A stretch of DNA of 62,695 nucleotides, counting the filler. It is 9 parts of 9 records of this genome, joined end to end, with 100 filler letters (N's around TTAATTAATTAA, not from the genome) between each part and the next. Parts side by side here need not be neighbours in the genome. Positions count along the whole stretch, not along the records: positions 42,419 to 50,946 come from SRR31147125_167498; 8 more parts are not named here. One strand, written 5' to 3'. The notes under the pieces were generated by a model. It worked only from the letters and a program-made list of their open reading frames with translations. It was not told the origin of the DNA and did not search any database. Position numbers and translations under genes: made by a program. Shown piece after piece: positions 1 through 62,695 of the stretch. How positions within the stretch are numbered: position 1 is the first letter of the stretch; every line of letters begins with the position of its first letter.

Positions 1-110
1 GTATCTTTTTAAATAACTTAAGGTTAATCTCGTGTAGAACTTCTGTTTAGAGCCTACAGACGTGCCAGACAGAGGACGCCGATGCAAAAAAAGGAAGTGA
101 CCACACATAT

Positions 111-746
111 GTGCTTACATTCGAGGATCTGTTTGAATCGGGGAATATTCAGAACCTTCAGGATCTCTTTGCGAAGGCAACGGGGGTGGCGCAGAAGCTA
201 GATGCTATCGGGCAGCTTGCAGGCAGGGTCGCACACGATTTCAATAACCTGCTGATGGGTATCATGGGCTACACCGATCTGTGCCTCGAAAACATCGAAG
301 AAGAGTACCCCATTCGCGAGTGGCTTGACGAGATCATGCAGGAGGCGAAACGTTCAGCGGATATTGTGCGCCAGCTCCTGGCGTTTTCACGTAAGCAGAC
401 CGGTTGCGAGACGCTGCTTGTTGTCGAGGACCAGCACGCCGTTTGCAAAATCATTCGCAAATATCTGGAGCCGCTCGGATATACCGTATACACCGCGAAA
501 TCACCGGCCAGGGCATTGGAAATCATGGACGAGTCCGGCGGTGACATCGAGCTTCTCATCACCGACGTGGTGATGCCCGGTATGAACGGCCGGGAACTGG
601 CGGAAGGTGTCAACTTCATCTCCAAGCCGATCACGTGCGTTCAGCTTGCGGAAAAGCTGCGAGACATTCTGGGTAAATCTGCTTCAACCGTTTATGGAGG
701 CCATGCCCCATTCGTCATAACGGTCTCCCCTGACGCGATCTGCTAA
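111..746 (+). pseudogene. Internally deleted hybrid histidine kinase remnant (PocR N-terminus / HisKA / partial receiver)
   Basis: Short PocR-like start (IQNLQDLFAKATGVA) fused directly to HisKA (GQLAGRVAHDFNNLL...AFSRKQ), fused directly to a receiver domain (LLVVED...LLITDVVMPGMNGRELAE-GVNFISKP). No HATPase_c domain. The 3' end runs into the convergent AKR gene. Confidence 0.7.
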
Positions 747-1669
747 CATATCCAGGGCTGCCTGCTCGTCATCCGACAGCTCCACATCGTACGCGCGGAG
801 ATTCGACTCGAGATTTGCACGCTTTGTTGTTCCGGTAAGCGGCAGGATGTGGTCACCCCGCCCGATAACCCACGCGAGGGCGAGTTGCGCCGGAGTGCAT
901 GACTTCACCCTGGCGATCGCCTCGATCTCGTCCACGAGCGCCACATTGGCGGCATAGGCGTCCCCCTGGTAGCGGGGGTCGTCAACCTCCAGTCGTCTTT
1001 TCCGAGCGTCTCCGTTTTAAAGCGTCCTGTCAGCATCCCTCTGCCAAGCGGTGAATAGGGGACCAGGGACGCGCCGACGTCGATGCAGGCGGGAATGATC
1101 TCTTCCTCTATGTCACGACTGAAGATCGAGTATTCAGATTGTACCGCCGCTATCGGATGGATTGCGGCTGCCCGGCGGATTGTATCGACCGATGCCTCGG
1201 ACAAACCGATGGCGCGCACCTTGCCTTCGCTTACCAGTTCCGCCATCGCTTCCACTGTTTCCTCAATCGGTGTGGCTGGGTCGACACGATGAAGGTAATA
1301 CAGATCAATGACGTCGGTACGCAGGCGCCGCAAAGAGCCTTCGACAGCGCGCCGGCAGTTTTCTCGAGAGCCGTCGAGACCGGTGAACGCACCGGTTTTA
1401 AAATCCCGTTTCGGGCCGAATTTCGTGGCGATGAATACCTGGTCACGGCGGTTTGCAAATGCATTGCCGAGCAGTATCTCATTCGCGCAGCCAATGCCAT
1501 ACATCTCCGCCGTGTCGAAATGTTCGACGCCCAGCTCTATCGCTGCGTGCAGCAGCTTGATCGCAGCGTTCTCCTCCAGAGGTGGGCCGTAAAACTCGGA
1601 AAGGCCCATACATCCAAGACCTATCACCGGTAATTCCCGCAGCGAATTGCCAAGTGTTCTTTTGTGCAT
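684..1669 (-). CDS. Aldo/keto reductase (frameshift at homopolymer 974-978)
   Basis: GLGCMGLS, FDTAEMYG, IATKFG, IDLYYLHRVD, GKVRAIGLSE, VQSEYS, YSPLGRG; continues in ORF 684..944 (TPAQLALAWV). Adding one C restores TPRYQGDAYAANVALV. Likely start ATG 1669 (MHKRTLG), with GGGAGGG upstream. Confidence 0.9.
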
Positions 1670-1934
1670 CGGTTTTCCCTCCCTATCCAGATGGGTTCCT
1701 TGCATAATTTGTGGAACTGGTCTTCCTGTTGCGCGGCACGATACTACACCTATATGCACGCGGGGAGATGTTTCCACCGGAAAATTATATCCGGTGAAGG
1801 GGGGCGAAGGGACACATAGCTCCGGTATGCGCGTTTCGGCTGAGTCGGGGATACGTACACGCAAGGGGCGGAGACCGTGTATCGGGAGCGGAGCTTGAGC
1901 GTGCCCGTATCGAAACGTGAGAAATCCGCCGAGG

Positions 1935-2726
1935 CTATCCGGCCACGAAATTGATATAGAGCTGGAACAGCTGCTGCACCTGCGGCCGGAACAGTAGGTA
2001 GATGAGCCCCGAGACGGCCAGGAACGGGCCGAACGGGATACGTGTGGAACCTCCCTTCTTCTGGCTGCGCATTGCCGCCAGCCCGGCGAATGTGCCGGTT
2101 ACTGAGCTGGCGAAAATGATGAAGAGCAGTGACTGCCAGCCGAGAAACGCCCCGAGCATCGCGAGGAGTTTGATATCGCCGCCGCCAAGGCCCTGTTGTT
2201 TTCTAAGAAGATAGTAACTGGAGGAGATCAGGTAGAAGATAGCTCCGCCAACGACGAGTCCGATAAGAGAGTCCTGCCAGGTGACGAAGGACGAGACAAA
2301 CGAAAAGGCGAACCCTAAAATAATTCCGGGCAGGCTGATAACATCAGGTATTATCTGGTGATGAAGATCGATCCATATTATAGTAATCAGCGCGCAGCAG
2401 AAGATGAAATAGCCGAGCGCCGTCACGGTTAATCCGAACGCGGCAAGGAGCGCAACACCCATCAGTCCGGTGAGCAGTTCGACAATCGGGTATTGGGGTG
2501 ATATCGCGACCCTGCAGTGGGCACATTTTCCCCGTAGGAAGAGATAGCTGAGAATCGGGATATTCTCGTACCAGTGCAGCGGGATGTCGCATTTCGGGCA
2601 GTGGGAGGGTGGAAAGGCGATGGACTCCTCGGGGTTGGGCAGTCTGAGAATGACCACGTTGAGAAAGCTGCCGATAATGGATCCAAAGATGAATGCTGCG
2701 CTGGCAAAAAACATGTCGATCTGCAT
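1935..2726 (-). CDS. pilD: Type IV prepilin peptidase/N-methyltransferase
   Basis: GSFLNVVILRLP, SHCPKC...W.ENIP..S...LRGKC..C, GGGDIKL, IPFGPFL. Confidence 0.95.
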   Translation of the reverse strand: MQIDMFFASAAFIFGSIIGSFLNVVILRLPNPEESIAFPPSHCPKCDIPLHWYENIPILSYLFLRGKCAHCRVAISPQYPIVELLTGLMGVALLAAFGLTVTALGYFIFCCALITIIWIDLHHQIIPDVISLPGIILGFAFSFVSSFVTWQDSLIGLVVGGAIFYLISSSYYLLRKQQGLGGGDIKLLAMLGAFLGWQSLLFIIFASSVTGTFAGLAAMRSQKKGGSTRIPFGPFLAVSGLIYLLFRPQVQQLFQLYINFVAG

Positions 2727-2777
2727 GGCCTGTCCGCGTAATTCGGTTGAGAAAATTTATTAGAGAATCAGTTCATT

Positions 2778-3566
2778 ATGTCGCAACACCAGGAAAAAGC
2801 AAGAATTATCCGGTTCGAAAAACTCTCCGCGCTCACGCTGCGCATCACGCTCGATGCACCATTGATCGCCGCTTCGGCGCGGGCCGGCCAGTTTGTTATG
2901 ATCAGGACTTCCAGTGGGCAGGACCCGCTGCTGCGCCGTCCTTTCTCCCTGCACCAGACGAGCCGGGACGGTCATATCCAGATCTATTTCAAGAACGTCG
3001 GCCGGGGGACCGATATCCTCGGTCGCGCACGGGTTGGCGATGTGCTCGATGTTTTCGGGCCGCTGGGGCGTGGGTTTCGGATTCATGAAGAACGTCCGGT
3101 CTGTCTCGTTGGCGGCGGACTGGGGATTGCGCCGATGCTGTTCCTTGCGAAAATCGTTGCCGCGACGACACGTGATCACGGGAAGGACCTGATCGTGCTG
3201 GGCGGACAAAGCAGAGCTGACGTCGAGCCTCTGGTCGAGGACTTCAAAGAATTCGGGCTGCCCCTTCAGTGCACCACTGACGACGGATCGTACGGGACCA
3301 GGGGGTATGTCACCGAGTTCGTCGAGTCGCAGAATCTGTCGGCAGACTGTGTGGTATATGGATGCGGGCCCGAACCGATGCTCGAAGCGCTGCACACTCT
3401 GTGCCGCTCCCGCGGCCTCGAATGCCAGGTGTCGGTGGAGAGCGTGATGGCGTGCGGCATGGGGGCCTGCCTGGGATGTAACATTGATGCGGCCTCCGGC
3501 GGGTACGTGCATGTCTGTATCGAAGGACCGGTATTCAACGCGGAGGATCTGGCATGGAATTCGTAA
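2778..3566 (+). CDS. pyrK: Dihydroorotate dehydrogenase electron transfer subunit
   Basis: [50 protein letters not shown]...VC.EGPVF; upstream of pyrD. Confidence 0.95.
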
Positions 3567-4492
3567 CAGACAACGACTCCTATCCGGACCTGCGCGTCAA
3601 CATCGCCTCGCTTGAGTTGCGCAACCCGGTGATGACCGCCTCGGGCACGTTCGGCTACGCACGTGAATTCGAGAATCTGGTCAATCTGCACCGGCTCGGT
3701 GCGGTGATTGTGAAGGGGATCTCGCTCGAACCGAGGGTCGGCAACCCGCCTCCCCGTATCGTCGAAACACCGTGCGGGATGCTCAATGCGATCGGGCTGC
3801 AGAATGTCGGGGTCGAGCGTTTTATCAGCGAGAAGATGGGGTACCTGGGGGGGATCGACGTACCGGTAATCGTCAATATCCTTGGTGATACGGTCGAGGA
3901 GTATCGTGAGCTCACCAGTCGGTTGCGGGGGGTGGAGGGTATCGCCGCCCTTGAGGTGAATATATCCTGTCCCAATGTCAAGAAAGGCGGTGTCGCGTTC
4001 GGAACCGACCCGTCCATGGCGGCCGCTGTGACTGAAGCGGTTAAGGGGGAGGCCGAAGTCCCGGTTATGGTCAAACTGTCGCCAAACGTTTCCGATATCT
4101 CTGAAATGGCTAGAGCGGTCGAGGGCGCGGGGGCAGACTCCATTTCTCTGATCAATACGCTGATCGGGATGGCAATAGATGTGGAGCGGCGCAAACCGGT
4201 GCTTGCTAATGTCATCGGCGGTCTTTCCGGACCGGCTGTTAAACCGGTGGCCCTGCGCATGGTCTACCAGGCTGCACAGGCGGTATCCATTCCGGTAATC
4301 GGGATCGGCGGCATCGAGACGCCCACGGACGCGCTCGAGTTCATCGTGGCTGGTGCCACCGCCGTTCAGGTGGGAACCGCGAATTTTATCAATCCGCGGG
4401 TCAGCGAGGAGTTGGTGGACGGAATTGGCGAGTATGTGAGGCGGAACAAGCTTTCGTCGGTGAGAGAGTTGATCGGCACGCTCGAGGTGTAG
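3554..4492 (+). CDS. pyrD: Dihydroorotate dehydrogenase 1B catalytic subunit
   Basis: [57 protein letters not shown]. Confidence 0.97.
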
Positions 4493-4765
4493 GTGGTGGC
4501 AGGGCAGACAGGGGGAACGGGCGGCGGGCAGCGGTTCGGCGCGATCCTCGGTACCCTCAGGCTGCTGACAGCACGCAATACCCCGTGGCGGGCGAAACTT
4601 GCACTTGCAGCTGCAGTCATCTATCTGATCGTGCCCTTTGATCTGGTCCCGGACTGGCTCATCATCCCGGGCATACTTGATGATTTTGTGGTTGTTTCGG
4701 CATTGATATGGCTGGCGAGCCGGCTGGCGGACCCTCCCGAAAAGAAGGACTATTCAGACAGGTAA
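4493..4765 (+). CDS. YkvA/DUF1232 family small membrane protein
   Basis: TPWRAK...IYLIVPFDLVPDWL...GILDD motif. Confidence 0.85.
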   Translation: MVAGQTGGTGGGQRFGAILGTLRLLTARNTPWRAKLALAAAVIYLIVPFDLVPDWLIIPGILDDFVVVSALIWLASRLADPPEKKDYSDR

Positions 4766-4802
4766 CTCAAGTAACGAGGTTTATGTGGAACCAGGTGAAT
4801 GC

Positions 4803-5630
4803 ATGCAGATAGATGGAACGACAAAGGTGTATGGGATCATCGGCAATCCGGTCGAGTATTCGCGCAGTCCGCTTATGCACAACAGCGCTTTCGCTGCACT
4901 CGGGCAGAACCGTGTCTACGTACCGTTACAGACGGAAGACGTGAAGGCGGCGATCGAAGGACTGCGGGCACTCAACATCAGGGGCGTGAGTGTCACCCTG
5001 CCGCACAAGGAGGCGGTGATGGCGCTGCTCGATGAAATTGACCCGGTGGCAGACCGGATCGGTTCGGTGAATACCGTTGCGGTTCGGGAGAACGCAGGGA
5101 AACCGTGGCTCTACGGGACCAATACCGACTGGATGGGTACCAATAGGGCACTCGCTGAGCGTATCGAGCTGAAAGGGAAAAGCGCGGTCATCCTCGGGGC
5201 CGGCGGTGCTGCGAAGGCAACCGGATTCGGCCTGCAGGAAGAAGGGGTGACGGTGACGATACAGAGCCGGACGGAGAGCAGGGGACGTGAGCTGGCCGAG
5301 CAACTGAATTGCCCATGGATCTCACTCTATGAGGAACCGGAAACAGATGCCGACATCCTCATCAACGCGACCTCGGTCGGAATGAAACCGAATGTCGATA
5401 TGAGCCCGGTCGAACCGGAGCAGCTGAGCCGCTATCAGGTGGTGATGGATATCGTCTATGCACCGCTGCAGACGAAGCTGCTTACGGATGCGGCGGCGGC
5501 TGGTGTGACCTGCATAAACGGTCTGGAGATGCTGCTCTATCAGGGCGTTGCGCAGTTTGAGCTGTGGACCGGTGTCAATGCGCCGGTCGAAGTTATGCGG
5601 GACGCACTGTACGGTACAGTTGACCCGTGA
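4803..5630 (+). CDS. aroE: Shikimate dehydrogenase
   Basis: GNPVEYSRSPLMHN, SVTLPHK, GSVNT, NTDW, GAGGAA, INATSVGM, GLEMLLYQG. Confidence 0.96.
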   Translation: MQIDGTTKVYGIIGNPVEYSRSPLMHNSAFAALGQNRVYVPLQTEDVKAAIEGLRALNIRGVSVTLPHKEAVMALLDEIDPVADRIGSVNTVAVRENAGKPWLYGTNTDWMGTNRALAERIELKGKSAVILGAGGAAKATGFGLQEEGVTVTIQSRTESRGRELAEQLNCPWISLYEEPETDADILINATSVGMKPNVDMSPVEPEQLSRYQVVMDIVYAPLQTKLLTDAAAAGVTCINGLEMLLYQGVAQFELWTGVNAPVEVMRDALYGTVDP

Positions 5631-5660
5631 AATCCTCCACCATAAAGAAGTAATACGAAC

Positions 5661-6447
5661 ATGATTGAAATCAAACCCGTTGAGACCGTTGATGCGACCG
5701 TCTCTGTTCCCGGTTCGAAAAGCATCACTCAGCGTGCGCTGATCGCAGCCGCTCTTGCGGACGGGACCAGCGTCCTACACGGTCCGCTCGTCAGCGAGGA
5801 TACCGATTATTCATCGGCGGCCCTTAACCAGATGGGTGTGGCCATCGACAAAAAAGAAGCGAGCTGGGAGGTTCACGGTATCAGCGGCGGTGTCAAACAG
5901 CCGGAAGACGATATCTATCTCGGCAACAATGGGACCGCGACCCGTTTTCTCACCTCGGTGGCGGCGCTCGGTTCTGGTGAGTTCGTGATAGACGGTGACG
6001 AGCGCATGTACCACCGGCCGATCGGGCCGCTGATGGAAGCACTTGCGGGGTGGGGAGTCGACATCGAGTCGATCAACGGGACCGGGTGTCCGCCGCTGAG
6101 CATCCTCGCATCCGGCCTTGCCGGCGGCAGGACGACCCTTCCTGAGGGTAAGAGCAGCCAGTATCTGTCGTCACTCCTGCTTGTCGCCCCGTACAGCCGA
6201 AAAACGGCGGATCTTGACGTGATCGGGGAAATCCTGTCCAAACCCTATGTGGCGATGACCCTCGATGTGATGGCGGATTTCGGCATCCGGGTCGAAGCTG
6301 CGCCCGACTTTTCCTCGTTCACTATTCCGCAGGGCTGCTACACTGCGCGCACGTACAATATCGAGGGAGACGCCTCCAACGCGTCCTATTTCTGGGCGGC
6401 GGCAGCCGTATGCGGTGGCCGGGTAACTGTCGACAACGTCCCGGTCC
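5661..6447 (+). CDS. aroA: EPSP synthase (3' truncated by contig end)
   Basis: VPGSKSITQRAL, LGNNGTATRFL, RPIGPL, SSQYLSSLLL, SKPYV.MT, IEGDASNASYF. Confidence 0.96.
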
Positions 6448-6547
6448 NNNNNNNNNNNNNNNNNNNNNNNNNNNNNNNNNNNNNNNNNNNNTTAATTAAT
6501 TAANNNNNNNNNNNNNNNNNNNNNNNNNNNNNNNNNNNNNNNNNNNN
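6448..6547. other. Artificial contig spacer
   Basis: 100 nt of N around TTAATTAATTAA (stops in all six frames). Confidence 0.99.
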
Positions 6548-7726
6548 AAAACTCATTCCGCCAATTCCGAATACCAGAATCAGCGCCACAATACTCAAGT
6601 TTCTCGGCCGGGTCAGATCTTCACCGGATTTGACCAGCGTGTTCAGCCCGATGACCATGATGGCTCCGAAAAGAAGCAGCATGATGCCACCCATCACCGG
6701 TGCGGGAATGGTCTGGAGGATGGCCCCCACTTTTCCGATAAACGCCAGAAGAATCGCCACAATGGCGGCCCAGGTCATGATGGCCGGATTGAATACCCGT
6801 GTCAACGCGACGGCTCCGGTGACCTCGGAGTAGGTGGTATTGGGTGGTCCGCCAAGGAAGGCGGCAAAGGATGTGGCAAGCCCGTCTCCCAGCATGGTGT
6901 TTTCTATGCCGGGTTCTTTCAGGTAATCTTTACCGGTGACCCCGCCGATGGCCAGAACATCTCCGAAATGCTCGATGGCCGGAGCAATGGCAATGGGCAC
7001 AATGTAGAAAATCGCCTGAAAGTTCCACTCCGGCAGAATAAAATCAGGCATGGCAAACCAGGCGGCGTTACCCACCGGTGAGAAATCCACGATTCCGAAG
7101 ATGAGTGAGAGGATGTAACCGACAATAATTCCGCATAAAATGGGGATGAGCCGCAACAACCCTTTCCCCAGAATGGAGATCAATACCGTGGCGGCCAATG
7201 AGAGCAAAGAGATGATCATGGCGGTGTTCTGAGGGAAGAGCTCAACAGAGCCGTCACCGGTTTTCCCCATGGCCATATTGACGGCCACCGGCGCAAGAAT
7301 AAGCCCAATCACCATGATGACGGGCCCTGTCACCACAGGAGGCAATACCCGTTTGATCACATCGCTTCCCTGCCAGCGGATCAGGAAACTCAGCAGCACA
7401 TAGATAAAACCGGCGGCACACAAACCGCACATGGTTCCCGGAATTCCCCAGGTTTTGACGCCGTACATGATGGGCGGCAGAAAGGCAAAGGAAGAGGCCA
7501 GGAAAATGGGAATCTTGCCTTTGGTGATCACCTGGAAAATAAGTGTTCCCGCACCGGCGGTAAAAAGGGCGACGTTGGGATCGAGACCGGTGAGCAGCGG
7601 TACCAGTACCAGTGCACCAAATGCCACAAACAGCATCTGTGCTCCCAGAAGAGAATCCTGAACTCTGAATTGATAGTCCGTTGATGCAGCATTGGCTGCA
7701 GTTGACATTGATGGGATATCCGACAT
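6548..7726 (-). CDS. uraA: Uracil permease, NCS2 family (3' truncated)
   Basis: QMLFVAFGALVLVP, LPPVVTGPVIMVIGL, EHFGD, GPPNTTYSE, IPAPVMGG; downstream of upp; GGAGG precedes ATG 7726. Confidence 0.93.
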
Positions 7727-7863
7727 GGTTTCTTTTTTTCCTCCTGTCATGTGGTGGATGTATATTTTTGAGCCGGGTTTACATGGCTGTTATTGACATA
7801 TAAGGCCCCCCTGAAGGGCTTGTCCTTACTGTTTGACCGTCATGGGGGCGGCGGATTCGGATG

Positions 7864-8490
7864 TTATTTGGTACCGAAAATCTTGTCACCGGCATCTCCA
7901 AGACCCGGAAGAATGTACCCCACCTCATTGAGGCGTTCATCGATGGCCGCCACATAGATATCGATGTCGGGATGTTTTGCTTCCACTTTGGCGATTCCCT
8001 CGGGGGCCGCGACAAGGAACAGGCCTTTGATCTGTTTACATCCCGCCTCTTTCAAAAGGTCGATGGTGGCAATCAAGGTGCCGCCTGTGGCCAGCATGGG
8101 GTCTAAAATCAGGGCTGTGCGCGCTTCCATCGAGCTGGCGGTTTTCACATAGTACTGTACCGGCTTCAAGGTTTCTTCGTTCCGGTAAAATCCAACGACA
8201 CTCACCTTGGCGGACGGAATTAGGTCTATAACACCGTCCATCATACCAAGTCCTGCACGAAGAATGGGAACAATGGTGATCTTTTTTCCTTTGAGGCGCT
8301 CCACCTGAACGTCTCCGGCCCACCCCTGGATGGTCCGGGTTTCCGTTTCAAAATCCTGGGTCGCTTCATAAGTCAAGAGCCGTGCGACTTCAGAGGATAA
8401 ATCTCTGAAGTCTTTTGTTGAAATGTTTTTTTCCCGCATCAGCCCCAGTTTGTGTTGAATCAATGGATGCTCTTTTACAAATACAGCCAT
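7864..8490 (-). CDS. upp: Uracil phosphoribosyltransferase
   Basis: [44 protein letters not shown]. Confidence 0.97.
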
Positions 8491-8635
8491 ATTACTCTCC
8501 CTATGCATGCCCTAATACATGCGTTGAATGGTTATTTGGTTGGATTTTTAATCCAATTGTCTGTCGATAAATCTTCTAAAGATATGGGATAAGTGTCTAT
8601 ATAGTCAAGAAAAATGATCTGTTTCGTTTATCAGA

Positions 8636-8663
8636 TTGACAATTGTCATTATTTGGGTATATT
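8636..8663 (+). promoter_or_regulatory. Putative sigma70 promoter for alpha-2-macroglobulin with overlapping palindrome
   Basis: TTGACA (8636-8641), 16-nt spacer, TATATT (8658-8663); perfect palindrome TGACAATTGTCA at 8637-8648. Confidence 0.5.
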
Positions 8664-8717
8664 TTAGACTCTTAGGGCAGTAATTTTTCGTTCGATGATA
8701 TAAAATAAGGGGGCGTC

Positions 8718-11700
8718 ATGAGACTCATTCGATTTTTCTTCATCTATTTTGTCATTTTGTTCTCCATTGTTATGCCGGTGTTGTGCCAAGCAGGGGATGA
8801 TGGCGCTCCAACCAAAAATGAAGTGCGTCCCTTGACGGCTCAGTTTGCATCCCAGCAGACCATAGACGGGAGTAATGCCATTGCCGTCACCTTTTCCGCC
8901 CCACTTGATGCCAAACAAAACCTGAACCGTTACCTTGCCCTCTTTGATCCGGAAGATGTACCGGGGGAGGGAGGCTGGGTGCTTTCCGATGATCCCCAGG
9001 TGGTCTATTTCTCAAATATAGAACCGGGGACCACCTACGCCATCGAAGTTCACAAGGGGCTGAAAAGCGATTCCGGGATTTTATTGACGGAGTCGGCAGA
9101 CTTTCAAGTCAAGACCCGGCCGGTGGAAGCCATGATCAACTTCGGCAGCAGAGGGTTTATTCTTCCGGCATCCCTTAGACGGGGACTCCCCATTCACAGC
9201 GTTAACATCGATCAGGCGGATATCGATTTTTTCAGGGTCGACCCCGCCTATGTCACGGCGTTCATCAAAAGCTTTGGAAAAGAGAGCCATCTTGAGTACT
9301 ACAGAAGTAAAGAGCTCAATCGCTACGTGGAGCTGGTCTACTCCGGTCGCTGGGATCTCGATATCAAAAAGAATCTGAGAACCGAAATCAATATTCCCAT
9401 TACCCATATCGAACCGCTGAAGATACCCGGCGTCTATATGGCCGTTCTCAGGGGAGCGGGAATATACGAATATGAATACAGCGCCACCTGGTTCACCATC
9501 AGCGATCTGGGGCTCCATGTCCGGAAATACACCAACGCCATCCAGGTTCAGGCCCAAAGTTTGGAGACGGCGGCACCCATCTTTGGTGCCGTCATCGAAG
9601 CGTATAACCGAAAAGGCTTTCTGATTACTCAAGTGAAGAGCGATACAGACGGGGTGGCAAAGCTCCAGGGGGATTTTCAGGATCTGAAATATATCATTGC
9701 CCGGAACCATCGACACATGACCCTTCTTCCCATGGATTTTCCTGCCATGGATCTTTCTGAATTCAAAGCGGTGACGGAGGCCCTTCGCCCCATTGATCTC
9801 TTTGTCTACGGCCCGAGGGATCTCTATCGTCCGGGGGAGACGGTCGTGATCGATGCGCTGCTGAGAAAACATGACGGGCTTATGACGGCCGCCCTGCCGC
9901 TCACGGCAAAAGTTCACCGTCCCGATGGGCGCATGGTTCATGAAATGCGGCTTAAAAGCAGGCACCTCAACTATTACCATTCGACCTATTTGCTTCCCCC
10001 GGATGCATTGACCGGCAGTTGGCGTATCGAATTTTCCCACGCCGGAATTCCTTTGAAACCGTATCGTTTCACGGTGGCGGAATTTTTGCCGGAACGGATG
10101 AAACTGTCGCTGGAAAATCCCCGGGATCAGGGCGACCGGATCGGGAAAAATGCCTCTCTCGCCATTGCCCTCAAGGGAGACTATCTGTATGGTGCACCGG
10201 CTTCCAACAATAAAGTGGATGCTCGGATTCAACTGCAACCGGCGCGGGAGCTTTTCCCGGATGAATGGCCGGACTTTGAGTTCGGTCATGTGACGGAATC
10301 GATTCAACAGTCGTTCACCACCGATCCCATCAAGCTGGATGATACGGGTCGGGGCATCCTTAAGATTGAGAATCAATGGGAGGGGATCCGCTCGCCGGCC
10401 CAATTAAGAGCAACCGTCAGTCTGTATGAATCCGGCGGCAGACCGGTGGTAAGAAGCAAATCGTGGCAAGTGTGGCCGTCCGGCTCTCTGGTGGGTATCC
10501 GAAGCCTGGCCCTGGATGGAGAAGGGGGCGGAGAGGGCGCTACCGGTATCGGTGGAACCGGGAAGAGCGGAAAGAACACCATCCGTCAAGTCAAAGGAGA
10601 CAGTGTTGCTCAGTTCGAGGTGATCGCCGTTGATCAAGGGGAAAACGATTGGCTGTATCCGGTCTTAAGGCCGTCGTGATTCGGGAACATCGAGATTACT
10701 ACTGGGAGTTCAGAAACGATTCCTGGCAGTGGCGCTACACCAGACAGTTTTATCCGGTGGAGCAATTTAACGTCGATATCCCGGCAGACAGCGCTGCTAC
10801 GGTTCAGGTGCCGGTGAAATGGGGCGGCTATCGACTGGAATTGACCCATCCCGAGACCGGACTCATCAGCAGTTATCGCATCTGGGCCGGATGGCGTTAC
10901 AGCGCCGGCGGATGGAGCGAAGGGGGAGAAGAGGGAAGCAACCGTCCCGATAGGGTGGCCCTCTCTTTGGACAAAGCCGCTTATCATCCCGGAGATCGGG
11001 TCAAGGTGATGGTCAAAGCCCCGGAAGGGGGCAGCGGGTATTTATTTGTGGAAGCGGATACCAACCTGCTGACCCGTGCCGTCACCGTACCGCCGGAGGG
11101 AAAGCGGGTGGAGTTGACTCTCGATCCGGCATGGCAGCGTCATGATCTCTATATCTCCGCTCTGATCGTCAGGCCCGGTGAAGCGCGCATGGAAGCCATG
11201 CCCAAACGGTCCGTGGGCCTCATTCATCTGCCGCTGGATCGCACGGAGCGACGTCTTGCCCTGGAGATCGGTGTACCGGAAAAGATCGAGCCGGATCAGG
11301 TCATTGATATTCCCGTGATGGTGACATCCGGTGAGATGCATCGATCCGATATCCGGGTGACCCTTGCCGCCGTTGATGTGGGTGTTTTGAATCTGACCTG
11401 GTTTGAAACGCCGTCCCCCTGGGATTACTTTTTCAACCTAGACGGTATGGGGTTGAGCTCCATGATCTCTATCGAAAACTCATTGAGGCGGGCAAAGGGG
11501 CTTGGGCCGTCCAGCGGTTCGGCGGAGATGCCCCGGGGTTATCCAGGGGGGGGATCGGCCGGAATCCGATGTTCGCATTCTATCCCTTCACAGGCAAGCC
11601 GTGGCCGTGGATGGAGACGGCATTGCCCATTTTCGTCTCAGTATCCCCGACTTCAATGGTGCAGCACGCTTCATGGCCGTGGCCCACAGCGCCGACGCGT

Positions 11701-13887
11701 TCGGCTCTGCCGAAAAAGAGGTGAAAGTGGCGGCTCCCATGGTGGTCCAGATTGCCATGCCCCGCTTTCTCTCCATGGGGGATCGCAGTCAGCTGCTTTT
11801 TGATCTGCACAATTTGAGCGGCATGGATCAGGCGGTGGATGTGACCATTGACACGGGATCTCCGGTGAAGATCGTTGGAAAAACTGCCCATCAGATCACA
11901 TTGAAAGATGGAGAGAAGAGGCACATCACCGTGCCTGTTCTCGGTGAACAGAAAATCGGACGTGCTTCCATTCGCTGCACCGTCGATGGAGTGATGACAC
12001 CGGAAGGGGAGACGCGGCGTATCGTGAAAAAGTGGTTTCTTGAGACCCGGCCGGCCTATCCGGCGTTGACAAGCAGCTGGAGAAAAACATTGAAACCGGG
12101 TGAGCGATTTGACATGACCGCTGAAATAAATTTTGAAACGCATGAAAAAGGAGCTGTAAAAACAGATTTGATTGACGATACCGTCACGGTGCAGGCCGGA
12201 CTCAGCGCGTTCCCCCCCATCAACATTTCCGAACATGTCAGGTATCTCAATGCGTATCCTTACGGCTGCCTGGAGCAGACCACCAGCGGCATTTATCCCC
12301 ATGTTCTGATTGGATCTGCCGATTTTGCCGCCCTTGGGATCAAGTCACAAAATGACAGGCAGCGGATGGAAAAGGTGGTTCTGGGTATCCAACGTCTGTT
12401 GGAAAAGCAAAAATCCACCGGCGGATTTGGTCTGTGGCAAGCCGATGACCTTGAAGATTATTGGCTGACGGCCTATGTCACCGATTTTCTACTCAACGCA
12501 CGGGAAGCGGGATATACGGTGCCGGTGGATGCCCTCTCCAAAGCGTTGGATCGACTGCTCGTTTATGTGCGAAGGGGAGGCACCGTTAAAGCAATGTATT
12601 ACGCCGATTCAAAACATTATCCTGCAGCGGTGAGGGCATATGCCGCCATGGTGCTGGCTCGGGTCCGGAGTCTGACGCTCGGCGATGCCAGATCTCTCTA
12701 TCGGGCCGTCAAGGATGATCTCAAAGGGCCGCTGGGAGCGGTTCAGGCGGGAATCGCCCTCTATCTTGCCGGAGATCACACCTTGGCAGCCGAGGCCTTT
12801 GACAACGCCATCCAGATCCAAAGAGAAGAGAATCGATATTACGGCGATTACGGCAGTCAAGTCCGGGATGCGGCATTGGCGTTCTATCTGCTTCAAACCC
12901 ACTGTCCAGGCTATGGCAATACGAACAATACCAGCCATACACCAGGCCTTACCGGAGGCTTTAAAGAGGCGTCTCGGTTTCTGTTTCAGTTGAACGATGG
13001 GCTTGCTCAAAGACGATGGCTCAGCACTCAGGAACGAAATGCATTGGTCATGGCCGGGGCGTCGATCATCAGGGAGAGAGGAAAAATGTGGGAGGCAGCC
13101 GTACGTGTCGGGCAGTCCGCGCATCCGGCGTCATACCGAGCGGTGTCACATCAAGGGGCGTCAGGCCCATCCGACACTCAGTCATTCGGGAAAACGGTTG
13201 ATCTTAAAGGTGACCGCTTGCGTCAAGTGATCTATTCCGGGCCGGAGGCGGCTGCCGGGTTCGCCATCACCAACACCGGGAAGCATGATCTTTTCATTGA
13301 TGTGGCCATGAATGGGTATCCCGCCCAAAAGCCGGATGTGGAAAGCCGCGGGGCTTCGATTCAACGACGCTATCTATCCATGGATGGCAATACACTGGCA
13401 CGGGAACTCTTCCATATAAAGGGGGAACGGTTTCTCAACGTTCTTTTGAAACATCTGATGGGGGGATTCCCCCGAAAGGCTGACCCCCTCCGAAAGGCTA
13501 ACCAGTGGTCGAAGAATGATTGTCGAGCTTCGATTTCGTGCAGATGAACGGCTTCCCAACGGCCTTGTGGTGGATCTGCTTCCCGCCTGCCTGGAGTTGG
13601 AAGATCCGTCTTTGGCCGGAAGTAGTGCCATTGACGAGATTAAAGTGGATGGCACAACCATATCGAAATGGCATAAAAAGGCAAATATTTTATATACGGC
13701 CTATCGTGATGATCGGTTTGCCGCAGCGGTCAATATTGAAAGGGAGACGGAGTATCGGCTCTTCTATGCCGTTCGTGCGGTGACGCCGGGAGAATTTCTG
13801 GTGCCCCCGCCGTTGATCGAAGATATGTACCGTCCCTACATCAGGGGGATTGGAAATGCGGTGGCGCTGATGCCGGTGGAAAAATGA
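8718..13887 (+). CDS. Bacterial alpha-2-macroglobulin (YfhM-like), one gene split by about four frameshifts
   Basis: SDLGLH, YGPRDLYRPGE, EFLPERM, RPDR..L.LDK..Y.PG, LAAVD.GVL, RFGGD, IPDFNG, thioester YPYGCLEQ (12255-12278), STGGFGLW, LSTQE, VDLLPACLELE, RAVTPG...PP..EDMYRP. Shifts near 10640, 11430, 11550 and 13460. Confidence 0.93.
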
Positions 13888-16800
13888 TATATCTCTATAG
13901 CAGTAACCGGCTTGAATTACTGGCTGAAAAACTTGCCGGGGGGTTGAGTAAAAGTAAAAGAAAAGATGACCCTGGTGACGTCGATGGGAAGAGTCGTCAT
14001 CGTAACGATAAAGGATTTTGCCTGACAGCGTTCACACCGGACCTCGTTGTGGTGCAAAGTCAGGGCATGGAGCGGTGGGTGAAGCTCCGGATTGCCGAGC
14101 ACAACGGCGTTTGCGCCAATCTCCATTGTCCGTTTCCAAAAGCGTTTCTGATGGAGTGTCTGGAGAAGAGCATTGGCGTTCCCGATCAAAATCTCTTCTC
14201 ACGTCAGGCGCTGATCTGGAGAATATACGGGCTTTTAGGCGACAATGCCACCCTCACCCAACCGGAATTCGAACCGCTGCATCGATACATCGGAGATGGG
14301 CAGCGGGACTTAAAGCGGTATCAGCTGGCCGAAAAGCTGGGAACGCTTTTTGATCAGTATCTGACATTCCGCCCGGCAACCATCATGGCGTGGTCGGGCT
14401 ATGACGTCAGACAGATTCCTTTTTCAGATCCGGTCCTCTTTCGATCCGCTGTTCCCGATGGAGAGATGGGGGGACGGGCAGACCCTCAAAGTGAGTGTGG
14501 GGCATCCGGACCGCTTTACTCCCATGGAAACCCACGCAACGTGGCAGCACCTGCTGTGGCAGAAGCTCTACACCGATGCACCGGGTGGGACGTTGCTGAA
14601 TCGGGTGGCGGAGTTCCTCTTTTCAGATATCACCCAATGGCAACACGTGTTGCCCGGCGAAGTCCACCTGTTCGGCATGTCCAGCATTCCCCTTCAGTTC
14701 ATGCTTTTTTTCGAGAAATTATCTCAGATTGCTGATGTGCATCTCTACTATCTCTCCCCTTGTCGGGAGTTTTGGGAAGATTGCGTCAAAGAGAAGACCA
14801 AGCTCATTCTGGATATCAAGTCCGGCGATGCCGATATGGCAAGAATGGAAGATCTCTATTGGGAAGTGGGGAACCCTTTGCTCTCCTCCATGGGAATTTC
14901 AGCCAGAGATTTTTCAAGAGCCGTCACCGGTATCGAGGGGGCAGTGATGGCAACGGATCAAAGCGAGATGTTCACGCCCTCACTGACTGACGATGAAGCA
15001 AAACGGCTGACGTCCGAGTTTATTGAAAAAGCAAAAGAGAATGTCGGGTTGTTCGATGCGTTTGATGTGGAACATCGGTTAAAGACTTATTCGGCCGCAA
15101 ATCTGCTTCACCGAATTCAGAATGATATTCTTTTTCTGAGAGACACATCATCAAACGTCCGGGACTCCCGGGAATCGGCATCAACAGAACACTCAAAAGT
15201 CCATTTCGATGATGAAAGCATTGCCGTCCACGTGTGCCACTCCCGGATGCGGGAGGTGGAGGTCCTCTTTGATCAGCTGCTGAATATGATGGCAAAAGAC
15301 AGCACCCTTCATGCCGGGGATATCCTGGTCATGACGCCGGATATCGCCCAGTGCGCCCCCTACATCAAAGCGGTGTTCGATACCCCTGAAACACCGGAGA
15401 TGAAAATCCCCTACAGTATTGCCGATCGAATGCCGGGACAGGAAAACCCGGTCGCTTCGGCATTTTTGAAGCTCGTTAAATTGCATCAAAGCCGCTTTAC
15501 CGCTGTGGATGTCCTGGACATTCTTCGGGTGGAGGCGGTGCACACCCGATTTGGCCTGGATGACGCCGGGCTGGAGTTGATTTATCGCTGGATCGATGAG
15601 AGCGGCATCCGATGGGGCATTGACAAGGCGTTCAAGGAAGAGGTCGGTCTGCCGGGACATCATCAGAACAGCTGGCGATTCGGATTTGACAGGATGCTCA
15701 TGGGATATGCCGTTCCCCAAAATCAAGGCGTTGTCCATTCGGTGCTGCCCCTGGATATCGAGGGGAACGATGCCGAGATTACCGGACGATTCATGGGCTT
15801 TTTCGATCAGCTCTCCCGGTGTGCCGAAGAAATCCGGGGATTGGCGCGGAAAAGTGAGATGGCGACAGCGGATCGACGCGTGAAAAAAAATGTGAACATT
15901 TGTGAGCCCGGGAAAGAGGCAGAGGGAGAGGAGAAGAGGACGGCGGCAGTATCCGGAATGGAGATGTCCGGCATGGAAGATATCGAAATGGGTAGCAAAA
16001 TGGATATTGAAATGGATGCGTGGGAATCACTATTTACCAGGGTGCTGTCCGGCTTTTTCGAGGAAACGCCGGATACCGAGGGCGACATCCATGATGTCCG
16101 CACTGCCGTCAATCAGCTCTTCGATACCATTCGCGAGAGCGGCTATTCCGGTACGGTGGGATTGGATGCATTGTTGTGCGATCTGGAAGCGCGACTACAG
16201 GATGACTCCGGTGCCCGGGGATTTCTCCACGGAGGCGTCACCTTTTGTCGATTTCGTCCCATGCGAAGCATTCCGGCCCGGGTGATCTGTCTCATCGGTA
16301 TGGATGAGGGGGCCTATCCCCGGCAGCAGCGAAAAGCCGGATTCGATCTCATGGCGGCTGCACCGCTTCCTGGAGATAACTCCGGTCGGACCGAAGAGCG
16401 CTATCTGTTCCTGGAAGCGCTGCTCTCTGCAAAGGACACGCTTTATATCAGTTATGTGGGACGAAGCATCAAGGATAACGCATCCATGCCGCCGTCCATT
16501 CTGGTGTCGGAGCTGCTTTCCTATATTGGGGATGCCGGCCGAACTCTGATTGTCGAGCATCCGCTTCAGCCCTTTAGTCATCGGTATTTCGATGGATCGG
16601 ATCCTCGGTTGTTCAGCTTTTCAACGGCTTATCGTAAAGGCGCGGAGGCGATATTACCGGGAGCTAAGAGAGATATCGATGGGAATGAGAAAAAAATGGG
16701 AGACGTCGCGAGACAACCGTCGGCAGAGCTGGAAACAAAAACAGATGTAAATGGAAAAACCGATGCAAATGCAGATCCGGGTTCAGATGAAAAAGCAGAT

Positions 16801-17475
16801 GCAAAGGCGGATTCGAATAGTGATATAGATGTGGATGCCGCGCCTAAATTATCCGCTCCCTCCTCTTCTGAAACGCTCCACTTACATCTGGAAAGCCTGA
16901 TGGGCTTTATCAACAACCCGGCCCGATTCTATTTGAGGGATATGCTGAATATCCGCTTGCAGCAGGAAGAGCCGACTCAACCGGAGATCGACGAGCCCTT
17001 TGAGTGGCAGAATAGAGCGTTTTTCCGAGATAGTGCGGCGGTCGATCAAATGATCATGGAAACGGCATTTCCCGATTTTGATCGACACTATCAGGACAAT
17101 CTTGCCGCCGGAACCATGCCCATGGGGTTTATGGAGAAGCGTCGATTTGAGGCCTACTTCAATGAATTGACCCAATTTTCGGAGAGCGTGAAAAGCCAAA
17201 AGAAGAAAAGGTCAATGCGCCATGTTCTTTTTCAACGGCATTGAAGATCAATATCTTAGATGGCTTAGGGTTGGGTGGGAAAAATGGGGGAAACGCAGTG
17301 GACGTGCTGTTGGATGGGACCATTGCCGGGTATTATCCGGGATTTGGCGTGATCAACTACCGATATTCCGGAACCAAAGAGCGAATCTATCTACAAAGCT
17401 GGATTGAAGGACTGGTTCTAACATGCAGTGATATTCCATGCGAGAATCTTATCATTATCCATCGGGGGGCAAAAA
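13884..17475 (+). CDS. recC: Exodeoxyribonuclease V gamma subunit (two frameshifts, 3' truncated)
   Basis: SNRLELL, VQSQGMERW, LFDQY, WQHLLW, GNPLLSSMG, CHSRMREVEVL, DILVMTPDI, SGIRWG, PMRSIPARVICLIGM, RYLFLEALLSA, HPLQPFS. Confidence 0.93.
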
Positions 17476-17575
17476 NNNNNNNNNNNNNNNNNNNNNNNNN
17501 NNNNNNNNNNNNNNNNNNNTTAATTAATTAANNNNNNNNNNNNNNNNNNNNNNNNNNNNNNNNNNNNNNNNNNNN
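17476..17575. other. Artificial contig spacer
   Basis: N-run with TTAATTAATTAA. Confidence 0.99.
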
Positions 17576-17595
17576 CACACACACACACACACACA
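17576..17595. repeat. (CA)n microsatellite at contig end
   Basis: Direct reading. Similar repeats end other eukaryotic contigs: 23450-23472 (CA), 34484-34510 (AAC), 51047-51075 (TGGA), 57011-57035 (GAT), 57136-57159 (GT), 62672-62695 (GTT). Confidence 0.95.
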
Positions 17596-20500
17596 AACAA
17601 ACACAGCATCTTGTTCACCTTTCCTTGTTCTGAAGTAATTTCCGGATCTCTATGATATCCCCGCCTATCGCATCCACGCGTGACGCAAGCTGAACAACAC
17701 CCGAATGAGTCAAGGACATTCCTTGCATTCTCCTTCAACATACCTCTTTCATGCTGTCCTCTTCTTTCAATGTCGTGTCCAAACTCATTGCCTTGTGGAG
17801 TGGAACCCAAGAGGTATCGTTTTCGGCCAGCTGTCACCCCACCACCACCACCACCCGTCACTCCATTGTCCCTTCTTATCAGTGGATCAGTGGTTGGACT
17901 CACCAGATCGTGAACGTATTGCTCCGCCCCATTGAACTCCGTCCGATCCCGTAATCGCAGGTAGACCATGAAGTTCAAGTAGCTCCACATGTTGTGTTCC
18001 AACTTAATATGGCGTTCGAACCCTATGTGGGCAAGAACACATTACAAAAGGAGTACAAGACCAGACCACGAACCGTCGCCTTCACGATCAAAGGTAAATC
18101 GGTCAATATTGCACATGAAACAATGGTTTCGAATATCGTCCTCTTGCACATTCCTCTGATCTCTCAAGTCTTACGAGACGATACACATGGGTAAGCGAAA
18201 CAGACTCTCCACACAAAACTCGACGCACCCGCAAACGTGTCAATGATGATACCAAAGATGATGTTGAGCAGAATAATGATGACAATGAAGAAGAACAACA
18301 TGTCATAGGCAAACCGTACAAAGTAGGGTCCCTTGTCATCTTCCGTGATAGGCGGTTGGAAGAGGACATCGCCTATCCCACCACCATTTCGCAACCTGCC
18401 AACGGTGGAGATGAGCGGATACGGTCGCCACAGATAGCGCCAAACCCCTGATTAAACGTCGTGAAGAAGCACTCGAGCATTGTATCGCATGACCACTCTT
18501 CATTCACCAAGTCCACTTCAAAAAGAAAGTAGAACCTGAGGCAACCCCATCCATGAGGGCCATGAGGGATGAATGGACCGTGGCAAGCCTTACCGCAAGA
18601 AATGGAAGGCCACAATACTGAAATAGTAAATGATGATCACACCCAGGAACGCCTGAGAAGGTGTGTCAGGCACACTACTGGGCATTTGGGGTTACGCACC
18701 GTCATGAGAAGTGACTTTCCGTTGTAGGTCACGGCGCGAATCACGTTCTTCAGCGTTTCACTCCGTACAACAACATCCACCTTGGGCGTGTATTGTGTCA
18801 TTCAAGAGACAAACACTACAGGAATAACACAAACCAGGTGAAATGCAAAGAAAAAGGCCGACACAAAGTTGCCCATCAGAGTGAATGCAACATACACCAC
18901 GTAATACAGCATGGTCGGGTCAAGAAGACAAAAGTATACGTGCAAGACAATATTCAACAGGGCTCCTACGTTCCGTGTTGCTTGTCCAACCAGTGCATTC
19001 CCTGTTTGTGCATGAGAATGGGGTGGTAAGAAAAGCAGAAAGCACACACCAACGGAGAGGGGATTGAGTTTTGCTAACACAGGCTTCTTCTCGTCCATAT
19101 CAAAGTCAAGATCGACGTCTCCATCCTGTGCTTCCTCCTAAGACAAAAGACTCCGTTAGCGTGGCAAGTGAAATCGATCCGTACTTGCTCCTGTGCCGCT
19201 CGTCCGCCCAAAGGTTTCCTGTTATGGCCCCCAGCGTTTGAATCCCGCTGCCACAATGAGGGGGCCATAATTGACATAATAGAAGAGAAGACTCAGAAGG
19301 CTGGCTGCCGTCTGACCGATGACATCAGATCCAACGTCCGCCGTACACAGAATCCGTCCGTACTTGGAAAAATCCAAGGATTCGAATAATGGTATTGGGT
19401 GTTCCGTCGATGGTCACGTCCTCCAGTGGACCACTGAAGAACAATAGCATCACACCCTCATCAACAATAGTGATAGTTTATACGTACTGTGGGACGTTTG
19501 TATCCGGCGCTTCGAAGAAGACAAGAATAAGAATGTTGATGGCAAAGGCCAGCAAAAGCGAAAAGTCGCGGACATGATGGTTGTGGCGTGCCAGAAACGG
19601 AAGGATGGGGTACTTTGAAATCTGGCAAGGACTCCGTCGTGGGTTGTCTGCGCACACCACACCTCGCGCACCCTTTCTTGGTGAACCATCTCGTCCATCA
19701 TGGCATCAGATGCCTTGATGAATTCTTCGACCTTCTGATCAGGACTCTCCCTGAATCCGAGCGTCAATGCACTACCTGCTGCTCCTCCTCCTCCTCTTCG
19801 TGTGTAGAACACACCTGGGAACGGTGTAGATGAATTTCATCATCGTTGTATGTGTCAGGTGGTCGGAAATGGGAGGCACAACAAAGTACACCTGGGAAAA
19901 CCTCTAAGCCCTCACGACTCGTCGTGAACACCCCTTACCCTCTCAAGATGTTCATCCTTGACTACTTCGATAGATCCCACAGCCTTTTGGAAGAATTTGT
20001 AAGGATTGACACTTGAGTCTGTTCCGCCAAAGTCCTTCTTTCGTTTTTGGGGATCTACGGCATCCCTCCACTGACATCGAAAACGGGTCACATGCATAGC
20101 ATGTTTGGAATGTTTCGCACCGATGAATCAAAGTCTTCGAGCATTCGAACAAGGATATAGATACGGAAACCAAGTTCCATGAATGGGTGACGATCATCAT
20201 CCGGCAACAACTTTGCATCTTCATAGTTCGTCTCCAATTCTGGCAGCTGTGCGAAATTGTGATACACCCCCACCCCCATACACTCACGCACCATCGCGTT
20301 TAGCGGAAGAGATGCTACAATCTGCCGATGAACTCTCTTGTCTTGCCGTCCCTCGAGTAGACTCGAAAGGACTGTGACGGTCTCTCTCTAGAAAAAGGAA
20401 TAAGGAATCGTTTCAGCTCCCCAACACACACACACACACACACGCCGAGACAAACCTTCATCTTCTGTATGAGAAGTTTGTTGGTGAGTTCACGTGGAGT

Positions 20501-23472
20501 AAACGGGGATCGTAGAATCCGGGCACACGAATCATAAATCTTGGAGGCCCCTATCAGTGTCTGTATCGCATCGCGCACAGGGCGTGTCAGGAGAGAGATC
20601 GATTATTCACAACCGTCTCATCCATCGTACTTGATTATCTGGACAGCCTTGGACATATTCTGTGATCGTTTGCAAGGTTTGAATGCAAATTTCGACGTTT
20701 GTGTAGTGTACGTGACGATCTAGAGCACCCAGAAAACCCAAGGTATCGGTGATGAGATCAAACGAACGACCACTCTGTTTCTGGTTTCGTAGATAATCCT
20801 TTGACAATCTTCTAAGAACACAAACCAACCAAGTCGATGCATTCGGTACGTACTTGCATCTGGGTGTTGTGACCTTCGCAGAACAACTGCAACAAACGAA
20901 GCACATAAATGACACCCGACTCACGGAAGGAATGGGACCTTTGCATCTCTGGGGAGCTTGACTGGTGAAAGTGGAAGGGATGAGAGCGAGGAGGGGATAG
21001 TCGAAACCGAGATGCGCACGTCATCGTCATACTGTTGTTGCTGTAGGGAAGTCATCTCCACGCCAGCTTCGTCCTGAAAACTCTTCCGCCTTCCAAAGAA
21101 GCTTCCGGATCTGCGTGGAGATCCGACCATACGTGCCAGGCTATCTTGCCGTAATCTTGGCACGGAGTATCAGCAATCTCAATACTGTACACACAACATG
21201 GACGTACATGAGACGGCGCTTCTTCCGCATTTTGAATGCCTACCACACCGATCGAGGTGAGGAGAGAGAAAGAGAAAGGGCACACAATTCACCTTCAATC
21301 GACGCTTCTCTGTCATGGCCTCAGTGGCCGCCAGCCTTAGGCGCTGCCTCATTTCATAGAAGAAGTCTTCTTCGCCCGTTTCCACAAAGAACTCGTAGAG
21401 TGTATTCTAGGAGGGATCACCACCACCCACCCACAAAGCGTCTGGCGGCTACACACCTGAACAGTACGGTTTCCCCCTTCCAGCAAGGCAATACACAGTT
21501 TCAACGCATGAATCGTAAGCTTGTTGAGGCGATTCTTCTTGATAATGTCCAGTGCCTTGTCTGTTGTGTGAGTCCCGCGTCCTTCGCCTACACATTCCAT
21601 CTGCCGTACCATAAGTGTACATCCGAGTTTGTCCAATTTGTTCTGCATGGCCTCCATCTTGACTGGTTCATCTTGGTACACGGTCACCATCGTACTCAAC
21701 ATGTTAAGGAGATTAACAGCTGTCCACTCATCGATACGATCAAAGTGGTGCCTGAACCGGGGTGAACAACATCATTGTACTCCGAACAACACCCGTTCTC
21801 ACCGCAAGTGTACGAGCACTCGTTGGGTAACGTCAATATCGGTTGCGGCAAGATCCTCCTTGATGAACTTCTTAACCATCCATCGAAATTCATCGTCGAA
21901 TTCCTCCCTCACAAATGGATCATCGGAGAAACTACTCACAAAGAGCCTGATAGAATGTCAGAGCGGGAGAGGGAGCACGAGGGGATGTACCTGTATCGAT
22001 CTGTCATTCCCTCGGTGAGTGCATTCTGTTGCCGTCGTGGCATGAAGTGAATATCAAACTTGTGCATTGCCTTCGTATCTGTCCGTCATATTGTGCTAGT
22101 TCCTTCATTGCACGCACAGTCAACAATCCTTTGTCTTGCATAACGTGAAGACATCGCACAAGGCCTTCACCCTGACGCTCACTCATGGGAGGCGGGCTTT
22201 CGTGTAAATGTGACAGTTCACTTGCCACGGTCATCGCACGAGCCCGTTCTTCACTGAATAAAACAAATATCAGTACTCCTTCCCAATTCATTCGTACGTA
22301 CTCAGAGCATTCCTCTTGTTTGAAGTGCTTGTGGAAGAATGCAGTGAGCATGGGAATGACAGTATCAAGAAAGAGCTCTTGATTGCTTCGTGTGGCCTCA
22401 TCGACACTATGGAGACAGACTATCACAATGTGCATTGTGTGCACATTCCACCCTTGTTTGCTCACGTCTGAGGATATTGGCGGATCGCAGTTACTTGACG
22501 CAGGAAGTCATCAATCAAGTTCCACATCTCTACGTTGTGTGAAAGATTGGCTGTCAACACGTCGGCATCCACATAACACTGTCGGTGCCATTTTCCATGG
22601 GCAGGAGGAAACCAAACAGTTAATAGGTTGCGAACCTCTGTCATGAAGTGAAGGAAAGCTTTCGCCACGTCCTCCACTGTACGTGGGTGACGGATGATCT
22701 GCAACAGTTCGTCCAACTCAAAAAGGCCCCGACACTTGGATTCCGATACACCTACCCAGACAGACGTAAGAGAACAACGTACAAGGAGAAGCCAGAAGCC
22801 CATACAAACCATTCTTTGAGGAACAGCACTTGGCAAGCAAATGAAGCAACGCAACATGATAGTTCAAGGGGGACTTCAGGTCAATGATATCACCACGGTC
22901 CATGGCGTCGAGTCTGTCCGCACACACGTCAAACTCCCATGAGGACCTCTCCCGCGCACCTCTTCTTGAAACCCTCCTCGCCATCGTAGAGAACCATAGT
23001 CTTCTTGAAGCGACCGGCATCGAAAAGGGCCTTTACGACCATATTCTGATTCCTGCGAATGGCTTCCCCATCCACTTCCACGATCGCATCCATAAATCCA
23101 AGATAACGGGCCTTGGGTCCACGATTGACGACCACGTTTGCAATCATGGCCACAACGTCTTCCTTCACCTAGAGGACGATCCGTCAACCTTGTGCGGCGA
23201 CATTCAATACGTACAACCTACCCTTCGGCACAGGGACCGATTCCCGCGCACAATGTCCGTAAGCATCTTGGCGACTCGAAGGTCTTCCCCCAGAAACGAT
23301 TTGAAGCTGGCCGCTTCCTTTGTTAGAGATACAGAAGAGGAGACGGAGAGAAAAACGAGCGCACATATCGATCCGGTCAAAAAGAATCTCTTGGTTGTCT
23401 TTGTTATCGTGTACCCACTTATGTTACTACCGTTAGAGGGATCACGCACGCACACACGCACACACACACACA
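17576..23472 (-). CDS. Eukaryotic IP3-receptor/ryanodine-receptor family Ca2+ release channel, multi-exon, partial at both ends
   Basis: Spliced exons give RIH-associated motifs ([27 protein letters not shown]), GSIEVV..LERV, pore [64 protein letters not shown]. Confidence 0.93.
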
Positions 23473-23572
23473 NNNNNNNNNNNNNNNNNNNNNNNNNNNN
23501 NNNNNNNNNNNNNNNNTTAATTAATTAANNNNNNNNNNNNNNNNNNNNNNNNNNNNNNNNNNNNNNNNNNNN
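23473..23572. other. Artificial contig spacer
   Basis: N-run with TTAATTAATTAA. Confidence 0.99.
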
Positions 23573-26500
23573 AGGCTGATTGACCCTATCCTTCTGGGTA
23601 AGCGAAACCCTACTGCCGCATCCACCACCACAAAATTGTCGCTTCGGACCTCATATCTATCCGGCCGTTCAACATCTTGATCCACATAAGTTGCCGAAAG
23701 ATCTGAAAACAACCCTGATGGCGAAAAAAAACGGATTGAAAGCGGTAAGCAAACAGTATCCACAGCCGAATTATTATCGCTATTGGCATTGTCACTCTCA
23801 CGAATCTTCTCAAATTTATATTCAGCCGTAAGGGACCATTGGTCACCAAGTAGCCAATATGAATAGACTTGGTAGCTTTCCTCCTTCTGGTCCTTGTATG
23901 TCACGAAATCTGAATCGTCAGTAGAGCTCTCGACCGGAACCCGCAGATCCCGCTGTGACGCCTCAAATCCGGTGTATAAAAAATCAGTGACTCGAATGTC
24001 CAAACCAATGCCAAGATTATCGGTCTCCGTTCCATTTTTATCGTCATAAAACTGGTTAAATCCAGATATCTGAGTTGGCTCTATGGTCTGTTCCACTGTC
24101 AGTGCACGTTTTACCGTTTCGAAAGCCGCTGCTCGAAGCCTGACGGCATCGGTTACATCCCACTGCAGACCGATTTTAGGGCTGAACGCATCCAAATCAA
24201 GATCCGAACCATGATAGTTGTCATAGCTAATTCCAAGTGTCCATTTCAGATTAATTGGAGACAAAAGATAAGTGTAAAGATACGAATTGTAATGTTCTCG
24301 TGTGTAGCTCCCTTTTTCAACTGAATTAAAAAAAGGTCTTGTAAATTCATAATCTTCCTCAACGTCGGTTCTGTATGCACCGATCCCCGCAGTGACATTT
24401 AATCGATGGGTAGTAAAAAGATATTGCGCCTCGGCCTGATATCCTCTTTCATCACCGAATATATTATCGTTGCTCGCTAAAAAACCAGATCCCCGGCTTT
24501 TGTTAATTTCTTCCTCACGATCGCTGTAAGTCAATGAAAAAAGCACCTTCGACAACTGCGACAATGAAAAGCTGGCTCCAATACGCGCATCATCTTGATC
24601 GACCTCCCGACGTGAATCCCAATTGGGATCCAAATTAACCTCGAGGTCGCCGTGCTCGGTCACTCGCCTGCGAAATTCCGTCTGGATATTGATTTTCGGG
24701 GTAACCGCAACCTGAGCGAAAGCATCGTATGTATCATTCTCCAGGTCGTTATTTTCACGAAAGCCGTCGGTCTGGTAATGGAACTGCCCCAAGCTATAGG
24801 ATAACCGCTTGTATAAGCCAGACAACACAAGCTCGTCCCCCCATGTCTCATTGTTGCCGGCCATGCCGGACGCTGACAGCCGTGGACGATCATATTCGAA
24901 GAGGGTTGCATACTCATTAAATGCCGATTTGAACAAACTGGAACCGGCAGTAATGTTTGCATCGGTAAGGTTCAACTGTGGCTGAACCGGATTGACGTTT
25001 ATCGGTTGGAGGAGTTGCGCCTTGAGGAGTTCGCTTTTCCGGGCAATTTCGCGCCGTGGGAGATTATAGTATGCATCGGAAAGGAATCGATGCGCAGAGT
25101 GATTGGTTGGATCGATGGATAAAGATGTGGAGGCTTCAGATAAAGCGATATTGCTAAAACCAAGGTCGTCATAGATCCGCGCCAAACTAACCCCGCGCGC
25201 AGCTTGGTCCTGATCCAACAACAACCGCGACCGATAGACCGCCCGATTATCGTTCAGCTGGATGGATTTTTGCAGATCCCGCAAAGCTTCCACCGGCCGG
25301 TTGAGACTCTGCTTGCGGATGGCATCATAAAACCAGGGGGTGGGATCGTTGGGGTCCAGTGATTTGGCGATTTCAAACTGCTGGCCATCCTGCGGGTCGC
25401 GTTTCTCATCGAAATAGGCCTTGCCCAGATAGCTGCGGACGATTGAATTACCGGGATCCAGGCCGGCGGCGATCTCGATTTCCGAGCGCCCTGACTTCAG
25501 GTCCCCGTCACGTATCATGGCCAACCCGAGGCCCAGGCGCGGAAAGGGTGCGGCGGAATCCAGGACGATCGCCTGGTTGAACGCCTCACGGGCCTTGTCC
25601 CTCTCGATGCGCGTCAGATGCGCAAAACCCAGAATCGTGTGAGCGTGGGCGGTGCGAGGGACCAATTCCACAGCCTTTCGAGCGGCGCTGACGCTCTTGT
25701 CCAACGCCCCGACCGAAAGCTGCAGATCGGCCAGGCGGGCCCAGGCCAGTCCGCTGTCGGGGGCGTGGGCGACCGCCTCCCGGGCGGCATCAAGTGCCTC
25801 CGGGAGGTTGAACTGGGACTGCAGGGCATAGGAAAGGGCAACATGGGCCGAGGGCGATCGGGGAGCGCGTTGCACCGCCTGCCGGGCCGTTTGAACAGCC
25901 TCGGCTGTACGGTTCTGTACAACGGCGATCACGGTCTTCAGGGCCAGGGCATCGCCCTTTTGCGGATCCAGGGCCAAGGCCTGCTGGATATCAGACCGCG
26001 CCTGGACAATACGGCCGACATGCAGCAGCATGGCCGCGCGATAGACGAAAAATGCAGCATCCCGGTTGCCGGCGGCGATTCTTTCCAATCGGGCAAAGGC
26101 GTCCGCGGTTTGCCCCTTGTTGAACAACGCCAGGGACTGGCTTAATTCGACCGACGCCGTTCCCGGCCCCAGGGCCAGAACGGGTGGGTAGTACATGGCC
26201 CACTGCACGCTTTCCCGGGGGCGAACAAGGCTGTGGCGCTGCGGGGCACCGTCGGCCTGCGCCACGGCGCCTTCTCCCTTTGCCATTTGAAGGATGCCAT
26301 GGTCGTTCTCGGCAAGAATCAGGCCCTCGAACAAATCGATGCGGGTTTGCCTGGCGTCGACTTGCACGAAAAACTCCGTCCCTTCCACTACTCCGTTGAC
26401 AAAAGGCGTAAGAATTTTCAGGCTGCGTGGCCGGTGGCTGAAAAAATTGGCGGCGCCTTCGATGAGCTTGAAGATGAATGTTCGCTCTTGCTCGATTTCG

Positions 26501-26907
26501 GTAAAAACCAACGAGCTGTTCTGATCCAGACGCATCAGGGCGTCGTTGCAGAGCACGATCCCGGCCCGGCTATTGATCTCGACGCGGATCTGATCCCCGG
26601 CGAAAAAGGTGTCGTTCAGTTTTACCGGCTGCCATAGGGCTTGGCCATGACGTCTGACCAGCACGTTCCCCTGCAGCGATACGATTTTGCTCACCCACCC
26701 CGCGCCATCAAGCTCACCGGCCTCTGATATTGAAGAGGCCCCAATGATACCCATGGCAACCCCAACGATTACCCACTTCACAATCCAGGCATTTTTACAG
26801 CGCTGTGTACTTTTCGTTTCCGTACTATTCGGTAGCAGTTTTCTTCGTCCAATAACCATCCATAACCTCAATTTAGATAGATCCTTTAAAAACGAGAGGT
26901 CCATCAT
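23573..26907 (-). CDS. FecR-TPR-beta-barrel outer-membrane receptor (NsrA-like), 3' truncated
   Basis: Signal-like hydrophobic stretch, FecR domain (GDQIRV...MRLDQNS...TPFVNGVVEGTEF.V.V), several TPRs, NDNRAVYRSRLLLDQD, then alternating beta-strand pattern (FSPKIGLQW, VRLRAAAF). Start codon uncertain; ATG 26907 overlaps the cyclase stop. Confidence 0.85.
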
Positions 26908-29109
26908 TTCTCTTGAAGGCGAACCACCCCGTCCCAACTACCCGCTGGTGGCGTGTGCGTTAAGGAGCGGCAACGCTCAATGTAAAAAAGGGAGGGGCCA
27001 TCATCCGGATCGATCCTCAAAACCTGGTGTAACCAATGATTGGCCTCTTCCCACCGTCCCTGTTGAAATGCCTCCAATCCGGATGCAAACAGCCGGCTCA
27101 ACGCATCCCTGTCATCGGTGTCGAGTGGATTATTGGCCAATAGTTCATGAACATGGACGGGTTGGGATTTCCCCTTAAAAAACAAACCGCCCCACAGAGC
27201 GTTCGAAAAATCCGTTGGTCTCTCCCATGGCATCACGGGAGACCAACACGTGCGTTTTCAGGAACTTGTTCAATCCCTCCAGGCGCGATGCGGTGTTGAC
27301 AATGTCCCCCACCGGCCGGTATTCGAAATGGTTCATCGCACCGATATTGCCCAAGAGCATTTCCCCGGCATGAATTCCGATCCGGGTCGGCATGGCATGG
27401 GCCCCCACCCGCCGGTTGAATCGATCAACGGCCATTGTAATTTCTACGGCCGCCTTGCAGGCCGCGTGCTTGATTTCACCGTTAGGTTCCGGGGACGTCC
27501 ACAGTGCCATCACCGAATCCCCCACCACCTGCAACACCAATCCGCCATTGGTCTTGATGGGCCCGAAAACAGCCTCGTAATAGGCATTCATCAATTCGGT
27601 CAGGCTGCCCGGATCCATGCTTTCGGAAAGGGTGGTGTAATTCTGGGCATCCGTAAACAGGCAAACCCCATAAAAAACCTGCCCTCCCAGATTCAGCGTC
27701 TTCAAATTGGTGGACAGACGGTCCACGACATCGTCAGGGAGGTAGTAGCCGAACGCCTCGCGGATGTTTTTGCGCTCAATCGTGGCTTTACGATGCTTGC
27801 AAATCAGACCGGCAACGAATGCGGTCGGCGCCTGTACCAGGATCGGAACGACTACCGGGTACCAAACCCCACCGGAGTTAAAGTGCAGCAAGGCAAGATA
27901 GAAATAGATGCCATTGCAAAGTGCGACGCCGGCGATGGAAAAGGCCGTCGACCGATAAAGGCTGACCGAGACCATCAGAATCCCCCACCCCGCCAGGAGC
28001 ATCAGGCCGGCCAAAGGTTTCAATGGGTAGACACCTTTGTCTTCGAGCAAATTACAAAAAGCGGTCGCCGCGATTTCGACGCCGCTGATATCGTTACCCG
28101 AATCATCGGAAAAGGCGGTGTAGAATCCGTCATGGGTCTTTATCCAATTGCTGCTTGTCTGCCCCACAAAACAGGCCGCATTTTTCTTTATTCTATTTTC
28201 AGATGGCTGAGAAAGGTTGGGCGCGGTCACCAGGCGATGATAGGAAATGGTCCGGACCGAACCGGCGGGCCCATAGAAATTGAGATACCGACTGTTGCCG
28301 GCCCCGTAAAGCGCCAGTAGTGAACGGACTCGCTGGAGGGTATGGGCGGACATATTGGCCGGTGGATCTCGTTCGAGGCGCGCTAACGCCTTTGATGCCG
28401 ATCTGGAATTTTCCTCAAACCACATCCGCAACGGACGGATCATACGAACCATCGTCTGAAGGTCGAACTCGGCATCGATGGGAACGGAAAGCCTATCCGC
28501 AAAATGCGCATCAACATCGGCAAGCAGTTGAATGAAATGGGGAAACGCGTCTTTGGCAAAGATATGAAAAGTGACGACGGGTAGCGTCGGCAGGTTGCCG
28601 GATGCGCTCCGGAAACACCAAAATTGATTCAATTTAATGGGCACTTTGGGCAATGGGAAGGGCGCTTGGGCAATGGCCGCATCGGCGAAAAGTGGAATCG
28701 CCGAAATGACGCGCTCCACCGTTACCCGAGTTTTTTGGGAACCATTTTGGTCGGAAAGGGCCATGGTCTGTGCGTCAAGGGCTTGGGTCAAAACAATGTT
28801 GCCGGCGCTGTGCATGGCAGCTGCAAGGGATTGGTCATTGGCCGCATCCTGGGGGGCCTGAAACAACATATCGAAGGCAATCACCGCCGCTTGCCGATCG
28901 GTCAAGCGGTCGATCAGCTGCGAATGGAGTCCTCTGGGCCATTGAGATGAATCCAATGGCAGATCCAGCACCCCTGCCGATTCATTGTCGATGGCCACGA
29001 CAACAACATCCGGCGGTGTCTTCTCAGGGCCGCGCAGGGTATAAAGCAGTTGCAACCCCAAATTTTCCTCGGCATCCGAAAAGATGGGCAGCGCACTGCT
29101 CATGACGCC
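26904..29109 (-). CDS. CHASE2-domain class III adenylate/guanylate cyclase (5' truncated, frameshift near 27178)
   Basis: VVVVAID..S...WPR.LH..LI, IAFDMLF, SGVEI.ATA..N, three TM helices, LFTD..NYT.LSE, GDSVMA.W, RIGIH.G...GNIG...EY..VGD.VNTASRLEGLNK. Removing one T restores VFKGKSQPV and the tail WDGVVRLQEK. Confidence 0.93.
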
Positions 29110-29209
29110 NNNNNNNNNNNNNNNNNNNNNNNNNNNNNNNNNNNNNNNNNNNNTTAATTAATTAANNNNNNNNNNNNNNNNNNNNNNNNNNNNNNNNNNN
29201 NNNNNNNNN
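29110..29209. other. Artificial contig spacer
   Basis: N-run with TTAATTAATTAA. Confidence 0.99.
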
Positions 29210-30227
29210 AATGGACATCGGGTGGTTGTGGGGATGTTGCTGGGACACGGAGCAGATGTGGATGCTCGAAACACTGTGTGTAGGGTTGAATTCCCTGGGT
29301 GGGTTCCGGGACGTCCGGGACGTGACCACGCATGCACGGATGAAGAGAACACCCCTTCATGTTGCGTCCATGTACGGGCACGGCGATGTAGTCAAGGATC
29401 TTCTGTGTGCCCATGCCCGTGTGGACATTTGTGATAAGGTAGAGAGGGGACGGACGGACGGACGGACAAACACCGTGTGACGCCGTATCCTTCCTTCCTG
29501 TCAGGAGGGTCGCACGGCCGCGGAGGTGGGATGGATCGTGTGGGGAAAGTGGGGAAATCGAGGCGAATTCTCAATCGAGTGTCCCGTAGCTGGCGTCTAA
29601 CGACGATGTACGGGCTGCGTTTCAAGAGACGATGAGCGGACAGCCTGCATCCTCCTCGAATTCTTCTGTCCTGCACAGTGCATGGATGGAGAAACAATCA
29701 CCATCCCTAGGCAAACGATGGCAGAGGCGATGGTGTGTTCTTGCGTGATTCAGATCCCTTTCTGATGGTACTGGTTAGGTTTGTCCTGCGCCCCACCGAT
29801 CTTCGTTGTACGTTCTCCTGCATCAAGCCACCATACCTCTCATGTGTGTGGGTGGTTGATAGATTATCATCCCGACTCGCTTTCGGCGGGCACACAAAGG
29901 GGAGAGATTCGTGTGGAGGATATCCAGGAGGTTTGCTTTGATTCTACAGATCCACGTACCTTCCACCTCCGGGTGAGGGTAGCACGGCATCGAAACGTCG
30001 AGGCAGCACGTGCACCGTTCGTTCTTCGTGCAGCCAGTCAGGGCGATGCCGAGGCGTGGGTGATGTGGCTTCGCTACGCTAAGGAGAACACAACACTTCC
30101 CCAACACGCTCCTGAGATAACTCCACTCCCTGATCCAGAGGAAGGGGAGACTGGAGTCGAGGAACGAGACAGCGCTACGCCAAGTCCACCTCCACCCCCA
30201 CCCCCTGAGTCACCTGAGCCAGAATGA
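29210..30227 (+). CDS. Eukaryotic ankyrin-repeat plus PH-domain protein, multi-exon, 5' truncated
   Basis: GH..VV.MLL.HGADVDARN, TPLHVASMYGH.DVV..LL; spliced PH domain WMEKQSPSLGKRWQRRWFVLRPTDLRYY...RGEI...FVLRAASQGDAEAWV; stop TGA 30225-30227. Confidence 0.8.
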
Positions 30228-30233
30228 AGATCT

Positions 30234-31846
30234 TTATTCCCACCAGAAACTCACTGCGAAACTGCAGGCCGCCCATTGATGGGTGAGGACGCGTCCCTAT
30301 TGAAATCAAACACGGTGAGAATACCTTGTTTCTTCGGATCGGACGTAGTGCCACCACTTGGGAGGAATGTAGAGCACTTCGGCCGTTCGTAGATGACACT
30401 CCTGGCACACAGCACCCGCGAATAATGGGAATCTTTCATGATCGGGTGCATCAACGTCCACTTGGCTTGTGTTGTGGAGCAAGGACTCCTCCTCAAAAGG
30501 ATACATGGCATTCGTACACTCAGGCGAATACAATCGAAGATACTTACATCCAACCACCTATGCATGATGCCGGTGAAACACGGCACTCACTCATCCATAC
30601 CATGATCACACCTGTACAAGAAGGTTGTGATAGGGATCGGTGTGCAGGGGAGAGATGGTGCCAGCTGGTCCAAACCACGCCATCACGCTTTGCAGATCTC
30701 CTCGGCTGCCATACAGAAGGAGGTGAGTGTGAGATGTAGAATAATACGCACCCAAGGGAACAGTAGGCAGGAGTATCAATGTCTGCTTTCAATGCGGGAA
30801 GCTGATCGAACAGTTGGTGCTGTGCAAGATATCCCATGATTTCGCTCTTGTCGTCTTCGTCCTCCACCACCACCTCCACCCGTTTTCGTTTTGTCACATG
30901 TTTGTCAATGAAATCACCTAATGTCATGAGCTGTTGTCCGCAATCGTCATCGGTATAGCGGCGTCCCAGTTCCACAGGGACTGTGCGTCGACCCGCTACA
31001 CGCTTCAAGTAGTCAAGATCCCGCCATCTGGAGAGAAGAATGGGCACCTCTTGTGATTCTGTGCACACACACACCTGGAGAGAGCGGGCCAGTGATTAAT
31101 AATCCCTTGAAGAATGACGGGACGTTGTGGTTGCATGAATTCTTGGAAGAATTGTGTGAGAGATGGAACGCGAAGGCGCGGGATCGTGTCCTCTTGTGGA
31201 GAAGAAGGGGATGGAGAGAATGAGTGCGTTGTTGTCTCGGGAGGAGATCCTCCAAGTGGTCCAGCACCCTCTTCAGCGGCAGCTGCCACAGCATAGAGCG
31301 AATCGCGATACGTCGATCCGCCCAGGAGAAGGGCCAGATCTATGGTACGCACGGCAGACGTCCACTGGAATCCCATCCACATGAGATAGAAGCGTTTCGT
31401 TGCTCAGACAGATACGCACATTTCCTCCACCGCATGCAGCAGCGGCTCGAAGGAGTGCGGCCAACGCGTACGCGTCTCGCCAACACGAAGGTACGTCCTT
31501 CCACGAACCGTGATGTAGTTGTTCCTCTGCACACAACCAGGCAGCCTCAGCTTGTCCCCGTGCTCGTTGAAGACGTGCTGAAGGTGGTGTGGTTGTGGCG
31601 TCTTCACGAGAAACAATCTCGAGCGCACGACCCAGAAGCAGACCCACGCTCTCTCCACCATGTGCGGTGAGCTCTACACCGTGAGCGGATGTGTTGGTTG
31701 TGGGGTTGGGTTGGGTTGGGTTGGGTTGGGAGACAACACACACCTTCCGTGACGTGATCTGTCAATTTGAGTTGGGCTATTACGTTGGACACGCGAGTAC
31801 AAGGATCCTGTGTGGATCGGGCACGTTTGCCGCTGCCATCACTCAT
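30234..31846 (-). CDS. KDM8: JmjC protein JMJD5/KDM8, multi-exon
   Basis: [93 protein letters not shown] (HxD), [12 protein letters not shown]...SFAVSFWWE-stop. Confidence 0.93.
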
Positions 31847-31928
31847 GGCAAAAGGACGGAAGAAAGAAAGAAAGGAATTCCCCCTCCCGTTTCGTTTTCA
31901 TTGACACACTTCCTGCAGTATAGAATCA

Positions 31929-33993
31929 TCATCCTTGAGCAGCAGCATCCTTTGGAGCTGAGTGTCCCTGACGGGTCTGAGATCCGGAGATTATCAGTAC
32001 AGAATCATCGTTCGAGCATACTACCTTGAGCCGTTCTTCAAACGGATCCACCCGCGCCAACTCTTCTCGATGCCGCTCGAGTACAACCTGTGTCGTGTCA
32101 TACAGCGGATGGGAACCCTCAAAGTAGTGTGGTGCATCTCCCCAGTCTCCATAGGCCACTTCTTTTCCCACGGCCGTCACGCGTCCCCACAAGCAAGCTT
32201 TACATTGGCCAGCGGTGTCATCCAGGCAAGGCTTTCCTTCATAGAGCTGTGATTCGTTCTTGAGGGGAGCGATCCGTCTGCACCCCTCCAAATGCATACC
32301 TGATAGTCGTAACGATACTTGGTGGGAGTGATGATGGGCATTAGAATGTTTGCCCCTGCATACATGCCAAGTTCCCGGCCCCCTTCCCCTGAAAGAGCCT
32401 GTGTGATCACGTACACAGATGAGGGAGTGAAGGCCCCTGGGTGATCTGTCTTTCTTACCTGAAGAGCTGTTGTGGAAGCAATGTTAAGAGTAGGAAGCTT
32501 CATGCGGGTGAGCGCAATCATGCGACACCCAAGATGGAGGAGTTTCTCATTGTACTTTTCCAGGTCAATCTGCACACACGAATCACACTTAGGAAGGTCA
32601 AGAGAAGCACACACACCCCTTCATGTTCTCGCAGCCACTCATCTCCCATGGGTGTACCGCTTTGATGAATGTAAGGACCCATTCCAATCATATCGGCTCC
32701 AATCTGTTGGCGAGATGTCATGTTTAGACGCATCCTGTTCGTTGGCCTCATGACAACAACTTCACCTTCTCAAAAAAGAGGATATCATTGGCCATATCCT
32801 CATAGGTTTGGTGCGGGAGACCGATCATGACACCTGTTCCCATCTTGTTGCAGTTGGTCCCTGTCAGTTGTGTCTACACACCTCCAGACACGCGAACCCA
32901 CCTGGTAGCCAATTTCTTTGAGGTCCCGTAGGCATTGTACACGCCTCTCCCAATCGTGATCCTCGGGATGCATCCGCCTGTACAGTTGTGGATTCGATGT
33001 CTCAATGCGAAGTAGATAACGGTGGGCACCCGCATCAAAAAGCTCCTACGAAGCGTATGAGCCACTCAGCTCGTGCATACACACCCCACTCCGTACCTTG
33101 TACTCGGCCTTTGTGAGTTCACCAATACACAGAGTGATGCCCACACCACCCGTGCCGTCCACATTTGTTTCCTTCTTGATTCTCTTGATCAGATCCACCA
33201 GATGACCCACACGTTTCACGGTTGGTAATTCTCCTGACTGCAAACAGATCGATCCGTATCGGTGTTTGTGGGCCCACTTGGCACACTCGATGATCTCCTC
33301 ATCCTTCATTGTGTAGCGATGCACTTTCATGTCTCGTCGAATACCACAATACATGCAATTCTATAGCACAAGGCAGTGGGTGGTGGTGGTGGTGGGACAC
33401 CAAATCGATTGTACCCCACCTTACTGCACACGTTGGAGAATTCAATCAAACCGCGATAATACACCTTATTGCCCACAGTGTGGTTTGTGACGTGTCCACC
33501 AAAACGAAACAGGTTCTCATCCTGTGAAGCGTTCATGTGTGAGAGTGTGTGTTCACCACCACCAGCTTCCACACGTACCTCCTCTGTACTATGTGGAGCG
33601 ACAAGGTACGCAAGGTCCTCGCCGGACAGTGGGAGTCGGAACTGGTGGGCAACGTGTGGGAAGGGCCACGCATCACACGCGTGTCTTCGGGCCTTACTTT
33701 TGCGTCTTCTTCCGTGTATTGCCCCGCGAGGATACGGTCGCACAGTTCTTTGTGGAATCCAAAAGGGGTAGGCGCCGCAGCGTAGGACGTACGAAGGGGA
33801 AGGGGACGCGTGGAAGTGGATAGGGGTCGTCGAACCAGGGAGGAGACCCTCCGAAGAAGTGTACGCTGAGGGAACGCATGTCAGGGAGTTGGTGGAGAGA
33901 CGGAGTGTGGTGTGGACGCAGGACACCCACCCGTACGACCTGGGAGGCCCTACAGCCTTCAAGGGGGGTCATCCTCAACACACGGGACAGCAT
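31929..33993 (-). CDS. hydE: [FeFe]-hydrogenase maturase HydE (radical SAM), nuclear, 12 exons, about 480 aa
   Basis: Spliced: VYYRGLIEFSNVCSK/NCMYCGIRR (CxxxCxxC), CLQSGE, ITLCIGE, AGAHRYLLRIETSN, GTGVMIGLP.QT, DMIGMGPYI...TP, NIASTTALQAL, AGANILMP, YDYQLYEGKP, Cx7Cx2C. Exons 33993-33937, 33865-33698, 33641-33579, 33521-33420, 33360-33097, 33045-32902, 32843-32766, 32703-32617, 32569-32459, 32398-32300, 32246-32025, 31976-31929. Confidence 0.93.
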
Positions 33994-34161
33994 GGGCAGC
34001 AGGGAGAGAGTGCAGACGGGTGGGGGAAGAAGGGAATGGCGACGGCAACAGGGACGGCAGGGACGTTTCCTGATCATCTCGCCCCCCTCTCCCCTGACAC
34101 CCCCTGAGAGCATGTTCCTCTCCCAGAAAGGATGGATGAATCCGTGTATGATGATTCGGAG

Positions 34162-34450
34162 TTACACACACATGTCCCGGGCTACTTGGAAGGCACTCAC
34201 AACAGCACCAAGCTGTAACCTCTCGGATCCCCCCACGGAGAGTTGATGTCTATTCCAGATGAGCCAAGTCGTCTGCCACCCACCCACCCACCCATCCCCA
34301 TTCCTCTTCACACGTACTCGATTGTTGCAAGTTTGTCTAGGAGATAGATTCGTACACGAGGTTCAAACTTGAGACGCAGGACATGGGTGTAGAGCTGAAC
34401 GAGGATATCATGAAGAGCTAATCCCTTGCGCACTTTCAGATCTTGCATAT
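34162..34450 (-). CDS. RFC5: Replication factor C small subunit (RFC5-type), last two exons; not in the ORF track
   Basis: MQDLKVRKGLALHDILVQLYTHVLRLKFEPRVRIYLLDKLATIE/HQLSVGGSERLQLGAVVSAFQVARDMCV-stop matches the RFC5 C-terminal pattern KGLALHDIL...LSVG..E..QL. Confidence 0.88.
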
Positions 34451-34510
34451 CTGAGGAGAATGATTGGCAGGTTGATGGGTTCGCAACAACAACAACAACA
34501 ACAACAACAA

Positions 34511-34610
34511 NNNNNNNNNNNNNNNNNNNNNNNNNNNNNNNNNNNNNNNNNNNNTTAATTAATTAANNNNNNNNNNNNNNNNNNNNNNNNNNNNNNNNNN
34601 NNNNNNNNNN
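34511..34610. other. Artificial contig spacer
   Basis: N-run with TTAATTAATTAA. Confidence 0.99.
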
Positions 34611-34664
34611 AACGATGAGATTGGGCAAAATGATCGTTTTTGGATCGAAACTATCTAGCGAACT

Positions 34665-35432
34665 ATGACTGTAGATAAACAATTTCCGGAAGGGATGACG
34701 CCGCTTGGGAGCGAACCGTTCACCTTTCACTGTCACCCTGGTGTTTCATGTTTCACCGTGTGCTGTAAACGGGTCGAACTGGATCTTTATCCATATGATA
34801 TCCTGCGCTTGAAGCACGGTCTGGGCATAGATTCGGAAACCTTTATGCGAACCTATACGGAACTCAGGAAGGGCGCGAATCCATATTTCCCGACAGTGGT
34901 GCTGAAACAGACCGAAACCGACGGCATACTACAGTGCCCCTTTCTTTCCGGGGAAGGCTGCACGGTTTACCGGGACCGGCCGTCAGCATGTCGAACATAT
35001 CCACTTGAACGGGCTGTTGATCGAACTCCTGGGAAAGGTAGAGCAACCGATTACTATTTTATCGTCAAACATGATTATTGCAGAGGACATGAGGAAGATC
35101 GACAGATCGATGTCCGGAAGTGGGTCCGAAATCAGCAACTCGATCAGTATAATGTCATGAATGATCTGTGGACTGAGGTCGATACGCTGTTTGCTACCAA
35201 CCCCTGGAAGGGAGAAGGGAGCGGCGGACAGAAACAACAACTCGCGTTCATGGTCTGTTACGATATCGATGGTTTTAGGAATTTCGTGCGCGTACAGAGA
35301 ATTTTAGAGCAGTACCTGGTCAACCGTGAGCGGAAAAAACGGATGGAAAAAGACGATGCCGAACTTCTCAAATTCGGGTTCGAGTGGCTTAAGGAAATCT
35401 TTGGTTCGCCGTCGTCCTTGATCAGGCGATGA
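34665..35432 (+). CDS. YkgJ-family cysteine-cluster protein
   Basis: F.CHPGVSCFT.CC, CPFL...GCTVY.DRP.ACRTYP, YC.GH. Confidence 0.88.
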   Translation: MTVDKQFPEGMTPLGSEPFTFHCHPGVSCFTVCCKRVELDLYPYDILRLKHGLGIDSETFMRTYTELRKGANPYFPTVVLKQTETDGILQCPFLSGEGCTVYRDRPSACRTYPLERAVDRTPGKGRATDYYFIVKHDYCRGHEEDRQIDVRKWVRNQQLDQYNVMNDLWTEVDTLFATNPWKGEGSGGQKQQLAFMVCYDIDGFRNFVRVQRILEQYLVNRERKKRMEKDDAELLKFGFEWLKEIFGSPSSLIRR

Positions 35433-35467
35433 CAGCGAAATGCGGGTATCACCTGAGTATCAGATAC

Positions 35468-35496
35468 TTGCAAGTGTAATAGTAATATGGTAAAAA
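35468..35496 (+). promoter_or_regulatory. Putative rpsB promoter
   Basis: TTGCAA, 17-nt spacer, TAAAAA with extended -10 TG at 35488-35489. Confidence 0.5.
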
Positions 35497-35544
35497 ACAG
35501 TGTTCTGCGCCGTCAATTCAGTAGGCGTGAGAGAAACAGGAATT

Positions 35545-35612
35545 AAAAACACACATTCCCTGCCAATCTGGTGTCGGCAGTGAGCCGATCAGAGGGGATG
35601 GAGGAACAACCA
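35545..35612 (+). ncRNA. rpsB 5' leader (S2 autoregulatory, t44-like RNA)
   Basis: ACACACA...GGTG...stem...TGGAGG..AACC pattern directly upstream of the rpsB RBS. Confidence 0.7.
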
Positions 35613-35626
35613 GAAGGAGGTTATTC

Positions 35627-36445
35627 ATGGCAAACGCAAGTGTAAAAGAGATGCTGCAGGCCGGACTGCATTTCGGTCATCAGACCAGACGCTGGAACCC
35701 CAAGATGAAGCCGTATATCTATGGACCGCGGAACGGTATCTACATCATCAATCTCGATATGACCAAACGCATGTTCGATAAGGCATGCGATTTTATCACC
35801 CAACGGGTGGGATCCGGCGGATCGATCCTCTTTGTCGGTACAAAACGCCAGGCCCAGTCGATTATACGGGAAGAAGCCAGACGCTGTAAAATGTACTATG
35901 TCGATCATCGCTGGCTGGGCGGCATGATGACGAACTTCCAGACCATCAAGACCAGTGTCGATCGATTGAAATCCATTGAATCGATGCAGGAGGATGGGTC
36001 TATCAACAAGTTTCCGAAGAAGGAGATCTTGATGATGGAGAAGGAGCGCATCAAACTCGAACGTAACGTTGGCGGTATCAAGGATATGCGGACGTTGCCC
36101 GATGTGATCTTCATTGTCGATCCAAAAAATGAAGCAATTGCGGTTAATGAAGCGCAGAAGCTTGGGATCCCCATTGTTGCAATCACCGATACAAACTGCG
36201 ACCCGGACGGTATCGATTACCTGATTCCCGGTAACGACGACGCGATCAAGGCGATCAAGCTGATCAGCCACTACGTCTCGGAAGCGGTATTGCAGGGCAA
36301 GGCATCCAGGGACGGAGACGATGCTTCCGATGAGGATATCGAGGCCGCCATGGCTGAAGCTACGGAAGAAATAGCGCAGGAAACCTCGACGACTGATGCG
36401 GTCGAAGAAACCGTGGAAGCGCCGCAGGAAAAGGCGGCCGAGTAG
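35627..36445 (+). CDS. rpsB: 30S ribosomal protein S2
   Basis: [50 protein letters not shown]. Confidence 0.99.
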
Positions 36446-36483
36446 CGTCGCTATTGCGTCCGCCCGGGCGGATGAAAACAGAT

Positions 36484-36516
36484 AAGAGGGGCTGTCAATC
36501 GACCGCCCCTTTTCGT
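36484..36516 (+). terminator. Hairpin/attenuator between rpsB and tsf
   Basis: AAGAGGGGC-TGTC-AATC-GAC-CGCCCCTTTT stem-loop followed by T-rich tail. Confidence 0.55.
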
Positions 36517-36643
36517 TATAGACCGATATAAACTGACTTCGCGGAGTTGAACCGCGGAGCGGGTGACCAGTAAACTCACACAATAGAGCAGAGGATTCGC
36601 ATCGTTGAGTAGTACATCGATGCATCCGTTAATGGAGGATAAC

Positions 36644-37240
36644 ATGAAAATTACCACCCAGATGGTTAAAGAGCTGCGCGATAAAACCAGCGCCGGCATG
36701 ATGGACTGTAAAAAGGCATTGAGCGAGACCGACGGTGACATGGAGCAGGCGGTTGATCTGCTGCGCAAGAAAGGACTGGCGGTTGCCGCGAAGCGCGCGG
36801 GCAGGGCCACGTCGGAAGGCGTTGTGGAAACTTACATCCATGCCGGTGGAAAACTGGGCGTGATGATCGAACTGAACTGTGAGACCGACTTCGTCGCGAA
36901 AACCGATCAGTTTCGGGAACTGGCGCGTGACCTGGCCATGCACATCGCCGCCGCCAACCCGGTAGCGATCGACCGTGAAGGTGTGCCCGAGGACGTTCAG
37001 GCGCGCGAAAAGGCAATTTACGTACAGCAGGCGCTGGAGTCAGGTAAGCCCGAGAACATTGTCGAGAAAATAGTTACCGGAAAGATCGACAAATTCCTTG
37101 CCGAAATCTGCCTGTTGGAGCAAAAGTACGTGAAGGATCCCGATCTGAGTGTACAGGACCTGCTGACCGACTGTGTCGGAAAAATGGGTGAGAACATCTC
37201 AATCAAGCGTTTTGCACGTTTCCAGATCGGTGTAGAATAG
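36644..37240 (+). CDS. tsf: Elongation factor Ts (short, 198-aa form)
   Basis: [43 protein letters not shown] before ATG 36644. Confidence 0.98.
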
Positions 37241-37298
37241 GCAGCAGAACCGGAGCCCGGTTCAGGCCGAGCGCCCAAATCAACCCGGGAGCATACCG

Positions 37299-38015
37299 AT
37301 GCAGGTCGAATACCAGCGGATCCTACTGAAACTCAGTGGCGAGGCATTAATGGGTAGTGATTCCTACGGGATCAATACCGGTGTGATTGACTTTGTCGCG
37401 TCGGAGGTCAAATCGGTTGTTGCTCAAGGCGTTCAAGTCGGTCTCGTTATCGGGGCAGGCAACATTTTTCGCGGAGTGGCCGGAGCCAGCAAGGGCATGG
37501 ATCGGGCCACCGCGGATAACATGGGGATGCTGGCCACGGTTATGAACAGCCTGGCCATGCAGGACGCGCTGGAGCGCTGCGGTGTCGATACGAGAGTGCA
37601 GTCGGCTATTCCAATGCAGTCGGTTTGCGAGCCCTACATCAGGAGAAGGGCGACGCGGCATCTCGAAAAAGGCAGAGCGGTTATATTTGCCGCCGGTACG
37701 GGTAATCCGTATTTTACGACGGACTCTGCTGGAGTACTGCGTGCGCTGGAGATCGACGCCAACCTGATCATCAAGGCCACGAAGGTGGACGGTGTGTACG
37801 ACAAGGATCCGGAGAAACATTCCGATGCCGTCAAGTACGACCGGCTGACCTACGAAACGGTACTGAAGAAGGGGCTTCGAGTTATGGATGCTGCCGGTAT
37901 CGCCCTGGCTAAAGAAGATGCCAAACCTATTCTTGTCATGAATATGACGGTACCCGGCAATATCATGAGGGCCGTGTGCGGCGAAAATGTAGGAACATTG
38001 ATCAGCTCCGAATAA
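37299..38015 (+). CDS. pyrH: Uridylate kinase
   Basis: [45 protein letters not shown]. Confidence 0.98.
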
Positions 38016-38043
38016 GAAATAAAATTTAAGATGGGGTAATGAC

Positions 38044-38598
38044 ATGAGCGATGTGATACTCGAAATGGCTGAAAAGATGGAGAAAAGCGTGGAGGCGCTC
38101 AAGAACGAACTGGCAAAAGTTCGTACCGGCCGGGCGTCATTGGCACTGCTCGACGGCATCTCTGTTGATGCATACGGGAGTAGCATGCCGCTTAACCAGG
38201 TCGGGACCCTGACTATTCCCGAGAGCCGCACCATCGCCATTCAGCCCTGGGACCCGCAGGTACTGGGTGCTATCGAGAAGGCAATCCTCAAATCAGACGT
38301 TGGGCTGACTCCGGTCAACGACGGTAAGATCATCCGCCTCAATATCCCCCAGCTCACCGAGGAGCGCAGGAAAGAGCTGGTCAAACTGGTCAAGAAAGTG
38401 GCCGAGGAATTTCGTGTTGCTGTCCGCAATGTCCGCCGGGATGCGATCGATCAGCTCAAGAAACAGAAGAAAGACAAGGATATCTCTGAGGACGACCTGT
38501 TCAAACTGCAGGACGATGCACAGACGGAGACGGATTCCTACATCGCCCAGATCGATGAAATAAGCGCTTCCAAGGAACAAGAGGTGATGGACGTCTGA
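38044..38598 (+). CDS. frr: Ribosome recycling factor
   Basis: VRTGRA, IQPWD, IEKAI..SD.GLTP.NDG, LTEERRKELVK, VRNVRRDA. Confidence 0.98.
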   Translation: MSDVILEMAEKMEKSVEALKNELAKVRTGRASLALLDGISVDAYGSSMPLNQVGTLTIPESRTIAIQPWDPQVLGAIEKAILKSDVGLTPVNDGKIIRLNIPQLTEERRKELVKLVKKVAEEFRVAVRNVRRDAIDQLKKQKKDKDISEDDLFKLQDDAQTETDSYIAQIDEISASKEQEVMDV

Positions 38599-38636
38599 TG
38601 ATGGCCGCTGGGCCGCATTTGTCCTGATACCGATGT

Positions 38637-39389
38637 ATGACCATTCCCTCCACACTCGATTCCGAGAGAATTCCGACCCATGTGGCCATTGTCATGGACG
38701 GCAATGGCCGCTGGGCTAAACAGCGGAGAAAACCAAGGCTTTACGGCCACAAGATAGGCGCTGATTCGGTCCGGGAGATTGTTGAGGGCTCCCGCGAAAT
38801 CGGAGTAAAGTACCTGACGCTGTACGCCTTTTCCTCAGAGAACTGGAACCGCCCCCAGCAGGAGGTCTCCGGCCTGATGAACATCCTCAAAACATATCTG
38901 GTTTCCGAGCTCGGTCGAATGGAAAAAAACGAGATTCGGCTCAACTGCATCGGAGATGTTTCAAAGCTTCCTGGGGCGGTTCGACAAACCCTGCAGGATT
39001 CGATGAGCAGAACGGTGGCCAATGACAAGCTGGTGCTCAACCTGGCGCTTAGCTACGGTGCCCGAGACGAATTGTGCCGTGCCGTCGCGGAGATCGCCGG
39101 CGCATGCAGTGCCGGGGAGCTTGATCCGGGCCGGATCGACCATCAACTGATTTCCGATCATCTCTATACTGCCGGACAACCGGATCCTGACCTGTTGATC
39201 AGGACCGGTGGAGAACAGCGGTTGTCCAATTTCCTGCTGTGGCAGGCATCGTATGCGGAGATCTATTTTACCGAAACGATGTGGCCTGATTTCAGGAAGG
39301 ACCAGTATCTGCAGGCATTGCTCGATTTTCAACGGCGTGAGCGGAGGTTTGGAAAAACCGCAGAACAGGTGAAGGAGAACGACGAATGA
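38637..39389 (+). CDS. uppS: Undecaprenyl diphosphate synthase
   Basis: HVAIVMDGNGRWA, LYAFSSENWNRP, PDLLIRTGGEQRLSNFLLWQ, RERRFG. Confidence 0.98.
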   Translation: MTIPSTLDSERIPTHVAIVMDGNGRWAKQRRKPRLYGHKIGADSVREIVEGSREIGVKYLTLYAFSSENWNRPQQEVSGLMNILKTYLVSELGRMEKNEIRLNCIGDVSKLPGAVRQTLQDSMSRTVANDKLVLNLALSYGARDELCRAVAEIAGACSAGELDPGRIDHQLISDHLYTAGQPDPDLLIRTGGEQRLSNFLLWQASYAEIYFTETMWPDFRKDQYLQALLDFQRRERRFGKTAEQVKENDE

Positions 39390-40189
39390 ATAGATGGATT
39401 CCAGGGATCTTACTGGCACTGTTCTGGCTGCTGCTCCTGGCCAGGGGATCGTTTCTGCTGTTCTGGATCGTCGCGTCGCTCATCGGTTTTATCGCGGCTC
39501 GAGAGTTCTGCCGCATGGCATTTGCTGATCTGCTCTATGAACAGGATCGTGTTCTTCTTCCGTTGCTGTTGATCGCACCCATATTTGCAGCGGTTTTCTG
39601 CACCAGCTATCCGGGGGCCGCTTCTTTCGGGACCGTACTCGGACTGGTCGGGCTGACCGGCTACGTATTCACCAACTACTCTCGTTTCAAAAGCCCGGTT
39701 GCTCTTTTGACCAGGGGGGCGCTGGGACTCGTCTTCATTGGTTTTTTTCTTTCCCATACCGTTTTGATCAGGGGGCTTGATGACGGCGGTAACTGGCTTA
39801 TCGTGTTGATGGGAATCACCGCTGGCAGCGACAGCGGCGCATACTTTGTCGGCTGCCGATGGGGCAAAAGAAAACTGTGCCCCGCCATCAGTCCGAAAAA
39901 AACTATGGAAGGTGCCGCAGGGGGTGTTGCCGGCGGACTCATCGGCGGTGTCCTGATGGCTTTGTTTTTTCCGGTACCCGCATCGCTGATGATGATGATG
40001 GCTCTGGCTATCGTCCTGTCGGTCGTCGGGATGACGGGAGATCTGATCGAATCGGTGGTGAAGCGGGGTTATGGCATTAAGGATTCCGGCTCGTTGCTCG
40101 GGGGACATGGAGGGGTGCTCGACCGCGTTGATTCCCTGCTGATGGCCGGTCCGTTTCTCTATTACATTCTCATTTACGCTGGTTATTGA
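39386..40189 (+). CDS. cdsA: Phosphatidate cytidylyltransferase
   Basis: [46 protein letters not shown]. Confidence 0.97.
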
Positions 40190-41352
40190 TGAAAACTCTC
40201 GCCCTGCTCGGTTCCACCGGCTCCATTGGGGTCAATGTCCTCAATATCGTTCGTCAGTTTCCGGATCGCTACCGAATCTGCGGACTGGCCGCAGGGAAAA
40301 ATACACACTTGTTGAGCAACCAGATCCTGGAGTTCAACCCGAAGCTTATTTCCGTTTTCGATGAAGAGCATGCCGATCAACTCCGGACGCTGCTTCCCGG
40401 TGAGTACGCCGAGCGTATCATGTACGGCACGGAGGGAAACCAGGCGGTTGCGGCAATGGACGACAGCGATATGGCGATCTGCGCCGTGGTCGGTGCAGCC
40501 GGGCTGCTCCCGACTATCGCTGCCATCGAGGCGGGTAAGGATATCGGCCTTGCCAACAAGGAGACCCTTGTCGTTGCCGGCAGAATCGTGATGGACAAGG
40601 TCAGGGCACACGGGGTCAAACTACTTCCGATCGACTCGGAACACAGTGCTATCTTTCAGGCCCTGGAAGCGGGACGCCGCGAGGATGTATCCCAGCTCAT
40701 CCTGACGGCATCGGGAGGACCGTTTCTGCACACACCGGCAGACGACCTCCGCTCCGTGACCTGTGACGATGCGCTCAATCACCCGAACTGGAGCATGGGC
40801 AGGAAGATCAGCATTGATTCGGCAACATTAATGAACAAAGGGCTCGAGGTTATTGAAGCACGCTGGCTTTTCGATATTGAGGTGGCTTCGATCAGCGTCG
40901 TCGTACATCCCCAGTCGATCGTGCACTCCCTGGTAGAATACCAGGACGGGTCGGTCATCGCGCAGCTCGGTATCCCCGATATGAAAATTCCGATCGCGTA
41001 CGCGTTGTCGTACCCGGAACGGATCGAACTCGGCCTGAAACCGTTAAACCTCTGGCAGTGCAGCGACCTCGAGTTCTATGAGCCCGATTACGAGCGTTTT
41101 CCGGCACTGCGCCTTGCATTCAGCGCCCTTGAACAGGGCGGTACCAGTCCGGCTGTTCTGAATGCCGCCAACGAGGAGGCGGTAGACGCGTTCCTTGACA
41201 AGAAGATCAGCTTTCCAGAGATTCCGGTCATTGTCGGACAAACCATGGCTCACGTGAAAGGCGGCGACGACCTGGAGTTAGAGGAGTTGATCGCAGCTGA
41301 CGGTGAGGCCCGAAGGTATACACGGTCACTGATCAGCCGTAACCCATCCTGA
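40186..41352 (+). CDS. dxr: 1-deoxy-D-xylulose 5-phosphate reductoisomerase
   Basis: [47 protein letters not shown]. Confidence 0.98.
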
Positions 41353-41373
41353 CCACCCCAATAGTACTGGTTT

Positions 41374-42318
41374 ATGAATACGCTTGTCTCATTCATTGTT
41401 GTTCTCGGCATCCTTATTTTCGTCCATGAGCTTGGACATTTCCTGTTCGCCAAACTGTTCAGGGTGCAGGTACTGAAGTTCTCGCTCGGATTCGGCCCGA
41501 AGCTGATCAGCAGGACGGTGGGGGAGACCGAATACCAGATTTCAGCGTTTCCTCTCGGCGGCTATGTCAAAATGCTTGGAGAGAACCCGGAGGAGTCGGC
41601 CGCGGGGGCCGATGCCGACCGCTCATTCGCAGCCAAGCCGGTCTGGAACCGGTTCTTTATTGTGCTGGCGGGCCCCCTGTTCAACCTGCTTTTTTCCGTA
41701 TTTCTGTTCTTCATGATTTTTCTGGTCATGGGGATTCCAGAGAACCGTGACAGCACGATGATCGGTGAGGTCAGCGAAGGCTCTCCGGCGCTGCATGCCG
41801 GGGTCGCCGCCGGTGATACGATTGTTGCGATTGACGAAACTCCGGTACGGAGCTGGAGGATGTGCTCCATGTTGTCTCATCCAGTGAGGGCAAGACGCTG
41901 CAATTTACCGTAATACGGGACGCAGGTGAAGTGGTGATCCCCGTGACACCGCGGCTGGACAGCGTCACGAACGTGTTCGGTGAGGAGGTGGAGCAGCGGT
42001 TTATGATCGGCATTGTGAAGAAGGAGGTAATCGAATATGACCGGGTCGGACCAATCAAGGCTCTGCAGGCCGGTATCTGGCAGACCTGGATGTTTATCTA
42101 TCTGACGTTTATGGGGATCGTCAAGATCATCCAGAACGTTGTTCCGGCCTCGGAGCTCGGCGGGCCGATTCTCATCGCGCAGCTGGCCGGCGAGCAGGCC
42201 CGGGCCGGGTGGCTGAACCTTGCTCATTTCATGGGGCTGCTCAGTGTGAACCTGGGGATTCTCAACCTGCTGCCGATTCCAATCCTGGATGGCGGACACC
42301 TGGTCTTTCTGACGCTCG
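41374..42318 (+). CDS. rseP: Intramembrane metalloprotease RseP (frameshift near 41856, 3' truncated)
   Basis: HELGH, GGYVKM, AGPLFN, PDZ domain, NLLPIPILDGGH; one extra G restores SWEDVLHVV. Confidence 0.95.
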
Positions 42319-42418
42319 NNNNNNNNNNNNNNNNNNNNNNNNNNNNNNNNNNNNNNNNNNNNTTAATTAATTAANNNNNNNNNNNNNNNNNNNNNNNNNN
42401 NNNNNNNNNNNNNNNNNN
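42319..42418. other. Artificial contig spacer
   Basis: N-run with TTAATTAATTAA. Confidence 0.99.
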
Positions 42419-43483
42419 TTCGGGGTTGTAATCATAGCGATGCACGTTCGGATTGTAGACCCAGGTATCGGGTTTGTACGGTCCGGTTGCCGCGACACCA
42501 TACCCCAACAGAACACCATCAATGATCTCCTGTTTATTAATGGCGTAAGAAAGAGCCTGCCTGACCCTTTTGTCCTGAAACAGCGGACGCCTTAAATTGT
42601 ACCCTAGGTAACTGTAACCAAAACTCAGATAACGATACTTCTGATAGAGACGCCGAAAAGCAGGCGTATCCGTTTGTCGATCATATTGCAGGGGCAACAA
42701 CCCCATGAAATCAAGGCTGCCTGTTTGAAGTTCGAGAAACTGCGTAGACAGATCAGGAATGATGCGATACACGACCCGCTTGATATAGGGTTGCCCTTCA
42801 AAATAATCGGGGTTGGATTCCAGAACAACCTTTTCCCCTCCGAGCCATTCAACGAAGCGATATGGGCCCGTGCCGACAGGATGCCGCGCCAACGGACTTT
42901 TGGTGATCTCCACCCCTTCCAGAAGGTGTTTTGGATGAACGGCCGTCGCCCAACTCAAAAGCGCAGGAGCATAAGGCTTGTCGTATTTCACGATAAAGGT
43001 GTAATCGTCCGGCACCTCGACAGAGGTCACCTGGCGGAACGCTTCAGCGTAAGCTGTCGGCGTCTCCGGATCAACATAAAGGTCGTAAGTGAATTTAACA
43101 TCCGCCGAGGTAAAGGGCGCACCATCGTGCCACCTCACCCCTTTACGCAGATGAAAAATCAGGGTCAGATTATCATCCGATATATCCCAGGATTCTGCCA
43201 GTTCGCCTTCGACAACAAGATTTTTGTCGTAACGGATCAGACCATTGTAAACCAGCCCATTGATTGAACTTGATGCCGAATCAGACGCAAGAACCGGCAG
43301 CAGCGTACTGGCGTCGCCAATCGACGCTTCGATAAACGTGTCACCATGAACCGGTGTCTGAGTTTTAGACACCCCGGGCAGATCACTACCCTCATCCTGC
43401 TGGCAACCGATCAGCAGAACCAGGATAAACCCACAGGCCAGAGCAGCCACCCTAGTGAAGTTCTTACTTTTTTCCCTGTTCAC
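42419..43483 (-). CDS. Peptide/nickel ABC transporter substrate-binding lipoprotein, family 5 (3' truncated)
   Basis: Lipobox LLIGC; LAESW.IS.D..T..F.LRKGVRWHDG.PFT..DV.FT; PVGTGPY; DKRVRQAL..AI. Confidence 0.93.
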
Positions 43484-44250
43484 GGCAAGGCCTCAAAAAC
43501 ACTGCCCGTCGGCTGGGCCAGAGTAAATTGATCTGCGTCAAGAGCGATATTCAGCTTCAGGTCTTTGAACTTCACCGTCATCTTCGTATCCTCTGTTGGC
43601 AATTCTATCTTAACTTTCAGCGGAAAGCCGCTCCCTGTTTCAAAGTTATCATAACTGACATTCAGTACAGTCTGCTGTTCATTTCTGTAGGCACATCCGA
43701 CCAGTGTCAGCTGGGAGTCAAAGTACAGATCCTGCACAACATTCTCTCCCGACAAAGTCAGGCGTACGCGGTCACCTTCAATCTCAACGTGCCTGTCACC
43801 ATATCCGACCAGTGGCGGGTCATACAGGAGCAGAGGGATCAGGTCGTCCGCCTTCAACGGAACACGAACGAATCGACTCATATTTTCATAACTTGCCGGA
43901 CCTGCATAGTAGCGCCCCGGGACCGTATTGTTCAAGAAGACAGCCATTGCCTGCCCATCCGAAGCGATCTGGAGGGCAAGCTGGCCGAATCCCGTCAAGA
44001 CATCTGCCCGCAACCGATCAGGGCGTTCAAGGAGCAAAAACTGCTGGCTGGAAACGTATTTCCCCTGGACCGACAACCCAACACTTGCAGACGCATCCAG
44101 AGATTGATTGCGCCCGGAACCGGCCAGCACACGGGCCATCAACTCTTCAGCCACAGGGGGCGACTGCCAGTCATGACGCGCGGAAAAAGGTGCACAGCCT
44201 GCGAGCAGCAGAAAGCACGATAATACGATAAGAAGACAGCGATGGTTCAT
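43480..44250 (-). CDS. LolB-like / DUF4292-type lipoprotein
   Basis: Lipobox LLAGC; RPDRLR.DVL..FGQ; beta-rich C-terminus ending F.L..P; follows a TPR lipoprotein, as lolB does in proteobacteria. Confidence 0.6.
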   Translation of the reverse strand: MNHRCLLIVLSCFLLLAGCAPFSARHDWQSPPVAEELMARVLAGSGRNQSLDASASVGLSVQGKYVSSQQFLLLERPDRLRADVLTGFGQLALQIASDGQAMAVFLNNTVPGRYYAGPASYENMSRFVRVPLKADDLIPLLLYDPPLVGYGDRHVEIEGDRVRLTLSGENVVQDLYFDSQLTLVGCAYRNEQQTVLNVSYDNFETGSGFPLKVKIELPTEDTKMTVKFKDLKLNIALDADQFTLAQPTGSVFEALP

Positions 44251-45986
44251 GGTTCTGTTATATCCAGTTGCAGAAGTTTCTCTTTCACTTGATCGGCCTC
44301 TGGATCAAACAGATACGACCTCTCATAACTCGTTCGTGCCTGATCAAGGAGTCCCATATCACGATACAGGTCACCCAGGTGCTCAAGAATGACCGCATCT
44401 TCCGGAAGCGCGGCGGCGGCCTCTTCCAGATAGCCCCGACCTTCTTCAAGACGACCCAGCTTGTAGTAAACCCAGCCAAGGGTGTCAGCGATATAGCCGA
44501 TCGGGTTGATGGCATAAGCCTTCAGAGCCCGTTCAAGAGCACTCTCCAGTGAAATATTCTTTTCTGCCTGGTAATACGCCAGAAAGTTCAAGGCGTCGGC
44601 ATGCTCTGGGTCCAGGCTCAGAATCGATTCCATCGTCTGTGCTGCGGCCTCGGAACGCTCCATTTTTTCGTAAATGATGCCAAGCTGATACAGGAGCCGA
44701 ACATCATCAGGAAAGACGTCGAGAGCATTCCTTGTGACGCGCAACGCTTCGTCTGAACGCTTGAGCTCATCAAGAAAAATCGACAGATAGTAATAGGCCT
44801 CCGCTTTTTTTATCCCCGTCTCCAGCAAATTTCGCAATACGGTAACAGCGCCGTCCTTGTTCCCAAGCTTGTTGTGGAAATAGGCCTTCTGGACGGCGGC
44901 ATCAGGATAGACATCGGACGAGACCTCTATTCTGTCAAGAGCCTGAATCGCCTCCTCAAACTTCTTCTGCCCGGCCAGTGCAACCGCCAGATAATAGATA
45001 TTCTGATCTGTGTGACTTTCTGTTTCCAGAACTGTCCTGAACCGCGTCTCTGCTTCAGCCCAATTCTCCAACTCAAGTTCTATCAAAGCGAGGCGAGTAA
45101 CAATGTGAGTATTCTCGGGCTGATATCCGAGAAGAATCAGAAATTCATCCCTGGCTTCATTCAATTGATTTTTAGTCAGATAATATTGAGCCAGTCGCTG
45201 GCGAACAGCCAGGGCCAGAGGGTTGGCTGCCAGAGTCTTCCGATACAGCGCGAGAACAGCATCAGGATCAAGCTTTTTCAGAAAACCCGCATACTCAAGA
45301 GCCGCCTGTTGATGGCCTGGAGACTGCTGTAACGCCCGATTGTACCAGAGCATCGCCAAATCAGGTTCACCATCAGTTGCGTAAACCCGCGCCAGCGCAA
45401 GCTTGGCAATAAAGGTCTGTGGGTAGCGATCGAGAATGCGTTGCAGAAGATCGATGGCACCGGCATTGTCGCCGAGATGAACGGTCGCCATTGCCAGGCG
45501 AATCTGCAATGGTAAGTTCTCCGACTCAATTTCAAGAGCACGTTGAAATTGCGAAACAGCAGCCTGATAATCACCATCCAGACTGTGTACCTGCCCCAGA
45601 AGCTCATGCCCTTCGAAATTATCCGGGGCCTCCTCCAGAATCCCGGACAAAACAGCGACCGCCTGATCCAGACGCCCTGTGTGTACGTAGGCCTTGGCCA
45701 GAACCAGCCGCAAATACAAAGTGTCCGGATCCAGGGCAACCGCCCGTTCAAGAGCCCCGAGTGCCTCTTCCCAACGCTCCTCTGAACCATACATCCTGAA
45801 CAGACTGAAAGCGAACAACGCCTTCGCCTGAGGTGAGGACACGGAAGAGCGATAAGCAGGCAAAGGGTTCTTCACCAACTCGGACGGCGGGGCCTGTGAG
45901 TGCATCGCGCAGGCTGACAACACCAGCGTTGTGCAAACAGACAGTAAGAATAGTGACCAGGAAGATTTTTTTAGACTGAACAACAC
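44247..45986 (-). CDS. TPR-repeat lipoprotein
   Basis: Lipobox LSAC; many TPRs; C-terminal ALNFLAY...DTLGWVYYKLG...HLGD.Y. Confidence 0.9.
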   Translation of the reverse strand: MLFSLKKSSWSLFLLSVCTTLVLSACAMHSQAPPSELVKNPLPAYRSSVSSPQAKALFAFSLFRMYGSEERWEEALGALERAVALDPDTLYLRLVLAKAYVHTGRLDQAVAVLSGILEEAPDNFEGHELLGQVHSLDGDYQAAVSQFQRALEIESENLPLQIRLAMATVHLGDNAGAIDLLQRILDRYPQTFIAKLALARVYATDGEPDLAMLWYNRALQQSPGHQQAALEYAGFLKKLDPDAVLALYRKTLAANPLALAVRQRLAQYYLTKNQLNEARDEFLILLGYQPENTHIVTRLALIELELENWAEAETRFRTVLETESHTDQNIYYLAVALAGQKKFEEAIQALDRIEVSSDVYPDAAVQKAYFHNKLGNKDGAVTVLRNLLETGIKKAEAYYYLSIFLDELKRSDEALRVTRNALDVFPDDVRLLYQLGIIYEKMERSEAAAQTMESILSLDPEHADALNFLAYYQAEKNISLESALERALKAYAINPIGYIADTLGWVYYKLGRLEEGRGYLEEAAAALPEDAVILEHLGDLYRDMGLLDQARTSYERSYLFDPEADQVKEKLLQLDITEP

Positions 45987-46225
45987 AGCTGTCCTTTGAT
46001 AATCCTTAGATAAAGATTAATTAGCACATTCATTTCATGAGAGCAAAAGAATAACATGAAAACCAGAGGGCAGAACACCCGAGAGCCAGGGCGTTAAGAG
46101 CCGATATTTATTCGCACTATTTTCATTCTGTTATTGTATTTCATTCAAGACCGGATTAATCTATTAGAAAAGAGTTAGATTTCTCCACAAGACATTGACC
46201 CGCTTGCCTGCCATGGGGCCTTAGC

Positions 46226-46471
46226 ATGCATGAGTCTAAAGAAAACTCAGTCCGCGAAGCCTGGATTCTGTGCCTGATCCTGGGGCTGGTCATGATTAAT
46301 TTCCCCTTCGTCCATATTTTCAATACGGAAAAAACGATATTCGGGATTCCTGAGTTGGTGCTCTATTTCTTCATCGGCTGGCCGGCATCCATTATCGTCA
46401 TTTGGCTCTTTGTCTATCATCTGAGTAAATCGGCTCAGAGCTCACCCGAAACAGACAGTGATCAAACCTGA
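46226..46471 (+). CDS. Small two-TM membrane protein preceding the SLC5 fusion
   Basis: 81 aa, two hydrophobic helices, IFGIP..V.Y.F..W motif; ends 9 nt before the symporter fusion ORF. Confidence 0.75.
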   Translation: MHESKENSVREAWILCLILGLVMINFPFVHIFNTEKTIFGIPELVLYFFIGWPASIIVIWLFVYHLSKSAQSSPETDSDQT

Positions 46472-46480
46472 TCTTCGATA

Positions 46481-49400
46481 GTGGGCGCTGATATGGCAAT
46501 GATCTCTGCAAAAACCGTATTTCTACTTTCACTCTTCTACTTTACGCTGATTTTTATCGTCGCATTTTATGCTGATCGACGTAAAAAACAGGGCAAAAGC
46601 CTGCTGGCCAGCCCTCATATCTACTCTCTGTCCCTCGCCGTCTACTGCACCAGCTGGACATTTTACGGCAGTGTCGGACGGGCTGCGACCAGCGGTCTCG
46701 AATTTCTTCCGATCTATCTGGGCCCGACTCTGATTGCTTTCACCTGGTGGTTCCTGTTGCGCAAGATGGTCCGCATCAGTAAACAGCAGAACATCAACAG
46801 CATTGCTGACTTCCTCTCCAGCCGCTATGACCGATCTGCGGTTCTTGGCGCCATCGTCACCCTGTTCGCGGTCTTCGGCATCACACCCTACATCGCCCTG
46901 CAATTGAAGGCGATCTCGCAAACACTGAACATTCTCTCGGCTCCTCTGTCGATGACGGGCTTTGCCGTCGACAGCTACCTGAACATTCTCCCTGAAGGAA
47001 TTGATACGGCCTTTTTCGTCGCTATCATCCTGGCCGTTTTCGGGATGCTGTTCGGTGCCAGACATCTCGACTCTTCAGAGCGCCATGAGGGGCTTGTCGT
47101 CGCTGTTGCTTTCGAATCTCTGATCAAGCTGATCGCCTTTATCGCCGTCGGGATCTTCGTGACCTACGGCATGTTTGATGGGTTTTCCGACATCTTTCAG
47201 AAGTTCAGTGAACAGTTTCCGGAACGCCTGGACATGTTCCGGCTCGGGACAGAGCAGACGCCTTACACCAAGTGGTTCACCCTGATTGTCCTGTCGATGA
47301 TGGCGGTCATGTTCCTGCCGCGACAGTTCCACATTATGGTCACAGAGAACTCGGACGAACGTCACATTAAACAAGCGATGTGGCGCTTTCCGGCCTACCT
47401 GTTTCTGATTAATATTTTTGTCCTGCCGATCGCCCTCGGCGGTCTGATCATTAATGGCGGCGACGCTTCTCAGGCTGACTATTTTGTTTTAACCCTCCCT
47501 TTGTCGTCCGGTCATCCATGGCTGGCTCTGCTGGTTTTCATCGGTGGACTCTCAGCTGCGGCAGGAATGGTCATGGTCTCGTCGGTGACCATTTCGACGA
47601 TGATCCTGAACCACCTGGTCATGCCAGTCATCCTGAGAATGAACGCTCAGGTGCAGGATTTTTCCGGTATCCTCATCAATCTGAAGCGAACCGGCATCCT
47701 CGGTGTTGTCTTTCTCGGGTATTTTTACTTCAAGGTCATCGGCGACTCCTATGCGCTGGTCAATATCGGTCTGATCTCTTTCACCGCGGCAACTCAATTC
47801 GCACCTGCGATCATCGGTGGCCTTTACTGGCACAGAGCTAACCGCAAAGCGGCGATTTACGGCATTGGTGCCGGTTTCATGCTCTGGGCCTATACCCTGC
47901 TGATTCCTTCCTTTGTCCGCTCCGGCTGGCTCAGCAGCGATATTCTTCAAAACGGAATTTTCGGGTTGAGCCTGCTCAAACCATTGGAACTTTTCGGTCT
48001 GCGTGGTTTTGATATCTACACACACTCTCTATTCTGGAGCCTTCTGTTCAATCTGGCAGCGTTCTTGACCATCTCATTTTTTGCCAAGCAGAGCAGCACG
48101 GAAAAACAGCAGGCCGAAAAGTTTATCGATGTTTTTGTCGATCAGGTTGCAGGATCAGAGCGCCTGACCCGAATCAGCAAGGCCCCAACGGTTCTGGAAT
48201 TTGTTGAGCTGATGTCCAAGTTTATCGGCGAAAAACAGGCCCAGTCATCGATCATGGACTATCTTAAAGACCAGGAGATCGATTCCCGGGGAAGCCTGGC
48301 GGATCACGAGATCCCCAACCTGAAGAATTTTACCGAACGGACTCTGGCTGGTTATGTCGGTGCGGCTCCGGCACGAATCATTCTCGACAACTACCTCGCT
48401 GCACGCGGCAGTGAGATGGAAGATGTCTTCGATATTTTCGGGACGGTCACCATCAGCCATGCATCCAGTCGAGAGCAACTGAGCGTTCTCTACGAAGCGG
48501 CTCAGATTGTTTCCCGCGGCTCCGAATTTCAGAAAACTCTGGATGCGATTCTTGAACTCCTCTCACAGCAGTTCAAGTTCGACCTCTGTGTTATCCGTAT
48601 CCTTGAACCGGAATCGATGACGTTGATGGTCAAGAGCCTGAACGGCCAATCATCGGAGCATTTCGGCCAGTCTGAGCGGAATCTCAACATGGAGACCTAT
48701 ATCGGCCAGGCGTTCCTCTCCAACGTCACCACGGTTGTTAATGACAGCGAGTATCTGGACAAACCGATCTCGGCGAAAATCATCAAGCGTGAGGGGATCA
48801 CTTGCTTCGCCCACACACCGATCGTGCTGGAAGGTGAACCTGTCGGTGTCTTGTCAGCTTTTTCAAAAACAGTCCGAGGCATTTTTACCCAGGAATTTAT
48901 CGCCCTGTTTGAAAATATCGCCGGTCAGATCGGCATCGCCTGGCGGAATCATGAACAATTGCAGGAACTTTTAAGTGTCCGCGATCAGGAACGTGAAATG
49001 GAGATTGCCCGTGAGATTCAAATGGGTCTTCTGCCGACAAAACTTCCTGACTTCGACTCCATTTCCGTTGCCGGGCTCTGTGTCCCCGCTCATCAGGTGG
49101 GTGGTGACTATTACGATATCATCGACTGGGCCGGTGACTCCTACGATCTGGTTATTGCCGATGTATCAGGGCACAATATCGGCTCGGCCCTGATTATGGC
49201 GGAAGCCAGAACCTTCATCCACGCACGTGTGAACAGCTCGCGCCAGCCTGCAGAGATGCTTCAGCAGCTGAACAGTTACTTCCTCAAGGATCTCGACCGC
49301 TCAGAACTGTTCGTCACAATGTTCTACCTCCAGTATAATCCTCATGATCGCCGGCTCATCTACAGTAATGCCGGCCACAACAACCCTCTCCTCTGGCGCA

Positions 49401-49717
49401 AACGGACACAAACAATTGACCTTCTTGACGCAGATGGGTTGATCTTCGGGATCAAGAAAGACATCTTCTTTGAACAGAAAACGACTACTCTTGAACCGGG
49501 TGACATGCTTCTCCTCTACACCGATGGGATCGTCGAAGCGGAGAGTATCGATAAAGAATTTTTCGGCACCGAGCGTCTCGGAAAGCTGTTACAGGAGAGT
49601 GCTGATCTCGAACCGCAGGAGATCATCGACCGGATTATGAACCAGGTCAGGATATTTACCGGCATGAGACATTTTAACGATGACATTACCATGGTGGTTA
49701 TGAAAGTATTATCCTGA
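46481..49717 (+). CDS. SLC5 (Na+/solute symporter)-STAC-GAF-PP2C(SpoIIE) fusion phosphatase
   Basis: CbrA/CrbS-type SLC5 (YSLSLAVYCTSWTFYGSVG, SIADFLSSRY, PYIALQLKA, FLPRQFH); STAC about 48190-48400 (KFIG...ERTLAGYVGAAPARIIL); GAF about 48480-48950; PP2C (VGGDYYD, DVSGH, NAGH, LYTDG, DDIT). Start could be 46493 or 46499. Confidence 0.92.
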   Translation: MGADMAMISAKTVFLLSLFYFTLIFIVAFYADRRKKQGKSLLASPHIYSLSLAVYCTSWTFYGSVGRAATSGLEFLPIYLGPTLIAFTWWFLLRKMVRISKQQNINSIADFLSSRYDRSAVLGAIVTLFAVFGITPYIALQLKAISQTLNILSAPLSMTGFAVDSYLNILPEGIDTAFFVAIILAVFGMLFGARHLDSSERHEGLVVAVAFESLIKLIAFIAVGIFVTYGMFDGFSDIFQKFSEQFPERLDMFRLGTEQTPYTKWFTLIVLSMMAVMFLPRQFHIMVTENSDERHIKQAMWRFPAYLFLINIFVLPIALGGLIINGGDASQADYFVLTLPLSSGHPWLALLVFIGGLSAAAGMVMVSSVTISTMILNHLVMPVILRMNAQVQDFSGILINLKRTGILGVVFLGYFYFKVIGDSYALVNIGLISFTAATQFAPAIIGGLYWHRANRKAAIYGIGAGFMLWAYTLLIPSFVRSGWLSSDILQNGIFGLSLLKPLELFGLRGFDIYTHSLFWSLLFNLAAFLTISFFAKQSSTEKQQAEKFIDVFVDQVAGSERLTRISKAPTVLEFVELMSKFIGEKQAQSSIMDYLKDQEIDSRGSLADHEIPNLKNFTERTLAGYVGAAPARIILDNYLAARGSEMEDVFDIFGTVTISHASSREQLSVLYEAAQIVSRGSEFQKTLDAILELLSQQFKFDLCVIRILEPESMTLMVKSLNGQSSEHFGQSERNLNMETYIGQAFLSNVTTVVNDSEYLDKPISAKIIKREGITCFAHTPIVLEGEPVGVLSAFSKTVRGIFTQEFIALFENIAGQIGIAWRNHEQLQELLSVRDQEREMEIAREIQMGLLPTKLPDFDSISVAGLCVPAHQVGGDYYDIIDWAGDSYDLVIADVSGHNIGSALIMAEARTFIHARVNSSRQPAEMLQQLNSYFLKDLDRSELFVTMFYLQYNPHDRRLIYSNAGHNNPLLWRKRTQTIDLLDADGLIFGIKKDIFFEQKTTTLEPGDMLLLYTDGIVEAESIDKEFFGTERLGKLLQESADLEPQEIIDRIMNQVRIFTGMRHFNDDITMVVMKVLS

Positions 49718-49791
49718 TACCTGAAACAATGACAAGAATCGATTAAAGCTGATATTTAAGACATTCCTAACCGATATTAAAGGAGACACCG

Positions 49792-50127
49792 ATGCAACTG
49801 AATATGAGTGAACAGGGAGACATCATCAAAATCGATGTGCAGGAAGAGCGTATGGATGCTCACAACAGTGGAGATCTGAAAGAGCAGATGCTGCAACTGT
49901 TTGATGAAGGGAAATGCAACCTGATCGTGGATTTGAGCTCCGTTCGCTTTATCGATTCATCGGGGCTGGGAGCCCTGGTTTCCGGGTTTAAAAATGCCAG
50001 CGCTCGTGAGGGATGCCTCAAGCTTTGTTGCCTTCAGCCACAGGTACGCTCCATGTTTGAACTGACACGTCTCCATCGTGTCTTTGAGATTTATCCAAAC
50101 CATGATGAAGCTTTGTCGAGCTTCTAG
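49792..50127 (+). CDS. STAS-domain anti-anti-sigma factor (RsbV/SpoIIAA-like)
   Basis: LIVDLSSVRFIDSSGLGALV with the phospho-acceptor Ser; FELTRL..VF; AAGGAG RBS. Confidence 0.93.
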   Translation: MQLNMSEQGDIIKIDVQEERMDAHNSGDLKEQMLQLFDEGKCNLIVDLSSVRFIDSSGLGALVSGFKNASAREGCLKLCCLQPQVRSMFELTRLHRVFEIYPNHDEALSSF

Positions 50128-50151
50128 CAAAGCATTAAAAGTCAGGAATAT

Positions 50152-50583
50152 ATGAGCAAAAGGATAGAACTTAACGTTAAGGTTCCGAATCAGACGAAAT
50201 ACCTCAGTATGATCGGACGTATGGGCGAAAGCCTCGCTTATTCCCTGAAGGGTTTTCAGGGGAACAGGCGGGAGCTCGCCTATCACCTGAACCTTGTTCT
50301 GACAGAGGCAGTCGCCAATGTTATCTGTCATGCTCATCAGTACGACCCGGACAAAGATGTCAGCGTCTCAATCTCTGCCTCTGATCAGGACATTCTGATC
50401 AAAGTTTACGATCAGGGGCAGGGGTTCGATATCCAGTCTCTCGCCAGTCAGAAATCTCAATCCGGAGATGAATGCGGCCGCGGAATCCACCTGATTATCA
50501 AATTGATGGATCAGGTCGAATATCTGAAGGAAGGAACGTCCAACGTCCTTCTGATGAAAAAACATCTCTCCCCGAAGAGCTAG
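50152..50583 (+). CDS. Anti-sigma factor / Ser kinase (RsbW/SpoIIAB-like)
   Basis: EAVANVICHA (N box), DQGQGFD (G1), GRGIHLI..LMD.V (G2). Confidence 0.92.
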   Translation: MSKRIELNVKVPNQTKYLSMIGRMGESLAYSLKGFQGNRRELAYHLNLVLTEAVANVICHAHQYDPDKDVSVSISASDQDILIKVYDQGQGFDIQSLASQKSQSGDECGRGIHLIIKLMDQVEYLKEGTSNVLLMKKHLSPKS

Positions 50584-50592
50584 AAACAACTC

Positions 50593-50946
50593 TCAGTCGA
50601 CCCCGTACTCGCTCAGTTTTCGCCTCAACGTCAGGCGCGTTATTCCCAACATATCAGCGGTTCTGGTTTTATTCATATTGCTCTGCCGATAAACAGCAAT
50701 GATGTGCTTCATCTCAACATCGGCAAGTCGAACGGAGTCACGGGTTCCCCGTGCTGCATTCTCGTCACCGCAGCTGGCTAAAGGCATCAGGTCAGAAATC
50801 CCGATCTCTCCGCCGGGATGGAGTAAACACATACGCTCAACGACGTTTCTCAATTCACGAACATTGCCGGACCATGGCTGCGTCTGCATGCATTTCAAGG
50901 CATCCGGAGAGAAATGGCACTCCTTGCCGGGAGCCCGCAACAGGAA
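50593..50946 (-). CDS. Sigma-54 dependent activator, C-terminal part (5' truncated)
   Basis: WSGNVRELRNVVER and Fis-type HTH NKTRTADMLGITRLTLRRKL. Confidence 0.9.
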   Translation of the reverse strand, partial: FLLRAPGKECHFSPDALKCMQTQPWSGNVRELRNVVERMCLLHPGGEIGISDLMPLASCGDENAARGTRDSVRLADVEMKHIIAVYRQSNMNKTRTADMLGITRLTLRRKLSEYGVD

Positions 50947-51046
50947 NNNNNNNNNNNNNNNNNNNNNNNNNNNNNNNNNNNNNNNNNNNNTTAATTAATT
51001 AANNNNNNNNNNNNNNNNNNNNNNNNNNNNNNNNNNNNNNNNNNNN
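50947..51046. other. Artificial contig spacer
   Basis: N-run with TTAATTAATTAA. Confidence 0.99.
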
Positions 51047-52755
51047 TGGATGGATGGATGGATGGATGGATGGATGCCACACAATCTACAGAGTCTGACA
51101 GGCCATCATGAATCTAGCTTTGATTCGCCTGAGACTGCTGTTGATCATACCCATGACTGTTCATCGGCCGTATGTCGCCTGAAACTCAACATGCGTTTGC
51201 TTCAGACATTCGTGGCCGAGTCCATGCACAGACAGGGTACGTTGGGCATACCAACCATTGTGGAAAGTGCAAATGAGGTGTTCAAAGAAGGTTTGGGCCG
51301 CAAGACCTTTCGGCTGGAAGAGGATGATCAGGGACAAGTGGTACGTCCCTCCACGAAATGCAGCGATTCCGATTCGATACACCACCCCCTCCTAGCTTGT
51401 GCATGTCCGTCAAAGTTCACGCACAACGGAAGAATGGCACCAAACAAAGACGGAACAATTATGGTTTGTGCCGGATGGGCTCGACTCGGTCTGAATTCTG
51501 TCTGCATCAGGGGTCTGATAGGCGAGGAGGTGAGAAACATGGATCGTTATGAGAAGAGTGTGACTGTTGTGATCATGGGATTCTCCCACTATGATGCGGA
51601 GAGCAAAGTGGTGGGGGTGAATTGTGTATTTGGATTCTTGTTGCTGCTAACGTATTACAGGGATTCGCGCACACGGCCGTGGGTGGAGGACATCTTGCCC
51701 TCTTCAGTAATCTGGGTCTTCATTCTTGGGCTGCTTCCTTAGAGGAGGTGTCTGCTCGTTTTACGGATTCAAGAGAACTTCCGGAAACGGTTCATGACGA
51801 CTCAAATTCTCGAGGGACATTCTGGGCCTTGTATTCCACGACGTTAGGAGCCACTTGTGCGTTACGGTTGACCTTGTTATACTCCTCTTAGCTCCGTGAT
51901 CTCTCGCAGTGCACGAGATGGGTCATTGTTTTTCCCTTTCCCACACACGTAACAGAAAAGGAATCATGGTGTGTGACACTTTTGTTGTTCTTGTTGTTCT
52001 TGTTGTTCTTTTGTATGCAAACGTGGCACCTTTTTGTTAAGTTCCGCGACTTTGACCACATTAATCGTATTTTCGTTCCGTGGGAGCCACCGTCCGCGGG
52101 GCCCCGGTACGATGCCTGGTACATGAAGAGGGAAGGATGTTTTTAACCGTTTGGGTGTGTGGTAGCGGGGGTCTTCCCCTCATTGATCAACAGAGGGACG
52201 AGGTAGGGTGGCACCGATCTTCTGCGGTCCGTCTTTGTTACCATCGTCATTTCTGGTTGGATGACAGGGGGGTGAGTGTTTGGGGAGCGGCCCTGAATGT
52301 TCTGTCCCTGAACGTGACTCCGTCAGGATGTCTCGGCGCGAACCTTTGTTCCCAACACGGATCTTGCTCTTACTATTGGTGTCAGTGATGTGTGTAGGGA
52401 GGGGTTTCCATGTTTGTTTCCATGTTTGTTTGTTTGTTTGTTTGTGAATTTCATCCAGGATGGGGAATACGTTATTATACGAGCCCCGCGTGGCATGCGA
52501 CACGTGGACTACCGTATCCAGGGGGAAGTTGATCATCATATGGAGTACGTTCCGTTGGTGGTGGTCGTTTGTCAGTCACACTCTTTCGACAGATATCTGG
52601 GGAATCAGATCACGGAAGAGGTTCAAATCCCGTTCAAGGACCTCCAATCCCTCTATCCGGAAGAGAAAGAGATCCTTGTAACGGCAGAGGACGACACTGG
52701 GGCAATTGTGGAGGAAAAGATCGGACTTGTTTCATTGCAAGCTCAGTTGAAGTAG
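51047..52755 (+). CDS. Eukaryotic putative zinc metallopeptidase (Metallopep/YIL108W-like), multi-exon, 5' truncated
   Basis: LLQTFVAESM, RKTFRLE, AHTAVGGGHLALFSNLGLHSW, RGTFWALYSTTLGAT/LHEMGHCFSLSH (HExxHxxxxxH), GIM/FRDFDHINRIF, WHRSSAVRL.YH. Confidence 0.8.
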
Positions 52756-55700
52756 GACGGCGACACGAGCAATTCCGTGAGGAGACTCAATTGTTCCTCG
52801 GTAAATCTCTCCCGTACCTGAACCACACGAATCTATCACACAGCATGCACACATATCCAACACCCCCACACACCAAGATCCACGAGTCCGAGATTGTGCG
52901 CCAAAACTCGGCAAAGGTCTTGCGTACAGTACCTTGAATGGGCATAGGATCCGCAATGTGTGGTGCGAGCTGGAAGCATGGTAAGTGATGAGTGATGAAC
53001 CAGGTCCTGTCGTCCTCACCTCCACCAAAACGGTGGGGAGCCACGATCGAACGTCGAACGGGTGCGTAAGCACAAGGGCTGCCAATCCTAAAACACCACC
53101 ATGGCGACGGAGGAACGCTGGTCTCCGTAATCTCTTCTCCCGCTCATCCGAATTCCTTTGTTGGGATATGGCTTCGAGGGGCAGACGGGCTTGTTTCGCA
53201 AACCGTGCCTGGGAGAACGCGTCAGGATCATTGTAGGCACATAGGGCACGACAACTACGTACAGAAAGATCTTCCATTTCGTGATCCGAAGCGATCCTAA
53301 GGAATCCGGCCAGTGTTGTACAGGCTTTTTCACGAACCTATTCATGGCGTGATGCACGGAAGGAGACGATGGGTATATCAAATGCACCTACCTCCACTTG
53401 GGGATCTTCCAACAAGGAAACCACAAGTTCACGCAGTTCGTGTTGTTCCGCGGCTGTGATCATGAACTGGTGCTGGAACCCAATGCAATGAAGAAAAGGC
53501 AAGACAGCGGCACGCGTATGCCATGCAGGGGATCGCATCACTTCTCCCATACACTTGATGAGGGGCCCAAGAACATGTTGAGGATAGTGTTCGCGGGCTG
53601 CACATGACAAACAGTGGCGTGCCAGGGACGCAACGCCGGGGACAACATCATCTTGCAGCGGAAAGATGAGAGGGAACAGAAGAGTTACAAAGGAGGAACA
53701 GGACTTGGAGAATCCGGAACGAAGCAAGCCAAGAACCCACAGGAGCACGGTCTTGCAAAAGGAGGAAGCCTCTAAGAACTCTGGACTCGTTCGAGCAAAG
53801 TGGAGATAGTCACTCGCAAGGATTTCTTTCATCTTGGAGGATATGGTCTCGACGAACTGGCAAAGTCGGGGCGGGAGTGTCGATGGAGCATCGAAGAGCA
53901 GTTCATCTGTCTCCGGATTCCGGGCAGGTTCCCAATGACACGATACAATAGCGGAAATCACCGTGGCGATCCGTTCACGTACTTGCTTGTAGGGATGTGC
54001 CAAGTGTTCTTCCAGTTCGTTCAGAAGCGACTCGCCAATCGAGTATCCCCGCCATGTGAACTCATGCAGAATCGGCTGTAAGTCTCGAAGACGTTTGGCT
54101 TGTCCTTGGGATGTGCTCGGTGCAAGAGGATCACGCACAAGTTCGTCTGTGAGGGGATGGAGTCGTCGCGGGTCAATATCGTATACACAGAATCGAATGG
54201 CCGATGCCCAGTCTACAAGGCTCTCTGGTGGGGAGGACGCTAGTGCGGTGCGCAAGATGGGCAGAACCTTGCTCCACATTCGCATCACAGTCGTATATGG
54301 CCAGTGTCGGCTTCCGCGAATGATCCCGGCCAGAGTTTCGGCTGCGGCGCACTGATGATCCCGGTCTTTGGTGTCCTCAGACAGACGACGGCAGTGTTCT
54401 AGCACCTTGTCCAGGAAACACTCACCAAACACCTGAAATGTCCCCTTGAACACTTGTGCTGTGCGATCCTCAAAGGCGTCGGTTCCCGTACGGTGATCAT
54501 CCCCAAACAGACGAAAGAATGTGTCAAGAAACTCATCCGACTCGAGGTGGGCCCGAGCTTGACGAAGAATGACGGCATCGGGGTCAGCGTCATCGTCACG
54601 GTCCCAGTCTCCTTCGTTGATGAGGGGAGGAGGGTCATACACAATTCCATTCAAGGGACGTCCATTCCAGCCGTAGTGATCTGATTGATTGATGGGAAGC
54701 GTTAGGGCCCTTCACGTGCGTTCGAGTGTTTCTCACGTACTCTTGTCATAGAAGTGACAGGCGTTCCATTCCTCTTCGTTTTGGGGAACAGAAAAATGCA
54801 TCCAGTCTTGTCGTGTGAGCCGTTTGGAGAGTTCGGGGTCGAGTCGTCGTGACCGTGGCTTCTTCACCGCCAGAAGAAAGTCATTGAATCCCTTCATACT
54901 GGTGGGTCGTTTGTGGGTGGCTTATCGCACGCGGGGCGTCATCACACGTACGCCAATTGTCGTAGAGGAGCCAGGTCGCTTGTCAGCCCGTTGAGGAACC
55001 ACTGGACAATGGGCCACGTTGGCTTTACATCTGTGCGGAGAAGAATAATCTTGGGGGACTGTGTAAGGAAGGTGTCGAGACTCCTCTATACACAACACAC
55101 CAAAAACGATGTCATCCACAACTGATATCGCCAGTGAACAGACGGATCTTGCAGTTTCGTAACGAGAGAATCAATCTAATGGAGACACTCACTCCCAAGG
55201 AAGAAGACCTGTGTCAGGAACGGACCAGGTGTTCATAGACCTTCATGGTTCTTTCATTGATGTCGAGAAGGGTTCTTCTTGCCATGGCCACATCCTCTGC
55301 GGATACGCACTCGATGCACGCTTACCCAGGCGAGAGAATCAGTCCAAATGCGACCTGTTCCACAGGACGTACCTGTTGCAGAATCCGGAGGCGGAACACG
55401 AAGGGGAATAGGATAGAATGTCACACATATGTTGATGAACAAGTGATTCAGACAGTATTGGACAGAGGGCTACAGAACCCATTGTTTGTCCGTAGTAGGG
55501 AATACGCACACGCATACCTTCTCTCTGACATGGGCGTTACAAAGTCCACACATCAACTGTGCCGTCAGATCCCAGTCATGAGAAATATAACGCGTCAAGA
55601 ACTTGTGGGTCAGAAGATAGACAGCTCCTGTCGTCTCCTCATCGGAAAACTCTGACCGGGTGTGAGTGATCTTGAAGCATATCTACCCACCCCCCGCGTA

Positions 55701-57035
55701 CGTGTGTCGTGAAGACGTTGAATGATCCTGGGAATCATGGAAGGAAGCGCCTCAGGGAAGCGCTTCAAGGATGATATAAGAACCGGTTGAGCCTTTCTGC
55801 GTACAGGTGGTTCGAGGTTGTCGTTCTTCATACCTCGAATACGGAGTGCATACCTTCGTACTTGAGAGTAAGCATTTGTTGATAACACAAGCATATCTTC
55901 CAAGAGATTTTTGTAGAGATCTGATAAGGATACACAGAAGTTGTATTCACTCCATCGAAGAGTGTGCCGAATGAATTCACGTTCCACTGGTTCATGAGGG
56001 AGTGAATGAACCAATCTCACCCCCCCACCCACACGCACACGCGCGCACCGCTAAGATAGCGTGGTTGAAAGGGTCCCCGCTGACCTTTGAGATGGGGAAA
56101 GAGTGCATATTTGATGGCATCATGCCCACGCTACAGACACATCACCAATCTCATGAACCAGTGAGTCCGTACACGGGCACATACTTTGCGATTCGAGTAT
56201 TTGGTACGATCTACACCACGAATAACAACAAATTGATTGATAATCTGCGTTTCGTTAGGTTTTGCGCCTGGTTCTCCTCCTCCTCCTCCTCTCGCTTACC
56301 TTAGCTACCATGCGTAGGGCACGCACATCATCTTCACGATGAGCAAGAAGGAATTGACAGAACCTGTGCAAAAGTTTTCCAATCTGCTGGCGCATACCGT
56401 CCTGGTTGTTGTGCTGTTGTTAGTCCGTGTACCAATGTATCGTCGAGGCGCATACGAGGGCAAGAGGATGACACATGCCCGCTTCTACGTGATTCCGCTT
56501 GAGAGGTGAAAAACCGGGTGGTGTCTCTCTGATGAGAATTGGTGAGGGGACAGGAACCGTTGGCCTTGGGATGGGATGGGATGAACGCACTCCACCACAA
56601 CAGTGTGTTTCTCTGCTTCAGTTCCATCTGATAACAGAGTGGGCGCGCCGCGCACAATATTACGAAGGCGAAGGAGCAGTTTCCAAATCTCGTCTTTTGA
56701 GGCCATCCTTTTTCGCACCCAAACACGGGATCACGACGAGATCTTCCTTCTCCCCTCCTCGCACGTACTTTTCGCCTGCCGTGTCAACAATTTCATTGAG
56801 TCGTTTCATGGGTTCCGCAGCAAACTCTTTCACCAAATCACACGCAAATGCCACTTCATCGTCACTCTTAATGAATCCATCAACATCAGACCGTCCTCAA
56901 ACGAGAGAACAACGAACCGGACAGTGCCACGTAATAGTCCGATTCTTTGTTCTGCTGAGACCCCATTTTCTGAAGTGGACCTTGGGAAAATCTGTGGAGG
57001 TTGTGGTTGAGGATGATGATGATGATGATGATGAT
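52743..57035 (-). CDS. PSME4: Proteasome activator PA200/Blm10, multi-exon, 5' truncated
   Basis: AAAETLAGIIRGSRHW, HPYKQVRERIA, WHTRAAVL.FL, LLEDPQVEV, RRHGGVLGLAALVL..PF, TVRKTFAEFWRT, FTEEQLSLLTELLVSPSYFN-stop. Confidence 0.93.
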
Positions 57036-57135
57036 NNNNNNNNNNNNNNNNNNNNNNNNNNNNNNNNNNNNNNNNNNNNTTAATTAATTAANNNNNNNNN
57101 NNNNNNNNNNNNNNNNNNNNNNNNNNNNNNNNNNN
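57036..57135. other. Artificial contig spacer
   Basis: N-run with TTAATTAATTAA. Confidence 0.99.
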
Positions 57136-60100
57136 GTGTGTGTGTGTGTGTGTGTGTGTCATGGGTAGGCACAGGTCGTCCTCTCATTCTTTGAGATGCG
57201 TTCGAGGCGTCCTTCCTTCTTTGCACGCTCTGATCAGAAGGTGACATGGGAACGATGGACGTTTCGTTTACTTGTGAATCGCCAAAGTATAGATCCAGCC
57301 GGTAATGTTCACTCCTGCTACCATGGCGTCAGATTGACCTCCGTGTAGAACGGACAGCACGTCAAGAGCGCCTTGATGCAACCCTCCGAGCACGCATCGA
57401 GGCCATTGTCCAGCTAGTGAATCAGAGGAGGGACCATGTTCCGCGGCTTGTTCACAACGAAATGAAGACCTTCCCATTCGAAGTACGTTCGTTCCCTCAA
57501 TCGGCCCATTGTGATATTCATCCCCTGTGCACAGATCACCGTGCCCTCCATGGATGACTCGTGGTCCTTGGACAGATTCAAGAATCTCATGCCTCCCCCA
57601 ACGACAAACCTTCTGTAACCCTCTTGGTCGAGTGTGGTTACAAACAGCGTTTATGTACACATGTCCGTCTGCTCGGGCACCTCGTTTCCAGACGTTCCTC
57701 TCCCAGTCCCTTCGGCGATTGCATTCAAACGTGGACCTTCACTTCCCCCATTATGGGAACGTCTTGATGCGCCAATCATGTGCCCATAGGATCGCCGCCG
57801 TGCTTCCACACTACGTCAATTATGTCAGAAACTCCACACACACACACACACACCCCTCCCACCTGTATGATCTCGTACGTTCCTCCTCCCCCTCTTCCCA
57901 GTTCATAAGATATACCTTGGGGTGGTTGGTGGCCAGAAGTCCCAAGGCCCCAAGATCCCACAGCTGGCTTACCTCAGATTCTCCCTTGAGCGGCCACCGT
58001 TGGTCGTGATCCAAGAGACACCCCCCAATAACAAACCTGCAAATGAGGAGGAAGATGAGAGACGTGACAACTAGGAGGAGGAGGAGGAGGAGGAATGCAC
58101 TGTTGAGTAATGGAAAAAATGCCAAATCCATTCTTGATACGAATTGACACCTTCCCCATGGAGTCCCCTCGGGATACGGGAACGCTATTTGATTTGTCAG
58201 TGATCATGGAGGCATACACGGGGAAGCTTCACCTAAAGACTTCGGCCGTTGAGGCCCGATGGACCGTAAGCATGAATCTCTCGGTGTTCGCAGGTCGAAA
58301 GGGTACCAAGAATACCAATGAGCCCGGCCGTACATGCTCAGCCAACGGCGCTGTTTTTCCGTGCTCGTGTGTAAGGATTTGGGGGCTAATCGATTGCACG
58401 TTCGCACTATTTTCAGGAAGAGGTCCTCCGTTGAACCACAGGCGCTTCATCTTGCATCCAATCTTCTCCTCCACATCGGATGTCGTCTGGGATAAATTAC
58501 CGCACCGTTCCCTTCTCCGTCTTCTTCTCCCTCTTCCGTTCGTACCTTGCATTCTTCGACGCGATACACCTGGCCGTTCCCGTCACACACATACAAATCA
58601 CTCTCAAACGACGCCTTGGTATCGGAGGGACTGACATCATATGTGAGTGAGTGAGCTGCTGCTACTACACATGTACGTATTCTTTACCTGGGTGGATCTT
58701 TCGCCATTAATCCCCAGTCATCATACGAACACTGACGAGGGATTAGAGAGAGGTCCATGGGGATGCGAGATCCCTACCAGAGGATACACAGGGCTCGGAA
58801 TACGACACCTTTCGCCCTGTTCCTGCCTTTCATTGGACGATCTCTACGAGCGTTGGACCATAAGACTCATTCATGGCTCTTTCGTAGTTCGTACCGCAGC
58901 AAACACCACATTTGGCGTAGATTGCATTCGCTGGAACGTGCTCCTCTCTTCGTCCTGCCATTCACTCGCGCGCAGATGATCCATGGGTGGCGGAGCACTT
59001 CCTGACTCAACCGTTGGATCAGCTATTTGTTGTCTAGAGACACATCCGTTGTGTGTTGGAAGATCAATTCGATCGTCAAACAACACGAACCCGTCATTCA
59101 AGAGCATCTGAAGGTGTTCCCCTTGGTGACCATTGTCGCGCATATCCTCACCTGTGGGCACTTGATCTCTACTGCCAGCTACCCCCTTCCTTGTTCACAA
59201 CAATGGCGATGACGATGACACACGATCACTTACCCAATTCGCTTTCTTCTTCTTCTTCTTCTTCATCATCTTCTTCTTCCTTCTCCTTCTCCTTCTCCTC
59301 TTCCCCCTTCTCCTCCTTCTCCTCCTCTTCTTCTTCTTCTACATCACCCGCACAAAAAACCCGTTTGGCCCCTTCACGTGAGGCGAACTCACATACAGCC
59401 CAGTATGTGCCTCCCCGTGTCAAGAATACCCTACATCGGACCTGTTATCCAAGAATCCCTTTGTATAAGGATCACCTTTTGCTTCGGCGGACGTGTCCCA
59501 GTTGACCTCCACGTGTAATCCGAGTGACCAGGGTCTTCAACGGAATAGAGCGAGGAATGTTGTGAAATAACAGAGTTTGGAGGAGACGCTGGGGCCCCAT
59601 CAGAAGCGATCGATCCATCCATCACACAGAAACCCTACCTTCTCTCTGACTTCTCCGATGGGCGTCCCACCCACTGCTATCGGAATTCGGAACACCGTTT
59701 CATACGGCTTATGCTACTCAACACTGAGAAGGAGGAATCCGAATCCACCAAACAAAGGCGCGCAACAACCACACCTCCTCTCTTTCGATCAACGACAGGG
59801 TCATCCGTCGCACAGCATCCGTCCTGATTTCGTTCAATGTCTCTGCACAAAGAACCTCACCTACCCCACTTGTGAGGAATGCACACACATAGAATCGGTA
59901 TCTAACCATGGGACGTGCGAATGGCAACGCTGAGTGCCTCTACCCATTTCACCATCTCCTCTTGAGAAGAAGCCACCATGAGATATCTACACGTATTCCC
60001 ATTGATCCTTAGTCTCTCTTTCTCTCTCTTACACGTATACACGCCACATACTCGCGATCTTGGGTCGTCACAACAAACGCATAGTCTGGTTTGCTTCCTG

Positions 60101-60523
60101 CTGGAGCTTCCGAGACCCTAACTTCTCCATTAAGAGGAATTACACCCCGTGGCGACTGTCCGACCTTGTACTCCTGGGTTCCTTGTCTGTTACCATCCAT
60201 CCATCCATCCATCTCAACAAGATGAGTCCACCCACCGCCTCTTCCGCATAGTACTCAAGCTTCGTTGTCTCCAATAAAAAGAACCGCTCTTGCCAGCGGT
60301 GGGGCCAGCGCCCCCCACGCTTCACCAGATGACCTGATAGACTGAGGGAACACACAAAACCCATCGGCGTTCAGCCGTGACCCCCGTGACGTCACGAGAG
60401 CGGGGAACACGCGGGAACGTACGTAAACTTCTGCTCCAGGTCTGGGCTTTCGGTTGTGAAGAACTTCCCACCGGAAAGCTCGCGGGTGGACTTGCCACGA
60501 GCGGCCCCGTCTCCCTCCTGCAT
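57136..60523 (-). CDS. Eukaryotic protein with N-terminal PH domain and acidic tract; remainder unassigned
   Basis: LSGHLVKRGGRWPHRWQERFFLL...LEYY/PRGVIPL...AFVVTTQDRE/YLMVASSQEEMVKWVEAL; poly-Glu tract 59230-59345. I could not resolve the downstream exons or exclude a second gene. Confidence 0.6.
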
Positions 60524-60727
60524 GGATGGGGTGCCACGGACGTGTGCACCACCACAAGTCCCCTCTCTCCCCTCGTGCCCTCGTACGTTCACACCCGCCC
60601 CCCACACAGGAAGGGAAGTGCCCTGGGCCTTCCTCCTCTTTCCTCTTTCCTGTTCTCTCTCGCCACCCCTCCACCTCCACCTCCTCTGTCCTCTCCACTC
60701 TACGTGGCTTGCTTGGGTAGGGGAACG

Positions 60728-62626
60728 ATGGCAGCTCAGTCGCGTATCAACGTCCAAGGGAAGACCGAGAAGAAGGAGGTGTGTCGTGTGTGTTCTTGTG
60801 GCACGGTGGGGTTGTGTGTCGTGGGCGGGCGTGGGGCGTGAGGCGTGGGGTGGGGGTGGGCCGAGAAGCCGTCCATCCAATCCGCCACACTTCCTCTCTC
60901 TACACCTGCCGGTCCCCCTTGTTGTTGACACGTCCTTTTCAAGGGCTGGGAAGACACAGAGTTCCCTATTCTGTGTGAGACCTGTCTTGGGCCCAATCCT
61001 TACGTTCGCATGGCACGCGAGACCTTTGGCAAGGAGTGTAAGATCTGCAGTCGTCCCTTCACGTGCTTTCGGTGGAAACCAGGTCGAGAGGCTCGCTACA
61101 AGAAAACAGAAGTATGCCAGACGTGTGCAAAGATGAAGGTAGGAAGGAGATGAGGGAGGGACGAAGACGACAACGACGGAATCGCAGAACGTTTGCCAAA
61201 CGTGCCTCTTGGACCTCCAATTTGCTCTACCTGTTCAGGTGGGGGAGGGGTGGGGTGTGGGTATCAGTCATACCAACACCTTTGTCGTTGGTAGGTTCGG
61301 GATCAGTTCCTTCCTGAGGCAGAACGGATCGACGTCCCCCAGGGCAATGTCAACATGGAATGGATGCGTCATCAGGTGGAACATCGTGTATGTAGTCTTG
61401 TCGTGGGTGTTGTTGGGTGCACCGGCCCGTGGCAGACGGAAATGTGGGACAGATCAAGAACAATGACATGCCGTACGGGAAGATGCACGTGAATCCAGAG
61501 CTGCTTCGGTTGGCCCGAGTGTCTCCGTGTACGACGGAGTGTTGGGAGACTCGTTGGGGGAGCTCACGTCGCTTGTCTTCCTCCAGACTACAAACGAAAC
61601 GCACCACACGTTTGTTCTTTCTTTATTAAGGTAGAGAATCTGTGTGAGGAACACCTGTCTGACACCTAGACGGTCAACTTCAGGGAGAATGTACGCGTGG
61701 GGCTGAGTGTCCGTTTCGTCACGAGCTCCCGGAGAGCGGTGAGATGGCAGAACAAAATATCAAGGATCGGTAGGCAGGTGTCCTTGTTGCAGAGCGTGAA
61801 TTTTGACGTTTGAGGGCCGCAGATATCATGGTGTGAATGATCCTGTTGCCGAGAAGCTCGTACACGAGGTATGAGGCACATTCATGGGGCACCAGATAGA
61901 GATGGTTCACTGGACACCGTACAGAAGGACGCACCACACGCCGTGGATCCGCAACCTTCTGTCGATCCGTCTCTCACAACGTTGTTCGTGGGGAATGTGG
62001 ATACCAACAGGATTGGTGAAGCCGACATCCTGTACGATGGCCAGAGCGTTGCCCCTTCTTCGCGCATCTCTAACCTCAACTTGTAAGCTTTGCGTTTCAT
62101 AAGTGCGAGGATGATGTGCAGTCCGTTCGCCTAGCACCTCGCGTAAGGGCCGCCTTTGTCACCTTTCGTACCCATGGAGGAGCCGCACAAGCCCTGGAGA
62201 AACTGTGTAACAAGGTGGAGTAGGAGTTCTGTTTGGCGACAACGAGGCATGCGTACCCATCCACTTGCACACAGCTTGAAATTCGTGGATCCAAGTTACG
62301 CTTAGCCTGGGGCCATCCTCAAGGAGAGCAGCCCAAGGGTCTTCCCTGCCCCGTTCAACGTACGCACCTGCCGTGTTCATTCCGTGCTCATGATCATCCC
62401 AGGGGATCCGGGCGTTGTTTCCCATGAGAGCACACCCCCTGCCTCCCTTCCTTCTTCCTCCACCACTCCTGGAGTTCCTTCATCTGGTAGGGAGTTCGCG
62501 ATTCCTTTCTTCTCTCTGGTCCTGTGTTTATTCATTTCTCTAGGTTCGATCCCCGTCGTTGTTCCCATGGGACGCCCGTATTATCCCTCCATGGATCCCC
62601 ATTACAGGGGGAGTGCTCCTCGGTAA
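60728..62626 (+). CDS. RBM22: Pre-mRNA splicing factor RBM22/Slt11, 13 exons, 375 aa
   Basis: [22 protein letters not shown]...KECKIC.RPFT.FRW...[25 protein letters not shown] finger ([29 protein letters not shown]), RRM, YPSMDP. Removing 12 GT-AG introns (771 nt) leaves an uninterrupted 1128-nt frame. Confidence 0.96.
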
Positions 62627-62695
62627 ATAAAGAATAAAAAAGGTAGCCGTCAGGGGAGAGATCGATCATTCCTGTTGCTGTTGTTGTTGTTGTTG

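Follow-up and report, generated by a model that had tools for sequence, protein, structure and literature searches.

The window analysed here, a 62,695-nt stretch of DNA, consists of nine contigs joined by N44-TTAATTAATTAA-N44 spacers, of which five are bacterial and four eukaryotic. One eukaryotic contig (29210..34510, unstranded; 5,301 bases, with an N44-TTAATTAATTAA-N44 spacer at each end) carries a hydE gene on the minus strand (31929..33993). The open frame starts with an ATG at 33993, ends with a stop codon at 31931–31929 and contains no internal stops. Our gene model, built from these coordinates, comprises 11 exons (33993–33940, 33865–33698, 33641–33579, 33521–33420, 33360–33097, 33045–32902, 32843–32766, 32703–32617, 32569–32459, 32398–32300 and 32246–31929) and 10 introns, and encodes 495 residues. 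All ten introns are bounded by GT–AG and measure 47–74 nt; their removal restores a colinear HydE, and tblastn with P0001 and P0002 yielded colinear pieces along the gene. A preliminary description of this DNA had reported a complete, intron-rich hydE here, and its coordinates and strand proved right. An introner-like origin of the introns was considered and rejected, as the ten are dissimilar to one another (best pairwise score, 0.19 per base).

The two ends of the model are less well anchored than its core. Exon 1 and intron 1 were placed without homology support, and are needed because exon 2 lacks a methionine and is closely preceded by an in-frame stop. At the other end, a C-terminal tail of about 63 residues (31929..32120, minus strand) extends past the end of homology; it matched no Pfam family and is absent from all 62 aligned HydE rows. 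An additional GT...AG pair (32024–31913, 112 nt) would give a shorter tail with a stop at 31900–31898, and the 3′ end of the gene model is uncertain. A reading of the tail as UDP-GlcNAc pyrophosphorylase-like was discarded, the PDB match (E 0.28) being at chance level.

Three further genes share the contig. Upstream lies the 3′ end of an RFC5-like gene (34311..34508, minus strand; Pfam Rep_fac_C, E 8.8e-8), which is cut by the contig end and whose stop is located 314 nt upstream of the hydE ATG. The best solved relatives of this fragment were three RFC5 chains (human RFC5, E ~4e-8), with archaeal RFC small subunits next, none better than E 0.097. Directly downstream, a multi-exon KDM8/JMJD5-like gene (30234..31846, minus strand; Pfam ARM_KDM8_N and Cupin_8/JmjC pieces, together with tblastn exon pieces) begins with an ATG 82 nt past the hydE stop; over one exon, it matched JMJD5- or KDM8-named relatives at 44–60% identity, those with JMJD5 in their name at 55–58%. 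Convergent with it, with the two stop codons 6 nt apart, is an ankyrin-repeat gene (29210..30227, plus strand; Pfam Ank, E 1.6e-8) that is cut by the contig end and whose last ORF, of 153 residues, has no Pfam family. The RFC5 and JMJD5 flanks claimed earlier were both found on the same 5.3-kb contig.

Because the window joins separate contigs, five of them bacterial, a point that the preliminary description overlooked, flanking genes are usable as evidence only inside these 5,301 bases. Eukaryotic DNA amounts to about 23 kb and the window is mostly bacterial overall. The tetranucleotide composition of the hydE contig correlates at 0.77–0.87 with the three other eukaryotic contigs, versus 0.11–0.28 with the bacterial contigs. 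On one bacterial contig, genes are broken into overlapping frames, indicating that the assembly is not clean. Neither Rfam families nor tRNA genes were found in the window. Part of the stretch is also present in two DNA sequencing runs of one study, with no RNA run among those listed.

HydE is a radical-SAM enzyme that, together with HydG and HydF, builds the 2Fe subcluster of the [FeFe] hydrogenase H-cluster. TIGR03956, the HydE equivalog, was the top NCBIfam family for seven of the nine exons scanned, with colinear matches covering profile positions 31–335 of 340. Single exons scored up to 60.2 bits against TIGR03956, and at most 22.9 bits against BioB and 20.2 bits against PylB; these last two values came from exon 5, the longest core exon (33097..33360, minus strand; 88 residues), which scored 52.8 bits against TIGR03956 and has Thermotoga maritima HydE (3ciw, E 1.7e-9) as its best solved relative. 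The single-exon TIGR03956 scores sum to about 203 bits, a figure to be read with the fact that the curated cut-off of 254.6 bits applies to whole proteins; whole-protein scores of named eukaryotic HydEs were 247.9–305.9 bits, two lying just below that cut-off. The best HydE match of the spliced model showed 53.8% identity over 357 residues (E 1.8e-142). When 50 HydE matches were scanned, TIGR03956 was the top family in 49 and the second in the remaining one, a HydEF fusion, and 41 passed the cut-off.

A HydE profile built from 62 HydE rows, with the window protein left out, gave consistent results. The window protein scored 507.8 bits (rank 12 of 70; lowest training row, 369.0), far above the sister families PylB (124.9–143.5 bits), HydG (97.4–103.5 bits) and BioB (70.1–72.7 bits), and it outscored seven of the nine named eukaryotic HydEs listed, namely those of Anaeramoeba, Carpediemonas, Cantina, Pygsuia, Seminavis, Hexamita and Discosporangium. 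It also keeps all 53 columns in which one residue occurs in at least 90% of the 62 other HydE rows. Although BioB and PylB are relatives among the radical-SAM enzymes and share the core motif, an identity as either was rejected: they reach 70–144 bits on the HydE profile, score far below HydE exon by exon and form separate clades at 99/99. Databases often give HydEs the names of these two enzymes: the Anaeramoeba HydE (P0032) is labelled 3-methylornithine synthase and two others (P0064 and P0074) biotin synthase.

The motifs listed in the preliminary description were all located on the minus strand. The radical-SAM CX3CX2C motif (Cys127, Cys131 and Cys134; 33346..33428) occupies columns that each hold Cys in 59 of the 62 other HydE rows. 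As Cys127 is at the end of exon 4, and Cys131 and Cys134 are at the start of exon 5, intron 4 (33419–33361, 59 nt) splits the motif, as had been claimed; the sole alternative GT–AG pair would remove four residues including Cys127. The YxxY motif (Tyr389 and Tyr392; 32241..32305) likewise lies across an intron, intron 10 (32299–32247), and each tyrosine is kept in 62/62 other rows. By alignment, Cys397, Cys405 and Cys408 (32193..32228) form the CX7CX2C motif, the ligands of the accessory Fe–S cluster; these columns hold Cys in only 36, 33 and 34 of the 62 other rows, respectively, and the motif is thus optional within the HydE family.

The gene encodes a stand-alone HydE, as first described, rather than a HydEF fusion of the green-algal type. 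No GTPase or HydF domain was found in 84 ORFs of at least 45 aa on the hydE contig, and tblastn with three HydF queries gave no match in the window. The HydEF fusions of Edaphochlamys debaryana (KAG2501618.1, 1,066 aa) and Paulinella micropora (P0049, 998 aa) have a homologous HydE domain and fall in the same large clade; in these proteins TIGR03918 (HydF) follows the HydE domain, whereas the frame in the window stops after HydE. As regards the other partners, tblastn with three HydA and two HydG queries, as with those for HydF, left the window empty except for a HydG cross-match to hydE, and Pfam detected no HydA, HydF or HydG in 136 ORFs of at least 70 aa on the other three eukaryotic contigs. 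Since the 'genome' is a mixture of bacterial and eukaryotic contigs, reasoning from presence or absence in the bin would mislead.

We then placed the protein in a maximum-likelihood tree of 70 rows and 393 columns, comprising the 60 best of 127 matches aligned over at least 300 residues, two clostridial HydEs and seven outgroup rows in addition to the window protein. A HydE clade of 63 rows that includes the window protein was split from PylB, BioB and HydG at 99/99 (98 in a quick tree). Within it, the window protein groups with all 13 named eukaryotic rows in clades of 26 rows (99/86) and 25 rows (97/90); five unnamed rows of the eukaryotic clade (P0046, P0076, P0051, P0074 and P0052) are possibly bacterial sisters. 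Diatom, brown-algal, green-algal and Paulinella HydEs, as well as that of the aerobe Naegleria, belong to the same clade. These groupings, alongside the profile score and the conserved columns, bear out the HydE identity proposed at the outset, apart from biotin synthase and PylB and among eukaryotic HydEs. The available text of Stairs et al. 2020 (PMC7449678) places eukaryotic HydE/F/G in a single clade, with one origin for the eukaryotic HydEs. The window protein lies outside a 17-row core clade, and its exact placement is weakly supported (81/70), with no specific sister; its end branch is 0.62, against a median of 0.72, and the nearest row by path length is the Naegleria-cluster protein P0020.

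A lone branch outside the eukaryotic core, a 63-residue tail without explanation and a window devoid of hydA, hydF and hydG would fit a HydE-like radical-SAM paralogue that serves another task in an organism lacking [FeFe] hydrogenase. The intact set of conserved columns and an end branch below the median, however, give no indication that constraint has been relaxed or shifted, and the profile score exceeds that of most of the named eukaryotic HydEs listed; we consider such a paralogue very improbable. Even less credence, close to none, is due to a bacterial origin of hydE through misassembly or a contaminating contig, with the 'introns' as assembly noise. The bacterial majority of the window and the contig with broken, overlapping frames speak for such an origin, but ten GT...AG interruptions that leave a colinear HydE on removal, three eukaryotic neighbour genes that are themselves split, a composition that matches the remaining eukaryotic contigs rather than the bacterial contigs, and the position of the protein in the eukaryotic clade already contradict it, in agreement with the preliminary description. 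Together, these results support the interpretation that the window protein is an intact HydE orthologue encoded in the nucleus of a eukaryote, its gene being dense in introns of spliceosomal type and set among eukaryotic neighbours.

Bacterial HydEs (T. maritima 3ciw, Bacteroidales and Clostridia) resemble the window protein in fold family, CX3CX2C and the optional CX7CX2C, with 42–52% identity, but have neither the N-terminal extension described below nor introns. In addition, bacterial hydE often adjoins hydG (a radical-SAM ORF of about 467–486 residues adjoins hydE in two of three bacterial genomes, G001 and G002), whereas the neighbours in the window are unrelated housekeeping genes. True BioB was not found in the first three genomes searched. 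The stand-alone nuclear HydEs of Naegleria gruberi (XP_002671091.1), Carpediemonas membranifera, Pygsuia biforma, Cantina marsupialis, Anaeramoeba flamelloides and Hexamita inflata are similar to the window protein in being single-domain radical-SAM proteins with an N-terminal extension in the same clade. TIGR03956 was the top family for the protist relatives scanned (Hexamita was not among the 50). Identity to the Naegleria-cluster protein P0020 is 53.2% and to the other protist HydEs lower, with Hexamita at 41.7% among the top 60 matches. Compared with these protist genes, the one in the window differs in its tail, unique among the aligned rows, in carrying 10 introns within about 2 kb and in its place outside the core clade.

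No close relative was present in the collections searched, the 53.8% HydE match being the best. Metagenome contigs provided 39 loci, none above 47% identity over a full exon, with three partial matches at 51–59%; five of the 39 compared with the whole model gave at best 48% over 353 residues and no exon-like pieces between introns. At one metagenome locus (L076), the match comes in two overlapping pieces. Other genes of this organism are 31–60% identical to their best relatives in word-index searches of 5.8 billion clustered proteins. A PSME4 exon on a contig that belongs to the same composition group matched Mastigamoeba balamuthi (31%), Lichtheimia (28%) and Mastigella, and a KDM8 exon matched an unnamed protein (60%), Mucoromycota (56%) and vertebrates (51–58%). 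The relatives of PSME4 and KDM8 may hint at Amorphea, a signal far too weak for naming a group; the ESM Atlas returned generic HEAT-repeat clusters only.

Next, we considered where the protein might act. Its first ~55 residues (33755..33993, minus strand; exon 1 and the beginning of exon 2, with intron 1 between them) form an N-terminal extension, and bacterial HydE rows start aligning only after model residues 52–78. The extension contains 10 R/K, 1 D/E and 13 S/T residues, giving a net charge of +9, has no hydrophobic run of five or more residues, and reaches an amphipathic moment of 0.73 at residues 21–38, equalled by 40 of 2,000 shuffles. In these features it looks like a mitochondrial presequence. 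Such an Arg/Ser-rich, acid-poor extension would direct HydE to a mitochondrion or an organelle derived from one, and the organism would be expected to possess HydA, HydF and HydG as well and to be able to make H2. From the sequence, we favour, with good though not complete confidence, a nuclear gene of a microbial eukaryote that encodes a stand-alone, apparently functional HydE orthologue, probably targeted to such an organelle and serving H2 production.

The model that we favour for this arrangement is Acanthamoeba castellanii, in which, according to the available text of PMC13632651 and PMC3785491, a nuclear, intron-bearing and presequence-carrying maturase belongs to a facultative anaerobic, H2-producing branch of the mitochondrion; HydA and HydE–G are described there (PMC13632651) as residing in aerobic mitochondria and as induced by hypoxia. 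As the rows reach at most 53.8% identity to the window protein, the organism itself is not Acanthamoeba. Naegleria offers a different precedent: in the available text of PMC4007538, HydE and hydrogenase are cytosolic despite N-terminal extensions that are not mitochondrial signals, which weakens any inference of targeting. The window protein might accordingly act in the cytosol with an extension that is not a working signal, and the proximity of the Naegleria-cluster row by path length fits this. The classic matrix-presequence make-up of the extension, with its charge, single acidic residue and amphipathic stretch, and the mitochondrial HydE–G of Acanthamoeba (PMC13632651) argue otherwise, and we give a cytosolic location only a slim chance.

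We rate equally low the chance that the extension is a transit peptide and that the enzyme serves a plastid [FeFe] hydrogenase in an alga, as in green algae. Ser/Thr/Arg-rich extensions fit transit peptides equally well, the available text of Stairs et al. (PMC7449678) has the pathway operating inside the plastids of certain algae, the clade includes green-algal, diatom, brown-algal and Paulinella HydEs, and in Paulinella a fused form coexists with a stand-alone one (P0041, 531 aa). On the other hand, the window protein lies outside the 17-row core, and the quick tree puts the green-algal and Paulinella rows in the corresponding 17-row group; it lacks a fused HydF; the signal-peptide-like hydrophobic run needed for complex plastids is missing; two other genes of the composition group have their best relatives in Archamoebae, Mucoromycota and animals and not in algae; and a plastid-related gene was found on none of the four eukaryotic contigs. 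For the favoured mitochondrial location, the type of organelle could, from this DNA, be either a reduced mitochondrion or, like that of Acanthamoeba, an ordinary aerobic one whose anaerobic branch is facultative. The step from HydE to the H2-producing mitochondrion-related organelle put forward in the preliminary description is not supported, since HydE also occurs in algae and in aerobes such as Naegleria and a mitochondrion-related organelle does not follow from the gene. The interpretation offered there is supported in part.

Finally, many protists and algae are known to carry the HydE/F/G set, and taken alone the window hydE is a further example of a known gene family that does not itself show an anaerobic organelle. 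The genome around it is unusually tightly packed and yet very intron-dense, with ten introns of 47–74 nt in one 2-kb gene and only 6 nt between the stop codons of the convergent pair. We only tentatively entertain the idea, itself rather unlikely, that the contig comes from a eukaryotic lineage without a sequenced close relative, on the grounds that its HydE lies outside a well-supported core and that its other genes have only distant best relatives. HydE/F/G are patchy across eukaryotes, and their origin is debated between a single early acquisition, for which a chlamydial donor is possible, and repeated transfers; the question benefits from each new copy that is clearly nuclear and comes from an unsampled lineage. 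A hydE that is both divergent and intron-dense speaks for a gene that has long resided in the nucleus, and if the lineage is unsampled and the organism is an anaerobe, facultative or obligate, whose mitochondria produce H2, it would provide an independent, deep data point in the debate over whether HydE/F/G existed in the last common ancestor of eukaryotes.

The hydE gene lies on the minus strand at 33993–31929, where two HydE proteins aligned by tblastn as colinear pieces with short gaps between them. A model built by coordinates joins 11 exons across 10 introns of 47–74 nt, all GT-AG, into an open frame of 495 residues. The CX3CX2C motif (Cys127, Cys131 and Cys134) is split by the 59-nt intron 4, as the preliminary description had claimed, with two residues of exon 4 following Cys127 and one residue of exon 5 preceding Cys131; the sole other GT-AG pair nearby would remove Cys127. 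The YxxY (Tyr389 and Tyr392) and second-cluster CX7CX2C (Cys397, Cys405 and Cys408) motifs that it had listed are present as well, and together with the open frame and the eukaryotic genes on the same strand at either side they confirm its observation of hydE. All ten introns are phase 0 (between codons) in the chosen model, and alternative GT-AG pairs could alter this for at most two of them; phase 0 is not genome-wide, as the last intron of the neighbouring KDM8 gene (30324–30262, 63 nt) is phase 2. The ten hydE introns are mutually unlike and thus are not copies of one element. The C-terminal tail of 63 residues (31929–32120, minus strand) has no relative, and splicing at a further GT...AG pair (32024–31913, 112 nt, phase 0) would leave four residues in place of most of it and shift the stop to 31900–31898. 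UDP-GlcNAc pyrophosphorylase was rejected as a candidate relative of the tail, the match being at chance level (E 0.28).

The HydE equivalog model TIGR03956 was the top family for seven of the nine exons scanned, with colinear matches over profile positions 31–335 of 340 and per-exon ceilings of 22.9 bits for biotin synthase (BioB) and 20.2 bits for methylornithine synthase (PylB); neither of the other two, the N-terminal extension and exon 9, gave a match. Added together, the scores of the exons come to about 203 bits against a whole-protein cut-off of 254.6, a sum that takes the local-alignment penalty seven times with one exon missing, and known eukaryotic HydEs score 247.9–305.9 bits as whole proteins. 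With the best match (P0001) as its seed, an exhaustive search returned 150 representatives, one per 50%-identity cluster; TIGR03956 was the top family in 49 of the 50 scanned, and its cut-off was passed by 41 of the 50. An independent profile of 62 HydE rows, from which the window protein was left out, gave that protein 507.8 bits (rank 12 of 70), compared with 125–144 for PylB, 97–104 for HydG and 70–73 for BioB. In an alignment with 62 HydEs, it has the same residue in all 53 columns in which one residue occupies at least 90% of rows.

A tree of 70 rows (the best 60 of the 127 matches with alignments of 300 residues or more, together with two clostridial HydEs and genome-derived BioB, PylB and HydG) set HydE apart from BioB, PylB and HydG at 99/99, and the window protein grouped inside HydE. 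It falls in a 26-row clade (99/86) that includes all of the eukaryotic rows with a name: Naegleria, Carpediemonas, Hexamita, Pygsuia, Cantina, Anaeramoeba, a diatom, a brown alga, two Paulinella rows, a green alga, an MMETSP transcript and a JGI HydEF protein. Within this clade it stands alone, and its placement as sister to a well-supported core of 17 rows is weak (81/70); its branch has a length of 0.62 versus a median of 0.72. Public names mislabel some HydEs: an Anaeramoeba flamelloides protein (P0032) is called '3-methylornithine synthase', yet scores 302.5 bits for HydE versus 105.4 for PylB, and two JGI proteins (P0064 and P0074) are named biotin synthase though they lie within the HydE clade.

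Sixteen runs of 44 N, paired round the 12-mer TTAATTAATTAA (spacers N44-TTAATTAATTAA-N44 at 6448–6547, 17476–17575, 23473–23572, 29110–29209, 34511–34610, 42319–42418, 50947–51046 and 57036–57135), divide the 62,695-base window into nine contigs. Pfam scans of 27 long open reading frames (ORFs) and 136 ORFs of at least 70 amino acids sorted five of them as bacterial (1–6447, 6548–17475, 23573–29109, 34611–42318 and 42419–50946), with genes such as those for ribosomal protein S2, EF-Ts, uridylate kinase, UppS, CdsA, Dxr, RecC and alpha-2-macroglobulin, and four as eukaryotic. The eukaryotic contigs carry minus-strand exons of an IP3/ryanodine-receptor-type channel (RYDR_ITPR, RIH_assoc and Ion_trans; 17576–23472), hydE (29210–34510; 5301 bases), PSME4 and a PF12044 peptidase (51047–57035), and STL11 (57136–62695). 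Tetranucleotide profiles part the two groups cleanly, in agreement with the Pfam sorting (correlations of 0.76–0.88 among the four eukaryotic contigs and 0.04–0.37 between eukaryotic and bacterial ones). The window is a mixture, and it is therefore wrong to treat it, or a 'bin', as a single organism; the genes flanking hydE count as evidence only because they share its contig. On the plus strand of the bacterial contig at 6548–17475, alpha-2-macroglobulin occupies three overlapping ORFs in different frames (8709–13547) and RecC two ORFs (13740–17244), which are either frameshifted genes or assembly indel errors. The bacterial contig at 34611–42318 holds a conserved plus-strand cluster (35531–41352) of rpsB, tsf, an amino-acid-kinase-family gene (pyrH-like), uppS, cdsA and dxr.

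The flanks named in the preliminary description, RFC5 and JMJD5, were borne out as eukaryotic. The 3′ end of an RFC small-subunit gene lies 5′ of hydE on the same strand, its best solved relatives being three RFC5 chains (E about 4e-8; archaeal RFC next, E 0.097), and 314 nt (33994–34307) separate its stop from the hydE ATG. On the 3′ side, also on the same strand, is a multi-exon KDM8/JMJD5 gene, with its ATG 82 nt (31847–31928) beyond the hydE stop at 31931–31929. KDM8 (stop 30236–30234) and an ankyrin gene (stop 30225–30227) are convergent, with stop codons 6 nt apart; gene packing on this contig is very tight for an intron-dense genome. What appears to be the first KDM8 intron, flanked by the ARM_KDM8_N exon and the exon that contains the ATG (31846), holds a pentanucleotide repeat at about 31690–31735 (GGGTT-type on the plus strand). 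In two of three bacterial genomes (G001, loci L020/L023, and G002, L021/L025), hydE adjoins an ORF of 467–480 residues that we take to be hydG, and in G003, the third, the corresponding ORF (486 residues) is about 7 kb off on the opposite strand; on the eukaryotic contig, in contrast, the neighbours of hydE are housekeeping genes unrelated to it. The gene is also stand-alone, as first described: its frame is closed, no GTPase was among the 8 of 84 ORFs (at least 45 amino acids) on the contig with a Pfam match, and three HydF portions taken from HydEF fusions of eukaryotes had no match anywhere in the window. It thus differs from the green-algal-type fusion, in which HydF follows HydE, as TIGR03918 (HydF) does in the fused proteins of our comparison set (P0029, P0031, P0048 and P0049).

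The nearest of the 150 representatives is 53.8% identical to the spliced model over 357 residues, and a closer member could hide in the 50%-identity clusters of P0001, P0020 (the Naegleria-cluster representative) or P0021. Exon 5, as the query of a word-index search, had no match above 53%, and the word search of 90% clusters argues against such a member among proteins of at least 155 residues; no close relative was found among metagenome contigs. An exon of PSME4, on a contig of the same composition group, matched Mastigamoeba at 31%, and a KDM8 exon matched Mucoromycota and vertebrates at 51–58%, a lean towards Amorphea too weak to use. We conclude that the HydE is genuine, intact, stand-alone and encoded in the nucleus of a microbial eukaryote that is apparently unsampled; the supplements of the cited papers might contain closer HydEs.

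HydE belongs to a set of three maturases by which the H-cluster of [FeFe] hydrogenase is assembled (PMC7449678, PMC3785491). With all family-wide residues intact and an ordinary branch length, the gene has the look of a functional one under constraint, and the organism would also have HydF, HydG and a hydrogenase; searches for hydA, hydF and hydG found none of them in the window, whose approximately 23 kb of eukaryotic DNA is uninformative either way. The first approximately 55 residues, without counterpart in bacterial HydE, contain 10 Arg/Lys, one acidic residue and 13 Ser/Thr, with an amphipathic stretch (moment reached in 40 of 2,000 shuffles) and no hydrophobic run. This mitochondrial-type presequence make-up would favour import into a mitochondrion or its derivative, a step that is weak because the Naegleria HydE is described as cytosolic despite an N-terminal extension (PMC4007538) and because exon 1 was placed solely by the need for a start codon. 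The mitochondrion-related organelle proposed in the preliminary description does not follow from HydE: the eukaryotic clade takes in photosynthetic and aerobic organisms, HydA and HydE–G are reported in respiring mitochondria of Acanthamoeba, induced by hypoxia (PMC13632651), and plastid versions in algae are noted by Stairs et al. (PMC7449678). What HydE marks is therefore the capacity to metabolize H2 and not a particular kind of organelle, and hydrogen metabolism is the likely reading for this organism.

Follow-up and report, generated by a model that had tools for sequence, protein, structure and literature searches.

The locus described here occupies positions 46226-50583 of the window, by which we mean the whole stretch of DNA that was analyzed (62,695 nucleotides). 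The window joins several contigs, and the locus falls inside a single one of them (positions 42419-50946; 8.5 kb; SRR31147125_167498). It contains four intact open reading frames, all on the + strand, in agreement with the first-pass annotation, which had called four co-oriented genes. The genes and the domains of the fusion protein are listed below, with the G. sulfurreducens counterparts of the four genes in parentheses.

46226..46471, + strand: 81-aa membrane protein with two helices, predicted to serve SLC5 as a CbrX-like subunit (GSU1430)
46481..49717, + strand: 1078-aa SLC5-STAC-GAF-PP2C fusion (GSU1429)
46508..48085, + strand: SLC5 symporter-like domain of the fusion, residues ~10-535 (10ed_A alignment, CbrA pocket residues, K216)
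48191..48400, + strand: STAC four-helix bundle, residues 571-640 (model helices; CbrA STAC alignment)
48524..48943, + strand: GAF domain, residues 682-821 (Pfam; 2qyb match)
49136..49708, + strand: RsbU-type PP2C phosphatase domain (Pfam SpoIIE, E 9e-54)
49792..50127, + strand: RsbV/SpoIIAA-like STAS protein, 111 aa, predicted phospho-site Ser56 (TIGR00377; GSU1427)
50152..50583, + strand: RsbW/SpoIIAB-like GHKL serine kinase, 143 aa (Pfam HATPase_c_2; GSU1426)

The GTG start of the fusion gives 1078 aa, and an ATG at 46493 or 46499 agrees better with relatives. Promoter and terminator scans of the locus stayed at chance level (6 vs 5.0 and 8 vs 4.7, respectively).

Residues 10-642 of the fusion align with the SLC5-STAC chain of CbrA (10ed_A, E 4e-75), and residues 670-830 align with the solved GAF domain of G. 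sulfurreducens (2qyb, E 2e-32). Pfam placed GAF at 682-821 and SpoIIE at 886-1076, and returned neither SSF nor HisKA in the window's copy; the C-terminus is a SpoIIE-type PP2C, not a DHp and CA pair. The model of the fusion matched SGLT, NIS, and vSGLT in Foldseek, and its helices are compatible with 13 TMs; TM2/3 and TM4 were assigned from DSSP segments that are merged or split. In the same model, the STAC helices span 571-582, 584-596, 610-626, and 628-640, and the GAF domain runs on into a single long helix (804-850) toward the phosphatase. The proton-site lysine K216, equivalent to K196 of CbrA, is kept in all 23 rows from the class Desulfuromonadia. The pocket resembles a CrbS-like row, but it resembles most of the 78 rows equally well; this residue pattern is the family consensus and points to no ligand, and we dropped the ligand assignment from pocket residues. 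Because the pocket follows the consensus and G. sulfurreducens mutants grow normally, acetate gains little as a candidate signal. CrbS-type acetate sensors are required to grow on acetate and are linked to acs/actP. No catabolic gene consistently adjoined the operon among the class loci.

The 81-aa protein matched no Pfam family above the cut-off, and 3 of its 21 relatives gave weak DUF3311 matches. Its conserved residues are W13, G20, N25, P27, P42, G51, and W52. A profile of the family found no relative among solved chains (best E 0.12, CbrX not matched), and an Atlas search returned only unnamed clusters of the same phylum, with "solute:sodium symporter small subunit" at 0.89, which we treat as a lead only. 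The predicted complex of this protein with the SLC5 domain scored 0.81, against 0.00 for the best control; the mark applied to this score is attained by 51 of 78 solved pairs and 2 of 108 mismatched pairs. The runs shared at least 97% of contacts, and the partner had a pLDDT of at least 78. The predicted interface on SLC5 (73-91, 235-269, and 297-315) comprises TM3, the TM6/7 loop, and TM8, which is the CbrX site. The small protein is thus predicted to bind SLC5 where CbrX binds CbrA, though the score may owe something to likeness with the CbrX-CbrA complex. CbrX itself is dispensable for CbrA function. The prediction suggests CbrX-like subunits as a general component of the SLC5-STAC sensor family.

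The enzymatic half is strongly conserved. All 26 rows keep the PP2C metal motifs GGD876, D894-VSGH, YTD1015G, and D1067-D1068 unchanged; together with the 10ed_A, GAF, and SpoIIE matches, these motifs bear out the fusion with intact metal-binding aspartates that was described on first pass. The STAS protein lies above the TIGR00377 cut-off and aligns with SpoIIAA and RsbV, and the DSSG phospho-serine motif already noticed in it (D55-S56-S57-G58) is invariant in all 21 rows. Alignment with SpoIIAA predicts the first serine, Ser56, as the phospho-acceptor; its counterpart in SpoIIAA is presumably S58. The kinase, earlier called RsbW-like, has RsbW as its best solved match (6m36, covering residues 8-138) and keeps E52, N56, D87-x-G89-x-G91, and G109-R110-G111 in 22 of 22 rows. 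It matched Pfam HATPase_c_2 and fell far under the RsbW and SpoIIAB equivalog cut-offs. The STAS protein is the most conserved part of the system, with 49 of 111 positions invariant (21 rows) versus 31 of 143 in the kinase, which could simply stem from its contacts with both the kinase and the phosphatases.

Genome-wide tests were made on 301 relatives of the class Desulfuromonadia (G001-G301), in which the operon is near-core: the sensor part was found in 268 genomes and the kinase in 281. Among the 113 genomes with both positions listed, the fusion and kinase genes were adjacent and co-oriented in 100; in the remaining 13 they lay on different contigs (12) or far apart (1). The small gene lies 5′ of the fusion in 24 of 27 class loci, and the STAS and kinase genes lie 3′ in 21 of the 24 with downstream sequence; a contig scan with a single-protein query recovered only 3 loci. 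Most relatives carry a fifth gene, APH/AAA_33 (the GSU1431 counterpart), which the window's lineage lacks upstream at this locus. Of the 281 genomes with the kinase, 250 had a single match, and in 4 of 5 genomes it was the sole PF13581 match, with extra SpoIIE proteins in 3 of these; orphan phosphatases occur, and the kinase is mostly single-copy. In sister lineages, all 15 loci couple the module of small protein and SLC5-STAC-GAF to a histidine kinase; the small gene itself was present at 11 of them (a crude histidine-kinase regex under-counted and was left out of the counts). The module therefore behaves as a portable input. A single common clade of all PP2C fusions was rejected on the SLC5 tree (p-AU 2e-15), and SLC5-STAC has acquired PP2C output more than once.

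Literature searches found no experimental study of an SLC5-STAC-GAF-PP2C/STAS/kinase system, as the first-pass annotation had supposed, and surveys or subscription papers may already list the architecture. Its further guess, that the fusion might be annotated in related genomes, proved right. The only locus-tag mention we found is one sentence on GSU1427/Gmet_1229 in the accessible part of PMC2700814. In published Tn-seq of G. sulfurreducens, insertions in all five genes were tolerated (14.5-20.9 sites/kb, cut-off 4), and the log2 ratios stayed within ~0.45 with no growth defect. These data therefore offer no phenotype suggesting a function. Acetate was reportedly the donor in that screen.

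Based on domain architecture and gene linkage, which support a putative phosphatase/STAS/kinase partner switch, we think, at slightly better than even confidence, that a membrane sensor-phosphatase encoded by the operon controls STAS phosphorylation against an opposing kinase, and that Geobacter-type bacteria likely use this system as their main partner-switching hub. In the proposed mechanism, the small protein would pack on TM3 and TM8 of SLC5, as CbrX does on CbrA, and the intact proton-coupled pocket would receive a small organic solute, with carboxylates and amino acids as the probable candidates. The change would travel from STAC through GAF to the long helix and set the activity of the PP2C dimer as in RsbU, where a linker helix controls PP2C dimers according to the available text of PMC12143880. 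The GAF domain may sense a second, cytoplasmic ligand. With its metal motifs observed, the PP2C would strip the phosphate from STAS Ser56, the kinase would put it back, and this STAS protein probably also receives input from PP2C sensors encoded at other loci. The output would be something other than a SigB/F/G-type sigma factor, since none was found.

It is very improbable that the fusion is a product of chance or assembly, or that its phosphatase is unrelated to the adjoining STAS protein and kinase. In 3 of 27 class loci (L013, L022, and L045), the fusion does stand without the small gene, STAS, and kinase, but each of these genomes has more than one SLC5-STAC match, and one (G005) also carries a full operon (L046). 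The domain-architecture and synteny survey proposed on first pass found GAF and SpoIIE in every one of the best 120 homologues listed (953-1094 aa); such widespread full-length fusions, a gene order that recurs across the class, and the adjacency of fusion and kinase exclude an assembly artefact. That solute occupancy of the symporter fold directly switches the serine phosphatase, as the one conserved input of the hub, with STAS acting on a new non-sigma target, is possible but doubtful. We consider it unlikely that the GAF domain instead reads the signal in the cytoplasm, with SLC5-STAC and the small subunit mainly anchoring or dimerizing the phosphatase or importing the solute for GAF. This idea draws on CbrA: the accessible sections of PMC5715377 describe CbrA/CrbS chimeras whose output is independent of substrate transport, and those of PMC7918813 describe signaling by overexpressed CbrA lacking its SSS domain, with PAS as the suspected sensor in the portions of the CbrA work available. 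This work argues against strict transport gating of output. PMC5715377 also describes a STAC deletion in P. fluorescens without a growth phenotype, which counts against our favored reading. GAF also accompanies the module into kinase outputs, and the gene is split at the GAF start in L012 and L013, though in L012 one mutation or an error in sequencing may account for the split. Against sensing by GAF, the pocket and the proton-site lysine are conserved in the 23 class rows, and several pocket residues have changed in L013 and L022, two of three duplicates that stand alone, which a role of the pocket in specificity would predict.

For the output, we favor a conserved non-sigma target on which STAS itself acts, giving it about an even chance, over a kinase-held RpoS/RpoD or FliA/FlgM. 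We rate a canonical anti-sigma cascade as a serious alternative, though below even odds. Here the kinase would sequester a sigma-70-family factor, with RpoS as the best candidate, until dephosphorylated STAS releases it for a nutrient-triggered general stress response. Alignment of the kinase to RsbW over its whole length (residues 8-138) would fit a sigma-binding role, and RpoS-like sigmas, identified by gene context, are present in the genomes inspected. Shewanella CrsR, which holds RpoS, provides a precedent. However, SigB/F/G-type sigmas (TIGR02980) were above cut-off in 0 of 201 class genomes, with a positive B. subtilis control, and the annotated operon genes of the 27 class loci, whose flanks are partly identified, include no sigma gene. 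Loss of many anti-sigma factors costs fitness, unlike rsbW insertions. The latter carried no fitness cost in the published Tn-seq, and the accessible part of PMC10120452 covers switches in which several STAS proteins exert their effect downstream of the kinase. The anti-sigma reading touches the output step alone and fits either input model. Control of flagellar genes via FliA or FlgM is improbable. Pseudomonas HsbA acts on flagellar genes in this way, and FliA occurs in 222 of 301 class genomes, but of the 79 genomes lacking a FliA match, 70 keep the kinase gene (a set difference of the genomes listed, including incomplete ones), and operons are intact in G019, G024, G044, and G046, all without a FliA match. 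We thus disfavor FliA/FlgM as the sole target.

If our favored reading of a sensor-phosphatase holds, a nutrient sensor familiar from histidine kinases would run a different signaling route, from phosphatase to STAS, with a single phospho-serine on a 111-aa protein as its read-out. In CbrA and CrbS, it is still an open question if output is governed by the transporter portion of these SLC5-STAC proteins. A solute-switched phosphatase, if true, would give the first demonstration of a transceptor that signals by dephosphorylation, the simplest system for asking if SLC5 motion drives signaling, and an input to the hub of metal- and electrode-reducing Desulfuromonadia. The Desulfuromonadia are central to metal reduction and microbial electrochemistry, and approximately nine-tenths of their genomes retain the operon. 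In the genetically tractable model G. sulfurreducens, the genes are nonessential and a structure of the GAF domain is available.

Among known systems, the G. sulfurreducens cluster GSU1431-GSU1430-GSU1429-rsbV-rsbW differs from the window's locus by its GSU1431 gene, whose counterpart is missing here. The closest SLC5-STAC systems are CbrX-CbrA of Pseudomonas putida (PDB 10ed; bioRxiv 10.64898/2026.03.10.710862) and, grouped with CbrA, CrbS/MxtR, RpuS, and PrlS. CbrA shares the SLC5-STAC input, the proton-site lysine, and 6 of 9 named pocket residues, and the pocket departs at S53/T57, A56/T60, and F248/S272. CbrX is likewise a two-helix protein encoded upstream, and the window's small protein is predicted at the same TM3/TM8 site but has no sequence match to CbrX or other solved chains. 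CbrA signals through a PAS-histidine kinase and a response regulator, whereas the window's fusion ends in GAF-PP2C, predicted to act on the STAS protein.

The Bacillus cascades RsbU/RsbP-RsbV-RsbW-sigmaB and SpoIIE-SpoIIAA-SpoIIAB-sigmaF resemble the operon in their PP2C with linker helix, DSSG STAS protein, and GHKL kinase. They differ in their sigma factors, of a type found in none of the 201 class genomes. The window's sensor is a transporter fold, and its kinase scores far below the RsbW and SpoIIAB equivalog cut-offs. SiaABCD and HsbR/HsbA are further sigma-less STAS switches, in which STAS may be the downstream effector. SypA/SypE, BtrU/V/W, RbaV/W, and HmpV also combine phosphatase, STAS protein, and kinase without an adjacent sigma, and none of these switches has a symporter-fold sensor in the accessible part of PMC10120452. 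A related architecture is that of the actinobacterial SSS-GAF-PP2C proteins noted in the available portion of a review (PMC7918813, section 5.1.1). The SSS-GAF-PP2C-HATPase proteins among them (P0151, Streptomyces), which appear to be known from domain surveys only, share the SLC5 input, GAF, PP2C, and RsbW-like domain with the window's operon but carry the kinase in the same chain and fall elsewhere on the SLC5 tree.

Several contigs that are unrelated to each other, separated by runs of N, make up the window, and the operon lies within one of them (42419-50946). Its four ORFs, all on the + strand, match the co-oriented genes described in the first-pass annotation, which confirms the observation of a four-gene operon. 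The proposed symporter-STAC-GAF-PP2C fusion, STAS protein, and RsbW-like kinase were recovered by the following structural and Pfam matches.

Domain matches in the operon (+ strand)
Fusion residues 10-642: SLC5-STAC, match to CbrA chain 10ed_A (E 4e-75)
Fusion residues 670-830: GAF, match to chain 2qyb
Fusion residues 682-821: GAF, Pfam
Fusion residues 886-1076: SpoIIE, Pfam
Third gene: STAS, Pfam
Fourth gene: HATPase_c_2, Pfam

The AlphaFold model of the fusion (mean pLDDT 75) runs from a helical membrane domain through a four-helix STAC bundle, the GAF domain, and a single long helix (804-850) to a PP2C fold, and Foldseek matched it to SGLT/NIS transporters and to the RssB, SiaA, and Rv1364c phosphatases. 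In alignments, the metal-binding PP2C aspartates, already reported as intact, were invariant in 26 of 26 rows, as were the STAS DSSG motif (21/21) and E52, N56, DxGxG, and GRG of the kinase (22/22). The STAS alignment excludes class locus L017, whose STAS gene (8202-8527) is frameshifted in the assembly through sequencing error or real loss. The same two explanations apply to a fusion gene split at the GAF domain (L012:3807-7019).

The operon is class-wide and its fusion is already annotated in related genomes, as the first pass had suspected. The nearest named relatives are Geopsychrobacteraceae MAGs (82% and 75% identity). Across the 301 genomes of the class sample, the SLC5-STAC part was matched in 268 and the kinase in 281, with a single kinase match in 250 of those. 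The suggested survey of domain architecture and synteny showed that the gene order recurs: among the 113 genomes in the matches listed for both genes (150 per listing), fusion and kinase were adjacent and co-oriented in 100, on separate contigs in 12, and far apart in 1. The small gene lay immediately 5′ of the fusion in 24 of 27 opened class loci, and STAS and kinase followed in 21 of the 24 loci whose sequence continues downstream. The exceptions (L013, L022, and L045) are solitary fusion copies in genomes holding more than one match. In a phylum-wide sample, with two candidates scored per genome, 56 of 301 genomes matched; full-length matches were confined to 9 genomes, all of whose handles come from the class sample.

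The input module is joined to several outputs. A cluster-representative search returned 1570 proteins at E 1e-30, and a PP2C domain was present in 5 of the best 150 of these. Pfam annotation of 45 gave mostly histidine kinase C-termini, the others carrying GGDEF/EAL, HD, or DUF835. In other lineages of the phylum, SLC5-STAC-GAF was joined to a histidine kinase at all 15 opened loci, with a small-gene homologue upstream in 11. These kinase forms (L030-L044) are apparently uncharacterised; the genes next downstream are in most cases a single receiver and then a receiver-kinase. In a 78-row SLC5 tree, the PP2C fusions of the class grouped together (support 94, protein P0174 included) among the GAF-kinase forms. 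P0151, a Streptomyces SLC5-GAF-PP2C-HATPase chain, and protein P0200 were placed elsewhere, so that at least three changes are needed, and a 28-row subset rejected a single clade of all PP2C fusions (p-AU 2e-15). Judged from sequence, the SLC5-STAC-GAF input appears portable among outputs. The accessible part of PMC12143880 proposes output swapping via a linker helix for PP2C, kinase, and GGDEF effectors.

The first-pass annotation read the system as a partner switch gated by solute binding or transport. The window fusion retains six of the nine pocket residues named for CbrA in the available text, including the proton-site lysine K216; the three remaining positions hold T57, T60, and S272. 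K216 was present in 23 of 23 class rows. The window pocket is closer to the CrbS-like row L052, which we take to be MxtR/CrbS from its length and neighbours, than to CbrA or RpuS (L050). The pattern is common to most of the 78 rows and therefore names no ligand, ruling out an assignment on that basis. According to the available parts of PMC5715377 and PMC7918813, CbrA/CrbS chimeras signal without substrate transport and STAC deletions lack a growth phenotype; by analogy, these results would speak against strict gating by transport. The earlier interpretation is supported in part: the switch architecture stands, and the evidence from CbrA and CrbS tells against strict transport gating. The solitary duplicates (L013:3470-6732, L022:4608-7856, and L045:6452-9691) lack the small gene, STAS, and kinase and may sense another ligand. 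Pocket residues are changed in L013 and L022; the fusion copy of L022 is preceded by genes for an acetyl-CoA hydrolase/transferase and a sigma-54 activator.

For the small protein, neither the window copy nor its relatives had a Pfam family over the cut-off, and sequence search found no solved relative. In the CbrA preprint, as far as available, the upstream peptide CbrX packs on TM3 and TM8 beneath the TM6/7 loop. Blind complex prediction of small protein 1-72 with fusion 5-650 scored 0.81 against 0.00 for the best control, with contact agreement of at least 97% and partner pLDDT of at least 78; among benchmark pairs, 51 of 78 solved and 2 of 108 mismatched ones attained this mark. The predicted contacts (73-91, 235-269, and 297-315) fall on the CbrX site as described there, via the 10ed_A alignment. 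The prediction supports a likeness of this pair to CbrX-CbrA, and a like complex is solved. In Paracoccus denitrificans (L053:2278-9178), an SLC5 kinase also has an 81-aa protein upstream, the two together being flanked by a nucleotidyltransferase-domain gene on one side and an exonuclease-domain gene on the other.

A fifth upstream gene (~525 aa), mostly abutting or overlapping the small gene, was present in 16 of 24 operon loci, namely the three below and 13 further class loci.

Examples of the fifth gene
L012:1973-3562
L016:2735-4315
L025:10255-11826

A Pfam scan of three found AAA_33 (P-loop) in all three and APH in one; the N-terminal part of the gene product is APH-like. The gene is optional because 8 operon loci lack it, as does the window, where merely ~240 bp separate the TPR gene from the small gene. 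Upstream in the window (42419-45986) are a divergent TPR lipoprotein, a LolB-like protein, and a peptide ABC binding protein, a neighbourhood kept beside the operon in much of the class. After the kinase, part of a sigma-54 (Fis-family) activator gene in convergent orientation (50593-50946) runs to the contig end; in relatives, L002, L020, and L025 among them, this position is occupied by a HAD hydrolase and lgt. The remaining contigs (1-42318 and 51047-62695) are unrelated to the operon and, by names read off translations, carry bacterial housekeeping, alpha-2-macroglobulin-like, RecC-like, and adenylate-cyclase-like genes, with at least one eukaryote-like contig.

On the output side, a search for SigB/F/G-type sigma factors that was positive in the B. 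subtilis control gave no hit in any of 201 class genomes. A FliA match was present in 222 of the 301 class genomes, and the kinase was kept in 70 of the 79 without one, many genomes being incomplete. In five genomes examined, the operon kinase was the sole PF13581 match in four, the operon STAS the sole PF01740 match in two, and additional SpoIIE proteins occurred in four. Of eight extra SpoIIE loci opened (seven from those genomes and one from G007), one had its own STAS and kinase, one was SiaABCD-like, and six had neither. Given this mostly sole kinase, the STAS sole in two of five, and the partnerless SpoIIE proteins, the STAS-kinase pair may be a hub. Two of the six partnerless loci encode close paralogues of the fusion's phosphatase domain, which are candidate further inputs to the operon STAS. 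These orphans (L056:2944-3933 and L063:3858-5819) score 281 and 300 bits for PP2C, nearly the operon's own score, and in one a receiver-like N-terminus precedes PP2C. The close relative G001 carries a cluster of four genes (L061:3112-7578) resembling SiaABCD. STAS is the most conserved member, with 49 of 111 positions invariant against 31 of 143 in the kinase. In several systems, STAS proteins act downstream (PMC10120452, available part).

In the accessible part of published Tn-seq data, all five G. sulfurreducens genes carry 14.5-20.9 insertion sites/kb (essentiality cut-off 4), and their log2 ratios do not exceed about 0.45 in either direction, whether on fumarate or on electrodes; the system is therefore dispensable under these conditions. 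The first-pass annotation knew of no experimental characterisation, and a search of openly accessible literature likewise found no experimental work on the operon. In the text available, PMC2700814 gives GSU1427 one sentence, section 5.1.1 of PMC7918813 mentions proteins of Actinobacteria that combine SSS, HATPase, GAF, and PP2C domains, and PMC9100948 and PMC4834066 treat only kinase-type systems and STAC itself. Besides its spread across the class, the operon is easy to assay. It is not a member of the SigB cascade, given the sigma factor count of 0/201, nor is it a CbrA-type two-component sensor, as the fusion ends in PP2C; its domain content instead places it in both the SLC5-STAC family and the partner-switching systems.
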